Positions 1 through 64,000 of a stretch of DNA of 64,000 nucleotides are shown here, piece by piece. The stretch comes from Phaeosaccion multiseriatum (Eukaryota > Protista > Ochrophyta, other classes): positions 62,001-126,000 of the forward strand of contig OZ218961.1 of assembly GCA_965112735.1 (NCBI GenBank). Reading direction: 5' to 3'. The stretch's first letter is position 1. Every line of letters begins with the position of its first letter. Under the pieces are notes generated by a model. It was not told the origin of the DNA and made no database searches. It worked only from the letters and a program-made list of their open reading frames with translations. The translations under genes were made by a program, and so were the position numbers.

Positions 1-3000
1 CGACCTCTCCAAGGACCAGATGCGTGCCTTCTTCCTCACGCCCGTGCACCAGCGATCCAAGGAGGGCATTGCTAAGGCGATGGCCTACCTCTTCGAGAGG
101 GCGCCCTTCAGCAAGGGACTCGGGCAGGTCAGTGTCCGGACAGGACAGCGAGTAGTCAGTGCCAGGACAGCGAGTAGTCAGTGTCAGGACAGCGAGTAGT
201 CAGTGTCAGGACAGTGAGGAGTGAGTGTCAGGACAGTGACGGGTCTAAATATCTGAAACTGCACATGACTGCCCCTCCCACCCCCTCCCACCCCCCCCAC
301 AGGTGCAGCGGGAGACGCTGGCGAAGAGGCTTCAGCTCGTGTGGATGTGGCGCCCCGGGGACGTTTTTGTGCAGGTATGGACTGTGCAGTAAGTCAGTGA
401 CGAGTTCTCTTGTCTCTCTTTCCTTGCGGATGAATGAGCAGGCGGACAGAGTCGATATCGATATCGATGGTCGATATGCTCCATATGTTTGATCGATCCA
501 TGAGCTCAAACTCAAACTCAAGCTGCTCGTTGTGCACTGCCCTGACGGCACAGGGGGCCATTGGGCGAGAGTTCTACTTGGTCATGAGTGGCACTCTGGA
601 AGTGGCCGTGGAGAGGGGAGGGGAGGGCAGGGAGGAAGTTGTGCACATCTACAGAGAGGGGGTGAGTGAGTGAGTGAGTGAGTGAGTGAGTGAGTGAGTG
701 AGTGTGTAAGCGAGGAGTGGTGAGCCATGACAATGGAGGGGGGCTGATGGACTGACTGACTGGCTGAGCTGAGCTGAGCTGAGCTGACTGGCTGACTCAC
801 TGACTGACTGACTGACTGACTGACTGACTGACTGACTGACTGACTGACTGACTGACTGACTGACTGACTGACTGACTGACTGACTGACTGACTGACTGAC
901 TGACTGACTGACTGACTGACTGACTGACTGACTGACTAACGTCTAACTGGTACTGTATCTTATCAGGACGTCTTCGGGGAGCGGAGTCTGAACCTCGACC
1001 CCGGCTCCACGCGCAAGCGAGCGGCCACCGTGCGTAGCAGATACGCGTACTGTGAGCTCCTGCTGCTGCCAGGCGCTGACTACCAGGTGCTGAGGGGAAG
1101 GGGGGGAGGGGAGGAGGGGGGGAGGGGAGGGAGGGAGGAAGGGAGGAAGGGAGGAGGGGAGGAGGGGAGGGTGAGGGGTGGGGGGGAGGAGGGCAGGGAA
1201 AGGGAGGGAGGGGAGACGGGGAAGAGTGGAGGGAGGGGAGGGAGGAGGGGAGGGGATGGGGGGGCGGGAGGTTGGAGATCTACTCACTCACCCACCCACC
1301 CACCCACCCACCCGCCTACTCACCCACCTACTCACCCACCTACTCACCCACCCACCACCCCTCCCCTGCTGCCGCAGAGCCTGATGCTTGATATCCAGGA
1401 GCACATGAAGGGCACCTGTAGAGAGCTTGTGAGCAGGGGCTTCCCCTCCATGGCCGAGGGACTCGTCAGAGAGCTCACGGACATCGCCTCCTTCGTCAAG
1501 GTGGGCGCAAACCCAAGCTGTTGGTGATACAGCAGCAGATAGGGGGGACAAGGAGGAGAAAGGGGAGTGAGGGGGGCAGGAGGGGGGGCAGGGGGGGGGG
1601 AGGGGGCGCTGGAAGAGCAAGGGCCCAATTCCTCCTGCCCCAAAGTGTTTCACACTCACACCCTTCCCTTCCCTTCTCTTCCTGTCGTTTCCTTCCTTCC
1701 GGCTTGCTTCTCTTTTTGTATAAGTAATCGGTGTGGCGTATCATTGACTTACAGTTACGCAGTGGGTGGTACTCACAATTGGTACTCAGTCCCCCAACAA
1801 CCAACACCGATATCACTGACCTTTCACTGACTTACTCTCTGCGTCAGGTGGACATGGGCAGCGCTCTGGTGATCAAGGGACAGCCCATGGAGCTCACGCC
1901 CTTCCTCTGCAGGGGGGAAGTGGTGAGAGAGGTGGCGTTACAGAAAGACGACGACGACGCTCACGACACGGACGGGCCATCAGCTGCCTTCCTCAGCGGC
2001 TCCTCTACCTCTGCCATGGCGGAGGACAGCAAGAGGCGTATGGGCAGGGACTCGGCCCACGGGGGGAGGGACTACCTGGGGCCAGGACACGTGTTTGGCT
2101 ACGAAGCCATCTTCCAGAGGGATGGGGACGGCGGGGTGCGACAGAGACCGCACACATCGGGAGGCGGGAGAGGGGAAGCAGACGCTCAGGCTAAGGGCGA
2201 GGGGCACGGGCAGCACAAGGAGGGGGGCTCAGGGGGGCAGGGAAGGGGAAGCGGAAACCTTCACAAGGACTCGCCGCCGCCGGACAAGCACCACCACGAG
2301 GCGCCGCAAGTGCGTGTGTGGCCCTACACCTACAGGGCCTGCACCGTGCTGCACGTGGTGGTGGTACGGAGGGCTGCTATTCTGGCGACGCTGTCGGAGA
2401 AGGCGCTCGCTGCTCTCAAGGGCTATCTCGCTATTGTGTACGGCCGAGGATTGGCGACGACGGATGGCAGTGGATGGGGAGGAGGAGGAGGTGGGGGCGC
2501 GCTGAGGGATGAGGAACAAGGGGTGGAGTGGTGTGGAGGCGGAGGAGGAGGAGGAGGAGGAGGAGGAGGAGGAGGAGGGGGGTGGCAGTCTATGGGGGCC
2601 AGGCCGGGGGGGGCGGAGGGGAAGCCATCGCTGGACCATGGGGCAATCGGAGGCATGCTCCGGATAGCAAGAAAGAGGCGGCTCCGGTATATTCAGTCCA
2701 ATCGAGGCGGGGGAGGAGGAGGAGGAACAGCAGCAGCAGCAGGAGGAGGAGAAGAAGAAGGAGGAGGAGGAGGAGCAGGAGGAGGAGGAGGAGGAGGAGG
2801 AGGAACGGGGGCGGCGGAGTGGCATGAATGGGGGGAGGGGCGGGAGCAGGACGGGGAGAAGGAGGAGGTATTCGAGGAGGAGGAGAAGGAGGAGGAGGAG
2901 GAGGAGGAGGAGGAGGAGGAGGAGGAGGAGGAGGAGGAGGAGGAGGAGGAGGAGGAGGAGGAGGAGGAGGAGGAGGAGGAGGAGGGACGCTGCTCCTCGT

Positions 3001-6000
3001 TCAGGGAGAGCGCCGCGACCAATTCGAACCCCCCCCACGGGCAGGAGAGAACAGTTGGTGGAACAGTTGGTGATACGCGCACCCGGAGGGTCCGCACCAC
3101 CGGCAGCACTAACAGATGCCTACGGAGCAAACAGGGCAGTGCTTTACCGAGACAGAGGCGCACACGCATAAGGCGGGGCATGGGCATGAGTCTGGCCACC
3201 ATTGGCAAGGGGGGCGAGTCCAAGGGGGTACGGCAGTTGGTGATACACTCGCAGCGAGGCGAAGGCGTCGCCCAGGTGGTGCGGCGTCGGCGTGCGGCTA
3301 TCGAGCTTGCGCGGACAGAGCTTGGGGAGAGCAGGCTGGAGGACGCCCTGGCACTCACCACGGAGAAGCACGTACAGCAGTTGGTGATACAGGCAGGCAA
3401 GGGCACTTTGGGGCTCAAGCGACGGAAGCAGTTGGTGATACAGGGGGGGCAGGGGGATACTCCTGCGTCAGAGACTACCGTCGTATCACCAACTGCCGCA
3501 GCAGCTGGAGCGGACGGCGAGTCTCCTTCCGAGACTTGTCCTGCGGGTGTGAGGTCGGAGGGGGAGGAGGGCGACGGAGGAAGCCCCACTGACTCGGACA
3601 GAGAGCGGAGGGAAGAGTGGAGGGAGAGGGAGGCCTACTCCGGCCAGCGAGCGCAAACTGCGGGAGAGCTCCTCGCAGAAAAAGGCGCCCACGCCCTGCA
3701 GGACGATGAGCAATTGGCCATCGAGCAGCAGCAACAGATGGCGACGCAGCAGCAGCAGAGAGGGTCTGCGGCGAGGAGGCCGGCCTTCAGCCTTGTGCAG
3801 CTCTCCACGCGACCCCCTCCGGTGCCGACCTCACAGGGGAGTGGCTGTCGCAGTGGCAGCGGAAGTGGGAGTGGAAGTGGAAGTGGTCGCGGTAGTAGAA
3901 ATGGCAGCATCGGTACAGCAGCAGGCACAGCAGCAGGCACAGCAGCAGGGACAGCAGCAGGCAGGCGAGAGGGGGCCCGGAGAGAGGGGCGACAAGGGGG
4001 CGAGGGCGGCGTCAGGGCGGGTGGGGAGGAGAGCCTTCGGTTGCGATTCCTGGGCCGCCACGAGACAGCGGCAAAGGCCATGCTTCTCGTACATACCCTC
4101 TATCGGGCTGACTTCAAGGCCAGCAGCAAGGGAAAGGGGGGTGGAGGGGAGGACCAGGTTAATGTGTTCGACGACCATGCCGGCCCGCAGAGCGTGGTGA
4201 GTGCGTGCGTGCGTGAGTACTGAGACTGGGGCTGACTGTGCCATGTGCCGCAGAGCAAGCAAGAGCAAGGGCACGTGTGTCCTTCCTAATCCTTCTCCTC
4301 CCTCCCTCCCTCCCATCCACTGCCATCCACTCCCATCCACTGCCATCCGTGTGCTATACCAGCCCTGGCGCACGTTCAACGGAATCGACCTGCTCGACTT
4401 TGGGCGCTCTGACCACTTCATCATCTTCTGCGGATCTCAGCCTGTGCGGACCCTTAGCCTCGACGTGTTGGCAGTGGATGGGAGAGGATCCAGTGAGTCA
4501 TGTGGATGGAGAGATGGGAGAGATGGCAGTGGATGGGAGAGGATCCAGTGAGTCATCAACCACCACACACACACACATACAGGCAGCCTCGCATTGCTCC
4601 TCCCCTTGATCTTGCCGTCACCTCCAAAGCCCAAGAAAGCTCACCTCCAAAGCCCAAGAAAGCTCACCTTCAACCCCAACCTGGCTCACCCCTAACGATG
4701 GCTCACCTCTAACGATGGCTCACCTCTAACGATGGCTCACCTCTAACGATGGCTCACCTCTAACGATGGCTCACCTCTAACGATGGCTCACCTCTAACGA
4801 TGGCTCACCCCACCCCTTTCCGGGCGCTCCTCCTTGCTGTGATGGTGCCGCATCTCTAGAGCTCTTTCCTCGAAAACGACAAGACTCTTACCACCACCCC
4901 AACCCTGAACCAACACCACCACCGGCCTCCCTCCCTCCCCGCCTCACCCCCCCGTCCCCCCCCAAGACGACGACCGTGTGGTGTCTCTGTTCCGCGAGAA
5001 GGGGCAGCACTACTGCCTGGCCTGGGCCCTGAGACCCGATTACCTCCTCAGGCCGTACCGCCCACCTCAAGGAGGAAACCCCCCTGGGACGAGGCAGCAG
5101 CCGCCCCCTTGGGGATTGGCTCCTTGGGGATCCCCAAGCGGTGCATCTGAGGCAAACAGGCGAGACGTCAGGGGTGGTACAGGTGGTACAGCGGCAGATG
5201 GTACTCGCTGGGACGTGGCGTTGCAACACACGACACTTCTCGCGCAGCACTCTGCTCTGCTGCGAAAGATGCATCTGGTGAGTAAGTCAATGAGTGAGTA
5301 AGTAAGTCAATGAGTGAGTGAGTGAGTGAGTAAGTCAATGAGTGAGTAAGTGAGTGAGTGAGTAAGTGAGTGAGTGAGTAAGTGAGTGAGTGAGTGAGTG
5401 AGTGAGTGAGTGGGTTGGTGGGTGGGCGAGTGAGTGAGTGAGTGAGTGAGTGAGTGGGTGAGTGAGTGAGTGAGTGAGTGAGTGAGTGAGTAAGTGAGTG
5501 AGTAAGTGAGTGGGTTGGTGGGTGGGTGAGTGAGTGAGTGAGTGAGTGAGTGAGTGAGTGAGTGGGTGGGTGAGTGAGTGAGTGGGTGAGTGAGTGAGTG
5601 AGTGAGTGAGTGAGTGAGTCAGTGGGTGGTGAGTGAGTGAGTGAGTGAGGGAGGGAGGGAGGGAGGGAGGGAGGGAGGGAGGGAGGGAGGGAGGGAGGGA
5701 GGGAGGGAGGGAGGGAGGGAGGGAGGGAGGGAGGGAGGGAGGGAGGGAGGGACGGAGGGACGGAGGGACGGAGGGAGGGAGGGAGGGAGGGAGGGAGGGA
5801 GGGAGGGAGGGAGGGAGGGAGGGAGGGAGGGAGGGAGGGAGGGAGGGAGGGAGGGAGGGAGGGAGGGAGGGAGGGAGGGAGGGAGGGAGGGAGGGAGGGA
5901 GGGAGGGAGGGAGGGAGGGAGGGAGGGAGGGAGGGAGGGAGGGAGGGAGGGAGGGAGGGAGGGAGGGACGGAGGGAGGGAGGGAGGGAGGGAGTGATTGA

Positions 6001-6345
6001 GTCTGCAAACTTGTTCCTTGTTAGTGTAATACATCGCTCTACAAGCAAACAGTGCATCACTCTAATCATTCGTTTGAACCTTCTGTGGATGCCATTTTAT
6101 GTGATTGACCCGCCACCTCATTTCATTCCCCATTTCATTCCTCATTTCATTCCTCATTTCATTCCCCATTTCATTCCTCATTTCATTCCTCATTTCATTC
6201 CTCATTTCATTCCTCATTTCATTCCTCAGGTTCAGTTTGTGGAGGACTTCTTCCCTTCCAAGGCCGACGCCGCCAACAGGGGCTTGCAGCTCATGGAGAG
6301 GGAGGCCAGAGCGGGCATGGAGGACGAGCTGCAGCAGCAGATGGT

Positions 6346-6391
<46 letters not shown>

Positions 6392-8936
6392 CAACAGCAG
6401 CAACAGCAGCAGCAGTTGGTGGTACCTTCGCCGCTCGGGCCCTTCGAAGAGGAGGACGGCAGGGGGGGGAGCGATCAGAGCCGGGCAGAGGAAGGAGACA
6501 TAGCAGCAGCAGCAGGAGGAGGAGGAGGAGGAGGAGAAGAAGAAGAAGAAGAAGAGGAGGAGGAGGAGGAGGAGGAGGAGGAGGAGGAGGAGGAGGAGGA
6601 GGAGGAGGAGGAGGAGGAGGAGGAGGAGGAGGAGGAGGAGGAGGAGGAGGAGGAGGAGGAGGAGGAGGAGGAGGAGGAGGAGAAGGAGGAGGAGGAGGAG
6701 GAGGAGGAGGAGGAGGAGGAGGAGGAGGAGGAGGAGGAGGAGGAGGAGGAGGAGGAGGAGGAGGAGGAGGAGGAGGAGGAGGAGGAGGAGGAGGAGGAGG
6801 AGGAGGAGGAGGAGGAGGAGGAGGAGGAGGAGGAGGAGGAGGAGGAGGAGGAGGAGGAGGAGGAGGAGGAGGAGGAGGAGGAGGCGCCAGCAAGGGCGGT
6901 AGTGGCGCTTCTGTGGACTCGAGGGGGGGGGGGCGCACGCTGACCTCCTGCTGCAAGTTGTGCATCTTCCCCGCCTACTCATGGGTGTCCATCTGTGACT
7001 CTGCGGATGTGCACAAAGTGGTGAAGGACCACGCGCTCGACAGCCCCGGCCTCAGTGCGGCGGTGGCGGCGTACAGGTAAGCGTTACGTAAGCGTCACGT
7101 AAGCGTTACGTAAGCGTGGCGTAGGCTTTATCCTAACCATCTGCTTAATCCTCACGCCTCTCCCTGACGCTAACCGTTACAACCCTTACAACCCTTACAG
7201 GCAGCAGCTGCAGAGCGACGAACAGAACAAAGCCCTCGCACACGTGCTCTTCGACGAGCTGTACAGCGGTGATGGCAACAACAACAACAACAACAACAAC
7301 AACAGCAGCGGCAGCAACAGCAGGGGCACCAGCGGCAGGGGCACTGCTTACGACAAGGCCGAGGAGGGCTCGGTGGGGTCGGGTCCGAGATTGGCGAGCA
7401 GCGCCAGTCATATGGGTACCAGGCATACGGGCAAGGAAAGGAACGGCCCTCGGCGGGGTGGTGGGAGGCGAGGGGTCGGGCTAGATGGCAGTGGATGGGC
7501 GGGAGGCGACTTCGGCATGGGGCTGGGCGGGTGGGGAGGGGGTCCATCAGCGGCAGCTCCATCAGCAGCAGCATCATACGGGGGGAGGAGGAGGAGCGGA
7601 GCAGAGAGGAGAATGATATGTTGTCGGGCACAGTGTCGTGGGGCGGAGGGGAGAGGGTGAGGACGGCGATGATGCACAACAAGAGGATGAGGAACAAGGT
7701 GCTGCAACTCAATGCGCACATACTTGAGTCGGAGGCTGTGTTGAGAGCGGAGGGGGATGGCAGCGGATGGGCTACGGCTCAAGGAGGAGAGGGAGGAGGA
7801 GGAGGGGGAGGGGGAGGGGGAGGGGGGAGAGGAGGAGGAGGAGGAGGAGGGGGAGCCGGCGGAGGGGGAAGCGGGCGAGAGGCGGGAGGGGGAGGACGAG
7901 GGCGAGGACGAGGAAGAGGAGGAGCGGCACCGGGCGAGGCGAAGCGCACGCCAGAGAGAGCCAAGACGGTCTCCGGCATAGAGAGAGCGGCGGAGGGAGG
8001 ACAAGGGGCTCGCGCTTCCCCGCCCTCGCGCCTCAAGCCCAAGCTCAAGCACAAGCATAAGCCCGACGATCGCTCGGTGGGGGAGCAGTCAGAGGGGGGT
8101 GCTGGTGCTCGTCAGTCCGACTCACTGCTCGAGAGGAACCTCTCTCTGGACCAGGCCCGGCTGCAGCTGTGAGTAGAGTGGATACAAGAGCGGTATCGTA
8201 TCACCAACTGCTGGGGCTGGGGCTGGGGCTGGTGGTGCTGCTCCTCTCTGTCTCTCTCCTGTAGCCCCAAGACTCTCTCTCATCCTTCTCGCTTTTCCTC
8301 TTGTCTGTCTTATGCTCCTCTTGTGCCCCTTGTGCCCCTTGCCCTTCCGCGGCCGCCACCCCTCCCTCCCTGAAAGATGGCACGTGCTGCAGAACATGAC
8401 CTTCATGCGACTCGCTGGAGGAGGAGGAGGAGGAGGGGGAGGAGGAGGAGGGGCGGCGGCACAGAAGAGGCTCGGGCAGCGGGAGCAGCACCAGCACTTG
8501 GCGATACAGCAGCAGCAGGAGCAGCAGTTGGTGATACAGCAGCAGCATGGGGGCAGCTCCATCAAGTCGGGCAGCGTCAAGTCCGGGGCGGCACCTCCCT
8601 CCCTGACATCCACGCAGAAGTTCGCTCAGGCTGGCCCCATGGGAGTCGTCGGAAACGGACAGATGGTCGGCAGGTAAGAGCTGTGCACTCATACCACTGA
8701 CAGTGACACCACTTGTTGACACTCCGCCGCCTCGCCAGCCCCAGCCCATGTGGCAGCCATGTGCCTGAAGCAATCGCACCCCACTTCCCCCAACCCAGAC
8801 TCAGTGACTTACTGAGAGACTCAGTGACTTACTGAGACTCAGTGACTTACTGAGAGACTCAGTGACTTGCTGAGAGACTCAGTGACTTACTGAGAGACTC
8901 AGTGACTTACTGAGGTACTTTTTTACATCCTCTCTT

Positions 8937-8976
<40 letters not shown>

Positions 8977-9032
8977 TTTCTCTTTCTCTTTCTCTCTCTC
9001 TCTCCCTCCTCTCCCTCCCTCCCTCTCCCTCC

Positions 9033-9063
<31 letters not shown>

Positions 9064-11571
9064 CCTCTCTCTCCCCTCCTCTCCCGCACTCCCTCGCTCA
9101 CATCAACAGCCCCCCCGGGGTGCGACGGAAGGGCCGTTTCACTTCGCGAAAGTCCCACTCTCCGGCGGCGGCTCTGAAGCAGCGCGAGGCCATGGACACT
9201 GCCTCCCTGGACACACTTAGCAGCATGGGCATGGGCATTGCCGAGAGCAGCGACGGAAGCGTGCACGCGCTTGGGGGGGGCTTGCTTCCTCTGTCCATGA
9301 GCCTTCCTGCGGGACACAAAGGTATCAACTTGCTCACAGCATCGAGTCAAAGGATGAGCAGGGCCATGTTGTCCAGGACAGCGCCGGGGGGTCTCGGATT
9401 GGGGGTGTCAGGACAGAGGGTGTCAGGACAGGGGCAGTCACTGGCAGGGCCATCAGACGTGCTGTCCACGAGCCGGACCCGCCGGGGTACGGAGGGGAGG
9501 GAGGGGAGGGAGGGGAGGGAGGGGAGGGAGGGGAGGGAGGGAGACACGTCAGACGTGCTGTCGCAGACCCTCAGGCCACGCCCCTTGAGCGGCGGCAGCA
9601 GCAAGGGCCGCAGCAGCAGCAGCAGGAGGGGGACCCAGCAGGGGCAGACGGGGCAGCAGGGGCAGGGAGCAGAGTCGCCTAAGCCCTTCGCCGCTCTCGC
9701 CGCCGCCGCTGCTGCTGCTGCTGCTGGTGGTGGTGGTGCTGCTGCTGCTGGTGCGGGTGGGGGTAGTGGGGGTGGGGGTCGTGGGGGTGGCGACGCTTCC
9801 CTTGACCCATGCGCCTCCCCCTCCCCTCCCATACAAGTCAATTAATTGGTATAAGGAGTAGAAGTAGTCCCCATACAAGCCAATTAATTGGTACTACGTA
9901 GTAGAAGTAGTAAATAGTAAATAAGGAGACTCCCATACAAGTCAATTATAATTGTAGTAATTAAGGGTGACAAAAATCAAGGTGAAGTAGGAAAAGCTTT
10001 CACACAAAAAGGCAGTTACATTCAAAGCCTAGTGAGTGAGTGAGTGAGTGAGTGAGTGAGTGAGTGCGTGAGTGAGGGAGTGAGTGAGTGAGTGAGTGAG
10101 TGAGTGAGTGAGTGAGTGAGTGAGTGAGTGGGTGAGTGGGTGAGTGAGTGAGTGAGTGAGTGAGTGAGTGAGTGAGTGAGTGAGTGAGTGAGTGAGTGAG
10201 TGAGTGAGTGAGTGAGTGAGTGAGTGAGTGAGTGAGTGAGTGAGTGAGTGAGTGAGTGAGTGAGTGAGTGAGTGAGTGAGCGAGCGAGTGAGTGAGTGAG
10301 TGCGTGAGTGAGTGAGTGAGTGAGTGAGTGAGTGAGTGAGTGAGTGAGTGAGTGAGTGAGTGAGTGACTTTTTTTTCACGTATCACCAACTCCTCTCCTG
10401 GCGTTACCGAATTTCTGTTTTTTCTTTGCCCGAGACCAAGACCTCCCCAAAAAGGGGAGCTGCGCAGGAGAGGCAGCAAGGAGCATGGCGACGGCCGGGA
10501 AAGGAGGCGCCGACCATCAAAGTGAGCGCAGCGGGGGTGGCGAATCAGGAGACCAGCGAAGTAGCACCGGCAATGGGGCGCTGCGAGTGTCGCGTAAAGT
10601 TGATGCGACAATCTTGGCCGAGCAGCAGCACCGCAAAAGGGAGGAGCGGGAGTCGGAGGAGATGGGCCTGCGCTTTCTCTTTAATATGGTGGACAGGGAT
10701 GGAGGCGGCACCATCGAGCTGGAGGAGCTTGTGGAGCTGCTGACGAGGATGGGTAGCCAGGACGTGGGGGTGGCGGAGGTGGCGTCTTGGCTCAGCGAGA
10801 ACGACACAGACAGGTGGGAAGCAAAGTGGTGATAAGTAGGGGAACAATGTAGGTAGGCGGGAAGGCTAGGTGGCGCAGCAGTTACGTACTCACCGAGTGC
10901 GAGTGTCTGTATGGTGATGGGCAATCTGCCGCCCACGACGTCGTGGGGTCCCTTTCGTGTTCGTGACCAGATCGACCAACAACAAGCTGTTCATCCATAT
11001 CTCCCCTTCTGTTCATGCCCCCCTCCCCTCAGTGACGGGGTGATCGACTTCGAAGAGTTCTCGAAGGCAATGCGGGTGAGAGGCAGGACATGTTGCCATG
11101 GGGCCAACGGTGATGCATGGCGCTGGTCTGCGTGCGCTCTTACGAGGCGGCATCGAGAGCCGTCCTTCCTCCCCTCTTGAGAGCACTCATATGATGTGCG
11201 ACGTAGTCCATATGCCTCCCCTCTTCACCTCTCATGGCCCATGCCTCCCCTCTGTACCTCTCATGGCCCATGCCCCCCCCTCTCGCCCTGTATACTTTAC
11301 GCTCTCTCAGTCCAACGCGCGATGCAAGTACACTCGCAGGGACATGATGCACGCGTGGGCGGCCTTCGACGACCTCAACCCCACGGTACGCTACCAATCA
11401 CGTCTCTTGCTTTCTCTTTCGTCCTCTCTCTCCGCCCCTCTCTTCCTCATTCTCTCTCTCTTTCTCTTCCTCGTTCCCGCGTGCTCTCCGTCTCTCCATA
11501 TCTCTCTCTCGGTCTCGCTCTCCCTCTCTCCATCTCTCTCTCCCGCCCTCTCTCTCCCTCTCTCTCTCCCT

Positions 11572-11625
<54 letters not shown>

Positions 11626-11798
11626 TCACACAGGGCAAGGTCCAGCCCGGCAAGATAGTACAAGCTGTGTGTGAGTATGGGCCTGTGAAGAATCGACTGA
11701 GCCGAGCGGAAGCCGAGCAGCTAATTGCCCTCGTGCCCCGCAATGGCGCCGGTGAGATTGACTACCGCAAACTCATCAACGAGTGGGGCGCCAGCTGA
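1..11798 (+). CDS. Multi-exon gene, 5'-partial: two cyclic-nucleotide-binding domains, long low-complexity linkers, C-terminal calmodulin-like EF-hand region (could be two genes)
   Basis: Spliced exons give QGAIGREFYLVMSGTLEV...DVFGERSL...KRAATVRS (cNMP 1) and LGPGHVFGYEAIF...WPYTYRAC (cNMP 2). Exons from 10.4-11.8 kb give FNMVDRDGGGTIELEEL, DGVIDFEEFSKAM and GEIDYRKLINEWGAS* (TGA ends 11798). Apparent frameshifts at ~6.5-6.9 kb and ~7585. The join between the 9.1-9.8 kb exon and the EF-hand exons is unresolved. Confidence 0.65.
661..940 (+). repeat. (GTGA)n then (CTGA)n intronic microsatellites
   Basis: (GTGA)n starts at the exon donor; (CTGA)n ends in CTAAC shortly before the acceptor at 966. 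Confidence 0.95.
4682..4810 (+). repeat. 17-bp minisatellite (TGGCTCACCTCTAACGA), ~7 copies, intronic
   Basis: Direct reading. Confidence 0.9.
5278..5992 (+). repeat. (GTGA/GTAA)n followed by (GGGA)n microsatellite, intronic
   Basis: Direct reading; begins at a GTGAGT donor. Confidence 0.95.
6517..6884 (+). repeat. Long (GAG/GGA)n tract inside an exon
   Basis: Direct reading; upstream frame reads poly-Glu, downstream frame requires poly-Gly. Confidence 0.9.
10031..10367 (+). repeat. (GTGA)n microsatellite
   Basis: Direct reading. Confidence 0.95.
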
Positions 11799-11851
11799 GG
11801 GCACCATATCGCCAACCCCGCCAGCTGAAGAGGGGGGGGACACAAAAACCT

Positions 11852-11877
11852 ACAGACAGACAGACAGGCAGGCAGGC

Positions 11878-11908
<31 letters not shown>

Positions 11909-11929
11909 AAGACGGACAGACAGGCAGGC

Positions 11930-12014
<85 letters not shown>

Positions 12015-12095
12015 TACAGACAGACAGACAGACAGACAGACAAATAGACAGACAGACACACAGACAGACAGACAGACAGATAGACAGGCAGACAG

Positions 12096-12129
<34 letters not shown>

Positions 12130-12133
12130 AGGC

Positions 12134-12166
<33 letters not shown>

Positions 12167-12237
12167 CACAGACAGACAGACAGACAGATAGATAGACAGA
12201 CGGACGGACAAACAGACAGACAGACAGGCAGACAGGC

Positions 12238-12310
<73 letters not shown>

Positions 12311-12375
12311 GGCAGACAGACAGACAGACAGACAGACAGACACACAGACAGACAGACAGACAGATAGACAGACAG
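11852..12375 (+). repeat. (GACA)n microsatellite between convergent genes
   Basis: Direct reading. Confidence 0.95.
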
Positions 12376-13423
12376 GCAGGCTGGTACGAACGGAGAGCTA
12401 CCGCCACTGCCAGGCGGGGAATGCGCGACAACTGCTGCGGCATCGCATGGGTCGAGGGCAGTAGCAGCAGCCGAACGTCTCACTCCGTCGAGAGCGTTGC
12501 TTTCCCTTAGCCGAGAGAAGCACGAAGCGAGGCGCGCGGCCATCCACTACTTCTTCTTCTGTCACATCTGTAGCTGTCATTGTTAATACTAGCAGGATCG
12601 ATACTTCTCCAAGCCTGGAAGGTCCTCGCTCCCCCCCTTCCCCCCCCCCGGCGGAGGCAGAGCTCCCATCTCCTCTGTGCGCCATCCTCTGCCCTCCCCT
12701 CCCCTCCTGCTCTCCTGCTCTCCTGCTCTCCTGCTCTCCTGCCTCCCTGGCGCTTCGACAGCTGACACAGAGAGCGTGACACAGAGGGTGTGTCCATGTC
12801 TGCAAAGCTCCATCGCACATCGCACATCGCATGGGGATCGGATACAAGGTCTTTTCAGTCTCCCAGACAAACAGCAGCAATTAAACCCTTTGTTCTTCAA
12901 TGCCATGTCCGCATACTGTGGCTCGACCTCGCTGCCGCTGGCCACAGCTGATTATTCATGCTGCTGCCCTGCTGGCCAGACCTCATTCTTCGTGCTGCTG
13001 ATATGTGACCAAAGCGACAAAAGCTGATTCTTCAAACGTTAGGGGTGGCGAGTGAGGCCCCCCCTACAAGTCGCACCACATAGCAGCGGAGCACAATGCA
13101 GCAGCACCACCACCAGCGTGGTAGATAGAAGCACACCAGCGTAGTAGATAGAAGCATAGGTGCAGCAGCACAGCAGAAGCACACCAGCGTAGCAGATAGA
13201 TGCAGCAGCACAGCAGCACAGCAGCACAGCCGGCCACCATGTCTCTTCCCGGCGCCCAGCCAGGCCGCGCAATTCGACCCTCACATCAAGTGCCATCCCA
13301 AACTTGCTCTCCTCACGCAGAACACAACGCTCAATCGCCCATCCGAGCTCGGTCGTTCTTCGGGAAAAGCAACGGACTTCTGTGGTAACGTATTGCGTTG
13401 GTTATACGTCCAAGGGAAGGGGG

Positions 13424-16400
13424 CTATCCAATGGCGATGGCGGAGAACATATGGTTGATCCCCTTGCCGCACTCGGGAGCGCTCCTCTTGTGCCGAATGT
13501 GCGCCAAAGTGTTGTTAAAGTAGCCCTCCGCCTGAGGACCACGAGGAGGACAGGGAGGGGGAGGGAAAGGAGAAGGGGAGGAGGAGGAGGAGGAGGAGGA
13601 GGAGGAGGAGGAGGAGGAGGAGGAGGAGGAGGAGGAGGAGGAGGAGGAGGAGGAGGAGGAGGAGGAGGAGGAGGAGGAGCAGGAGGAGGAGGAGGAGGAG
13701 GAGGAAAGGGTCAGGGGTTGAATCAGAGTCAGAAGGGCTGAAGCAAGGTCTAAGTCAGAAGGACAAAGTCAGAGCTGAAGCAAGGTCTAAGTCAGAGGCA
13801 GAGCTCATGATCATGGTGAGGACGTACTCATCTTCCCTCCCCTCCTCCCATCCACTGCCATCCCCGCTCCTCCGTCTCAAGTAAGTACTACTAGGGAAGA
13901 GAGAGGAGTATAAGCGTGCTTCTCAACCTTCGTCGCCTGTACGCCTCCAACTAGACGCACGGCCCTCCCTCTAGCCCATACGCCTCCAACTAGATGCACG
14001 GCCCTCCCTCTAGCCCATACGCCTCCAACTAGACGCACGGCCCTCCCTCTAACACATACGCCTCCAACTAGATGCACGGCCCTCCCTCTAACCCATAAGC
14101 CTCCAACTAGACGCACGGCCCTCCCTCTAACCCATACGCCTCCAACTAGATGCACGGCCCTCCCTCTAACCCATAAGCCTCCAACTAGACGCACGGCCCT
14201 CCCTCTAACCCATACGCCTCCAACTAGATGCACGGCCCTCCCTCTAACCCATAAGCCTCCAACTAGACGCACGGCCCCCCCTCTAACCCATACGCCTCCA
14301 ACTAGATGCACGGCCCTCCCTCTAACCCATACGCCTCCAACTAGACGCACGGCCCTCCCTCTAACCCATACGCCTCCAACTAGATGCACGGCCCTCCCTC
14401 TAACCCATACGCCTCCAACTAGATGCACGGCCCTCCCTCTAACCCATACGCCTCCAACTAGATGCACGGCCCTCCCTCTAACCCATACGCCTCCAACTAG
14501 ATGCACGGCCCTCCCTCTAACCCATACGCCTCCAACTAGACGCACGGCCCTCCCTCTAACCCATACGCCTCCAACTAGATGCACGGCCCTCCCTCTAACC
14601 CATCCGCCACCAGCGAACTAGACCCGCTACCCTCCCTCTCACCTGTGTGCGTGCATCGGAGGGCTCCATGCTCTCAATATGCTCCTTCACGAGCGCCACA
14701 ACACCAGATACGTACCTGTCCGTTATCTTACGGGAGGAGGGATGTAGACAGAGAGAGGGGGAGAGAGGAGGGGGGGGGTGGGGGAGGGGGCGGGGAGAGT
14801 CAGACAGAGAGAGAAAGGGGGGGGGCGAAGAATCCCCTCGTCTGCTGCCATCCCCTCCGCCCATCCACTGCCATCCCCGCCTCTCACCTGGGGGGTCTCT
14901 TGCTCAAAGAAGTACACATATCGGTTGAGGATCTCAGTGAAGAGCTGCACGTGGCTCACGCCGCCACTCACGCACACGTCAGCGATCTTCAGAGAGCGCT
15001 GCAGGCACTCCAGTACTCTCCGACCGTCATGGTAGTCCGTGCCGCCATCTGTGAAGCGAGGGGAGGGGAGGAGGAGGAGGAGGAGGAGGAGGAGGAGGAG
15101 GGTGGGAGAGAAGGAAGGGGTGGGAAGGGAGGGCAGGGGGAGGGGAGGCAAGGGGGGAGGGGAGAGAGGAGAGGAGATGAGGGAAGAGGACAGAGGAGAG
15201 GAGAGAAGAAGGGAGAGGAGAGAAGAGAAGAGAAGGGGAGAGGAGAGAAGAGAAGAGGAGAAGAGAGAAGGGGCGTTGAGAGGAGAGGAATACTGCGTGA
15301 CCCTGACCCACCTGGCCCCTGCCTTGCCCCTGCCCAGAAGAGATGGCTGCAGAGCATCACCATGCGGCACTGATCAGGTCTCTTCACCAGCTTAGCGGCC
15401 AACTGAGAGGGACGGGGGGGGGGAGGGAGGGAGGGAGTTGGTGAGTGAGTGTGTGGGTGAGTGAGTGAGCGCGTAAGTGGCTGTCCCTCCATTCACTGCC
15501 ATCTCCCTCGCTACCTGTGTGGTCTTGGTAATGAGAGCGTCATAGTCAGATGGCTCAAAGTGGCGGCAGGAGAGGAGCGTACCCACCATCTGCTCGATGG
15601 CCGCCACCTGAGCAGGGGGGCAGGATGGCAGTGCATGGAGGAGGAGGAGGAGGAGGAGGAGGAGGAGGAGGAAGAAGAAGTCGTGCGAGAAGGGCTTTCC
15701 CGTGAGTCGCCGTAAAGAAGGGGGGAAGAAATGTTTGCCCCGCGCTCTCCCCGCGGACGGTGCAGGAGCTGAACACAAAACGGTGCTGCTGCCTGTCCTC
15801 GGGTACTGTTCTCCCCCTCCACCTCTACCCTGCCTGCCCATACACTCCATATACCTCTACCAACATCCACTGCCATCCCCCGACCCAACTGACCTGCGCC
15901 TTGCTGTCTGCGATGTCCTCTTCATACACGATGAAGGCCTGTGACACGAACTCATAGGCGATGGCCTTGAAGCCCGCCCCATCCGCCCCCACCGCACACT
16001 GCAGGAAGAGCCTTAGGCTGCCCTCGGGAAAGGCCGGTGCCATGGCAGTCACCACCTCGTGCATGAACTGAAACACCTTGCGGGACGAGTACTGTATCTT
16101 CACAGGAGGCGGCCGGGGGGGAGGGGCTCCAGTTGGTGACACGGCCGGGGCGTTGGCGTTGGCGTTGTCTGGGGTAGCGGTAGGGGTAGGCGGCGGAGGG
16201 GGCGAGGGCTCTTGTTTTGTCTCACCCGCCTCTCCCTCCTCCTCGCGCCGGTTCACTGCCCCCCCCCCCTCTGCCCCGGCCTCTGTCTCCGTTTGGGTGC
16301 CATCCACTGCGCCTGCCTGCCCGGCCTCGGTGCCGGCCCGGGCCTCTCCACTCCCCTCGTCTCCGTCCGCTGCCATCCCCTCTATCCCTTGCTCCTTGTC

Positions 16401-19400
16401 GTCGGCGGCCGGAGCACTCGCATCTTCCCCCGTCACTCCATTCACATCGCCGCTCCCCTCCCCTTCCCCTTCCCCTTCTCCTCCTCCTCCTCCTCTTGTA
16501 TCCCCAACTGGCGTGGGCTGTACCACCACCTTCTCTGGGGCGTTGAGGTTGAGTAAATCCTTCTCCTGGGCCTCTGCCTCAATTCGCTTCTCCACATGTC
16601 GAACCTGCTTGTGCACGTGGGTGCGTGTGCGCCACAAACAAAGGAGGAGGAAACCCACAACAACAACAGGAGCAGGAGCATAAGCAAGGGAGGTGACAAA
16701 ACGTTGAACAAAGGGCGTTAGAAGCTGGTGATAAAAGGTTAAACAAAGGGCGTAAGAAGATAACAAAGGGCGTTAGAAGATGGTGACACCGCAGTCTAGG
16801 CCCTCCCCTCAGCCCGCTGCCAGTTCATGCCCACTTGCTCTTGCTCGGGCATCACACCACCCAACTACAACCCCACCCTCTCTATTTCTTTTCTCTCCTC
16901 TCTACTCTTCACTTCCCCTTCCCCTCTCTCCCCTCCATTGACTGCCATCTCCTCAGCACTCGCCTTCTTGGCAAGCTTCAGCGCGATAAACACAAGCGGT
17001 ACCAGCGTGTACTGCAGCCGCTGCCCCATCACAGACGAAGACCCAGACCCCCCCCCCCCTCCTCCTCCTCCAGCGGTCGCCATCTGCGCGAGACCGATCT
17101 GCTTCCGCGCCACAAGCAAGGTCCGGAAGAAGACGTCCGTGTCCTCGTGGCCAATGAGGTGTATCAGGCGCGCCACAAGCTGATGGTCCTTCCATCGCTC
17201 GTCCTTGGGATGAGAAGGAGCAGCAGCTGCAGCAGCAGCAGCAGAAGAAGAAGAAGAAGAGGAAGAATCGCCATCTGTGACCACCCGGAGGAGGGGCTGA
17301 ATGATGGTGAACAGCTTAAGAAGGCGGTCGGGGCAGTCCAGGGGCTGGCGGGCGGAGAGCACCCCGCGGAGGAGGGAGGCGGACACCTGAGTGAGTGAGT
17401 AGGGAGGGAGGGAGGGAGGGAGGGAGGGAGGGAGGGAAGAGGAGGGTGGAGGGGGGGTCACGTTACGTCCGAAGACGGAAGGAGAGCACAGCACAGCACA
17501 GCACAGCAGTTGGTGATATAGGCTTGTGCAGCAGGCAAATAAAGGGGAGGGAAAGGAGGCACCTTCCAGTACCTCCCTCCCCTCCCTCCCCGCCCTCCCT
17601 CTCCTCGTCTCTCCCCTCTCTCCCCTCCCCTTCCCTCCCTCCTCACCTGACACTGGTGCACATGCGGCAGGAAGTCCATGAGAGGAGCGAAGTACCGCAG
17701 CTCGAGCACTCTCAGGCCCAGGGAACGCACAGGAAGGCTCAGCAGCTCCGACACCGCACACACACACGTCTCGGGGAGCGGTCTACCGGCTGGCGACGAC
17801 GACTGCGCCGTACCACCACCATGTGCACCACCAAGGGCGGAGGAGGAGGAGGAGGACGAGGACGAGGCCCCGCTGGTGTAGCCCTTGGCCGCGATGGCCT
17901 GCGCGCAGACGCCGATGCAGTGGTCCACATAGTCCAAGCGAGACGGGTACACGCTGTTACAGAAGCGCACGAGGGCAACTTCCATGTGCACGACTTCGGA
18001 GAGGGGCAGGTGCTCCCTCTCCTGGATGAGCTTGGCCAGGCACTCGTTGAAGGCCTGGTAGGCGTGGGTGAAGGCGCTGTTGCTGCTGTCAGAGAAGGGC
18101 TGCTGCTTCTCTTGTCCTGCTGCTGCTGCCGTATCACCAACTGTTGTATCACCAACTGCCCCCCCCCCCTGGCTCTCTGCGTATGCGCTGAGCCGCTGAA
18201 TAAGACTCTCTAAGATGGGCCTCACGCGGACCTTCTCCTTGAGCTTGCTCACCCCCTCCAGCAAGAGGTCCAGCGTAGCCAAGTGGAAGTCGTCGGGGAA
18301 CACCTGGAGTCAGGACAGAGAGTGTCAGGACAGGACATGGGTGTCAGGACAGGACAGAGAGTGTCAGGACAGAACAGGGGTGCCAGGAGAGTGACGGAGA
18401 AGACAGAGAGTGTCACAGACAGAACAGGGCGTCAGGAGACAAAGAAATGACCGGAAAGCACGTGACGTAACCGTAAAACGTCACGGAACTACCCCCCCCC
18501 CCCCCATCCGCTGCCATCCCCACATGTACCCATATACCTGTATGACGCAGTCCATGAGGTAGCTCTGCGCGATAGTGTCCTTGCAGGCCTCCACCTGGTG
18601 TCAGGACAGGGGGCGTCAGGACAGGGGGTGTCAGGACAGGGATGTCAGGGTGTCAGGACAGGGATGTCGGGACAGGGGGTGTCAGGACAGAAACATACCT
18701 GGCTGAGCACTCTGGGGAGGATCTTGGCCTTGTAGTGGGCAACCTCCACACCCTCCAGCCCCGACAGACGCACGAGGTTGGTGCCGACAAGCAGCCGCAG
18801 CTCCTGGTAGGGTTAGGGGGGGGGGGTATAGGGTATGTGGTAGAGTATGGTAGGGTGGAGTAGGGTCAGGGGGGGTATCCAGGGGAGGAAGGGCTGTTTG
18901 TTAGGGGTATAACGGTCACGTCATGCTGCACAAGAGCGGCACGTAATGTTACGTAAGAGGTCACGCGGAGGCCTCTGGAGGCCTACGATGAGGCACAGCC
19001 GATATAACCCAGAGCCGCACACCACCACCACTCGGCTGAGCTCAAGTTAGTGAGCAAGTTGCATTGTGTTTTGATGCCTGGCCTCCCCTCGCTCAACCTT
19101 GCAAGGAAAACAGAATGCAGGCACACCTAGCAAGCAAGCAAGCAGGCAACAAGACTACCCAGCAATCCACCACACCCCACCTACCCACCCACATACCCAC
19201 CCACACACCCACCCACATACCCAACCCACATACCCACCCACATACCCACCCACACACCCACCCACACACCCGCCCACATACCCACCCACATACCCACCCA
19301 CATACCCACCCACACACACACCCACATACCCACCCACCTTGCGCTCCCGCTCCTTCCTCTTTCTGTCTTTGGTGGCCCCTCCGTGCTGATGCATGCGCAC

Positions 19401-21414
19401 CCACAACCGGTTGCTCTCAGTGAAGTTGTCAAGCACAAAGTTGATGCTGTCAAGCACACTGCCGCTGCCCGCCCCTCCGCCTCCCGCTGTATCCCCGACC
19501 GGAGACCCCTGTCCTTCTGTATCACCAACTGGTGCAGGGCCGTCCGGTAGTTTGTCTCTGGTGACGTGGGACAGGTAGTGGCGGAGAAAGAGACCTCTCA
19601 GCGGCTGCTGCACCCCCTGCCAGAGAGAGAAAGGGGGGGAGATGGAGGGAGGGAGGGAGGGAGGGAGGAAGGGAGGGAGAGAGAGATCAGGGAGAGAGTG
19701 TCGATGCTTACACTAGCGGCAAGACTCGACAAAGAAAAGAGTGGCTGCTCTCCACCCCCACTTTGTACTTTGTGGCCATCTTCAGAGTGAAAGTAGAGCG
19801 AGTCGAAACAAAGTCGATGCCCCCTCCCCCCCTCCCCTACCTTGGCCATCTCCAGCAGGTCCTTGAGCACGTCTATGGCGGGGGCCTCTCCGGACTTGAT
19901 GTAGCAGCTGCCCACCTGGGTAGGGTAGGGTAGGGGAAATACGTAAGGGGCATACGTAAGGTGTGTAGACAGATGGGACAGAGACATGTAGGAAAGACAG
20001 ACAGATTTGAGACAGAGAGATAGACAACGGGGTAGACAGGCAGACAGGCAGACAGGCCGTCTACGACCGACAGACAGGCAGGTAGGTCGATAGAGAGTTC
20101 TGTACCGAGCCATAGACAGATGAATGAATGGATAGACTGATGGACAGATGGATGGACAGATAGAGGACAGAGTTATGGGTAAACAGATCGATAGACGAGC
20201 AGATAGACAGATCGATGGGTATACATATATATAAGGGTGGAGCTACTTACCGTCATGAGCAGATACAGCCTCGGCAGTACGGCGCTCCCCGCCTGCACCC
20301 TCTCGTAGAGCTGCACCATAGGGGTGCCCTGTCGGTTGAGCAGCAGCAGGAACTCCTCCAGGTGCAGCAGCTCATCGAGGATCTGACCAAGTTCGTGTGT
20401 GTGTGTGCGTGTATGTGTGCGTGTGTGTGGGCGTCCGTGGGTGTGCGTGGGTATGTGTGTGTGTGTGCACCAGAGACAGAGAACCTGGGTGATGAGCTCT
20501 TTCACGGTCCCCAATGCGATTGCAATGCCCTGAGCTGCCATCCGCCCTCCGCTTGCCCTTATATCTACCCGTCATGGCACGACAAGAGGCACAACTGAAC
20601 CTTGCCCTACGCCACGCCACGCGCAGCTTCTCGCAGCCCCTCTCCGCTGGCCGGTACTGCTGCCGTACTGCTGCCGTACTGCTTCCCCCCATCGTAACGC
20701 TTCCTCGCTGCTGCTGACTTGTAGCTTGATGTCTGAGCTCGAAGCCGGAGCGGTCGTGTGCGAACCAGCAGCCTACCCCCATGGTCCTCCCTCTTCCCTC
20801 CTCCCTCCCTCCCTCCCTCTCTCCTCACCTTCATGTAGAGCTGGTAATAGTTCTTGGGGGCCAGGCGGGCGGTCTTGAGCTCGGACAGCATGTCCCCGGC
20901 GTGCTTCAGCGCAGCCTCGACGTCGGTGTGGTCCTATTTAGTGGGGGCACACACACACAGAGAGAGAGAGTTTGTGTGTAGGTGAGATAGTGATGGAGAG
21001 AGAGAGAGGAGAGAGAAGGGTGGGGGAGGTGTGCATGCCCCGCTGCTTCGAAAGGAAGGTAGTGCGCCAGGGAGGGTCTCATCCTTCCCCTGCTGATCCG
21101 AAGCAAGGAACTCAGCCTGCACTTCAAGACCCCAATCTGCTCAACCGCGCTTCCCTTCCCTCCTCCTCCTCCTCCTCCTCCTCCTCCTCCTCCTCCTCCT
21201 CCTCCTCCTCCTCCTCCTCCTCCTCCTCCTCCTCCTCCTCCTCCTCCTCCTCCTCCTCCTCCTCCTCCCCCTCCCTCCTCGTCCTCTCCCTTCTTCCTCA
21301 CCCTTCACCACTCACCATGCCTCTCTTCATATAAAACGCGTGCTCCACGACCTTCTTGGAGGCCTCTTGCAGGAGCAGCGCCTGCTGTTGGTCCTCCTCA
21401 GTCACCACCACCAT
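13424..21414 (-). CDS. VPS35: Vacuolar protein sorting-associated protein 35 (retromer subunit), multi-exon
   Basis: Exons give [10 protein letters not shown]...[36 protein letters not shown] (PRLYL motif), [35 protein letters not shown]...[32 protein letters not shown], and a last exon 13531-13424 [13 protein letters not shown]...IG*. Confidence 0.96.
13940..14603 (+). repeat. 39-bp minisatellite (TACGCCTCCAACTAGAYGCACGGCCCTCCCTCTAACCCA), ~17 copies, in the last VPS35 intron
   Basis: Direct reading; explains the 13-aa periodic ORF 13877-14584. Confidence 0.95.
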
Positions 21415-21828
21415 GATGCCCTGCTTCCTCCCTCCAATCTCTTCCCCGCTCTTCTTCGACCTCCTCTCCACGCCCCCCTCCTCCTCCTCCGGCGTCGCCC
21501 TTCTCTCAGCAGCCCACGACGGCAGTCACAGCGAGCGCTTCGTTCCCTCCTCACTCCCTCCGCGCTGCCATTGGCTCCTTTACCTCTCTCACGGGCTCAC
21601 ACTCAAAACTGGGAAGAGGGGCACAACAACAACAACAACAGCCTCCAAAAGTAGAGCATAGCGAAACAAAAGTAGACACCAGTTTCAGTTTCAGCTCTCG
21701 ATTTTCTGAAAAGGTGATGTGTCCAAAATATCGAGAAATATCCTTGGGCTCCAAGACTTCATCTCACAACACAATTCACGCACTCTTATCCATCTTTCTA
21801 TATATCCCTCCCAACCCATCCTTCTATC
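21415..21828. promoter_or_regulatory. Short divergent intergenic region between VPS35 and the Lhc gene, with a TATA-like TATATA ~30 bp upstream of the Lhc ATG
   Basis: Head-to-head ATGs about 415 bp apart; AT-rich tract 21660-21810. Confidence 0.45.
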
Positions 21829-23564
21829 ATGCCTGCCATCAAGTGCCTCGCTGTTGCCGCCCTGGCCGCCTCGGCCTCGGCCTTCGTGCCCACGGCGCCC
21901 CTCCTGGCCAGCAAGCTCTCCACCCAGAGCCGCACCAGCAGCCGCGCAAGCAGCACCAACCAGGTGAGAGAGGCGATGGGTGGTTCTCGAGAAGCGGTTT
22001 TCATGCGTGCTTACTGTGTGTCGCAAACGAAGGAGTGAAGGAGTAAAGGGTAGGGACGGGCGTGCAAGAGCGAAGCCTTTACGAATGCAGCCAGCAAGCT
22101 TCGCGGCAGCACTTCGGCGGGGATGAATGGTGGCGGGGGGAGTCCCTCTTGCGGCTCGATGGTCCTGCTCAGAGTTGTGATGGATGCAACATGCTTTTTC
22201 TACTCTCCCTTCCTACTTTCTCTTCTCGGCTACAACTATCACCACACCACCCCTTCCCAAGAACATGCCTTGTCTTCAGTCTACACGCGAGGATGCATTG
22301 GCGAGAGGGGAGTCTATCCCTGCTCTTCTCTCCTTGATGGAGGCAACACACACTCCTCCATTTTCCCTCCACCACCACCTCTCTCTCCTTTCCATTAAAC
22401 CGCTCCTCTTCTGCGCTGAAACCGTCCACAATGCACACCACATCACCCCTACACCAGCGCGATGATGTATGGATTGCCGATTGCCTTCTTAGGTTGTGAA
22501 GCAACACACTCCCTCTCCTCCTCCACACCGCCATCCCCCGTCTACTTTTCGCGCTCTTTTGTCTCTTCTCCTGCCGGCCGGCATTCCTCCCCAAGCACCA
22601 TTCTAACCGACCTTCTCTCCCTGTCCTCTCCCTGCCTGGCTCTACGCGTGCCTTAACAGGTGGTGATGATGGCTGAGAAGTCGCAGTCTCTGCCTTTCAT
22701 GGAGCAGCCCCCCAACCTCGACGGCTCCATGGCGGGTGACGTCGGCTTCGACCCCGTCGGTGAGTCTCTCGCTCTCTGTGTCTGTACCTCGCTCCCCTTT
22801 CTCTCTCCCTCGTGACTGCTGTTTGTGGCCTGTTAATGTCACACCTTCCGAGTTCTCGCAAGACTCACTCAATGTCCGCAATGTGTGCCGATCATGCCCC
22901 CTCTTGTGACCCGCAGGCTTCTCCAACTGGATCAACATCAAGTGGCTCAGGGAGGCCGAGATCAAGCACGGTGAGTCTTCGTGGCTGTGGTGTGCCTGAA
23001 AAGCTGTACTTGTCGGAGTGTGTACGTGCAGACAGCAAGCCCTTACACTTCCACCACTTGTCTCCCCCTCTCTCCTCTCCGTCCAGGACGTATCTCCATG
23101 CTTGCCGTTGTGGGCTACATCGTCACCGACCTGGGCTACCACCTGCCCGGCGACATGCACGCCGTCGGCTCCCTTGAGGCCCACGACGCCGCCGTCAAGT
23201 TCGGAGGCATGTCTCAGCTGCTCATCTGGCTGTCCATCGTCGAGACCATCTCCGCTGTCGCCACCTTCCAAATGGTGTTCGAGGTACGCGTGCTTCTCAC
23301 TCGCTCATGCCCCTACTCGTGTCACTTGTTTGACTTACTCACTCACCACTCACCTCTCTCCGGCTTCTGTCCCGATGGTAGGACTCCCCCCGTGCCCCCG
23401 GAGACTTCTGCTTCGACCCCATGGGATTCTCCAAGAAGAGCGAGGCCGTGGCCGCCAAGTACGCCAAGAACGAGATCAAGAACGGCCGACTGGCCATGCT
23501 CGCCATCAGCGGCATCCTGACGCAGGCCGCCCTCACCGGCAAGGCATTCCCTTACATGTCTTAA
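21829..23564 (+). CDS. Light-harvesting complex protein, red-lineage Lhcr-like, with bipartite plastid targeting; 5 exons (21829-21963, 22660-22759, 22917-22970, 23087-23283, 23382-23564)
   Basis: [21 protein letters not shown]; [30 protein letters not shown]; [16 protein letters not shown]; [10 protein letters not shown]; [12 protein letters not shown]. All introns are GT-AG with consistent phase. Confidence 0.96.
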
Positions 23565-23657
23565 ATAGAGAGGTAGATAGACAGAGCGATTTTGTGCGGT
23601 GACGGGAGAGGGGGCGGCGGATAGAGTGCCGCTTACATCCCTTTTTACAACGACCGT

Positions 23658-23702
<45 letters not shown>

Positions 23703-24844
23703 ACACACTGAGGTCAGTCAGAGACTGATCAATTTTTACTCTACAGAGAGTCTAAAGGGCGCCGGGACTTGCTCGGCTAACCCTCACCTGTGAATATATC
23801 ATATTATCATAAACAGTTTTCAGATTTCCCAAAAGACTACTGCTCTTTCTCTGTCATCATGCTTGGCACCAAAGCTCACTCATGCTTCAAAGCTCACTCA
23901 CCCACATACTTTATCCCTCCATGCTAAGCAATTAACGTTGGATGTGTGTGTGCACGTGAGGTAGGATACACGAGCAGCAACCGCAGAAGTGCGGACGGAG
24001 AATGATTCAGAGGTTCCGTGGTGCAAGTCGAGTATTCTCTTTTCTCTCTCCAACACTAGCCCGAAGAAACACTAAAACTTTCTCCAACGCTGTTAGACTT
24101 ATGGCAACCTTCCTGGATATAGAGTACGCGTGCTTGGCCTCCCTTCGACTGCCATCCGCGCTCGCGGGTCATGAGAGGCTCCTCTGCCATCTATACAAAG
24201 ACTTGCGTCAGAGGCAACGAACCGATCCCCGGAGGGATGTTTTATATAGTGAGTGTGTTAGAGTGCATTGTCTGACGTCCTACGTAAGACCCAGTCTCCT
24301 CCTCCCCCTCCTCCTCCTCCTCCTCCTCCTCCTCCTCCTCCTCCTCCTCCTCCTCCTCCTCCTCCCCCTCCTCCTCCTCATCCTCCCCCTCCTCCTCCTC
24401 CTCCTCCTCCTCCTCATCCTCCTCCCTCGTGCGACTCCCAACCGCGCACCACAGTCGCGATGTGCAGTGTGCATTGAACGAGCGGAGTATCGTAGGCACC
24501 CCATTCACCAGCCCCCCCGGGTAGCTGGCTCAGGTTTCTGCTACAGCTGCGGTATGCCTCGCAGCTCATCTCTCCTCCTCCTCCTCCGCGCCCTCCCCTC
24601 TGCCCTTCACCCATGCTGTGTATCACCAACTGCTGGTGGTGCTGAATTCACTTAGTCAGGGTAGTGGGATACAGATAGACGGCTCTCTGTTTGCCCTCTC
24701 TGCTCCTCGATATCGATGCCACTTGTCAAATGTCGAGGTGGCCGATACGTGGTGTCGAGCGAGTATCGAGTATCGAGTATCGAGTGTCGAGTGTCGAGTG
24801 TCGAGGCGAGCGAAAGACACACACTGTACTTTTCCTACCATTGA

Positions 24845-25714
24845 TTAGGGGTCTAATAAACTGTAACTGAACTGTACCCACCTGAGGGCCGTCCACTCTC
24901 TGAAGAAGGCCCACAGCCCCAGTCGGAGCCCGTTCACAGGGGTGGCCTGGGGGACACAGAGACAGGCAGGCATATGGGCAGCAGGAGAGGCAGTTCGTAC
25001 GTAGTGTTACGTAACATTTACAGCTCCCAGTCAGGGTAGGGGGCTGAGGGATGAGGCACCCCCTGTGGGATTGCAGGGGAGTGCAGTTACAAGGTCGGTC
25101 CTGCCTTGCCCCCCCCCCTCCCCTCGTATGCCTCCATCTGCCGCTCTGGACGTGATGCCCGACCGGACCAATGAGAACCACCCATACGCCTCCACCCGCC
25201 CCCTGTTTGTCTCCATCCCCTGCCGCCCATATGCCTCCACCCACCCTCCATATGCCTCCACCCGCCCCCTATCTGTCTCCATCCCCTGCCGCCGATATGC
25301 CCGCCGATATGCCTCCACCCACTCGCCTTCTGAAAGGCCCTGCTGGCGTCGGGTGCCTTGTTTCCGTAGCCGTACTCCTGCCCAGACGCCTGCCCCTCGA
25401 AGGTGGCCGAGGAGGAGGAGAGGGACCCCGTCTCCAGCTGGGAGAGCGTCTGGGCAAGCTTACGACCCACTGCGTGGGGGAGGATGGCCGTGGATGGGAG
25501 ACAGGCGGAAGGATGGCAATGGATGAGAGGGGGGCATGGATGGCAGTGGACGGGCGTGGGTGGGAGGGATGCTATATGCAGAGAACAGAGACGAACAGTG
25601 CAAATGCTCACAGGGCTGACCTCTCGCCGCCCCCCCCCCTGGGAGAGAGAGCGTGGCGGCTGCTTCAGTTCGCAAGTACACGCACCCATACGCACACACG
25701 GATAATAGGACACA

Positions 25715-25780
<66 letters not shown>

Positions 25781-26714
25781 AACCCCACCCACACGTACAC
25801 ACACACACGCGCACGCACCTGAGGCTCCCATGACGGCCTTGACGGGCAGGCCGATGGAGGGGCTCGAACCCACGAGGTCGGAGAGCTTCCCCCCGCCCCA
25901 CGACACCGTCCGAACTGACGCACTGAGGGCCCTGGCTGTGGCGGAGCGGCCGCCCTGCGTACTTCCCGCCAAGAAGCTTGCCTCCCCGACGAAGTCACCA
26001 GAGTGGAGAGAGTTGACAATCTTGCCCTTCACCTCCAACTGGGCATCTCCTTCGAGCACGAGGTGCACGCGCTTGCCGCTGCCCGCCTCCCCCCCCTCTT
26101 CGGCGATGATGAGGTCCCCCTGTCCGAAGTCACGCACCGCTCCCGCCTCGAGCAGTGCCGCCCACGCCTCTGAGCTCATACCATCGGCCTAGGGGGACAG
26201 CAGCCGCACGAGCACAACAAGGGGAGCAACAAGGCGAGACGCAGAGAGCCTTTCGTCAGTATAGAGAGAGGAGGGCATCAAAGTCAAGCGGGTCCTGCCT
26301 GCAAGGCGACAAGGCTCGAACGACAGCTACACCAGCGGTGAAGAGCACCCCGCAGCGTACACAGCATACCCGTAGCTGTTTGAAGCTCTCGCTGCTGTCG
26401 AGGGCATAGCGGCTCGGCAGAGAGGAAGGGGCTGGTGTTGTTGCAGGTGCTGCTACGGAGGAGGCTACCATCTGCATCCGCCCTGCTGCGCCCCGAGAAG
26501 GCCTCACGATGCTCGCAGGCCTCATCCGCTTCCTCCCACTGATGCTGCTGCTGCTGCTGCTGCTGCTTCCCCAGCTTAGCGACGAGCAGGGCCTTGCTGC
26601 CGAGCCGGGATGTGTCGCAGGGTCCAGGCACATCGGCGGGCTGGCTTGGAAAGCCGTAACATGGCACGCTGCTGCTGCCGCACCAACCACCGCCAGTATG
26701 CAAGAAGGGCCCAT
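24845..26714 (-). CDS. Signal-peptide-bearing (probably plastid-targeted) single cNMP-binding, Popeye-like domain protein; ~4 exons
   Basis: Exon 1 26714-26370 MGPSCILAVVGAAAAACHVTAF. Exon 2 from 26188: VRDFGQGDLIIAEE...VHLVLEGDAQLEVKGKIVNSLHSGDFVGEASFL...RSATARA. Exon 3 VGRKLAQTL... ends at an AAG|GCGAGT donor. 3' end uncertain. Confidence 0.7.
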
Positions 26715-27372
26715 TAAAGAAAGTGTTTCCTCCCTTGTTGGTCTGGGGCCTCTTCTCTTGAGCGGCGGAGGATTCTAGCACGGTGACCAAGAGCGGGGAT
26801 GTCACGGCAAATCACGACGAGTCGAAGGGAGAAAGGTCGAGAAAGGGAGGAACATGAAAGAAATGGAGGGTGCAAAAAAATGTGAGTTTCAGCTGTGAGG
26901 GAACGGCAACGGCAAGTTCAACCGCCGGCTGCTCGGCCTAAAGGGCCAGTGTCACCTCAGAACCTTGTCAGGGGCCGAGAGGAGGAAGGGAAGAGTCGAA
27001 AAGAGGCCAGGGCTTCCCCTACTCCGCTCTACTGTAGCATCGATACTTTGCGTGGGAGGGCTTAGTGGTTGGGAGGACTTTGTTGAGGCAGGCGATTGAC
27101 GGCACGGTGGTCGCCTCGGATTTGCTTGCTTCAGAGCTTCACTGACTTCATACCGAGTGAGAGAGTGAGGGCCGCCTTGCCTTGGACTCTTGTGGCAGAA
27201 GGATATGGTCTTGCTGGTTGGATGGTTGCCCCCGCCCCGCCCTCCGGCAGAAGGCTTGTGAGGAAGTATGTATACCCACGGCACCTTTAGCCCCTGCCTT
27301 CTCGTTGGGCCACAGCAGGCGGAGCGCTCTCTGTTCTGCACAGGCTTAGCTAGCTTTCAGTGACGCATAGTA

Positions 27373-27577
27373 TCGGCCCCTGACATGCTTCTGAGACAGG
27401 CCAGCCCAGAAGCAGGAAGCAGGCCGGCTGGCGCCGGCCAGAAGCAGGAAGCAGCCTTGGCCCTCATCATGGCCTTATTACATGGCTGCTTTCCCCCAGA
27501 ACCTGGAACCTGCCTGGCCGGCTGGCGCCGGCTAGAAGCAGGAAGCAGGGTCGCCTCAGAAGCATGTCGGGGGCCGA
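27373..27577. mobile_element. MITE (205 bp), 23-bp TIR starting TCGGCCCCTGACA, 6-bp TSD ATAGTA
   Basis: TCGGCCCCTGACATGCTTCTGAG ... CTCAGAAGCATGTCGGGGGCCGA (1 mismatch); ATAGTA at 27367-27372 and 27578-27583. Confidence 0.85.
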
Positions 27578-27816
27578 ATAGTAGCCTAGCTACCGGAGCC
27601 TTCAACCGAGCTCCCGCAAAGCATGCTCCCGAATCAAGCAAGAGCGAAGAGAGGAAAGGGAGGGATGTCGAAGTGTTCCTTCGTGAAGGGGAGGGCCTGT
27701 AGGGAGATACACTATGTAAGGAGGGACAGGGAGATGTATGTGTTAATGTATTGCGGTGTGGCATGAGGGGTGAGGGGTGCCTCATCTCTCCTTTATGGTG
27801 ACAAAGCAGAGAGGAA

Positions 27817-28110
27817 CTAAGATTTGTAGTCTATGCCGGCGGCGTGCTGCCACCCGGATGGCAAGCCTTTAGGGGCGTGCTCCCACCCTTCCTGATAGAA
27901 GCTGTCGAGCTGTTTGTTGACGAACCAGGTGGATCTGTTGTGAGACCCGATGGTGTAGTACCCCTTACTGTCCATCAGCTGCTGGAGACGCTCGACGGCA
28001 GGGGTGCCTGTTTCCTTCCCGGTCTCTATGAGAACGACACCGAAGTGGTACCGCGTAAAGTCCACTGTCTCGAGCGAAGGTTCAGTACTCCGCCACATCG
28101 ACAGACGAGA
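27817..28110 (-). pseudogene. 3' fragment of an FkbM-family methyltransferase, frameshifted
   Basis: SVDV[frameshift]EPSLETVDFTRYHFGVVLIE...LQQLMDSKGY resembles the FkbM SxDVEGxE..L..xDF....F.v..iE motif; no upstream coding context. Confidence 0.6.
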
Positions 28111-29858
28111 TTGCGCACGACGGTGGTGCAGGATGTGTTTTCCTCTGCTTCGCCTACGAGCCCCCCAAAAGATCAGTCAAAGACGCCTTACGGAAGAAGC
28201 GGCGGCCGGGAGGACAGCGGAGCAGTGGCCCCGGCCCCACTGAAGAGCTCACCGACAGGCACTAAGAAGAAGGGGAAGCGAAGGAAGATGAAGAGTATTT
28301 CGTTGGTTTGGAAGAAGAGAGAAGGGAAGGAGAGCGCGGCGAAAGAGGGCGGGGCATCAACATCAGCGGTAGCAGCAGCCTCGACAAGTCGGCCGGAGAC
28401 AACGCCTACGGAGCGGAGAGAATCGGTGAAGCCGGAGCCTCCTGCGGGGAACGGTCAGCCTGACTGGCTGAAGGATCTAGGCATATCGTAGGATGAGAGG
28501 TCAGCCTGACTGGCTGAAGGATCTAGCGTATGGTAGGATGAGAATGTGCACTGGTGGGTGATTCAAATGAATGACTGCGGAGAGGGCGGAGGCGACGGGG
28601 ACTCAGAACGGAGTAGCTCCCCGGGGCGCACAGTTCGTTCGACCGCTTTTGGCCCTCTCTAGTTGTTTCAGGGAGCCTGTAGGGTAGGCTTTTCTTTGTT
28701 TGTGTTTTAGGTTCAGATTGGATTTATTTAAGGCCTAAAGGTCTCCCACATAAGCTGAAATTAAGCTGCCAATCGGATCCTTAATGAAGCCCTTAATTTA
28801 GCCCCAATTTGGCCTATTTAAGGGTTTTCGTTTTTGTGATGCAGCATGCGAATAGGCGAGGCTTTGTTGCGGAGTGGACGAAAGGAGCAGTGGGGAAAAA
28901 AGGAGGGGGGTGAGCCGTTGAAACGCCGCCATTTTTGGCGCAAAAAAATTTGGCCAAAAATTCATGGGGGGCTTTTTTTGAGAAATTCCCACCAAATTCG
29001 CAATCCGCCACAAGTCACCGGGTCTTTCTTTTCGTCTCACCGGCAGCCGGCCCCTTACGTGACCAGCAGCACCCCCAGAGGTGTGGGCCTTCTTGGTGGA
29101 GAGAGAGGGACGTCAGCAGGCTCGTCCCGCAGAGGTGAGTTTTTTGCGGAAGCAAGCCCCTTCTGTCCCTCCCTCCGCAAGACAGCAGGCACTCGAGGCC
29201 TGACCGAGGAGGCGGGCGGAGGGCAGGATTGTCGCTGAATGAAGCAGCCGGGGCGGGGGGGGGGGGGGGGGGGTCTTCGGCAGCGCGTGCCTTCTCCGCC
29301 CTGAAAAGAGAGTACCACAAGAAGAAGAAAAGAAGAATTTAAGGAGAAAGGGGGGAAGAAGAGAGGAGGAGAAGAGGATAGGCATACAGTAGGAGCAATG
29401 GGCCGCCGAAGCAGGTATCATGTGTGAAACAGCATGCAGTGCAGTGGCCCACTCCCCGAAGTCACAAGGCACCATGTGTGTAACCCCATTCTCCTCTTTT
29501 TCTTCCTCCTGCTATCACCTGCCCCCCCCCCCCCCAGAGAAAGAAGCGAGGCGTTCCCGCCAGCTGCTGTCGGCTGCTACAGCGTGAGTCAGAGCAGCAG
29601 CGGAAGAGTGCCCCCCAAGAGAACGGTAAGGGGCAAAAAGCTGTCACTCTTCCCCTCTGCTGCTTTTGCGGTGATGGTCAACTCACCTGTACCTGCCTCC
29701 TCTGCCTCACCCGCGCCGCCAATGGCCTGTCTCTCCTTCTGCAACCAGCCAACCAAGGATAAGGGACCACGCCTCGCCCCCCCGCGGGAAGGAGTCGGGG
29801 TGTAGACGCCTGCGCGGGTGGCGCCAGCAGCGGTGCCGGCAGCGGTGCCTAGCAACAT

Positions 29859-29895
<37 letters not shown>

Positions 29896-30057
29896 TGAGG
29901 GCGGAGGGCAGTAGTAGGAGATGCGATGTGCTCGGGTGGCGGGAGTGAGGGAAGGGAGGAAGGAGGGGAGGGGGGGGGGTGTCCTTTTTTTCTTTAGTAT
30001 CACCACCAACCCTTGCCTCTTTTTTTTCACACACACCTTGAGCAGGAGGGGACGTCC

Positions 30058-33000
30058 ATGGACCCCACAAAGGAGCAGGAGCAGCCCCCCCCTCCCAACA
30101 AGGCCTCCGGGGAGAAGAGAGGACAAGGCCCTTCTCTGTCCACAGCCTCGGGGCAGAAGAAGAAGCACCAGGCCTCGAAGCAGGCCTCGTGGAAAGACTT
30201 GTTTCCCCTCACCAGCAGCAGCAGCGGCGGCAGCAGCGGCAGCAACAACCCTGCGAGGGCAGGAGGGGGCGGGGGGGGGAGTTGGAGCAAATTCGACATC
30301 AGCAGCAGCAGTGGCAGCGGAGGCGCCTCAGCTGGATGCCTCCCCGGACTGGCGCACCGCGACGACGGTGGTGAGGGTGGGCAACTTGACCCCATTGAGG
30401 TGTGCGACAGCGCTGACGACGATGAACGGGAGAACATCCCCTCAGGCACAGCGGCGCCCAGTGCAGGACGGAAACTGGCTAGTGCCACGGTTGGGAGCAG
30501 GGGCGGCAGCAGCGGCAGCAACAACCGTGCGAGGGCAGGAGGGGGCGGGGGGGGGAGGGGGAGCACATTCGACATCAGCAGCAGCAGTGGCAGCGGAGGC
30601 GCCTCAGCTGGATGCCTCCCCGGACTGGCGCACCGCGACGACGGTGGTGAGGGTGGGCAACTTGACCCCATTGAGGTGTGCGACAGCGCTGACGACGATG
30701 AACGGGAGAACATCCCCTCAGGCACAGCGGCGCCCAGTGCAGGACGGAAACTGGCTAGTGCCACGGTTGGGAGCAGGGGCGGCAGCAGCGGCAGCAACAA
30801 CCGTGCGAGGGCAGGAGGGGGCGGGGGGGGGAGGGGGAGCACATTCGACATCAGCAGCAGCACCAACACCACCAGCGGTGACAGCGGGAAGGTGTGGGTT
30901 CCTTCCAAGGCGGTGCGCCTGCGAAAGGTCGCGTCCATTGGAAGAAGGCAGGATAGCGGCAATGGCACTTCTTTCTACCCCATCCAGCTGGAGGGGGAGG
31001 TCATAGTCCATGAGGATGGTGCCAACGCCTGGCAGAATGTCAAGGTGGCAGCGGAGGACAAGGAGAGGCTCGTGTGGTGGCGCCGTGACAACCCCGACGC
31101 CAGCAACGTAAAGTGTGTGAACGCTCACGTGCAGTTGGTTGTCGAGCCCACAATGAAGTCCCTCGATTATCCGGGTGTCCCGGTCGACGACATGGACTCC
31201 TTCTCGAGCAAGCTCTTCGTCGCCCACCATGGGGACTTTGAGGACCTGACATTGGCGTTCGTGTGTGACTTCGTGTCGGTTCGCTCCCATGACGAGGGAA
31301 ATGCGCCATTTACTGCCAAGTGGCGAGGGCCACAGAATGTGGCGGGCACCGCCATGCTCAACCTCGTTGGCCATCCTATGCCAGCCACAGAGGAGAGCGG
31401 CGGCAGCTACCGAACAACCCGAAGGAATGTCACACGCCTGCCGCCCAGTCTGGTCAGGATTGGGGGCGACCTCCTGAAGGAGCTGCTGGGGCTTCTGAAG
31501 CCCACTGGGGTCCTGGGCCTCTCCCGCACCGGGTATATCCGCAAGGAAATTGAGAAGGCAGCGGCAGCGTTCCCAGTGTTGTGGAGTGCCAACCCGTCAG
31601 GCTGGTATCACGACTTTTTGGCGCTCCCCGAAACCGCCCAGCTGATGCGGTTTGGGGAGCACGTCAATAGGTGCATTCTGGAGGACGTGAAGAAGAAGAC
31701 CATGGTGAAGGCAGTGGTGAGCACCCTGGACCAGAAGGCAGTGGTGAGCACCCTGGACCAGCTGCGGCTCGCACTTTCGCCGGGAGAGTGCGTCATGACC
31801 CTCAACACAATCATGAACGCCCTCTGCGAGTCCGGAAAGGAGGGAGAGGCCATCAACTTACTCGAACAGGCCCTGCCGATGACCGCTGACCTCGCCCGCG
31901 CCCACCCTGGCACCCCATGCCTCGAGCCCATCATATTCACCCGGGGCATTGACGCGTCCAGCGGCAGACTGCGCAGGCTGGATGCGGAGCTCGCCTTGAG
32001 GGTGCTACGGGCGATACAGCACCACGGAGCCGTGCTCTCGCTCACCATGACCTGCTTATCCGCAGCGACTTGGGAGGCCTTCCTCGCCCTTGATGGGACA
32101 CTGGAGACCTTGGAGAAGCTCTCAATCAGTGCTGCAAAGCGTACGCCTGATATTCATGATGGTCCCCTCCGCGCGCCCGCCCCGAGCGAAGTCATGAGCC
32201 TTCTGCCTTCCCTCAGGTCCTACACTGGGCCACTGGGCCCATACCCCGAGGGGGAGCGAGTCATATATCCCAACACCGATGGGCAGCTCAAGATCCTCGT
32301 TAACACCTCTCACGACACAGATGCGGTGGTGGACGATGCCAAGAAGGCTTATCCCAATGTATCCCGAATTTCGACATGGAGCTACAGCGAAGGGGAAAGG
32401 GCCTTTGTGAAGAATGCCGCCGGGGTGTGGGTTTCCAAGTCCCATCACCATGCTAGTGAGTTAGACATTGCTGGTCGTTGACAATGTGTGATGTGTGTTT
32501 GTCTGTTGGAGTGGTGTGCGTGTGAATGTGTGTGTGTGTGTGGGTGGGTGTGCGTGCTGTGTGCTATGGGTGTTGCTGGCGCTGTTTCCATCACGCTTTG
32601 GCTGTAATTGACGCCGTCCCCGGTGTGTCACCTCTCTCCCCCCACCACCCCCACCCGAAAGGCATGGCAGCGGCAGCGTCGAAGGGCTTTAGATGCTCGC
32701 TGGGCGATGCCTGTGACGGAGATGCTCGGGCACTCCTCGGTGTGCGCGATAGCGCCAAAGCCGCCAAACTGCATGGCACTTGCCGTGGCGAGCTCAAGTC
32801 CGTGAAGGCAGCGGAAGCAGGTGAGTTAGACATTGCTGGTCGTTGACAATGTGTGATGTGTGTTTGTCTGTTGGAGTGTGTGGTGTACATGGACAAAATC
32901 AGTTGAAACTCACCAATCCTGTTGTGATGGAGCGAGTGTGCATGTGTTGTTTGTGCGTGCGTGTGTGTGGCTTGACTCGCTCGCCCGTGCCCGCTCTCCC

Positions 33001-34900
33001 TTCCGCTTATCCTCCATCCTGTCTCTCTGGCCGACCGCTGTTGCCATGTGACCGCTTGACATTCGCTCAACAACAGGCAGCGCGGGAGGTACGTGGGAAA
33101 AATAGGAGTCCGGCTATACATTCTTCCGTGTTGCCGTGTGTGTGGGTGGGGGTGCATATGCATGCATGTGTGTGTGTGTGTGTTTATGTTTGTGATGTGT
33201 GTTTGTCTGTTGGAGTGGTGTGCGTGTGAATGTGTGTGTGTGTGTGGGTGGGTGTGCGTGCTGTGTGCTATGGGTGTTGCTGGCGCTGTTTCCATCACGC
33301 TTTGGCTGTAATTGACGCCGTCCCCGGTGTGTCACCTCTCTCCCCCCACCACCCCCACCCGAAAGGCATGGCAGTGGCAGCGTCGAAGGGCTTTAGATGC
33401 TCGCTGGGCGATGCCTGTGACGGAGATGCTCGGGCACTCCTCGGTGTGCGCGATAGCGCCAAAGCCGCCAAACTGCATGACCTTACCGCTTGCCCTGGCG
33501 AGCTCAAGTCCGTGAAGGCAGCGGAACGTGGTGAGTTGGTCGTGGACAATGTGTGTGTGTGCGCGCGTGTGAATGAATTGTGTGCTTGTGGGTGGGTGTG
33601 GGTGTGGGTGTGGGTGAAAGAGAGAGCAAAGCAAAGAGTGGGGGGTGCGTATGTCTGTATGTCTGTGTATGTGTGTGTGTGTGTGTGCGAGTGTGCGTGT
33701 GTTGTTTGTGCGTGCGTGTGTGCTATGGGTGTTGCTGGCGCTGTTTCCATCACGCTTTGGCTGTAATTGACGCCGTCCCCGGTGTGTCACCTCTCTCCCC
33801 CCACCACCCCCACCCGAAAGGCATGGCAGTGGCAGCGTCGAAGGGCTTTAGATGCTCGCTGGGCGATGCCTGTGACGGAGATGCTCGGGCACTCCTCGGT
33901 GTGCGCGATGAGGAGGAAGCCGCCGAACTGCATGACCTTACCACTTGCCCTGGCGAGCTCAAGTCGGTGCATGCTGCGGTAGCTGGTGAGTTAGACATTG
34001 CTGGTCGTTGACAATGTGTGATGTGTGTTTGTCTGTTGGAGTGGTGTACATGGACAAAATCAGTTGAAACTCACCAATCCTGTTGTGATGGAGCGAGTGT
34101 GCATGTGTTGTTTGTGCGTGCGTGTGTGTGGCTTGACTCGCTCGCCCGTGCCCGCTCTCCCTTCCGCTTATCCTCCATCCTGTCTCTCTGGCCGACCGCT
34201 GTTGCCATGTGACCGCTTGACATTCGCTCAACAACAGGCAGCGCGTCAGGTACGTGGGGAAAATAGGAGTCCGGCTATACATTCTTCCGTGTTGCCGTGT
34301 GTGTGGGTGGGGGTGCATATGCATGCATGTGTGTGTGTGTGTGTGTGTTTAAAGTGCGTGCGATGCAAGGACTGCCTTCGTATCCTGTGCGCGTCCCCTC
34401 CTTTGAAGCGGGAGAGATGAGCTGAGCCTCCTTTTCCCGTTCCGTCTCTTCCTCTTCTCGTACTGAAACAGAACTTAACTCCCCAATCCCCACGTGTTTT
34501 ATGTGTTTCAGGCGGAATAGCAAGGAAAAGGAAGCCTAGTTCTCTAACGGTCCAGATGTCGTGGCGATGGAAGGGTGAGGAAGTCCTCAACCATGAGGTA
34601 ACCATGACCGTGTGGAAGAAGCAAGCCCGTGTGAACCTGCCCCGAGGACTTCTCAGACGCATGGATCTGCTACCCAAAGCAGAGGGTAGTAGCGTGTTCT
34701 TCGGGGACTTTGGCGTGACCAAGGACATGGTGCTGGTAGGGAAAGAGGTGGTGTCAAAACCAGGGGGGGGCAAGCTGAAGGATCTTGATCTGCAGGGGAC
34801 AGCCTCGAGGGCATCCGATACGCCGCAGCGCAAGCGAGGCAAGAGGAAGAGCAAGAGCGGCGGCGGGGAGGCAGCAGCAGCGGCAGCAGCAACAAGCTGA
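30058..34900 (+). CDS. Orphan multi-domain protein (F-box-like, PPR-like and LRR-like segments plus three Cys/His modules); exons 30058-32455, 32662-32820, 33366-33530, 33821-33985, 34512-34900
   Basis: An 800-codon first exon; all four introns have GTGAGT donors and AG acceptors in phase 1, giving a continuous frame to TGA 34900. Domain calls come from visual motif resemblance only. Confidence 0.65.
30226..30861 (+). repeat. 276-bp (92-aa) in-frame tandem duplication, ~2.3 near-identical copies
   Basis: ATTCGACATCAGC recurs at 30291, 30567 and 30843. Confidence 0.95.
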
Positions 34901-34954
34901 CCGGCCCGGGGATTGACGGCAGCGTGGCGAGCCTGGGCATTGGCGGTAGCAGCG

Positions 34955-34987
<33 letters not shown>

Positions 34988-35687
34988 ACAGCAGCAGTAG
35001 CAGCAGCAGCAGCAGTAGCAGCAGCAGCACCATCCAGTAGAGACGAGCTGATAGGCCATCATGTGAGAGAAGTATTGCGTCGACAGCTTGGCGTTGCTGG
35101 AGTTGATCTCGGGCACGTCGGCCAAAGCAGCCTTCAATGTGCAGTGTGTTTTGAAAATTGTGGGTGGGGGTAGGAATTGACAGGCAGGCAGACAGGACAG
35201 AGTTTTTCCAGCAGAGCGAGTTTAGAGTCGATAGATCAAAAACATTTTTTTCAGGTAGGGAAGGACCGGCAGATTAGAAGGAGAAAATGGATGTGTAGAA
35301 GGCAGGGCATGCGTACGCCGGCTGGCGCAACGGCCCAACGGCCTTACGTAGCACACACACACGAGGCTCACCCAACAGGGGTACAAGGAGTCAGCCCTAA
35401 GCAATCACTACTGTGAAAGAGGAAGAGGAGCCAGAGGCGCTGCCTGTGCTACCACCGCTGTTACTGCCTGCTATGCCGCTGACGCTGCGGTGCTGTTCCG
35501 GTTGCTGCTACTACTGCCCTTTGGTGCGCCTTGCTGGGGTTTGCCCCCCGCCGCAGCCTTGAGAAAGGAGACAGCTCCACCCGCATCAAGTCAGGCTGGT
35601 TGCGCTCAGTAAGGCACTCGACGGTAGAGGACGGACGGAGGGAGGGAGGGAGGGAGGGGCTTCTCACAGGCAAAAGCCACTTGCGTA

Positions 35688-35850
35688 TTACAACTTGCCC
35701 TTGCTAAGCTCTGCATCCAGCTGAGCGAAGTGCTCGAAACCGTAAATGGCATCGTCCGTAGCCATCACCTCCCTGATGCTGTGCATGGACAGCTGCGGGG
35801 ACCCCACGTCCACGGTGCGGATGCCCGACAGACAGGTGTAGCCAATCCCG
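35688..35850 (-). pseudogene. C-terminal fragment of aspartyl aminopeptidase (peptidase M18, DNPEP-like)
   Basis: LSGIRTVDVGSPQLSMHSIREVMATDD...*, matching the M18 D.G.PQL.MHSIRE motif; below the ORF-track cutoff. Confidence 0.75.
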
Positions 35851-35904
35851 CTATCGCTAGCAAGTCGGAAAGTGAGCCAATATTTGAAGAGATGGGTGCA
35901 AGGT

Positions 35905-36110
35905 TGTAAAGTTTGGAGGCCTTGCCTCAGCTCTAGTAAAGAACCGAGTCTCCTTTAGCTTTAGGGTGGATAAGCTAAGAGTGAGGGAGCGCCACAGACT
36001 ACTACTCCCGGTGGGCTGTGTGCCACCTCATTGTGCCACGTAAGATGTCATATGGGCATGGTGACAGTTACACGTACTAAGGCAATGAATATGAGGCTGT
36101 AGGGGCAACA
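35905..36110 (-). repeat. 3' LTR (206 bp, TG...CA)
   Basis: Minus strand TGTTGC...TTTACA directly after the PPT; no partner LTR in the window, so the outer boundary is inferred. Confidence 0.7.
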
Positions 36111-37907
36111 CTTCCCCCTCGAGAGAGAAGCTCGACTAACGAGAGCGTGACTAAACTAAATGCTAAAAGAGAAGATGAGAGAGAGAGAGAACATGTTCAT
36201 ATGAATAAAAGTAACCAAAAAGGGTTCCCGAAGGGTTTCCTTATCGGCGGCCTGCTCGCGGGCGTCGGCGTGACGAGGGGCCGCGAGACCGAAGGAAGCG
36301 CTTAGCATCCTCCGCCAAAGAGCGACGAGGGAAAGAGGAGAGGAATTGCTCTAAAAGAGCAGGAACGTCATCATTCATGACTGTCAAAGGTTCCCAAGTA
36401 TCGTCGGTGGCATTGAAGCCCTTCCAGGAGGTGTGAACCTGCCAGGGAGCGCCTTGAGAGGGACGTTGTAGGTCCTTGAAGGCGGAGACGACCCAGGTGG
36501 CTGAGTCGTGTGAGATCTGCTTAAGTAGCTCAGTACTGTCATTGAGATGCTGATCAGCGTAGTAGCGCAAGCGGCAAGCGTGCACTTCAGAGGTTTGCTT
36601 CGAGACAAGGTGTTGCACTTTGTAGACCAGAGTGTCAATCTCCTCCAGCACTTTATAAGGGCCTTGCCACACTCCAGAGAGCTTGGAGTAGCGGCTGTTG
36701 GAAGCGACAAGGACATAGATGCCCGGCATGTAGAGGCCTTCGTAGTTGAGGGCAGCCGAGAGAGCCAGCTCCTTGCGGTGTTGATGTCCAAGACGAGTAG
36801 TGTCCAGACGACGATTGTGACGGTCGCGAGCCGTCGCCCGCGAGCGCTCAAGTTGAGCAGCAACCCGTTCGTGTCTCTCTTCAAGAACCGCTTGCAGCTG
36901 AGCACCATAGTGGTTGAGCTATTCAAGAGTTGGCGGCGAGGATTGGAAGTCAACATCGAAGCTGTCGCCCTGTTGCAAGACGATATCAAGTGGAGTCGTC
37001 GAACGTAGGCCAGTGTGCAGAAAGAGTGGAGTCTCTTTGCGGGTCGAGCTGATCGTGGTGTTGATGGCAGCTTGGACCAGAGGTGTGATCAGATTGTAGT
37101 CGTCCGCGTCAATGCGAAACTCAGAGAGGAGAGAGCGGTAGACTGAAACGACAGTGCGTACAGCTCGTTCAGCGAGACCATTACTCCAAGCAGAGTATGG
37201 AGCCGAGAAGCGATGTTTGGCGCGAAGCTCAGTCGCTAGGCGCTTCATCACATGGTTGAGGAAGTGACTGCCTCGGTCACTCTGCCACTTGCTCACTACT
37301 CCAAATGTGCTGAACCAGCGCATCAATCCACCAACAGCTGCGTCTGCAGTGGTGGAAGCGCATTCGTTGAGCATGGTATAACCACTGAAGGCATCCTGGA
37401 TGACCAACAGGTATGGCAAGGAAGTGCAGCCCAAGTCATGCATGTGGACGAAGTCGAAATGAATCATCTGATTGGGCTTGGTAGGGTGGACCGCACCGCG
37501 AAGAGGGCGAGGTATACGATGCCCATGGGAGTTGGTGAGGCAATGGAGGCAGAGGTCAACAAAGCGAGTCAGGTCGGCACCAATGGTGTGCCAGTGGAAT
37601 CGTTCCGAGAGAACGGAGAGAGTGGTGTCGGCAGCGCGATGCCCTGCCGATCCTTGATGTGCAATGACAGAGAGTCGGACTTGTAGGTCAATGTCGTCAT
37701 TGGGTATCCACAGAGGACGTGAAGACGGCGATTGAGGTACCACAATGGCGTCGAAGTTAGCATCATGCTCCAAAGAAGCAAGGTGCTGCTGAGCTGCAAG
37801 CGCTTCGAGAGTGAGCGTGCCTTGGGCAGCCGCTTGAGAAGAGCGAATCTCCGCGAGAGAGGGCCACTCAAAGTCACTGTCCATGGACTGCGACGCTGGT
37901 GGACCAC
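35905..37907 (-). mobile_element. 5'-truncated Ty3/Gypsy chromovirus LTR retrotransposon: integrase + chromodomain, PPT, 3' LTR
   Basis: H...H...CLHC zinc finger; HFDF, SDRGSHF and SNGLAER (DDE core); WQGPYKV; chromodomain VHTSWKGFNATDDTWEPL. One in-frame TAG at 36919-36921. PPT GAGGGGGAAG at 36120-36111. Confidence 0.92.
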
Positions 37908-39479
37908 TCAAAGTCCTCCTCCGCCCCCCCCCCCGGAGTACTTCTTTTTTCCCCAGCTCCATGGAACGTACCTGGAGTGAAGCAGTGAGTCAGGGAGAGT
38001 GGAGTAGTAAGTCAGGGAGAGTGGAGGAGAAAGCCACGGGGAGCGGAGTGGAGTGGAGTGAGGTGAGAAGGTGGGGAGTGAGTGTGACGACGGATCCATG
38101 AGAGCGACAGGGCGACAAACGACGACGGAGAGGGAACCAACCAAGCCAGGTTTCTCTCCCTCTCTCTCTCAAACACACGCACACACTTTCTTCTCTCTCT
38201 CTCTCTCTCTCTTCTGTATCATGTTTTTATATTTCTCTAATTGTTTGTCAAGTCTTCCCACTCACTCAATCACTGACTTACTTGTGTTTGACCATGTGCT
38301 TGATTTGGCGCTTCATGGTGATGGTGAACAGCACGATGAAGTACACAAGCAGGATGGGCCAGAACACAGGCACGTTGAAGATCTCAAAGAAGGTCATGCC
38401 TAAGGCCGCCACGATGGACTTGAAGGACACAAGCCAGAACTGGAACTCCGGCAGACGACGGGAGAAGGGTCTGAGGGCGGGGTGAGGGAGGGAGGGGGGG
38501 AGGGAAGGAAGGAAGGAAGGGAGGGAGAGAGGGAGAAAGGGGAGAGGAGGAAAGGAAGAAGAGGAATATGGGGACGGAGGGAGGGACGGAAGGAGGGAGG
38601 GAGGGAGGGAGGGAGGGAGGGAGTGGGTGAGGGGGGGGAGACATTGAAGGAACGACGCAAGGTAGAGAGCAAGTGCGGACAAGCACCAGGCCAGCAGGGT
38701 GGCCTGGAAAGAGAGACCGCGTGGGGTGGGGCGGCCCTACTCCACCTTGTCTGTGTCCCCCCCCCGCCCGCCTTCCACTGCCTTCACCCGCACTACACCT
38801 CACCCTCCCCTCGCTCCTGCGCTCTCCTCCTTCGTGTCCCGTTCTGTTCCCACCGCCTCTCCCACCCCTCAGCCCTCCTCCGTTCACTGCCCCTCTCCCT
38901 CTCTCCATCCTCCTTCGCCCCCTCCTCTCTCTCCCTCTACACACACACAATGCCTCTCTACTCACCTAAACTCCTCGTCACCCGCTGTGGGAAGGGTGGG
39001 CCCTTCATTCTCAGGGTCAAACTGCGGACTCATAAACCCAATGAGGTTATTGAGAAGGAAGATACCCAGCCCGTAAGTCACTATGAACCACCCATTCACC
39101 ATATACACCCTCACCCCGTACATCACCAGTATTGCCTGGTGTCAGGACGGGAGGATCACGGGGGACAGGCCGGCGAGGGAGGGGCAGACGAAAGGAAGGG
39201 GACAAGACAGGAGCACAAGAGCATCAGCTCAGAGGAGGGAGAGACAGAGAAGGGCTGGGGCGGGAGCGATCAATGCATGCATCTCCTCTGGTAGGAAGCG
39301 AAGTAACTCAACAGTTGGGCCCCCACTGCTTCCCCCTCCTTCCCTCCCTCCTTGAGGCACTCACTCACCGCCAGGGCCAGCCACCGTCCCTGGATATGCG
39401 GTGTCGACTTGTCTAGCCAGTACTGATACGTCCTGGGGATGATGAAAGTTCGGCGGGACATTCGAGAGGGGCGGCTCAT
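37908..39479 (-). CDS. RER1: Protein RER1 (Golgi-to-ER retrieval receptor), 4 exons
   Basis: [16 protein letters not shown]; [27 protein letters not shown]...[17 protein letters not shown]; [14 protein letters not shown]...[24 protein letters not shown]. Confidence 0.95.
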
Positions 39480-40336
39480 CAGTCATGAGCGAGGTCGGGG
39501 GTCAGGGCCGGCAGCCCCAGTGCCGTCGGGTATGCCTGATCAGAGCAGCCGCAGGCACAAGTATTGGCCTATTGGACCCGCAGGATGCCTCTTCAGGGCG
39601 CTGTCTCTGCGAGGTGTCGTGTCCACTGCGGCTGAGCGTCGCTGGAGCTCGGCACGTCGCCGCGGAACAGCATCCAGCAGCGGGGAGAGAATTCACGGCT
39701 CTGGGCGGAATCTCTTCCCGAAGACCAGGCCACATCTAGTGCAGCACTCACAAGCACCCAGAATAGCAGTATGTGCTGCCTACGCTTGTCAGTTAACATC
39801 ACCCCGGTCCCTCACGCCTTCCCCTCGCAACGCCGTACCCACCTGCCGAGCTTTGCCTTGAAATGGTCCACACCCGAGGAGCCCTCCCCCCCCCCCGACC
39901 CGTTCATCTTGTCTGACCTCCCTGCAAGACTTCTCTGGTCCCTCTTGTCCTCTTGTGCTTCTCTCTGTGGCTGCTGCCCCCAACCGCTGGAGCCTCCCCC
40001 CCGTCTGAGAGAGAGGGAAGTTGGGGGAATGCAATTGCCTCAGCCACGGCCGGCGGGCACCTCTTCGTGCCTCTGATCTCCTCGAGCACTACTTTACTCC
40101 GTATGCCTGTCTTCACTACTCGTCGTGAGGGGCTGGTGTGTGCCTGCTGCTCTGAAGAACCACGCGGCGGAGTGGTCGATGCTTCGACTGGAGCCAGGGA
40201 ATCTCGAAGAGCTCGAAAGCTTGTGTCGAGCTCAGAGGATTGAACATCGCAAATCAAATCTTGTCTTTGTAGAGGATAAAGAGTACGAGAGAGGAGGAGC
40301 AGCAGGATTAGAGGGCGGGATTATGCGCAGCACTCA

Positions 40337-42451
40337 ATGTCGGGCTTAGATTGTACTGCCGGGAGAGGGAGGAGGTGGAGCAGGAGCAGGAGGAGGAGAG
40401 GGGACAGCCTCAAGGCCCTGGCTCTGCCCACGGTGGTCTACTTGAGCTCCTGTCTGGAGAGGTCTCAGGCTTACGTGCCAGCCTCGATTGGTCTTCCCAA
40501 GGAGGGCAGGCAGCTTGGTCCGCTCTGTCGGCATGCGAGTAGAACGTTGAAGCAGCAGGGGCAACGACCAGGGGAGGGAGGGCAGCTCCCGGTCGCTCAT
40601 CAGGCAACTAACGCTCGTCAACGTCCCGGGACCAGCGTAGTGCTGCAGGCAGGATGGTGGAAGTCTCCTCCGCCTCCTCCTCCCCCTCCTCGCCAGAAGG
40701 TGGAGCCCGAAGGAGGGGAGGAGAGGCGAAGCTCGCCTCAGGACACGGGGGAAGGGCAGTGGAGTGAGGGCGACAGCAGCGGCGGTAGGCGGAGAAGGCG
40801 GAGACGGGAAGGAGAAGAGGAGGAAGTGTTTTCCAGTCGAGGAGAAGTAGACGTAGAAGGAGACGGCAATGGCGACGGAGACGGAGCGGGAGGGGAAGAG
40901 GGAGTGGACGGACCAGGCATGTTACGCACGACCATGTGGTGGGCAATGCTGCAGGGGCCGGCCACGCCCATCGCCCTGCCCTTGATGATGATGATGGGGA
41001 GAGGCAAGGGCGGGAAGGGCAAAGGCAAAGGCAAGGGGGAAGTGGGGGGGGGAGACGAAGGGTCTGGTGGGGGCGTGGGCGGATTCTTGTCCAACATGGT
41101 ACCGAATCTTGGAGGAGGGGGGCGCACCGAGGATGGTGTTGACGATGGCGGAGGGAAAGCAGCGCGCGGGGCTGGCGGCAGGGGTGATATCGATTGGGAC
41201 GCCCCCTGGGGAGGGAGGAGGGAAGAGGAGGAGGGGAACAGGGAGGAAGCGGGCGGACCAAGGCCCCGGGGGCGGCGGCAGCAGGACAGGGACGATGACG
41301 CGGAGTTTGAGAGTAAGTACGAGCGGGCTACGGCAAGGAGGCGCCAGCGGAGGCAGGGCAAGGGGCAGGGGCAGGGGCAGGGAGGGGCGATGTCCCCTGC
41401 GGTGCTGGCAGAGGCGCAGCTCGAGCAGGAGGACCGCCTCCTCGCAGAGGAAATGTTCCGCAGAGAGAACAGCAAGGACCCCTACGGACGTGGGGGAGGA
41501 AGCTTCTCTGGCGGCGGTGGTGCGGGGATAGGGGGTGGGTACCCCCGGTGGGCGCCCTCTTCCCCCCTCGGGTCCAACAAGAAGCAGAAAAGTGCTAGTC
41601 AGGGTCCTCCTCCCGTCACTCCTCGGGGGCCCCGGGGGGTGCGGGGCGGCTTCCCGTGTCAGTGCGGCAGTGGCAAGCCCTACCCTGTGTGCTGCTATCC
41701 TATGCATATGGGCAAGGCGGTGGCTGACACGCCTACGGAGCTAGTTAAGGCACGCTACTGCGCCTTCGCAGAGAGGGTGCCGGAGGTGTGTGTGTGTGTG
41801 GGTGTGTGTGTGTGGGTGGGTGTGGGTGTGTGTGAGTGGGTGAGTGGGTGAGTGTGGGTGGGTGGGTGGGCGCGGGGGTGGGGGGTGCGTGTGGGTGGGT
41901 GGATGTGGGTGGGCCAGTGTGGTTGGGTGGGGGGGGGGGTGAGTGGATGTGTGTGGATGGGTGGGTAGGTGAGACTTATGTACATCTGCAAGCCTTCTTT
42001 GGGACAACGAACCCTGTTTAAATCGCCTTGCCCCACCCTCTCTCTTATCCTCTCACTCTCCCTCTCTCCTTCTCCGCCCCTATCTCTCTCTCTCGCCCTC
42101 CCTCCCTGCCTTCCCCCCTCTTCCTCTGCCCTCTTCTCCCTCTCTCCCTCTCAGTTTATTATCGGGAGCACCTGGCGAGACAGTAAAGAGTGGCGTGACA
42201 ACCAAAAAGAATGGACCAAGGAAGTGCAATCGTTCTGCGACACGCACATGTTCCGCAGCATCGACCTCGGCCCCGAGCGTTTCGACGAGAAGGACAAGGG
42301 GCTCTGCTCACTCATATTCACAGTCAACCTCGTGTGGAGGGAGACGGGCAAGGAAGTGAGCTTCACTGAGAGAAGTGTGCTGGTGTGGGAGACGGGGGCG
42401 TGGTTCTACGGAGGCGGGGAGCTGCTGGAGGTGGTGGAGCAGGACGACTGA
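40337..42451 (+). CDS. SEC-C motif / YchJ (UPF0225)-like protein with a long disordered N-terminus; exons 40337-41785, 42155-42451
   Basis: PCQCGSGKPYPVCCYPMHMG...TPTELVKARYCAF...FIIGST...FTERSVLVWETGAWFYGGGE. Confidence 0.85.
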
Positions 42452-43650
42452 GACTTGGTGGCGACTGAGGCTTGGCGACGACTGACTAACCCACGGACAC
42501 CCAAAACCCACACCGACTGCTATTGTGCCAGTGGAAGTCAAGTTGTGGGGGGTGGGATAGGGCAACGTGTGAGAGTGCTACTTGGAGAGCTCCAGGAAGA
42601 GGAGGGGTGGGGAGGGCTGGGGTGGATCAAGGGATCGACCGGATGACTGACTCGGTCGGGATGAAGGGGGAGGGAGAGCTTAGGTTTCAGTTTCGGTTGT
42701 TGCTTCCTCCACGCAGTTTCAACCGAACGATGCAATACGTCCCAGGGCAGCCGATAGCGGCTTTCGAGTCGATAATGTGGATCCATATTTGGGATGGAGG
42801 AATCGATTCATTGATTGAACTACCTTGGAAGGGCAGTTGCCTAGTTTTCAATTTCAATGTAGTAGACGACCTAAACCTAAGACACTCTATACGACAATAC
42901 CCATCAGAAGCTTGTGACGTCGACTTTCTTTCGGGTCGATATAAGGTCGATAGAAGGTCGTGCAGCGATGGATAGGGCAGGGCCAGGTCAGGGTATGACC
43001 AAGTTGAGTTGAGTATTCAATCAGTGACCACAAGTCACAACTACTGAATCAACGCAGAGAGAGCGCCATGTGTTCGATCCCTCTTCGATCACACGGTCCT
43101 CCAAAGGCGTATGTATGCATGGTAGCACGCTTCTCGCGTTCAACGAAGCCTCTATTGTATCCCTAGCTGTGCACCGAGAGAGAGAGAGAGAGAGAGAGGA
43201 ACCTTACAAAACTTCCATCTATTTGACACCTCTCGAATTGACTCGAGCTCAGACAACAGGCTGTATCATTTCATCTATGAAGCCCTCTCCAAGTGTGCTC
43301 GAGCGCATGATGTAATAAGCATGTACAAACTACGACGGGAACGACGGCTCCTCCTGCTCCTCCTCCTCCCACTCACTCACTCGCTGATTCGATACAAAGT
43401 CGAACAAAACATAATGCACCCCCGCCGGTGGGCAGTGATCGACACCGCTGCCCCCGGGGGGCTCTGCCCTGCCCCTTTGCTGAAGCTGTGAAACGCCGCA
43501 AGCTCTTACCATGCCTTCTCTCTCTCCTCTCTCCTCTCTCAAGTCTCCGATGCGCTTGTGGGACTCGGCCCAGAGAGAGTGTGTGTGGAAGGTGCCCTCC
43601 CTACCCTTCATGCTTGCCCTTGGCCCGACTTGACGCACCACTGCCTCTCC

Positions 43651-44742
43651 TCAGTCCTGGCAGTCGCAGGGGTGCCCATTGGCGTGCACCCACTGCTTGA
43701 TATCCTCAAAGGTTTTGGCGTCGATGTCCCATACCGCACCCTCCCCGTTATGCCCTTCATACACTCCTCTGTCCCTGATGACCTGTGGGCACGCCCTCTC
43801 GTTCCACTCGCACTGCACTTCTTCCGATCTGAGCCACTTCAGCACAGCAAGGCTCTTACCTTCCGTGACTGCATGTCTACAGACATACGCATCCCAATCA
43901 CAGAGGTGCCGAACATTGGCGTGGAGGAACTGCAGTACCTCGAGGTGGCCCCCTGCAGCTGCAAAGCAAGCCCCATCGCGCCAGTCGTCATAATCTTCTT
44001 GTTCCAGCAAGGCTCTCGTGGGAGGATGCTCGAGAAGCCATTCCAGGACGGGAATATGCCCACTCATGCATGCCTCGTTCCAAGAGTTGGGATCAAAGTC
44101 TGCCCCACCGTCGTCCGACAGCAACCACTTGAGCATCTCCAAGTGCCCTTCCCTTGCAGCTAGGGCACACATATAGGAGCCGTTCCCCCACCACGGGCAC
44201 TGCTCCTTGTCGGGAAGGTCCTCTGAGCGCAGCCACTTGAGAACGCTCAGGCCATGCTTGCTGTTCTCCGCTGTTTCGTGACACACATCCAAGTCCCAGG
44301 GACAGTCCTTGCCATGGAGGGCCTTGCATACCTCGACATCTCCGTACCGGGCAGCGGCCTTGAAGAGCTTGGCATTTGGCTCGAGGCCCTGCCGACCTGT
44401 CGCCCAGTTCACGCAGTCCACTGAGATGACCACAGACGAGTATGCTGTCTTCACTGCTGGATACAAAGCGGTGTAGCTGGCCTTCCACTCCTTGCTCACA
44501 CCAGCCACGAAGCAGAGGTGGCCCTTTCCCAAGTGGGCCAAGATGGCACGAAGCAGCTCGAGATTTTCCAGGGTCTCGTGGCAAGCTTCAAAGAGCAGCC
44601 CATTCACTGAGGGCGTAGCACTGGCACCCCCACTTGCTGTTGTTGCTGGAGACCGTCTCAGCCTCCTTCCCTGTGCAGAGTCATGCGGCGCCTCCCCATG
44701 CCCCAATGCCGTTCTCCTCCTCCGCTGCAGCCTCGTCTCCAT
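43651..44742 (-). CDS. F-box-like/ankyrin-repeat protein, copy 1 (N-terminal type A)
   Basis: Uninterrupted ORF; NLELLRAILAHL...FVAGVSKEWK followed by CPW-x-C..AA..G.L..LKWL repeats. Confidence 0.85.
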   Translation of the reverse strand: METRLQRRRRTALGHGEAPHDSAQGRRLRRSPATTASGGASATPSVNGLLFEACHETLENLELLRAILAHLGKGHLCFVAGVSKEWKASYTALYPAVKTAYSSVVISVDCVNWATGRQGLEPNAKLFKAAARYGDVEVCKALHGKDCPWDLDVCHETAENSKHGLSVLKWLRSEDLPDKEQCPWWGNGSYMCALAAREGHLEMLKWLLSDDGGADFDPNSWNEACMSGHIPVLEWLLEHPPTRALLEQEDYDDWRDGACFAAAGGHLEVLQFLHANVRHLCDWDAYVCRHAVTEGKSLAVLKWLRSEEVQCEWNERACPQVIRDRGVYEGHNGEGAVWDIDAKTFEDIKQWVHANGHPCDCQD

Positions 44743-45359
44743 TATTTCGTCGAAATGGGTCTCGGGATAAACACGAGTAAGTAAGCACCCAGATGGTAGG
44801 AGGAGAAAGGTTGCTGAAGAAGGGGGGAGTGGAAGGAAAGGCGGAGCGGAGCACAGGGAGAGAGAGAGAGAGTGTGAGCGGCTGTGGAAGAAGGGCAGCA
44901 GCAGAGAGAGCAGATGGCCAGCATGATTCATACATCTGTTGTAACTCCTCCCACTCCTCTTCCCCACAACTCTTCCCCGCTTCCCCCGTCTTGCTCCCCC
45001 CTCAAGAACAGAGGGGCGGGCTATCTCCGGTAGCAGGCACTTACCAGCGCCAGCAGAATCCTTTCTTTCTATCAGCCTCACCCCCTTCCCTATGCTGCCT
45101 ACTGTTTTCATGCGTGGGAGGTCTTGCGGCCCGTATATCGTATATCGTACGGAGCCATATCACGGAGCTCCTGGCAGGCCCGCCATCTGTGGGTCTGGAT
45201 GTCGAGACCCTGAGGCAGGCAGCGCGCAAAGGCCCAACAAAACATATTAATCACGAGAGCTTCTCTGATCAGTGCCATGCTGCGCTCCAAGCTGCAAGCT
45301 TCCTCCGTGTGATACCTTCCCTCGACCAACCCCCCTGGCCACCGTTGACAGCCCTTCGC

Positions 45360-45409
<50 letters not shown>

Positions 45410-45806
45410 ACACAACCACACACACACATACTTCATAAGTAATTCTTAGGTTGATTCATATAAGAGAATTGCTGCTCCACTTACTCACTCAAGCTCTGTC
45501 AGGCCGTACTCGCTGCCGAAGTCCTCGTCGAACCATATATACGTATTCACTGAAGCCTCCCACCAGCCGAAGGGCGCAAAGTGTCCCGCGAACATGCCAC
45601 AGACACGATGATGAGGGCACCTCCCTCTGCTGATAGACCGCTTGGAACAAACATTCACAGCAGCGCCTCGAAGCGCGACAGCCACAGCCGTCCATCCTGC
45701 TCTGTACTGACCCGCGCTCACCGGAAGCCTCCCCAAACGTACGCTAACTGCCCCCCCACCCCTCCCCCCATGTCTCTCTCTCCATCTGTGCGAGCTTGTT
45801 CTCCTC

Positions 45807-46817
45807 TCAGTCCTGGCAGTCGCAGGGGTGTCCATTGGCGTGCACCCACTGCTTGATGTCCTCAAAGGTTTTGGCGTCGATGTCCCATACCGCGCCCTTG
45901 TTAAACTGTTCATGCACTCGTCTGTCCCTGATGACTTGCGGGCACGACATTGCGTCCCACGGACACTGCACTTCCTCCGATCTGAGCCACTGGAGCACGG
46001 CAAGGCTCTTACCCCTCAAGACTGCATATATACAGACCACAATATTCCAATCATAGAGGTGGCGAGCATTGGCGTGGAGCAGCTGCAGTACCTCGAGGTG
46101 GCCCCCTGCAGCTGCAAACCAAGCCCCATCGCGCCACCTGTTATCATCATTTTCTTCCAGTAAGGCTCTCGTGGGAGGATGCTCGAGAAGCCATTCCACG
46201 ACGGGAATATGCCCACCTTCACATGCGACGTTCCAAGAGACGGCAAGAAAGTTTGCCCCACCGTCGTCCGACAGCAACCACTTGAGCATATCTAAGCGCC
46301 CTTGACGTGCAGCTTGGCAACACATTTCGCAGCCGTTTTCCCACCACGGGCACTGCTCCTTGTCGGGAAGGTCCTCTGAGCGCAGCCACTTGAGTACTCT
46401 CAGGCCATGCTCTCTGTTACGCACTGTTGCCTCGCACACATACTCACTCCAGGGACAGTCCTTGCCATGGAGGGCCTTGCATACCTCGACATCTCCGTAC
46501 CGGGCAGCAGCCTCGAAGAGCTCCTCAGTTAGCTCGAGGCCCTGCCGACCTGTCGCCCAGTTCACACACTCCACAGAGCTGACCACGGATGAAAAGACGG
46601 TCTCTGCTGCTGGATACAAATCGGTGCAGTACTTGCCCCTCCACTGCGTACACACACCAGCCACAAAGCAGTGGTGCCCCTCTCCTACGTACTCCAAGAC
46701 TTCGCGGAGCAGCTCGAGATTGGCCAGCAGGACTTCGTGGCAGGCCTCGAACCCTTCATCTGAAGCAGCGGCAATGGCAAGGACCAATGTCCGTCTCCGC
46801 TGCCGTCTTGTCTGCAT
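45807..46817 (-). CDS. F-box-like/ankyrin-repeat protein, copy 2 (type B)
   Basis: Paralogue of copy 1; starts MQTRRQRRR. Confidence 0.85.
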   Translation of the reverse strand: MQTRRQRRRTLVLAIAAASDEGFEACHEVLLANLELLREVLEYVGEGHHCFVAGVCTQWRGKYCTDLYPAAETVFSSVVSSVECVNWATGRQGLELTEELFEAAARYGDVEVCKALHGKDCPWSEYVCEATVRNREHGLRVLKWLRSEDLPDKEQCPWWENGCEMCCQAARQGRLDMLKWLLSDDGGANFLAVSWNVACEGGHIPVVEWLLEHPPTRALLEENDDNRWRDGAWFAAAGGHLEVLQLLHANARHLYDWNIVVCIYAVLRGKSLAVLQWLRSEEVQCPWDAMSCPQVIRDRRVHEQFNKGAVWDIDAKTFEDIKQWVHANGHPCDCQD

Positions 46818-47395
46818 TTTGCCGTCAAAGCCAGTAAGCCCTTGGGATGAGGGGGGGAGGATGTACCCCCGGAGACCCAACGGGAAGGTGCGAGTAGGTC
46901 CTATGGGAGGCGATCAGCTTCTGTGCCAGGGGGACAGCGGCAGGGGGAGAGCGGAGGAGGGGGACAATGAGAGCTTGTGGAGAAGAGGCGGCTCTGAAAT
47001 GCCTGCTCCAGGGGAGAAAAGGAGAAACAAAAACGTCTGCGGCTTGTCGTGCAGGCCCCATGGGCTTGTCAATCTCCCCAGCCACAGATCAGAGCAAAGG
47101 CTTACCCGAATCACGCTACAAGTAGTACCAAATTCAAAAAAGGAAAAAATCTGTGACTTTGGATGAGGAGGCCGCGAAGATGCATGCAAAAGATCCTTAC
47201 ACTATTGTATGTCGATAGGCTGCAGGGCCGGGTCAGGGTATGACCACGTTGAGTTGAGGAGTCAATCGGTGACCACAAGTCACAAGTACTGACGCAGAGA
47301 GAGTGCCATGTGTTGGATCCCTCTTCGATCACACGGTCCTCCAAAGGCGTATGTACGCATGGTAGCACGCTTCTCGCGTTCAACAAAGCCTCTAT

Positions 47396-47719
47396 CCCTA
47401 ACCCCAAATTTATGGTCATAAAAAGTGGACTTTATTTTCGCACGTTGGGCGAAAATGGAGGTTTCCGACCGTCATTTTTTTTCCTCCTTTAAATCATGAT
47501 CACACTCCTCCACGCGCGGATGATGCAATCACTGGTCGGGTCGTCATTTTGAGGGCGATACCAAGACAGGCTAATGTCATATTCTCGTCGGCGCCTCACA
47601 CGACAACGCCATCAAACTCCAATTTTAAGGATGAAAGAAAATGACCGTCCATTCCGGCCCTTCGAAAAATTAATGTCCTATTTTTATGATATTAATTATG
47701 ACATTAATCGGGGTTAGGG
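47396..47719. mobile_element. 324-bp MITE with CCCTAACCCC...GGGGTTAGGG termini, ~100-bp imperfect TIRs and a 4-bp TSD CTAT (piggyBac-like ends)
   Basis: The paralogous flank at ~43148 shows the empty site GCCTCTATTGTATCC; CTAT at 47392-47395 and 47720-47723. Confidence 0.9.
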
Positions 47720-48239
47720 CTATTGTATCCCTAGGTATGCACCGTATTGGAAGAGGGGAGACCGGACCCTTACTTCAATCTATTTGACACCTCTCGAATT
47801 GACTCGAGCTCAGACAACAGGCTGTATCATTTCATCTTTGTAGCCCTCTCCAAGTGTGCTCGAGCGCATGATGTAAGAAACATGGACTGTGTGATGTAAG
47901 AAACATGTGCTAACTACAACGGGAACGACGGCTCCTCCTGCTCCTCCTCCTCCCACCCACTCACTCGCTGATATGATACAAAGTCGAACAAATCACAACG
48001 CACCCCGCCGGTGGGCAGTGATCGACACCGCTGCCCCCGGGGGCTCTGCCCTGCCCCTTTGCTGAAGCTGTGAAACGCCGCAAGCTCTTACCATGCCTTC
48101 TCTCTCTCCTCTCTCCTCTCTCCTCTCTCAAGTCTCCGATGCGCTTGTGGGACTCGGCCCAGAGACAGTGTGTGTGGAAGGTGCCCTCCCTACCCTTCAT
48201 ACTTGCCCTTGGCCCGACTTGACACACCACTGCCTCTCC

Positions 48240-49322
48240 TCAGTCCTGGCAGTCGCAGGGGTGCCCATTTGCGTGCACCCACTGCTTGATATCCTCAAAG
48301 GTTCTGGCGCCGATATCCCATTCCTCCCCGTAATACCTTTCATACACTCCTCTGTCCCTAAGGATCTGTGGGCACGCCCTCTTGTTCCACTCGCACTGCA
48401 CTTCTGCCGATCTGAGCCATTTTAGCATAGCAAGGCTCTTACCCCTCAAGACTGCATGCAGACAGGCCCGAGCATCCCATTCACAGAGGTGGCGAGCATT
48501 GGCGTGGAGGAACTGCAGCAATTCGAGGCCGCCCCAGCCAGCTGCATACCAAGCCCCATTGCGCCACTTGCCGTCTTCATTTTCTTCCAGCAAGGCTCTC
48601 GTGATAGGATGCTCGAGAAGCCATTCCACGACGGGAATATGCCCACCTTCAAATGCGTCGTTCCAAGAGACGGCATCAAAGTCTGCCCCAGCGTCGTCCG
48701 ACAGCAACCACTTGAGCATATCTAAGCGCCCTTCACTTGCAGCTAGGGCACACATTTCGCAGCCGAAAGCGTACCATGGGCACTGCTCCTTGTCGGGAAG
48801 GTCCTCTGAGCGCAGCCACTTGAGTACTCTCAGGCCATGTGCTTTGTTGAACGCTGTTGCCTCACACGCCTTCTCATCCCAGGGACAGTCCTTGCCATGG
48901 AGGGCCCTGCATACCTCGACATCTCCGTGCTCGGCAGCGGCCCTGAAGAGCTCCCCAGTTAGCTCGAGGCCCTGCCGACCTGTCGCCCAGTTCACGCACT
49001 CCACTGAGCTGACCACAGATGAGTATGCTGTCTTCACTGCTGGATACAAAGCGGTGTAGCTGGCCTTCCACTCCTTGCTCACACCAGCCACGAAGCAGAG
49101 GTGGCCCTTTCCCAAGTGGGCCAAGATGGCACGAAGCAGCTCGAGATTTTCCAGGGTCTCGTGGCAAGCTTCAACGAGCAGCCCATTCACTGACGGCGTA
49201 GCACTGGCACCCCCAGATGCTGTTGTTGCCGGAGACCGTCTCAGTCTCCTTCCCTGTGCAGAGTCATGCGGCGCCTCCCCGTGCCCCAATGCCGTTCTCC
49301 TCCGCTGCAGCCTCGTCTCCAT
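48240..49322 (-). CDS. F-box-like/ankyrin-repeat protein, copy 3 (type A)
   Basis: Paralogue; starts METRLQRRR. Confidence 0.85.
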   Translation of the reverse strand: METRLQRRRTALGHGEAPHDSAQGRRLRRSPATTASGGASATPSVNGLLVEACHETLENLELLRAILAHLGKGHLCFVAGVSKEWKASYTALYPAVKTAYSSVVSSVECVNWATGRQGLELTGELFRAAAEHGDVEVCRALHGKDCPWDEKACEATAFNKAHGLRVLKWLRSEDLPDKEQCPWYAFGCEMCALAASEGRLDMLKWLLSDDAGADFDAVSWNDAFEGGHIPVVEWLLEHPITRALLEENEDGKWRNGAWYAAGWGGLELLQFLHANARHLCEWDARACLHAVLRGKSLAMLKWLRSAEVQCEWNKRACPQILRDRGVYERYYGEEWDIGARTFEDIKQWVHANGHPCDCQD

Positions 49323-49718
49323 TGTTTCGTCGAAATGGGTCTCGGGATAAACACGAGTAAGTAAGCACCCAGATGGTAGGAGGAGAAAGGTTGCTGAAGA
49401 AGGGGGGAGTGGAAGGAAAGGCGGAGCGGAGCAGCGAGACAGAGAGAGAGAGTGAGCGGCTGTGGAGAAAGGGCAGCAGCAGAGAGACCAGACGGCCAGT
49501 ATGATCACACATCTGTGTTGTGTTGTAACTCCTCCCACTCCCCTTCCCCGCAGCTGCTTCCCCGCTTCCCCCGTCTTGCTCCCCCCTCAAGAACAGAGGG
49601 GCGGGCTATCTCCGGTAGCAGGCACTTACCAGCGCCAGCAGAATCAGCCTCGCCCCTTCCTTATGCTGCCTACTTTATTCCCGCGTGGGAGGTCTTGCGG
49701 CTTTGGATCGGATGAGAA

Positions 49719-49763
49719 ACTTTATTGACTTAATAGGAATCACCTAAGAAACTGAAAGTGTGA

Positions 49764-49805
<42 letters not shown>

Positions 49806-50845
49806 TCGACCCCTGACACACTATCCGCTATCCGCTATCGCCGGCGCCAGCCGGCGCGCTATCCGCTATCGGCAGCGTCAGCCGGCTTTGGGGGGGGGGG
49901 GGGTTGTTGGGGCGTGCTATCCGCCAGCCGGCGCGCTATCCGCTATCGGCCCCCGGGGGGGGCGATAGCGCGCTATCGAGAATGTGGGCGATAGTGTGTC
50001 AGGGGTCGAGTGTAGGTGTCGATGTGTCTCCGGGGCCCTCGAGGGGCCGGTTACTCCCCCTCTAGGGCGGGGAGGGGGAGTGCGGGACCGGCTCCGCGGT
50101 TGAGCCGACCCAGGAAGGCGCGCTCCCGCTCCGAGAGCCACATCTGGTGGCTGCAGCTGACGAGGCGGCGTAGACTTGTCAGGACGTGGCCCTTGGTGGT
50201 GGAGGAGCCAGTGCGGCCAGTGTGGGTAACCACGTGCTCGGCGAGTGCGTGCAGGAGCGATTGCGCCTGTGCGCCGAGTCGGCCGTGGGTCTCGATGGCG
50301 AAGGTGGAGAGGCGAACACGCTCTCGGTCGTAGGTGCCCCTGTAGTGTCGCTCCTTGCGGATCTCGCTGTTGGCGGCTGCCGCTCCCGGTCTAATGTTCG
50401 TGCGGAGCACATTCAAGGCCGTCCTGCAGAGGTTGTTACTCAGGGTTAGGTCAAGCATATGCGCCGGGTGGGCAAAGGTTGGGTCGCGGGCTCCGGAGAG
50501 GGCGCCTCGGGGGAGGGTGGCGTCCATGCGGAAGGTCCGGGCGATGTTGTGCGGGGGGTTGAAGAACTCCGAGCTCTCGTGTCCGACGCGGGAAACGTAG
50601 TTCTGTTTGAACATGTCCTCGACGGAGGAGAGCATCCCGGTGTGGTAGAGAGTGCTCTGGTTGGGGCACTGGATGGCGTGAGAGGAGTCGGCGCGTGTGT
50701 TGCAGCGGGTGCAGACTAGTGCGTCGGGTTCTCCAGGGCTGTAGAGGCAGTTGATGCCGAGGGAGCGTCGTAGGGCCCCTACCATGTCTTGGGCCGGCAT
50801 GGAGACCTGTCCAGGTGAGGTGGCGATGAAGCCCATGGCCGCTTT
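49719..50845 (-). mobile_element. 5'-truncated non-LTR retrotransposon of the RLE type (CRE-like): CCHC knuckle, restriction-like endonuclease, 3' UTR
   Basis: CTRC...SHAIQC; FRMD; LDLT; EIRKERHY; FAIETHGRLG; stop at 50051. Candidate TSD ATGAGAA at 49712-49718 and 50846-50852. Confidence 0.8.
49806..50009. mobile_element. MITE (204 bp), 20-bp perfect TIR TCGACCCCTGACACACTATC, 6-bp TSD GTGTAG, nested in the RLE element's 3' UTR
   Basis: TIR and TSD read directly; internal GCTATCC and GCCGGCGCCAGCCGGC repeats. Confidence 0.88.
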
Positions 50846-50906
50846 ATGAGAAGGCCAGGCCCGCCATCTGTGAGTCTGGATGTCGAGGCCCTGAGGCAGC
50901 CAGCAA

Positions 50907-51328
50907 CCAAGCGGACCAGGTATGGGGTGCCACAGGTAGGCATGGAAGGCCAGGGTGGGGACATCCACTATGACCCCACGCGGTACCACCTCGTCCATTT
51001 CGCAATAGAACAGCAAGGCGCATTTGGTCCTTCTGCTCAGATGTTTATGAAAACACTCGCCACCCACATGGCTGGGGGGCACGAACATCTGGACACGAGG
51101 GCTTATGCGAGAGCTGTTTTCGTCATTCGGCGACGATTAGCCGTAGCGCTCCAGCGGGCCCGACACGAACGATCGGTTCGACACAGGATCCTGGCTGGTA
51201 TCAACTTTGTTCCAATGGGGAGAACTGATAAGTCAGAGGGACACGACCTCGAGGGCTAAGTTCCCCGGGGCGGTGAGACATTACTTTTAGACAACCATAG
51301 ATGGCACTTACGGGTGTAATATATAAGC
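50907..51328 (+). mobile_element. Second, different 5'-truncated RLE non-LTR fragment
   Basis: KRTRYG...YHLVHFAIEQQGAFGPSA...RRRLAVALQR; TSD GCCAGCAA at 50899-50906 and 51329-51336; the paralogous site at ~45210-45240 lacks the insert. Confidence 0.75.
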
Positions 51329-51813
51329 GCCAGCAAAGGCCCAAACACATTACGGCTGCGCTCCAAGCTGCAAGCTTCCTCCGTGTGATGCTTTCCCTCG
51401 ACCAACCCCCCTGGCCACCGTTGACAGCCCTCACTAACACATAAGTAATTCTTAGGTTGATTCCTATAGGAGAATTGCTGCTCCACCGACTTCCCTCAAT
51501 CTCAGTCTAACACTGCTCGCTGCCGAAGTCCTCGTCGAACCATATAGACGTATTCACTGAAGCCTCCCACCAGCCGAAGGGCGCAAAGTGTCCCGCGAAC
51601 ATGCCACAGACACGATGATGAGGGCACCTCCCTCTGCTGATAGACCGCTTGTAACAAACATTCACAGCAGCGCCTCGAAGCGCGACAGTCACAGCCGTCC
51701 ATCCTGCTCTGTACTGACCCACGCTCACCGGAAGCCTCCCCAAACGTACGCTAACTGCCCCTCCACCCCTCCCTCCATGTCTCTCTCTCCATCTGTGCGA
51801 GCTTGTTCTCCTC

Positions 51814-52911
51814 TCAGTCCTGGCAGTCGCAGGGGTGCCCATTGGCGTGCACCCACTGCTTGATGTCCTCAAAGGTTTTGGCGTCGATGTCCCATACCGC
51901 GCCCTCGTAATACCATTCATACAATCCTCTGTCCCTGATGACCTGTGGGCACGACATTTCATCCCACTCACACTGCACTTCGTCCGATCTGAGCCACTTC
52001 AGCACAGCAAGGCTCTTCCCCATCAAGACTGCATTCATACAGAGGCTCACATCCCAATCACAGAGGTGGCGAGCATTGGCGTGGAGCAGCTGCAGTACCT
52101 CAAGGCGGCCCCCTACAGCTGCAAACCCAGCCCCATCGCGCCAGTCGTCATCATCTTCTTGTTCCAGCAAGGCTCTCGTGGGAGGATGCCCGAGAAGCCA
52201 TTCCACGACGGGAACATGTCCACCTTTACATGCGAGCTTCCAAGAGACGGCACGAAAGTCTGCCCCACCGTCGTCCGACAGCAACCACTTGAGCATCTCC
52301 AAGCGCCCTTCAATTGCAGCTTGGCAACACATTTCCAAGCCGCTAGCGTCCCATGGGCACTGCTCCTTGTCGGGAAGGTCCTCTGAGCGGAGCCACTGCA
52401 GTACTCTCAGGCCATGTGCTTTGTTGAACGCTGTTGCATTACACACATTTCGATCCCAGGGACAGTCCTTGCCATGGAGGGCCTTGCATACCTCGACATC
52501 TCCGTGCCGGGCAGCGGCCCTGAAGAGCTTGGCACTTAGCTCCAGCCCCTGCCGACTTATCGCCCAGTTCACGCACTCCACTGAGCTGACCACAGACGAA
52601 AACGCTGTCTCCACTGCTGGATACAAAGCGGTGTAGCTGGCCTTCCACTCCTTGCTCACACCAGCCACGAAGCACAAGTGGCCCTTTCCCAAGTGGGCCA
52701 AGATGGCACGAAGCAGCTCGAGATTTTCCAGGGCCTCGTGGCAAGCTTCAAAGAGCAGCCCATTGTATCCGGAACTTGAAGCAGCGGTAACACTGGTACC
52801 CCCACATGCTGTTGTTGCTGGAGACCGTCTCAGCCTCCTTCCCTGTGCAGAGTCATGCGGCGCCTCCCCGTGCCCCAATGCCGTTCTCCTCCGCTGCAGC
52901 CTCGTCTCCAT
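51814..52911 (-). CDS. F-box-like/ankyrin-repeat protein, copy 4 (type A 5' end, type B 3' flank)
   Basis: Paralogue; its downstream flank 51500-51813 matches the flanks of copies 2 and 5. Confidence 0.85.
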   Translation of the reverse strand: METRLQRRRTALGHGEAPHDSAQGRRLRRSPATTACGGTSVTAASSSGYNGLLFEACHEALENLELLRAILAHLGKGHLCFVAGVSKEWKASYTALYPAVETAFSSVVSSVECVNWAISRQGLELSAKLFRAAARHGDVEVCKALHGKDCPWDRNVCNATAFNKAHGLRVLQWLRSEDLPDKEQCPWDASGLEMCCQAAIEGRLEMLKWLLSDDGGADFRAVSWKLACKGGHVPVVEWLLGHPPTRALLEQEDDDDWRDGAGFAAVGGRLEVLQLLHANARHLCDWDVSLCMNAVLMGKSLAVLKWLRSDEVQCEWDEMSCPQVIRDRGLYEWYYEGAVWDIDAKTFEDIKQWVHANGHPCDCQD

Positions 52912-53629
52912 TGTTTCGTCGAAATGGGTCTCGGGATAAACACGAGTAAGTAAGCACCCTAGTAGGCCTTGCTGGCCGGAGCAGATAGGTTGCTGAAGAA
53001 GGGGGGAGTGGAAGGAAAGGCGGAGCGGAGCAGCGAGACAGAGAGAGAGAGTGAGCGGCTGTGGAAGAAGGGCAGCAGCAGAGAGACCAGACGGCATGAT
53101 CACACATCTGTGTTGTGTTGTAACTCCTCCCACTCCCCTTCCCCGCAGCTGCTTCCCCGCTTCCCCCGTCTTGCTCCCCCTCAAGAACAGAGGGGCGGGC
53201 TATCTCCGGTAGCAGGCACTTACCAGCGCCAGCAGAATCCTTTCTTTCTATCAGCCTCGCCCCCTTCCTTATGCTGCCTACTTTATTCACGCGTGGGAGG
53301 TCTTGCGCCCGTATATCTTGTATGGAGCTCCCGGTTGTTTATTTTTTGACGGAGCTCCGTCTGCCAGGCCCGCCATCTGTGAGTCTGGATGTCGAGGCCC
53401 TGTACCCGACCCCCCCCCCCCCCCACACACTTTCACACTTTCAGTTTCTTAGGTGATTCCTATTAAGTCAATAAAGTACCCCCCCCCCCCTGTCAACACC
53501 TGATCAGTGCCATGCTACGCTCCAAGCTGCAAGCTTCCTCCGTGTGATGCCTTCCCTCGACCAACCCCCCTGGCCACCGTTGACAGCCCTTCACTAACAC
53601 ACACACACACACTGACACACATAAATCTT

Positions 53630-53737
53630 AGCTTCATTGCTATCGACCACATTCTCGATAGCAGATAGCACGCCGGCTGGGGCGCCGGCGATAGCAGATA
53701 GTAGATAGCAGATAGCAGATAGCACGTAAGGTGTCGA
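53630..53737. mobile_element. Degenerate inverted relative of the 49806 MITE
   Basis: CACATTCTCGATAGC is the reverse complement of GCTATCGAGAATGTG; GATAGC repeats; ends ...GTGTCGA; absent from the paralogous flanks at ~45440 and ~51450. Confidence 0.6.
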
Positions 53738-54110
53738 TTAGGTTGATTGATTCCTGTAAGTTACCAAAATAACCCTAACCCCTTCACTGACTCCCTCAAT
53801 CTCAGCCTGACACTGCTCGCTGCCGAAGTCCTCGTCGAACCATATGTACGTATTCACTGAAGCCTCCCACCAGCCGAAGGGCGCAAAGTGTCCCGCGAAC
53901 ATGCCACAGACACGATGACGAGGACACCTCCCCCTGCTGACAGACCGCTTGTAACAAACATTCCAGCAGCGCCTCGAAGCGTGACAGTCACAGCCGTCCA
54001 TCCTGCTCTGTACTGACCCACGCTCACCGGAAGCCTCCCCAAAAGTACGCTAACTGCCCCCCCTCCCCTCCACCCCTCCCCCCATGTCTCTGTGCGAGCT
54101 TGTTCTCCTC

Positions 54111-55121
54111 TCAGTCCTGGCAGTTGCAGGGGTGCCCATTGGCGTGCACCCACTGCTTGATCTCCTCAAAGGTTTTGGCGTCGATGTCCCATAACAGGGA
54201 CCCTCCATACTGTCTGTCCCTGATGACTTGTGGGCACGACTCTTCGTCCCACTCGCACTGCACTTCCTCCGATCGGAGCCACTTGAGCACGGCACTCTTA
54301 CCCCTCAAGACTGCATTTCTACAGATCTCCGAATCCCATTTACAGAGGTGGCGAGCATTGGCGTGGAGGAACTGCAGCACCTCGGGGCCGCCCCAGCCAG
54401 CTGCATACCAAGCCCCATAGCACCAGTCGTCGCCATCATTTTCTTCCAGCAAGGCTCTCGTGGGAGGATGCTCAAGAAGCCATTCCACGACGGGAATATG
54501 CCCACCGTGGCATGCATCGTTCCAAGAGATGGAATCAAAGTCTGCCCCACCGTCGTCCGACAGCAGCCACTTGAGCATATCTAAGCGCCCTTCACTTGCA
54601 GCTTGGGCACACATTTCGGAGCCGTTTTCCAACCATGGGCACAACTCCTTGCCGTCCTCTGAGCGCAGCCACTGCAGTACTTTCAGGCCATGTGCTGTGT
54701 TGAACGCTGTTGCCTCACACACGTCTTCAGACTTCCAGGGACAGTCCGGATACTCGTACTTACCATAGAGGGCCTGGCATACCTCGACATCTCCGTACCG
54801 AGCAGCGGCCAGGAAGAGCTTGTCACATAGCTTGAGGCCCTGATGCTGACTTGTCGCCCAGTTCACACACTCCACAGAGCTGACCACGGATGAAAAGACG
54901 GTCTCTGCTGCTGGATACAAATCGGTGCAGTACTTGCCCCTCCACTGCGTACACACACCAGCCACAAAGCAGTGGTGCCCCTCTCCTACGTACTCCAAGA
55001 CTTCGCGGAGCAGCTCGAGATTGGCCAGCAGGACTTCGTGGCAGGCCTCGAACCCTTCATCTGAAGCAGCGGGAATGGCAAGGATCGTGCATGCCCTTCT
55101 CCGCTGCCGTCTTGTCTGCAT
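54111..55121 (-). CDS. F-box-like/ankyrin-repeat protein, copy 5 (type B)
   Basis: Paralogue with small in-frame indels. Confidence 0.85.
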   Translation of the reverse strand: MQTRRQRRRACTILAIPAASDEGFEACHEVLLANLELLREVLEYVGEGHHCFVAGVCTQWRGKYCTDLYPAAETVFSSVVSSVECVNWATSQHQGLKLCDKLFLAAARYGDVEVCQALYGKYEYPDCPWKSEDVCEATAFNTAHGLKVLQWLRSEDGKELCPWLENGSEMCAQAASEGRLDMLKWLLSDDGGADFDSISWNDACHGGHIPVVEWLLEHPPTRALLEENDGDDWCYGAWYAAGWGGPEVLQFLHANARHLCKWDSEICRNAVLRGKSAVLKWLRSEEVQCEWDEESCPQVIRDRQYGGSLLWDIDAKTFEEIKQWVHANGHPCNCQD

Positions 55122-55326
55122 TTTACCGTAATCAAGTAAGCCCTTGGGATGAGGGGGGGAGGATGTACCCCTGGAGACCCAACGGGAAAGGTACGAGTAG
55201 GTCTCGCGGGAGGCGATCAGCTTCTGTGCCAGGAGGACAGCGGCAGGGGGGGGGCGGAGGAGGGGGACAATGAGAGCTTGTGGAGAATTACGGGTGTCGT
55301 CAGATGGCTTCCATCTGTGACTCTGG

Positions 55327-58300
55327 ATGAGGAGGCCGCTGCGATCGATAATCGATCGCAGCGGCAGGCAGCGCTTCAGCGCGATGCGACTGCTGCTGCT
55401 TCAGAGCGTGCGAGGCTTTTGGGTTGTGATAGTTCTAGTCATTTCTCTCCGGGATGAGGGGCAGTGGAAGCAGCAGCAGCAGCGGCAGCAGCAGCTTTGG
55501 GTTGGTGCAGCGAAGCCGCCTGCAGACACGTGGATCAATGACAGTAGCGGCAGCTGCAGCGGTGAAGAACTACACGAGAAGCAGCAGCACGAGCAGGACA
55601 AGAAGCCGCCGCAGTGCAGGGCGGCGTATGCTTTATCTGGGCATATTCGCTCCTTCGCCCAACCTCGTGTGCACCAATCGGTTGTTGCCAATGTACTGCG
55701 GCCGCTGAGGCAGGGTGGCTGCAGGGTTGACGTGTTTCTCTACCTCACGCGAGAGGACGAGGTGCGTCGAGCGATGTGCGAAGTGCGAAAGGGGGGGGGG
55801 GGGGGGACGGGAAGGAGGGGAAGGGAGAGGAGAGGAAGGGAAAGGAAAGGAGAAGAGAGGATTTAACGAGAAGATAGGAGAGGAGGGGAGAGAAGAGTAA
55901 GGGGGAGGAGGAGAAGGGGGAGGAGAAGGGAGAGGAGCGGAGATGCCAAAAAGGTCGGGAGCGGATAGAAGGGAGAGGAGAGGAGGAAGGAGGAGGAAGA
56001 TACAAGACGAGCTTGGGACAGGACGGGACGCAGCAGTAAGGGTTTGCACTTGTCAAGGGCGAGAAAGGAACGTACACTTTACCCTCCCCACTCCCTGTCT
56101 TTGACCTTGGCTTAGCATCACCTCCCTCTTGTTGGCTTATTGCCCCCCCTCCCCCCCATCGCTGCCCCTCTCCCCGTCTCTCCCTCTCTCCTGGCCCATA
56201 CGCATCCCTCCCCCTCCCCTCCCCCTACCCAGGTGCCCCCCCTGGAGGAGCGAGGGGCTTCCCACTGGAACCGTTTCACTCCCCACACCCCCTCCTTGGA
56301 CAGCCTGGGCCCCGCTCTCGCGCTGCTGGCCCCGGTGCGGTGGGTGTGGCACCAGGAGCAGGCGGGACTCATACCCAACGGATGCAACATGACCACCCCC
56401 TCGGGCGACGCCAAGGTCCCCGGGGTGGAGGCGGCCTACTGGCAGCTGTACAAAAACCTCGCAGTGTACAACATGGTTGAGGAGTACGAGCACGAACAGC
56501 AGACCCACATAGCTCACAACTGGCAGCAGCACGGGGTGGAGGAGGAGCCGTTCCGGTACGACTGGATTCTGCGATCGAGGCTGGATATTGGCTGGATGGC
56601 GCCACTGCCCCCCCTGCTGGCCTTCCCCTCCGACCGCGCGTACTTTGGCTCGTCGTTCTGGCCTCTCTCCGATCAGTTCGCGCTGCTGCCTCGCCACCTC
56701 GCTCGCCGTTACTTCACGGCGATTCACAGCTTCTATCGCTGCCCACCGGTTGGTGGTTCAGCCTCAGACTCAGCAGTCGCAAATGGCGGCATCAACGGTG
56801 GCCGGTGGTGGGTGTCCTTCGGGGCGGGCGTGACTGAGAATCTCCTCTGGCAGCACCTGCACCACCCACCCCCTCACCCTCCCGGCCCGGAGGAGGCCGC
56901 CCCCCTCTCCCGCTCCGAGATGGAGGAGCAGGAGCAGGGGCAGGCATATGGGCATGACTTGTTCCCCTACCAGTACTACGACTTCAACTACGTCATTGTT
57001 CGCTCCTCCGAGGGCGGCATGTGCGACACCTTCCTCCCCCTCAAGCTGCCCATGCAGCTCATGCACAGCTACGGAAGGATGGGGATGGCAGTGGATGGGG
57101 GCTCGCAGCAAGCCGTGGGCCCTGTGCACAAGTACCACAAGAAAGTGTGTCAAATGGCCTTCCCACCGGTGGGGCAAGAGGAGGAGGCAGAGGACCAGCA
57201 GCCTCGTTCTTCTTCGGCACGCAGGAACAGCAGCAGCAGTAGCGAGGAGGAGGGGGAGGTGGAGGAGGGGAAGAAGGGGAAGAGGACGGGGGAGGGAAGA
57301 GAAGAAGAAGATGGTGTGTCTGATGCGGCTCCCCGGGGTGGGGGTGGGGGTGGGGGTGAGGATGGCTGTGCTTCCCCGTCTCCGGCCTCCTCCCCGCCCT
57401 TTGCGTTGTGGCCCGCAGCTGACAGAGACGAGCTTACCGCCATTCGAGCAGAGGTGAGAAGAGAGGAGAGGGGAGGGGGGAGATGGGAAGCTTACCAGGG
57501 TAGGTAGGCAGGTAGCACGATGTGGCCTGCGAGGTGGAAAGGAGCGCTGGCCCTCCCCGATCCCCCTTAACGCTACCTCTTAACGCTACCTTTTTAACGC
57601 CCCCCCATGTTAACGTTACCCCCAACCCCTTATCGCTTTGACTTACCCCCACAGGTGTTGGAGGCGATTTCTCTCATTGACTTACGCCCTCACCCCCAGC
57701 AGCAGCAGGGGGTACAGCAGTTGGTGATACAGCAGCCCACGCTGCGAGTGCTGACGCTGGACGGGCACGCGTCCCAGGGGGGTGTGGTGGGGCAAGTGGC
57801 CACGGCCTTCCTGCTCACAGATGGCGATGTACTGACCCTAGGGCAGGCCCTCAGATGCGAGGTAAGTGACAAGTGTATCAGTTTCATCGGTTTCACCATC
57901 AGTCTCAGTAGAGCTCACCGCACCGGTGGCTTTGAGGCTCTTTGCATCTGTGTGCCCTTGTTAGTAGCTGTCATCTGTGTGCCCTTGTTAGTAGCTGTCA
58001 TCTGTGTGCCCTTGTTAGTAGCTGTCATGTAACCCCCCCTCCCCTCCCCTCTTCGCCTCGCGCTTACACTTGGCAGGGGCTGTTAACAGCGGCTGTACAC
58101 GGATTTCACACCACACTCACCGCGTGACCTTCTCCCTCCCTCCCCCCCCCCCAGTTTCTTAGGTGATTCCTATGAAGTCAATGAATAAACCCCTCCCTCC
58201 CCCCCCCCCCATCCGCTCGCATTCCTGCCCTCCCCTCCCCTCCTTCTCTTCCCATCCCTTCGATTTCCGGCTGCTCGCCTTGTCCTTGTCTGTGCCGTTC

Positions 58301-58569
58301 TGTGCTGTATCACCAACTGCTGTGCTGTGCAGATGTGGCGCATCGTGTATGGCGACTCTGCCACCGCCGCGGAGTGTAGCAGCAGGGGGGGGATGGAAGG
58401 GGATGGCAGTGGACGGGAGGCAACAAGTCTCCTGTCCCTCCACTCTGTTTGGGCCTCCCTGTGGCCCAAGAGCAAACACGTGGGCACGTGCGAGGGACGC
58501 TGCTCGGCCTCTCAGCTGCGTATCCCGCTCCCGTGGATGCAGCATCTCCCCCCCCGGGCCGCCGCGTGA
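55327..58569 (+). CDS. Putative type II membrane glycosyltransferase-like protein; ~4 exons
   Basis: Hydrophobic N-terminal segment; RAAYALSGHIRSF...DVFLYL; QLYKNLAVYNMVEEYE...YDWILRSRLD...SDQFA. Splice sites near 55761/56233, 57452/57654 and 57861/58333. The function is inferred. Confidence 0.6.
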
Positions 58570-59797
58570 GGGTGTGAGTGGGGCTGGGGGCTGAGGGCTG
58601 AGGGCTGAGGGCTCTTTGCCTTTGCTCTCTGTCAGCAGGATGGGAGGCATCAGGCAGCAGGATGGGGGGCATCAGGGAGCCTTGAAGGAGGGAGCCTCGT
58701 AATGGAGCTCTGTGGCCGCTAAGGAGCTCTGTGGCCGCTAAGGAGCTCTGTGTACCGACCTTACCGACCCCTCCCCTTGCCCCTACCCTACCCTACCCTC
58801 GCCGAGGCTCCACGGCAGGAGACAGATGGCAGCTCATGGCAGGGCAGCAGCAGGTAGAGATGGCAGCTCATGGCAGGGCAAACAACGCGCACTGCCACAC
58901 TGAATGTGACGCACTCAGACGGAGGGAGTCCCTGTTGATCACCAACTACTGCGGTATCACCAACTGCTGTGTTCACCTCGAACCCCACTCATGGGCCCTC
59001 TCGAGAGAAGCAGACAGCGCTGTCGTGGCGAGGGAGCAGCGCCTGGTGTCAAGTAGTGCTTGGTGTCAATCAATCATGTCATTCGGTCTGTCAGTGCCTG
59101 GCGTCATCCGTCATGTCATTCGGTCTGTCAGTCCGGTGTCGGTCAGGGGCGATGGCAGTGGATGTCACCTCAGCTCAAGAGAGCTCGGATCCAGCGTAGC
59201 AAAGCAAAGCATGGCAGAGCACAGCTGAGGGGAGAAGAGGGAGCAGAGCCGAGCAGAAAGAGGGGAGGAGCATCAGCTCTGAGAGTGTGCTCTGAGAGTA
59301 TGCTCTGTGAGTGTGCTCTGTGAGTATGCTCTGTGAGTGTGTTGGGCTGAGTGTGTGCCGTCTGGAGGAAGAGCTGCCAGTAGCAGCAGAAGAAGCAGTA
59401 GAAGAAGAAGCAGCAGTTGGCGAATCGTAGTACAGTTCTTCGCACGGCTGCTCAAAAGGAGTCGTGGGATCAGACCATCGCATCGAGAGGGGTGGAGGCT
59501 CAGGGGCGGAGGGTGGAGGGTGGAGGATGAAGGGTCAAGGCCTCATGAACACCGGCACCAGCTCGCAGCACGCCTGGTGAAACGCCTGCTGAAGGGTTCA
59601 AGTGAAAGTGTCTTGCTTCGTATTTACGTTAGGCGCCTTTGAACACGCGCATAGCACACACTCTTCTCTCCACGACCAGTGTGTCGGTCGGTCCACATCT
59701 AATCACTGAAGCGACTGAAACCATCACTGAGACCGTCACCCTTCCTTCCCCCTGCCCCCTACATCCTTGTGGAGGAGGGTGATAGGGTGGGGGGGGG

Positions 59798-59988
59798 CGG
59801 CAGTCCGTCTGGCTGTTGGCAGTCCGTTTGGCTGTTGGTAGTCCGTTTGGCTGTTGGTACTCCGTCTGGCTGTTGGCAGTCCGTCTGGCTGTTGGCAGTC
59901 CGTCTGGCTGTTGGCAGTCCGTCTGGCTGTTGGCAGTCCGTCTGGCTGTTGGCAGTCCGTCTGGCTGTTGGCAGTCCGTCTGGCTGTT
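59798..59988 (+). repeat. 19-bp minisatellite (GGCAGTCCGTCTGGCTGTT), ~10 copies
   Basis: Direct reading. Confidence 0.95.
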
Positions 59989-60609
59989 GAGGGTTGTCAG
60001 CACGGCCACACCCCTCACGGTGCCCTTCACTGCTCGCATGGCTCACAGTCAGCCACAAACTCCATCATACGTCAGTCAGTCAGTCAGTCAGTCAGTCAGT
60101 CAGTCAGTCAGTCAGTTCCCCACCCACACTGCCATCCAAACCAACCCCCTTCTTTTGATGTATTCATTCTATGTATATATTTATGTATATATGTATATGT
60201 ATGTATATATCCCCCCCTCCCCAACCCCGGGGAAGTGTAAATCAAACTAAAAGAGCCTCTACACCCGTTTATGACTCTGTCCTTCTGCTGCCATACCCCC
60301 TCCCCTCCCCCCCTGGGCACGCTCCATCACTATACCGTTTCCACAGAGACAGAGAGAGAGATGAAAAGTGTACGAAACTCCGTTCGCCCTCCCCTCCTCC
60401 TCCTCCTCCTCCTCCTCCTCCTCCCCAACAGAGGGCCTGCGTGCACCGCAAAACACACATCCCCACTCCTTGCCGCTGGGCACAAGCCTGGTCACAGCAT
60501 GTACCCCAAGTTGGGTCTTCCATGCCTCCCAAGCACACCCACGACTTGTTGGGCACCTCAATCACCCACCCCAAGTTGGGCACCCCAATCCCATGCACCC
60601 CAACCAGTC

Positions 60610-63600
60610 CTACTTGTTGGGCACGAGCCTGGTGAGCATGTTGGTCGTCTGCCTCGTCGTCGTGCGTGTAGAGGGAGAGAAGTCGCTCTGAGATACGTAA
60701 AAGGCCAGGTTCGTGGCCTGGACGGGGGATGGCAGTGGATGGGAGTGGGGGGCGGGGTGAGGGGTGGGTGGCCATGGAAGGCAATTGATGGCAAGGCAGC
60801 AGTGGAAAGCAATGGAAGAGGCTATGGACGGATGGCAGTGGATGGATGGCAGTGGAAGGTGAGGTCTCCCATCGCTCACCTGGGGGTCAAGCAGACACGC
60901 GCACGCCACTTGGGCGACATCTGCGCGGGACACGGGACCCAAGCGCGACACATCGACGTTCTGCTGACAGCGGTACGCACGGATGCCTTGGGGGGGGGAG
61001 GAGGGGAGGGGAGGGGAGGGGAGGAGGGGCGGGTGGTTAGTTAGGGTTTGGTCCAAGTATCCACTCCCTCCTCCTCCTCTTCCTCTTCCTCTTCGTTTTT
61101 CCTCCTCGTTCTTTCTCCTCGTTCTTCCTCCTCCTCTACTTACCCTCTGGGGCGTTGCTGAGGGCCTTGACCCGAACAATGGTGTAGGCGAGGCCTGAGT
61201 TGCGCAGGGCCGCTTCTGAGATGCCCGTGTAGTATACCTTCTGACCACGGGCATCGGGCAAGTCACGCACCGCCTGGGGGGATGGCAGTGGATGGCAGTG
61301 GATGGCAGTGGATGGGAAATGGCAGAGGATGTGGTGGGGGGGGGGTGGAGTTTGGGTGGCAGTGGATGGGGGGGCAGGCGTGGGGAAGGCAGGAAGGAGG
61401 GGAGAGAGGAGGGGAGAGAGGAGGGGAGAGAGGAGGGGAGGGGGAAGGACTTGAGCATAGCGACAGCGAAGAGCGATATAAGAGTGGGCAATAAATGGGC
61501 TGTCCATCGACTGCCATCTTTGAGGCTCGGCTCCACATGCCTTCGCTGACTTGCTCACCTCCAGGGCCTTTTTGGTGGTGTCGATGGGAGGGGCGTAGGC
61601 AGACGAGATGTACACCACCTCGGGCTCCGATCGGGTGCGGTACAGCTGTTGGTGATACAGGGGGGGAGGGAGGGAGGGGAGGGGGGGAGTCGAGTTTGTG
61701 TGTGTGAGTAAGTAAGGGGGAGAAGAGAGAGGAGAGAAGAGGGGAGGGGAGGGGATAAAAGAGAACCAAACAATCACAAACAGAGGCAGCACAGTCATCC
61801 CCCCAAGGTAGACCCTGGCCCGTTGCGTAAGGCCCTTACAGGCCATCCACAGGGTGCCATCTGCCTACCCGCCTGTCGTATGCTGCCATCGAACTCCCCA
61901 TATGCCTCCACTCACTCACCCAAATGTAGTCCATGGACAGCACGAACTTGGACCTGTCTCCGGGGCCGCGCTTCAGAGCAATGCCCACCTGGTGAGAGAA
62001 GAGGAGGGAGGAGGGGGAGGGAGAGCGTCAGCAGAGAGTGTGTGTGATTTTGCGGTGTGCGTGTGCGCACATGGTCGCAATACCCAGTCGACGGAAAGAC
62101 TCATGAAACGGTTCGTTCAATGACTTACCTGCGTCACCTCCCGACGGTCCAGGAACACGTCGGCGCTCGTGGGGATCATTTGCCTGCAGTGGATGGAGGG
62201 ATGGCAGCGGATGGATGGTGCTTAGATTGATTAGTCAATGTGGCATACTCCAAAAGGGGGCAGAGAGAACACATAGAAGAACATAGAAGAACACATAAGA
62301 AGAAGGGCGAAACGATCACCGTCACTCCGCCCCCCCCACCTCCTCACTGTCCTGACCCCACCCCTTACAACCCTACTCACTCCCTCACTCCCTCCCTCAC
62401 TCACTCACTCACTGTACTCACTCACTCACTCACTCACTCACTCACTCACTCACTCACCCATTCCTGTACGGCTGGAACTCCGAGAAGGGCAGTCGGTGCG
62501 TCATCCAGCGGTTCTCCTCCGTCTGAATCTTACATTCGAACTGCACCCCCGAGGCCTGCGATCGCTTGGTCCGGACGTACACCACGTACTCCAAGCCGTC
62601 GCCAATTGCACGCAGCAGCATGCCCGAGAACTGCTGGAGGTTGAGGTCCAGAGGGGCGCTCTCTACGGCAATGTATCCGAGCAACGAGTCCGCATTGTAC
62701 GACCCGAAGGTGGCCTTCTTATACACATTCGTGTTCCACTTGACGTAGGGGGAGGTCTCGGCGGGCTGCCACAGCCTTCGGTCCCTCCTGCGGCTGAAGC
62801 GGAAGAGCATCTTCTTGCCCACGTACTCGGGGCCGTAGTCGTCGTACCGCACCTGAGAGTTTGAGTTTGCAGTTTATAGTGTGCAGTTTACAGTTTCAGG
62901 TGTAGTGTGTAGTGGGCCCCTTTTGCCGTACCCACGTTTTCAGAGTATATGAGCAGGCAGGCGCTCGCGAGTAGTAACCCAACCTCCAAAGGCCACCCAG
63001 CCATTGACATACTCCCCCACTCCCACCCACCTGCTGGAACATCTCGATGATGTTGCGGAAGGACTCGTACTCGGCCTTGCGAGCCTCCTTGGACTGATCC
63101 GACGACTGCGCGCAGTACATGATCTTGTCCACTCCGGAGCAGGCCCTCTCCAGCGTGATGTAGTCAAGCAGGTCTCCTTGGGCATACTCCACGCCAGACC
63201 CAAGCAGGTCCAGAGTGGTGGAGGCGAGGGTACGCACCTGAGGGAGGGGGGTGAGGTGGGAAGGATGGCAGTGGATGGGTGGGTGGAAGTGAAGGGATGC
63301 AAGGGACGGGGCCGTAAAGCAACAAAACAACAGAGAGAGGGGCGACAAGCACGAGAGAATGTCAAGACACACACTCACTCACACGCACAGGAGAGGCAAA
63401 CAAAGCTTCACCCCTCCTTCCCTCCCTGCTCACAGACAGCCTGACGGGCTGACTCACCAACACGCGAACTTTGAAGCCCGCCCTGAGCAACTTGCGAACG
63501 ATGATGCGGCCTGTCCTTCCAGTTGCTCCCACCACGAGCACCACAGGTACCTCCTCTGCGCTGGCGAACTGACGAGGTGGGGAGGGGGACAAGAGGTGAT

Positions 63601-64000
63601 ACAGAGAGGGAGGGAGGGAGGGAGGGTGGTAAGTTGGTGATACAGAGAGGGGCGTAGAGTGAGGGGGGTACGTTCTCTCCGTCTCCGTCCCTCTCTCCAT
63701 GTGTGTTTCCCTTCTTCCCTCCCCCTCCCTCCATCCCTCCCTCCCTCCCTCCTCTGTCTCCCTCTGTCTCACCTGACTATACATGACTCTCTCATACTCC
63801 TCCATCTCAGCGTCATCGAGCCCCTCCTCCCTGGCGAGAGGGTTGGTGCCCGTGAAGGACAGCAGTGCATCTCCAATGCTCCCTCGAAGGTCCCTTCCCG
63901 CTTGAATGGCTCCTTGGAACGGGTTCAGCAACCCCCCCTGCTCGCCGTCCACGATGCCTCTCTCCTCTTGAAGCTGCTTCATGCGACGACTACGCATCAG
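60610..64000 (-). CDS. HCF173-like atypical SDR: NAD(P)-binding Rossmann fold interrupted by a CIA30/NDUFAF1-like domain; multi-exon, 5'-partial
   Basis: VLVVGATGRTGRIIVRKLL...GDLLD; LNLQQFSGMLLRAIGDGLEY...WMTHRLPFSEFQP; EAALRNSGLAYTIVR; VSRADVAQVAC...; stop at 60610. Confidence 0.88.

Follow-up and report, generated by a model that had tools for sequence, protein, structure and literature searches.

What does a cluster of five similar F-box/ankyrin genes do in the alga Phaeosaccion multiseriatum, and where did it come from? The cluster lies at positions 43651 to 55121 of the window, by which we mean the whole stretch of 64,000 nucleotides that was analysed (contig OZ218961.1). The initial annotation, made from the sequence alone, proposed a repertoire of SCF substrate receptors diversified by positive selection and segmental gene conversion, possibly antiviral and possibly of viral origin. 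As a whole, this reading is partly supported: a head homologous to the F-box, selection on the ankyrin groove and segmental exchange between copies all emerge from the analysis.

As first described, all five genes are intact and without introns in their coding regions. They lie on the minus strand and end in a shared CQD-stop; their indels are in-frame only. Type-A heads are found in gene 1 (43651..44742, 363 aa), gene 3 (48240..49322, 360 aa) and gene 4 (51814..52911, 365 aa), and type-B heads in gene 2 (45807..46817) and gene 5 (54111..55121), both of 336 aa. In each pair of coordinates the first marks the stop codon and the second the likely start codon; longer starts given by the ORF finder were set aside, as they are not conserved across the five copies. 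In each encoded protein, a divergent F-box head is followed by six ankyrin repeats of the CPW type and, at the C-terminus, by a Cys/His cap. Copy 5 is no assembly artefact, because a stretch of it, about 236-237 nt long, shows 0 differences from contigs of both the first and the second sample, the second of which may be the same strain as the first. None of the sample contigs spans the whole array, leaving the gene order without independent bridging. Variation is clustered in the alignment, in which 156 of 259 columns are invariant and at least 3 residues occur in 44. The N-terminal heads do not share one fixed scaffold but are of two old types. Heads A (copies 1, 3, 4) and B (copies 2, 5) are 72-77% identical in DNA and 52% in protein, while those of genes 2 and 5 are identical over 186 nt.

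The head was initially called F-box-like, and several comparisons support its homology to the F-box, an N-terminal three-helix fold that the predicted head model keeps. The divergent F-box occupies 54903..55046 (minus strand; residues ~26-73 of gene 5), with an equivalent position in all copies. A profile built from homologous heads matches only F-box proteins in the PDB (18 of 18 matches, best E 1.6e-4), and 11 of 30 aligned homologous heads match the Pfam F-box, the best at 1.9e-9. In a structural search with the folded head (VIA), the top 11 matches are F-box chains or F-box-Skp1 complexes, with an rmsd of 1.9-3.5 over 40-48 residues and Z of 2.9-3.7, values that are weak in absolute terms. 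The Pfam score of the gene 5 head, however, falls short of the curated cut-off (14.1 bits vs 20.5, E=0.045), although it is the sole Pfam match. The full-length proteins do not match the Pfam F-box, which came to light only when the head was searched by itself and through a profile; a Foldseek search with the folded head gave no match, and the canonical LP start is absent. A basic, Arg-rich N-terminus precedes the F-box and is possibly a nuclear signal.

The six CPW-type ankyrin repeats (54267..54836, minus strand; residues ~96-285 of gene 5) hold the positively selected groove sites. All five proteins match Pfam Ank_4 at 42-46 bits (gathering cut-off 22.7), a predicted structure (pLDDT 86) shows the helix-turn-helix repeat fold, and the PDB matches are ankyrin proteins; an ESM Atlas search returned generic ankyrin clusters only. 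The cap at the C-terminus (54114..54257, minus strand) reads CP...WVHANxxPCxC and includes a variable loop. It has kin only in two proteins of Chrysoparadoxa and may hold a zinc site. A Pfam scan of the five proteins detected no NACHT or NB-ARC domain, and head, ankyrins and cap account for the full length.

Positive selection, as originally suggested, acts on these genes, and the selected sites map to the binding face. In an analysis limited to five sequences, M2a was preferred to M1a on all 15 trees (LRT 58-70; omega ~6 at 17% of codons), and M8 vs M8a gave an LRT of 64, which fell to 21-24 when multi-nucleotide hits were modelled or gap-adjacent codons removed. Allowing codon-rate variation lowered the LRT to 12.8, and adding multi-hits lowered it to 8.1 (omega ~3 with rate variation), so that the signal survives narrowly; the test is significant in every model, if modestly so in this harshest one (p ~0.02). 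Groove positions 5, 6, 9, 10, 13 and 14 have an omega of 4.06 (3.3-5.0), helix 2 one of 0.42 and the helix-1 core one of 0.27; selected sites number 14/36 at groove positions vs 1/66 (p=7e-7). The head (omega 0.32) and the last 26 codons (omega 0.15) are constrained. Groove residues have been driven to differ among copies, while purifying selection maintains the head, the outer helices and the C-terminal cap. Pooled Nei-Gojobori dN/dS for the ankyrin part is 0.63-1.07, overall below 1, and is uninformative because scaffold and groove are averaged together. The original description of hypervariability just after each CPW is incomplete, as the first helix (positions 9, 10, 13, 14) and the C-terminal cap loop vary too. 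A recombination artefact was rejected as the source of the signal, since null simulations with mosaic genealogies reached a maximum LRT of 17.1 in 60 runs. Local mutation hot spots were likewise rejected, silent variation being no higher near variable sites (5/25 vs 23/105). So was DGR-like hypermutation: all four bases occur at the selected codons, silent change is not raised, and no non-coding template copy was found within the window.

The conflicting sharing of sequence blocks reported initially is likewise borne out. All quoted motifs are in the alignment (ATAFN in copies 3, 4 and 5, MCCQAA in 2 and 4, GAWYAAGWGG in 3 and 5, EQED in 1 and 4), the identity of the GAWYAAGWGG block extends to the nucleotides over several codons, and like splits cluster in a PHI-like test of mosaicism among the five copies (p<=5e-5). 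At four-fold sites, A and B genes diverge by 36% in the head, but in the ankyrin part all pairs of copies lie at 8-14%; the ankyrin parts have been homogenised despite the old split of the heads. Genes 1 and 3 share 3' flank X (43152..43650, minus strand; second copy 47720-48239, 96% identical), and genes 2, 4 and 5 share flank Y (45434..45806, minus strand; other copies ending at 51813 and 54110, 96-97% identical), which is unrelated to X from the stop codon onward. The 5' flank of type-A genes (44743..45130, minus strand) also lies upstream of genes 3 and 4; it has a conserved splice-donor-like G|GTAAGT at 45044, 49629 and 53223 and a pyrimidine tract, and probably holds a 5'-UTR intron. Gene 4, with its type-A head and A 5' flank joined to the B-type flank Y, is a chimera, from which we infer unequal crossover. 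The family extends beyond the array: in each S1 run, 13-17 contigs diverge at the stop codon into mutually unlike flanks, indicating more paralogs, and loop variants foreign to these five copies occur in DNA runs.

Between genes 3 and 4 lie two back-to-back remnants of high-copy mobile elements (50051..51330), with a read depth hundreds of times that of single-copy sequence. An FAIE-type motif of restriction-like endonucleases occurs in both, and a Cys/His knuckle in one of them; from these motifs and the copy depth we take them to be, probably, truncated non-LTR elements. The ORF at 50051-51088 had no match in Pfam or in a homolog search. The remnants are passengers outside the gene family.

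We consider it probable that the array is a tandem cluster of host SCF (Skp1-Cullin1) substrate-receptor genes under diversifying selection. By homology, the F-box head would dock on Skp1, and the groove of the six ankyrin repeats would bind a target protein, which would then be ubiquitinated. The patterns among the copies indicate that new specificities arise by point substitution and short conversion tracts, and that copy number shifts by unequal crossover; an A-B gene pair was probably duplicated, with a later A/B crossover producing the chimeric gene 4. By analogy with what has been proposed for nematode F-box genes, the likeliest driver would be conflict with foreign or selfish proteins that evolve rapidly, such as those of viruses, intracellular microbes or transposons. 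A less likely reading is that the proteins diversify outside any SCF complex, the head being a folding cap or the degenerate remnant of an F-box, with the proteins binding variable partners as decoys, inhibitors or sensors. The sub-threshold F-box match, the blank Foldseek search and the coexistence of two such different head types would fit this, but the purifying selection on the head, its identity between genes 2 and 5 and its retained three-helix fold speak against it. It is less likely still that there is no adaptive repertoire at all, and that relaxed surface constraint, patchy conversion from old paralogs and clustered mutation mimic selection amid copy-number drift, much as plant F-box genes have been viewed as evolving by genomic drift (PMC3030570). 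The overall ankyrin dN/dS below 1, the loss of most of the signal to multi-hit and rate-variation terms (LRT 64 to 8) and an array rich in mobile-element debris are on its side. However, the five frames are intact, silent variation is not raised around the variable sites, the selection test is significant in every model, and the excess is confined to the groove while helix 2, also largely exposed, is conserved.

Capture from a giant virus, with endogenous viral ankyrin/F-box effectors amplified in the host, is the least probable account, and we regard it as very unlikely. Intronless coding regions within an intron-rich genome would suit it, as would structural matches to ankyrin and F-box-ankyrin proteins of Pandoravirus, Cedratvirus and Pithovirus (to E 1e-8, best in BFVD). 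Yet these matches are generic, at 14-26% identity, and come from distant kin in the same repeat class; repeats of unequal number at ~20% identity do not permit a reliable alignment. The only full-architecture relatives found, CAM9526596.1 and CAM9164428.1 (~33% identity), belong to the alga Chrysoparadoxa australica. Both have the head, the CPW ankyrins and a WVHANxxPCDC cap, but in CAM9526596, unlike the array genes, an intron separates the head from the repeats; a second copy was not seen within 10 kb of these relatives. Two distant proteins were all that a word-index search returned, and a query with the Chrysoparadoxa cap retrieved only itself, both searches being limited in length so that their blanks say little. 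No viral hallmark was detected among ten flanking ORFs, the neighbours are ordinary host genes, GC is unshifted and a scan of IMG/VR viral contigs yielded no confirmed locus. The viral origin first considered possible is thus unsupported, though the CPW class in its entirety may have an ancient viral origin.

The receptor-cluster reading places the array beside several known systems. For the F-box families that evolve rapidly in Caenorhabditis and in plants, an anti-pathogen role has been proposed (Thomas 2006, via PMC8120010). As far as PMC8120010 describes these families, they share with the array tandem expansion with duplication and exchange, an F-box adaptor under purifying selection and a positively selected substrate-binding domain; here, however, a stack of CPW ankyrins with a Cys/His cap takes the place of an FTH, FBA, LRR or Kelch binder, and the host is a stramenopile alga. 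Legionella AnkB (PDB 5k35) and the Pandoravirus and Pithovirus proteins likewise combine an N-terminal F-box with ankyrin repeats, and the head aligns to Skp1-bound AnkB (Z 3.2). In contrast to these pathogen effectors, the array consists of host chromosomal genes with groove-specific positive selection, its proteins are at most 26% identical to them and lack a CaaX ending. The hypervariable ankyrin repeats of fungal NLRs (PMC4986451) also exchange sequence and are positively selected at the concave face, on its inner helices and loop, but there exchange occurs among near-identical repeats within a gene, while here it runs between paralogous genes, position by position, in proteins with no NACHT/NB-ARC or effector domain. 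The brown-algal ROCO-LRR and NB-ARC-TPR proteins, proposed as immune receptors (PMC3341825), are clustered, positively selected repeat proteins of the same broad algal lineage; they shuffle one-repeat exons, whereas the array genes have no coding introns and an F-box in place of a GTPase or NB-ARC. A literature search of incomplete coverage found no description of such an F-box/ankyrin family in algae.

A fixed scaffold with natural groove variation reveals where CPW-type repeats are varied in evolution, and the positions randomised in DARPins overlap these sites. More speculatively, and with considerable doubt on our part, the array could belong to a genome-wide, DARPin-like intracellular defence with two ubiquitin-ligase arms (F-box-ankyrin/Cullin1 and ankyrin-BTB/Cullin3), in which hundreds of groove variants, renewed by conversion and unequal crossover, would recognise and destroy viral or other foreign proteins; the strategy of nematode F-box/MATH-BTB would then have arisen independently in stramenopiles. 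To our knowledge, the recognition of viruses and other intracellular parasites by algae is largely uncharted, with NLR- and ROCO-like genes as the candidates so far. The array products are small soluble proteins, concrete candidates for tests. An architecture best known as a weapon of pathogens, in Legionella AnkB and the F-box ankyrins of giant viruses, may here be a tool of the host, and the positive selection on this F-box-ankyrin family suggests that algal defence may run through ubiquitin-mediated destruction.

The array at 43651-55121 on the minus strand combines intact genes and F-box homology with groove-specific diversifying selection, sequence exchange and a chimeric gene. Its five open reading frames, arranged head to tail (genes 1-5, at 43651-44742, 45807-46817, 48240-49322, 51814-52911 and 54111-55121), are intact as the initial annotation had claimed, and all the motifs quoted there are found in them: each frame runs open from a conserved METRLQ or MQTRRQ start to a common CQD-stop, giving proteins of 336-365 residues, and every indel among the copies is in frame. 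The proteins begin with a basic N-terminal tail followed by a head of three helices; six CPW-type ankyrin repeats come next, and a Cys/His cap forms the C terminus. The Pfam ankyrin match is above cut-off in all five; AlphaFold predicts the fold with confidence (pLDDT 86), and the structural matches of the model are ankyrin structures. In a set of 155 retrieved proteins, only two, both from Chrysoparadoxa, carried the cap motif W-V-H-A-N-x-x-P-C-x-C, and the conservation of Cys and His residues in the cap suggests a candidate zinc site.

Many CPW-ankyrin proteins have N-termini homologous to the head, whose earlier reading as F-box-like is borne out. Pfam F-box matched 11 of 30 aligned heads and was the sole match, under cut-off, of the gene 5 head (E=0.045), while a profile built from the heads retrieved 18 PDB sequences, all of them F-box proteins (best E 1.6e-4). 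When the folded head was compared with 48,161 chains, the best 11 structural matches, including Skp2 and Legionella AnkB, were all F-boxes, at Z of only 2.9-3.7; Foldseek returned no matches with the head. By homology, then, the head is a divergent F-box, with putative docking to Skp1.

Selection was modelled over codons 118-376 of the five copies, whose tree is nearly star-shaped. M2a was better than M1a on all 15 trees (LRT 58-70), with about 17% of codons at an omega of about 6; M8 gave an LRT of 64 against both M7 and M8a, and the LRT was 58 without gap-adjacent codons. Permitting multi-nucleotide changes gave 21-24; the maximum in 60 simulations of mosaic genealogies without selection was 17.1. 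The LRT dropped to 12.8 (p about 0.002) when codon-level rate variation was added and to 8.1 (p about 0.02) with rate variation and multi-hits together, omega being about 3 in the rate-variation models, yet it stayed significant; thus the signal persists in every model, although its magnitude is model-dependent. A stronger argument for selection than the size of the LRT is the spatial pattern of the selected sites. With repeat positions numbered by the ankyrin consensus, omega was 4.06 (3.3-5.0) at positions 5, 6, 9, 10, 13 and 14, the groove formed by the loop and exposed helix-1 face, and 3.2 at DARPin-randomised positions; it was 0.27 in the helix-1 core, 0.42 in helix 2, 0.32 in the head and 0.15 in the C-terminal tail. 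Selected sites made up 14/36 groove positions versus 1/66 comparison positions (p=7e-7). This face is the ankyrin binding interface (PMC4986451); the positive selection proposed for the array holds. Silent variation near selected codons (5/25) does not exceed that at other places (23/105), which argues against local hypermutation.

The patchwork shuffling previously noted among the copies is likewise apparent. Of 42 informative sites in the head, 37 separate genes 2 and 5 (head type B) from genes 1, 3 and 4 (head type A), whereas the ankyrin part shows all ten splits, which form clusters along the gene (PHI-like p<=5e-5). At four-fold sites, heads differ by 36% between A and B and by 0-7% inside one type, and ankyrin parts by 8-14% in every pair of copies. 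Between homologous flanks the difference is just 3-7%. Exchange has therefore homogenised the ankyrin parts of two old lineages, and recent duplicates now differ more in the ankyrin part than in their flanks. Genes 1 and 3 join head A to one 3' flank (X), and genes 2 and 5 join head B to an unrelated one (Y). Gene 4 is chimeric, with head A and an A-type upstream region but flank Y. These combinations fit a history in which an A-B pair was duplicated and A then crossed over unequally with B, which would have produced gene 4. Paralog similarity ends precisely at the stop codon at 51813/51814 and 54110/54111 (flank X versus Y) and in many contigs from other loci, which fits coding-only conversion or a cassette-like spread of the coding part. 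About 300 nt ahead of their start codons, the A-type genes have a strong splice-donor motif in common, suggesting a candidate 5'-UTR intron and hence predicted transcription.

Five sequencing runs contain the region, all of them catalogued as something other than RNA, and contigs were compared over 50010-55330; summed depth is not a copy number. Part of gene 5 has exact contig matches in both samples. In addition, 13-17 contigs per S1 run, and 7-16 in the second sample, track the coding end and then diverge exactly at the stop codon into mutually unlike flanks, and contigs carry loop sequences not found in the five genes; further family members thus lie elsewhere in the genome.

Several repeats lie in or near the array. 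An AT-rich, MITE-like insertion of 324 bp (47396-47719) has telomere-like terminal inverted repeats (CCCTAACCCC ... GGGGTTAGGG), more inverted arms inside and a CTAT target duplication; the sister unit has the empty site, at about 43151. A 204-bp element (49806-50009) is bounded by 20-bp perfect terminal inverted repeats and carries GCTATC repeats inside; DNA-run depth is high at its fragment (53656-53708). Two very high-copy elements stand back to back at 50051-51330, with remnants at 45175-45223 and 53363-53402, and are probably truncated non-LTR retrotransposons; both contain a FAIE-type endonuclease-like motif (44% identity across 34 aa). Sequence from the 5' end of the plus-strand element is found again at an identical position ahead of A-type genes and was therefore duplicated along with the gene unit. 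A short repeat with a GT-rich tail at its end is dispersed in both orientations (49719-49772, 53424-53477, 58152-58200) and may represent a SINE or LINE 3' end. Elsewhere, the Vps35 region contains a near-perfect 39-bp minisatellite of about 24 units (13823-14746), and an 822-aa plus-strand open frame (30013-32481) has an internal duplication spanning about 89 aa along with a weak PPR-like match.

The initial annotation also raised a possible viral origin, which fares less well. Among viral proteins, the best structural matches are giant-virus ankyrin and F-box-ankyrin proteins, but their identity is just 14-26%, a scan for viral contigs carrying the genes confirmed none, and the nearest kin and neighbours of the array are algal, making recent capture from a virus unlikely; the CPW class may have been exchanged anciently between viruses and hosts. 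Fragmented ordinary eukaryotic genes (Vps35, cNMP-binding, NmrA-like and YchJ-like proteins) surround the array, together with the integrase (H2C2 + rve) of an LTR retrotransposon (36919-37962, minus strand), and GC content shows no shift across the array. Chrysoparadoxa australica is the source of the closest relatives with this architecture, so the host probably belongs to the stramenopile algae, close to the brown and yellow-green algae. No second copy was found within 10 kb of the Chrysoparadoxa relatives, one of which has an intron separating head from repeats.

Our literature search, of incomplete coverage, found no description of F-box-ankyrin repertoires in algae; other positively selected repeat families exist in brown algae (PMC3341825). 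The groove pattern is as in fungal NLR ankyrins (PMC4986451). The pattern of the array also agrees with that of Caenorhabditis F-box genes, for which the account in PMC8120010 describes tandem expansion, a conserved F-box and a positively selected substrate-binding domain, and hypothesises an anti-pathogen role. We lean towards a function in which the five proteins would serve as SCF adaptors; more tentatively, the array would defend against foreign proteins.
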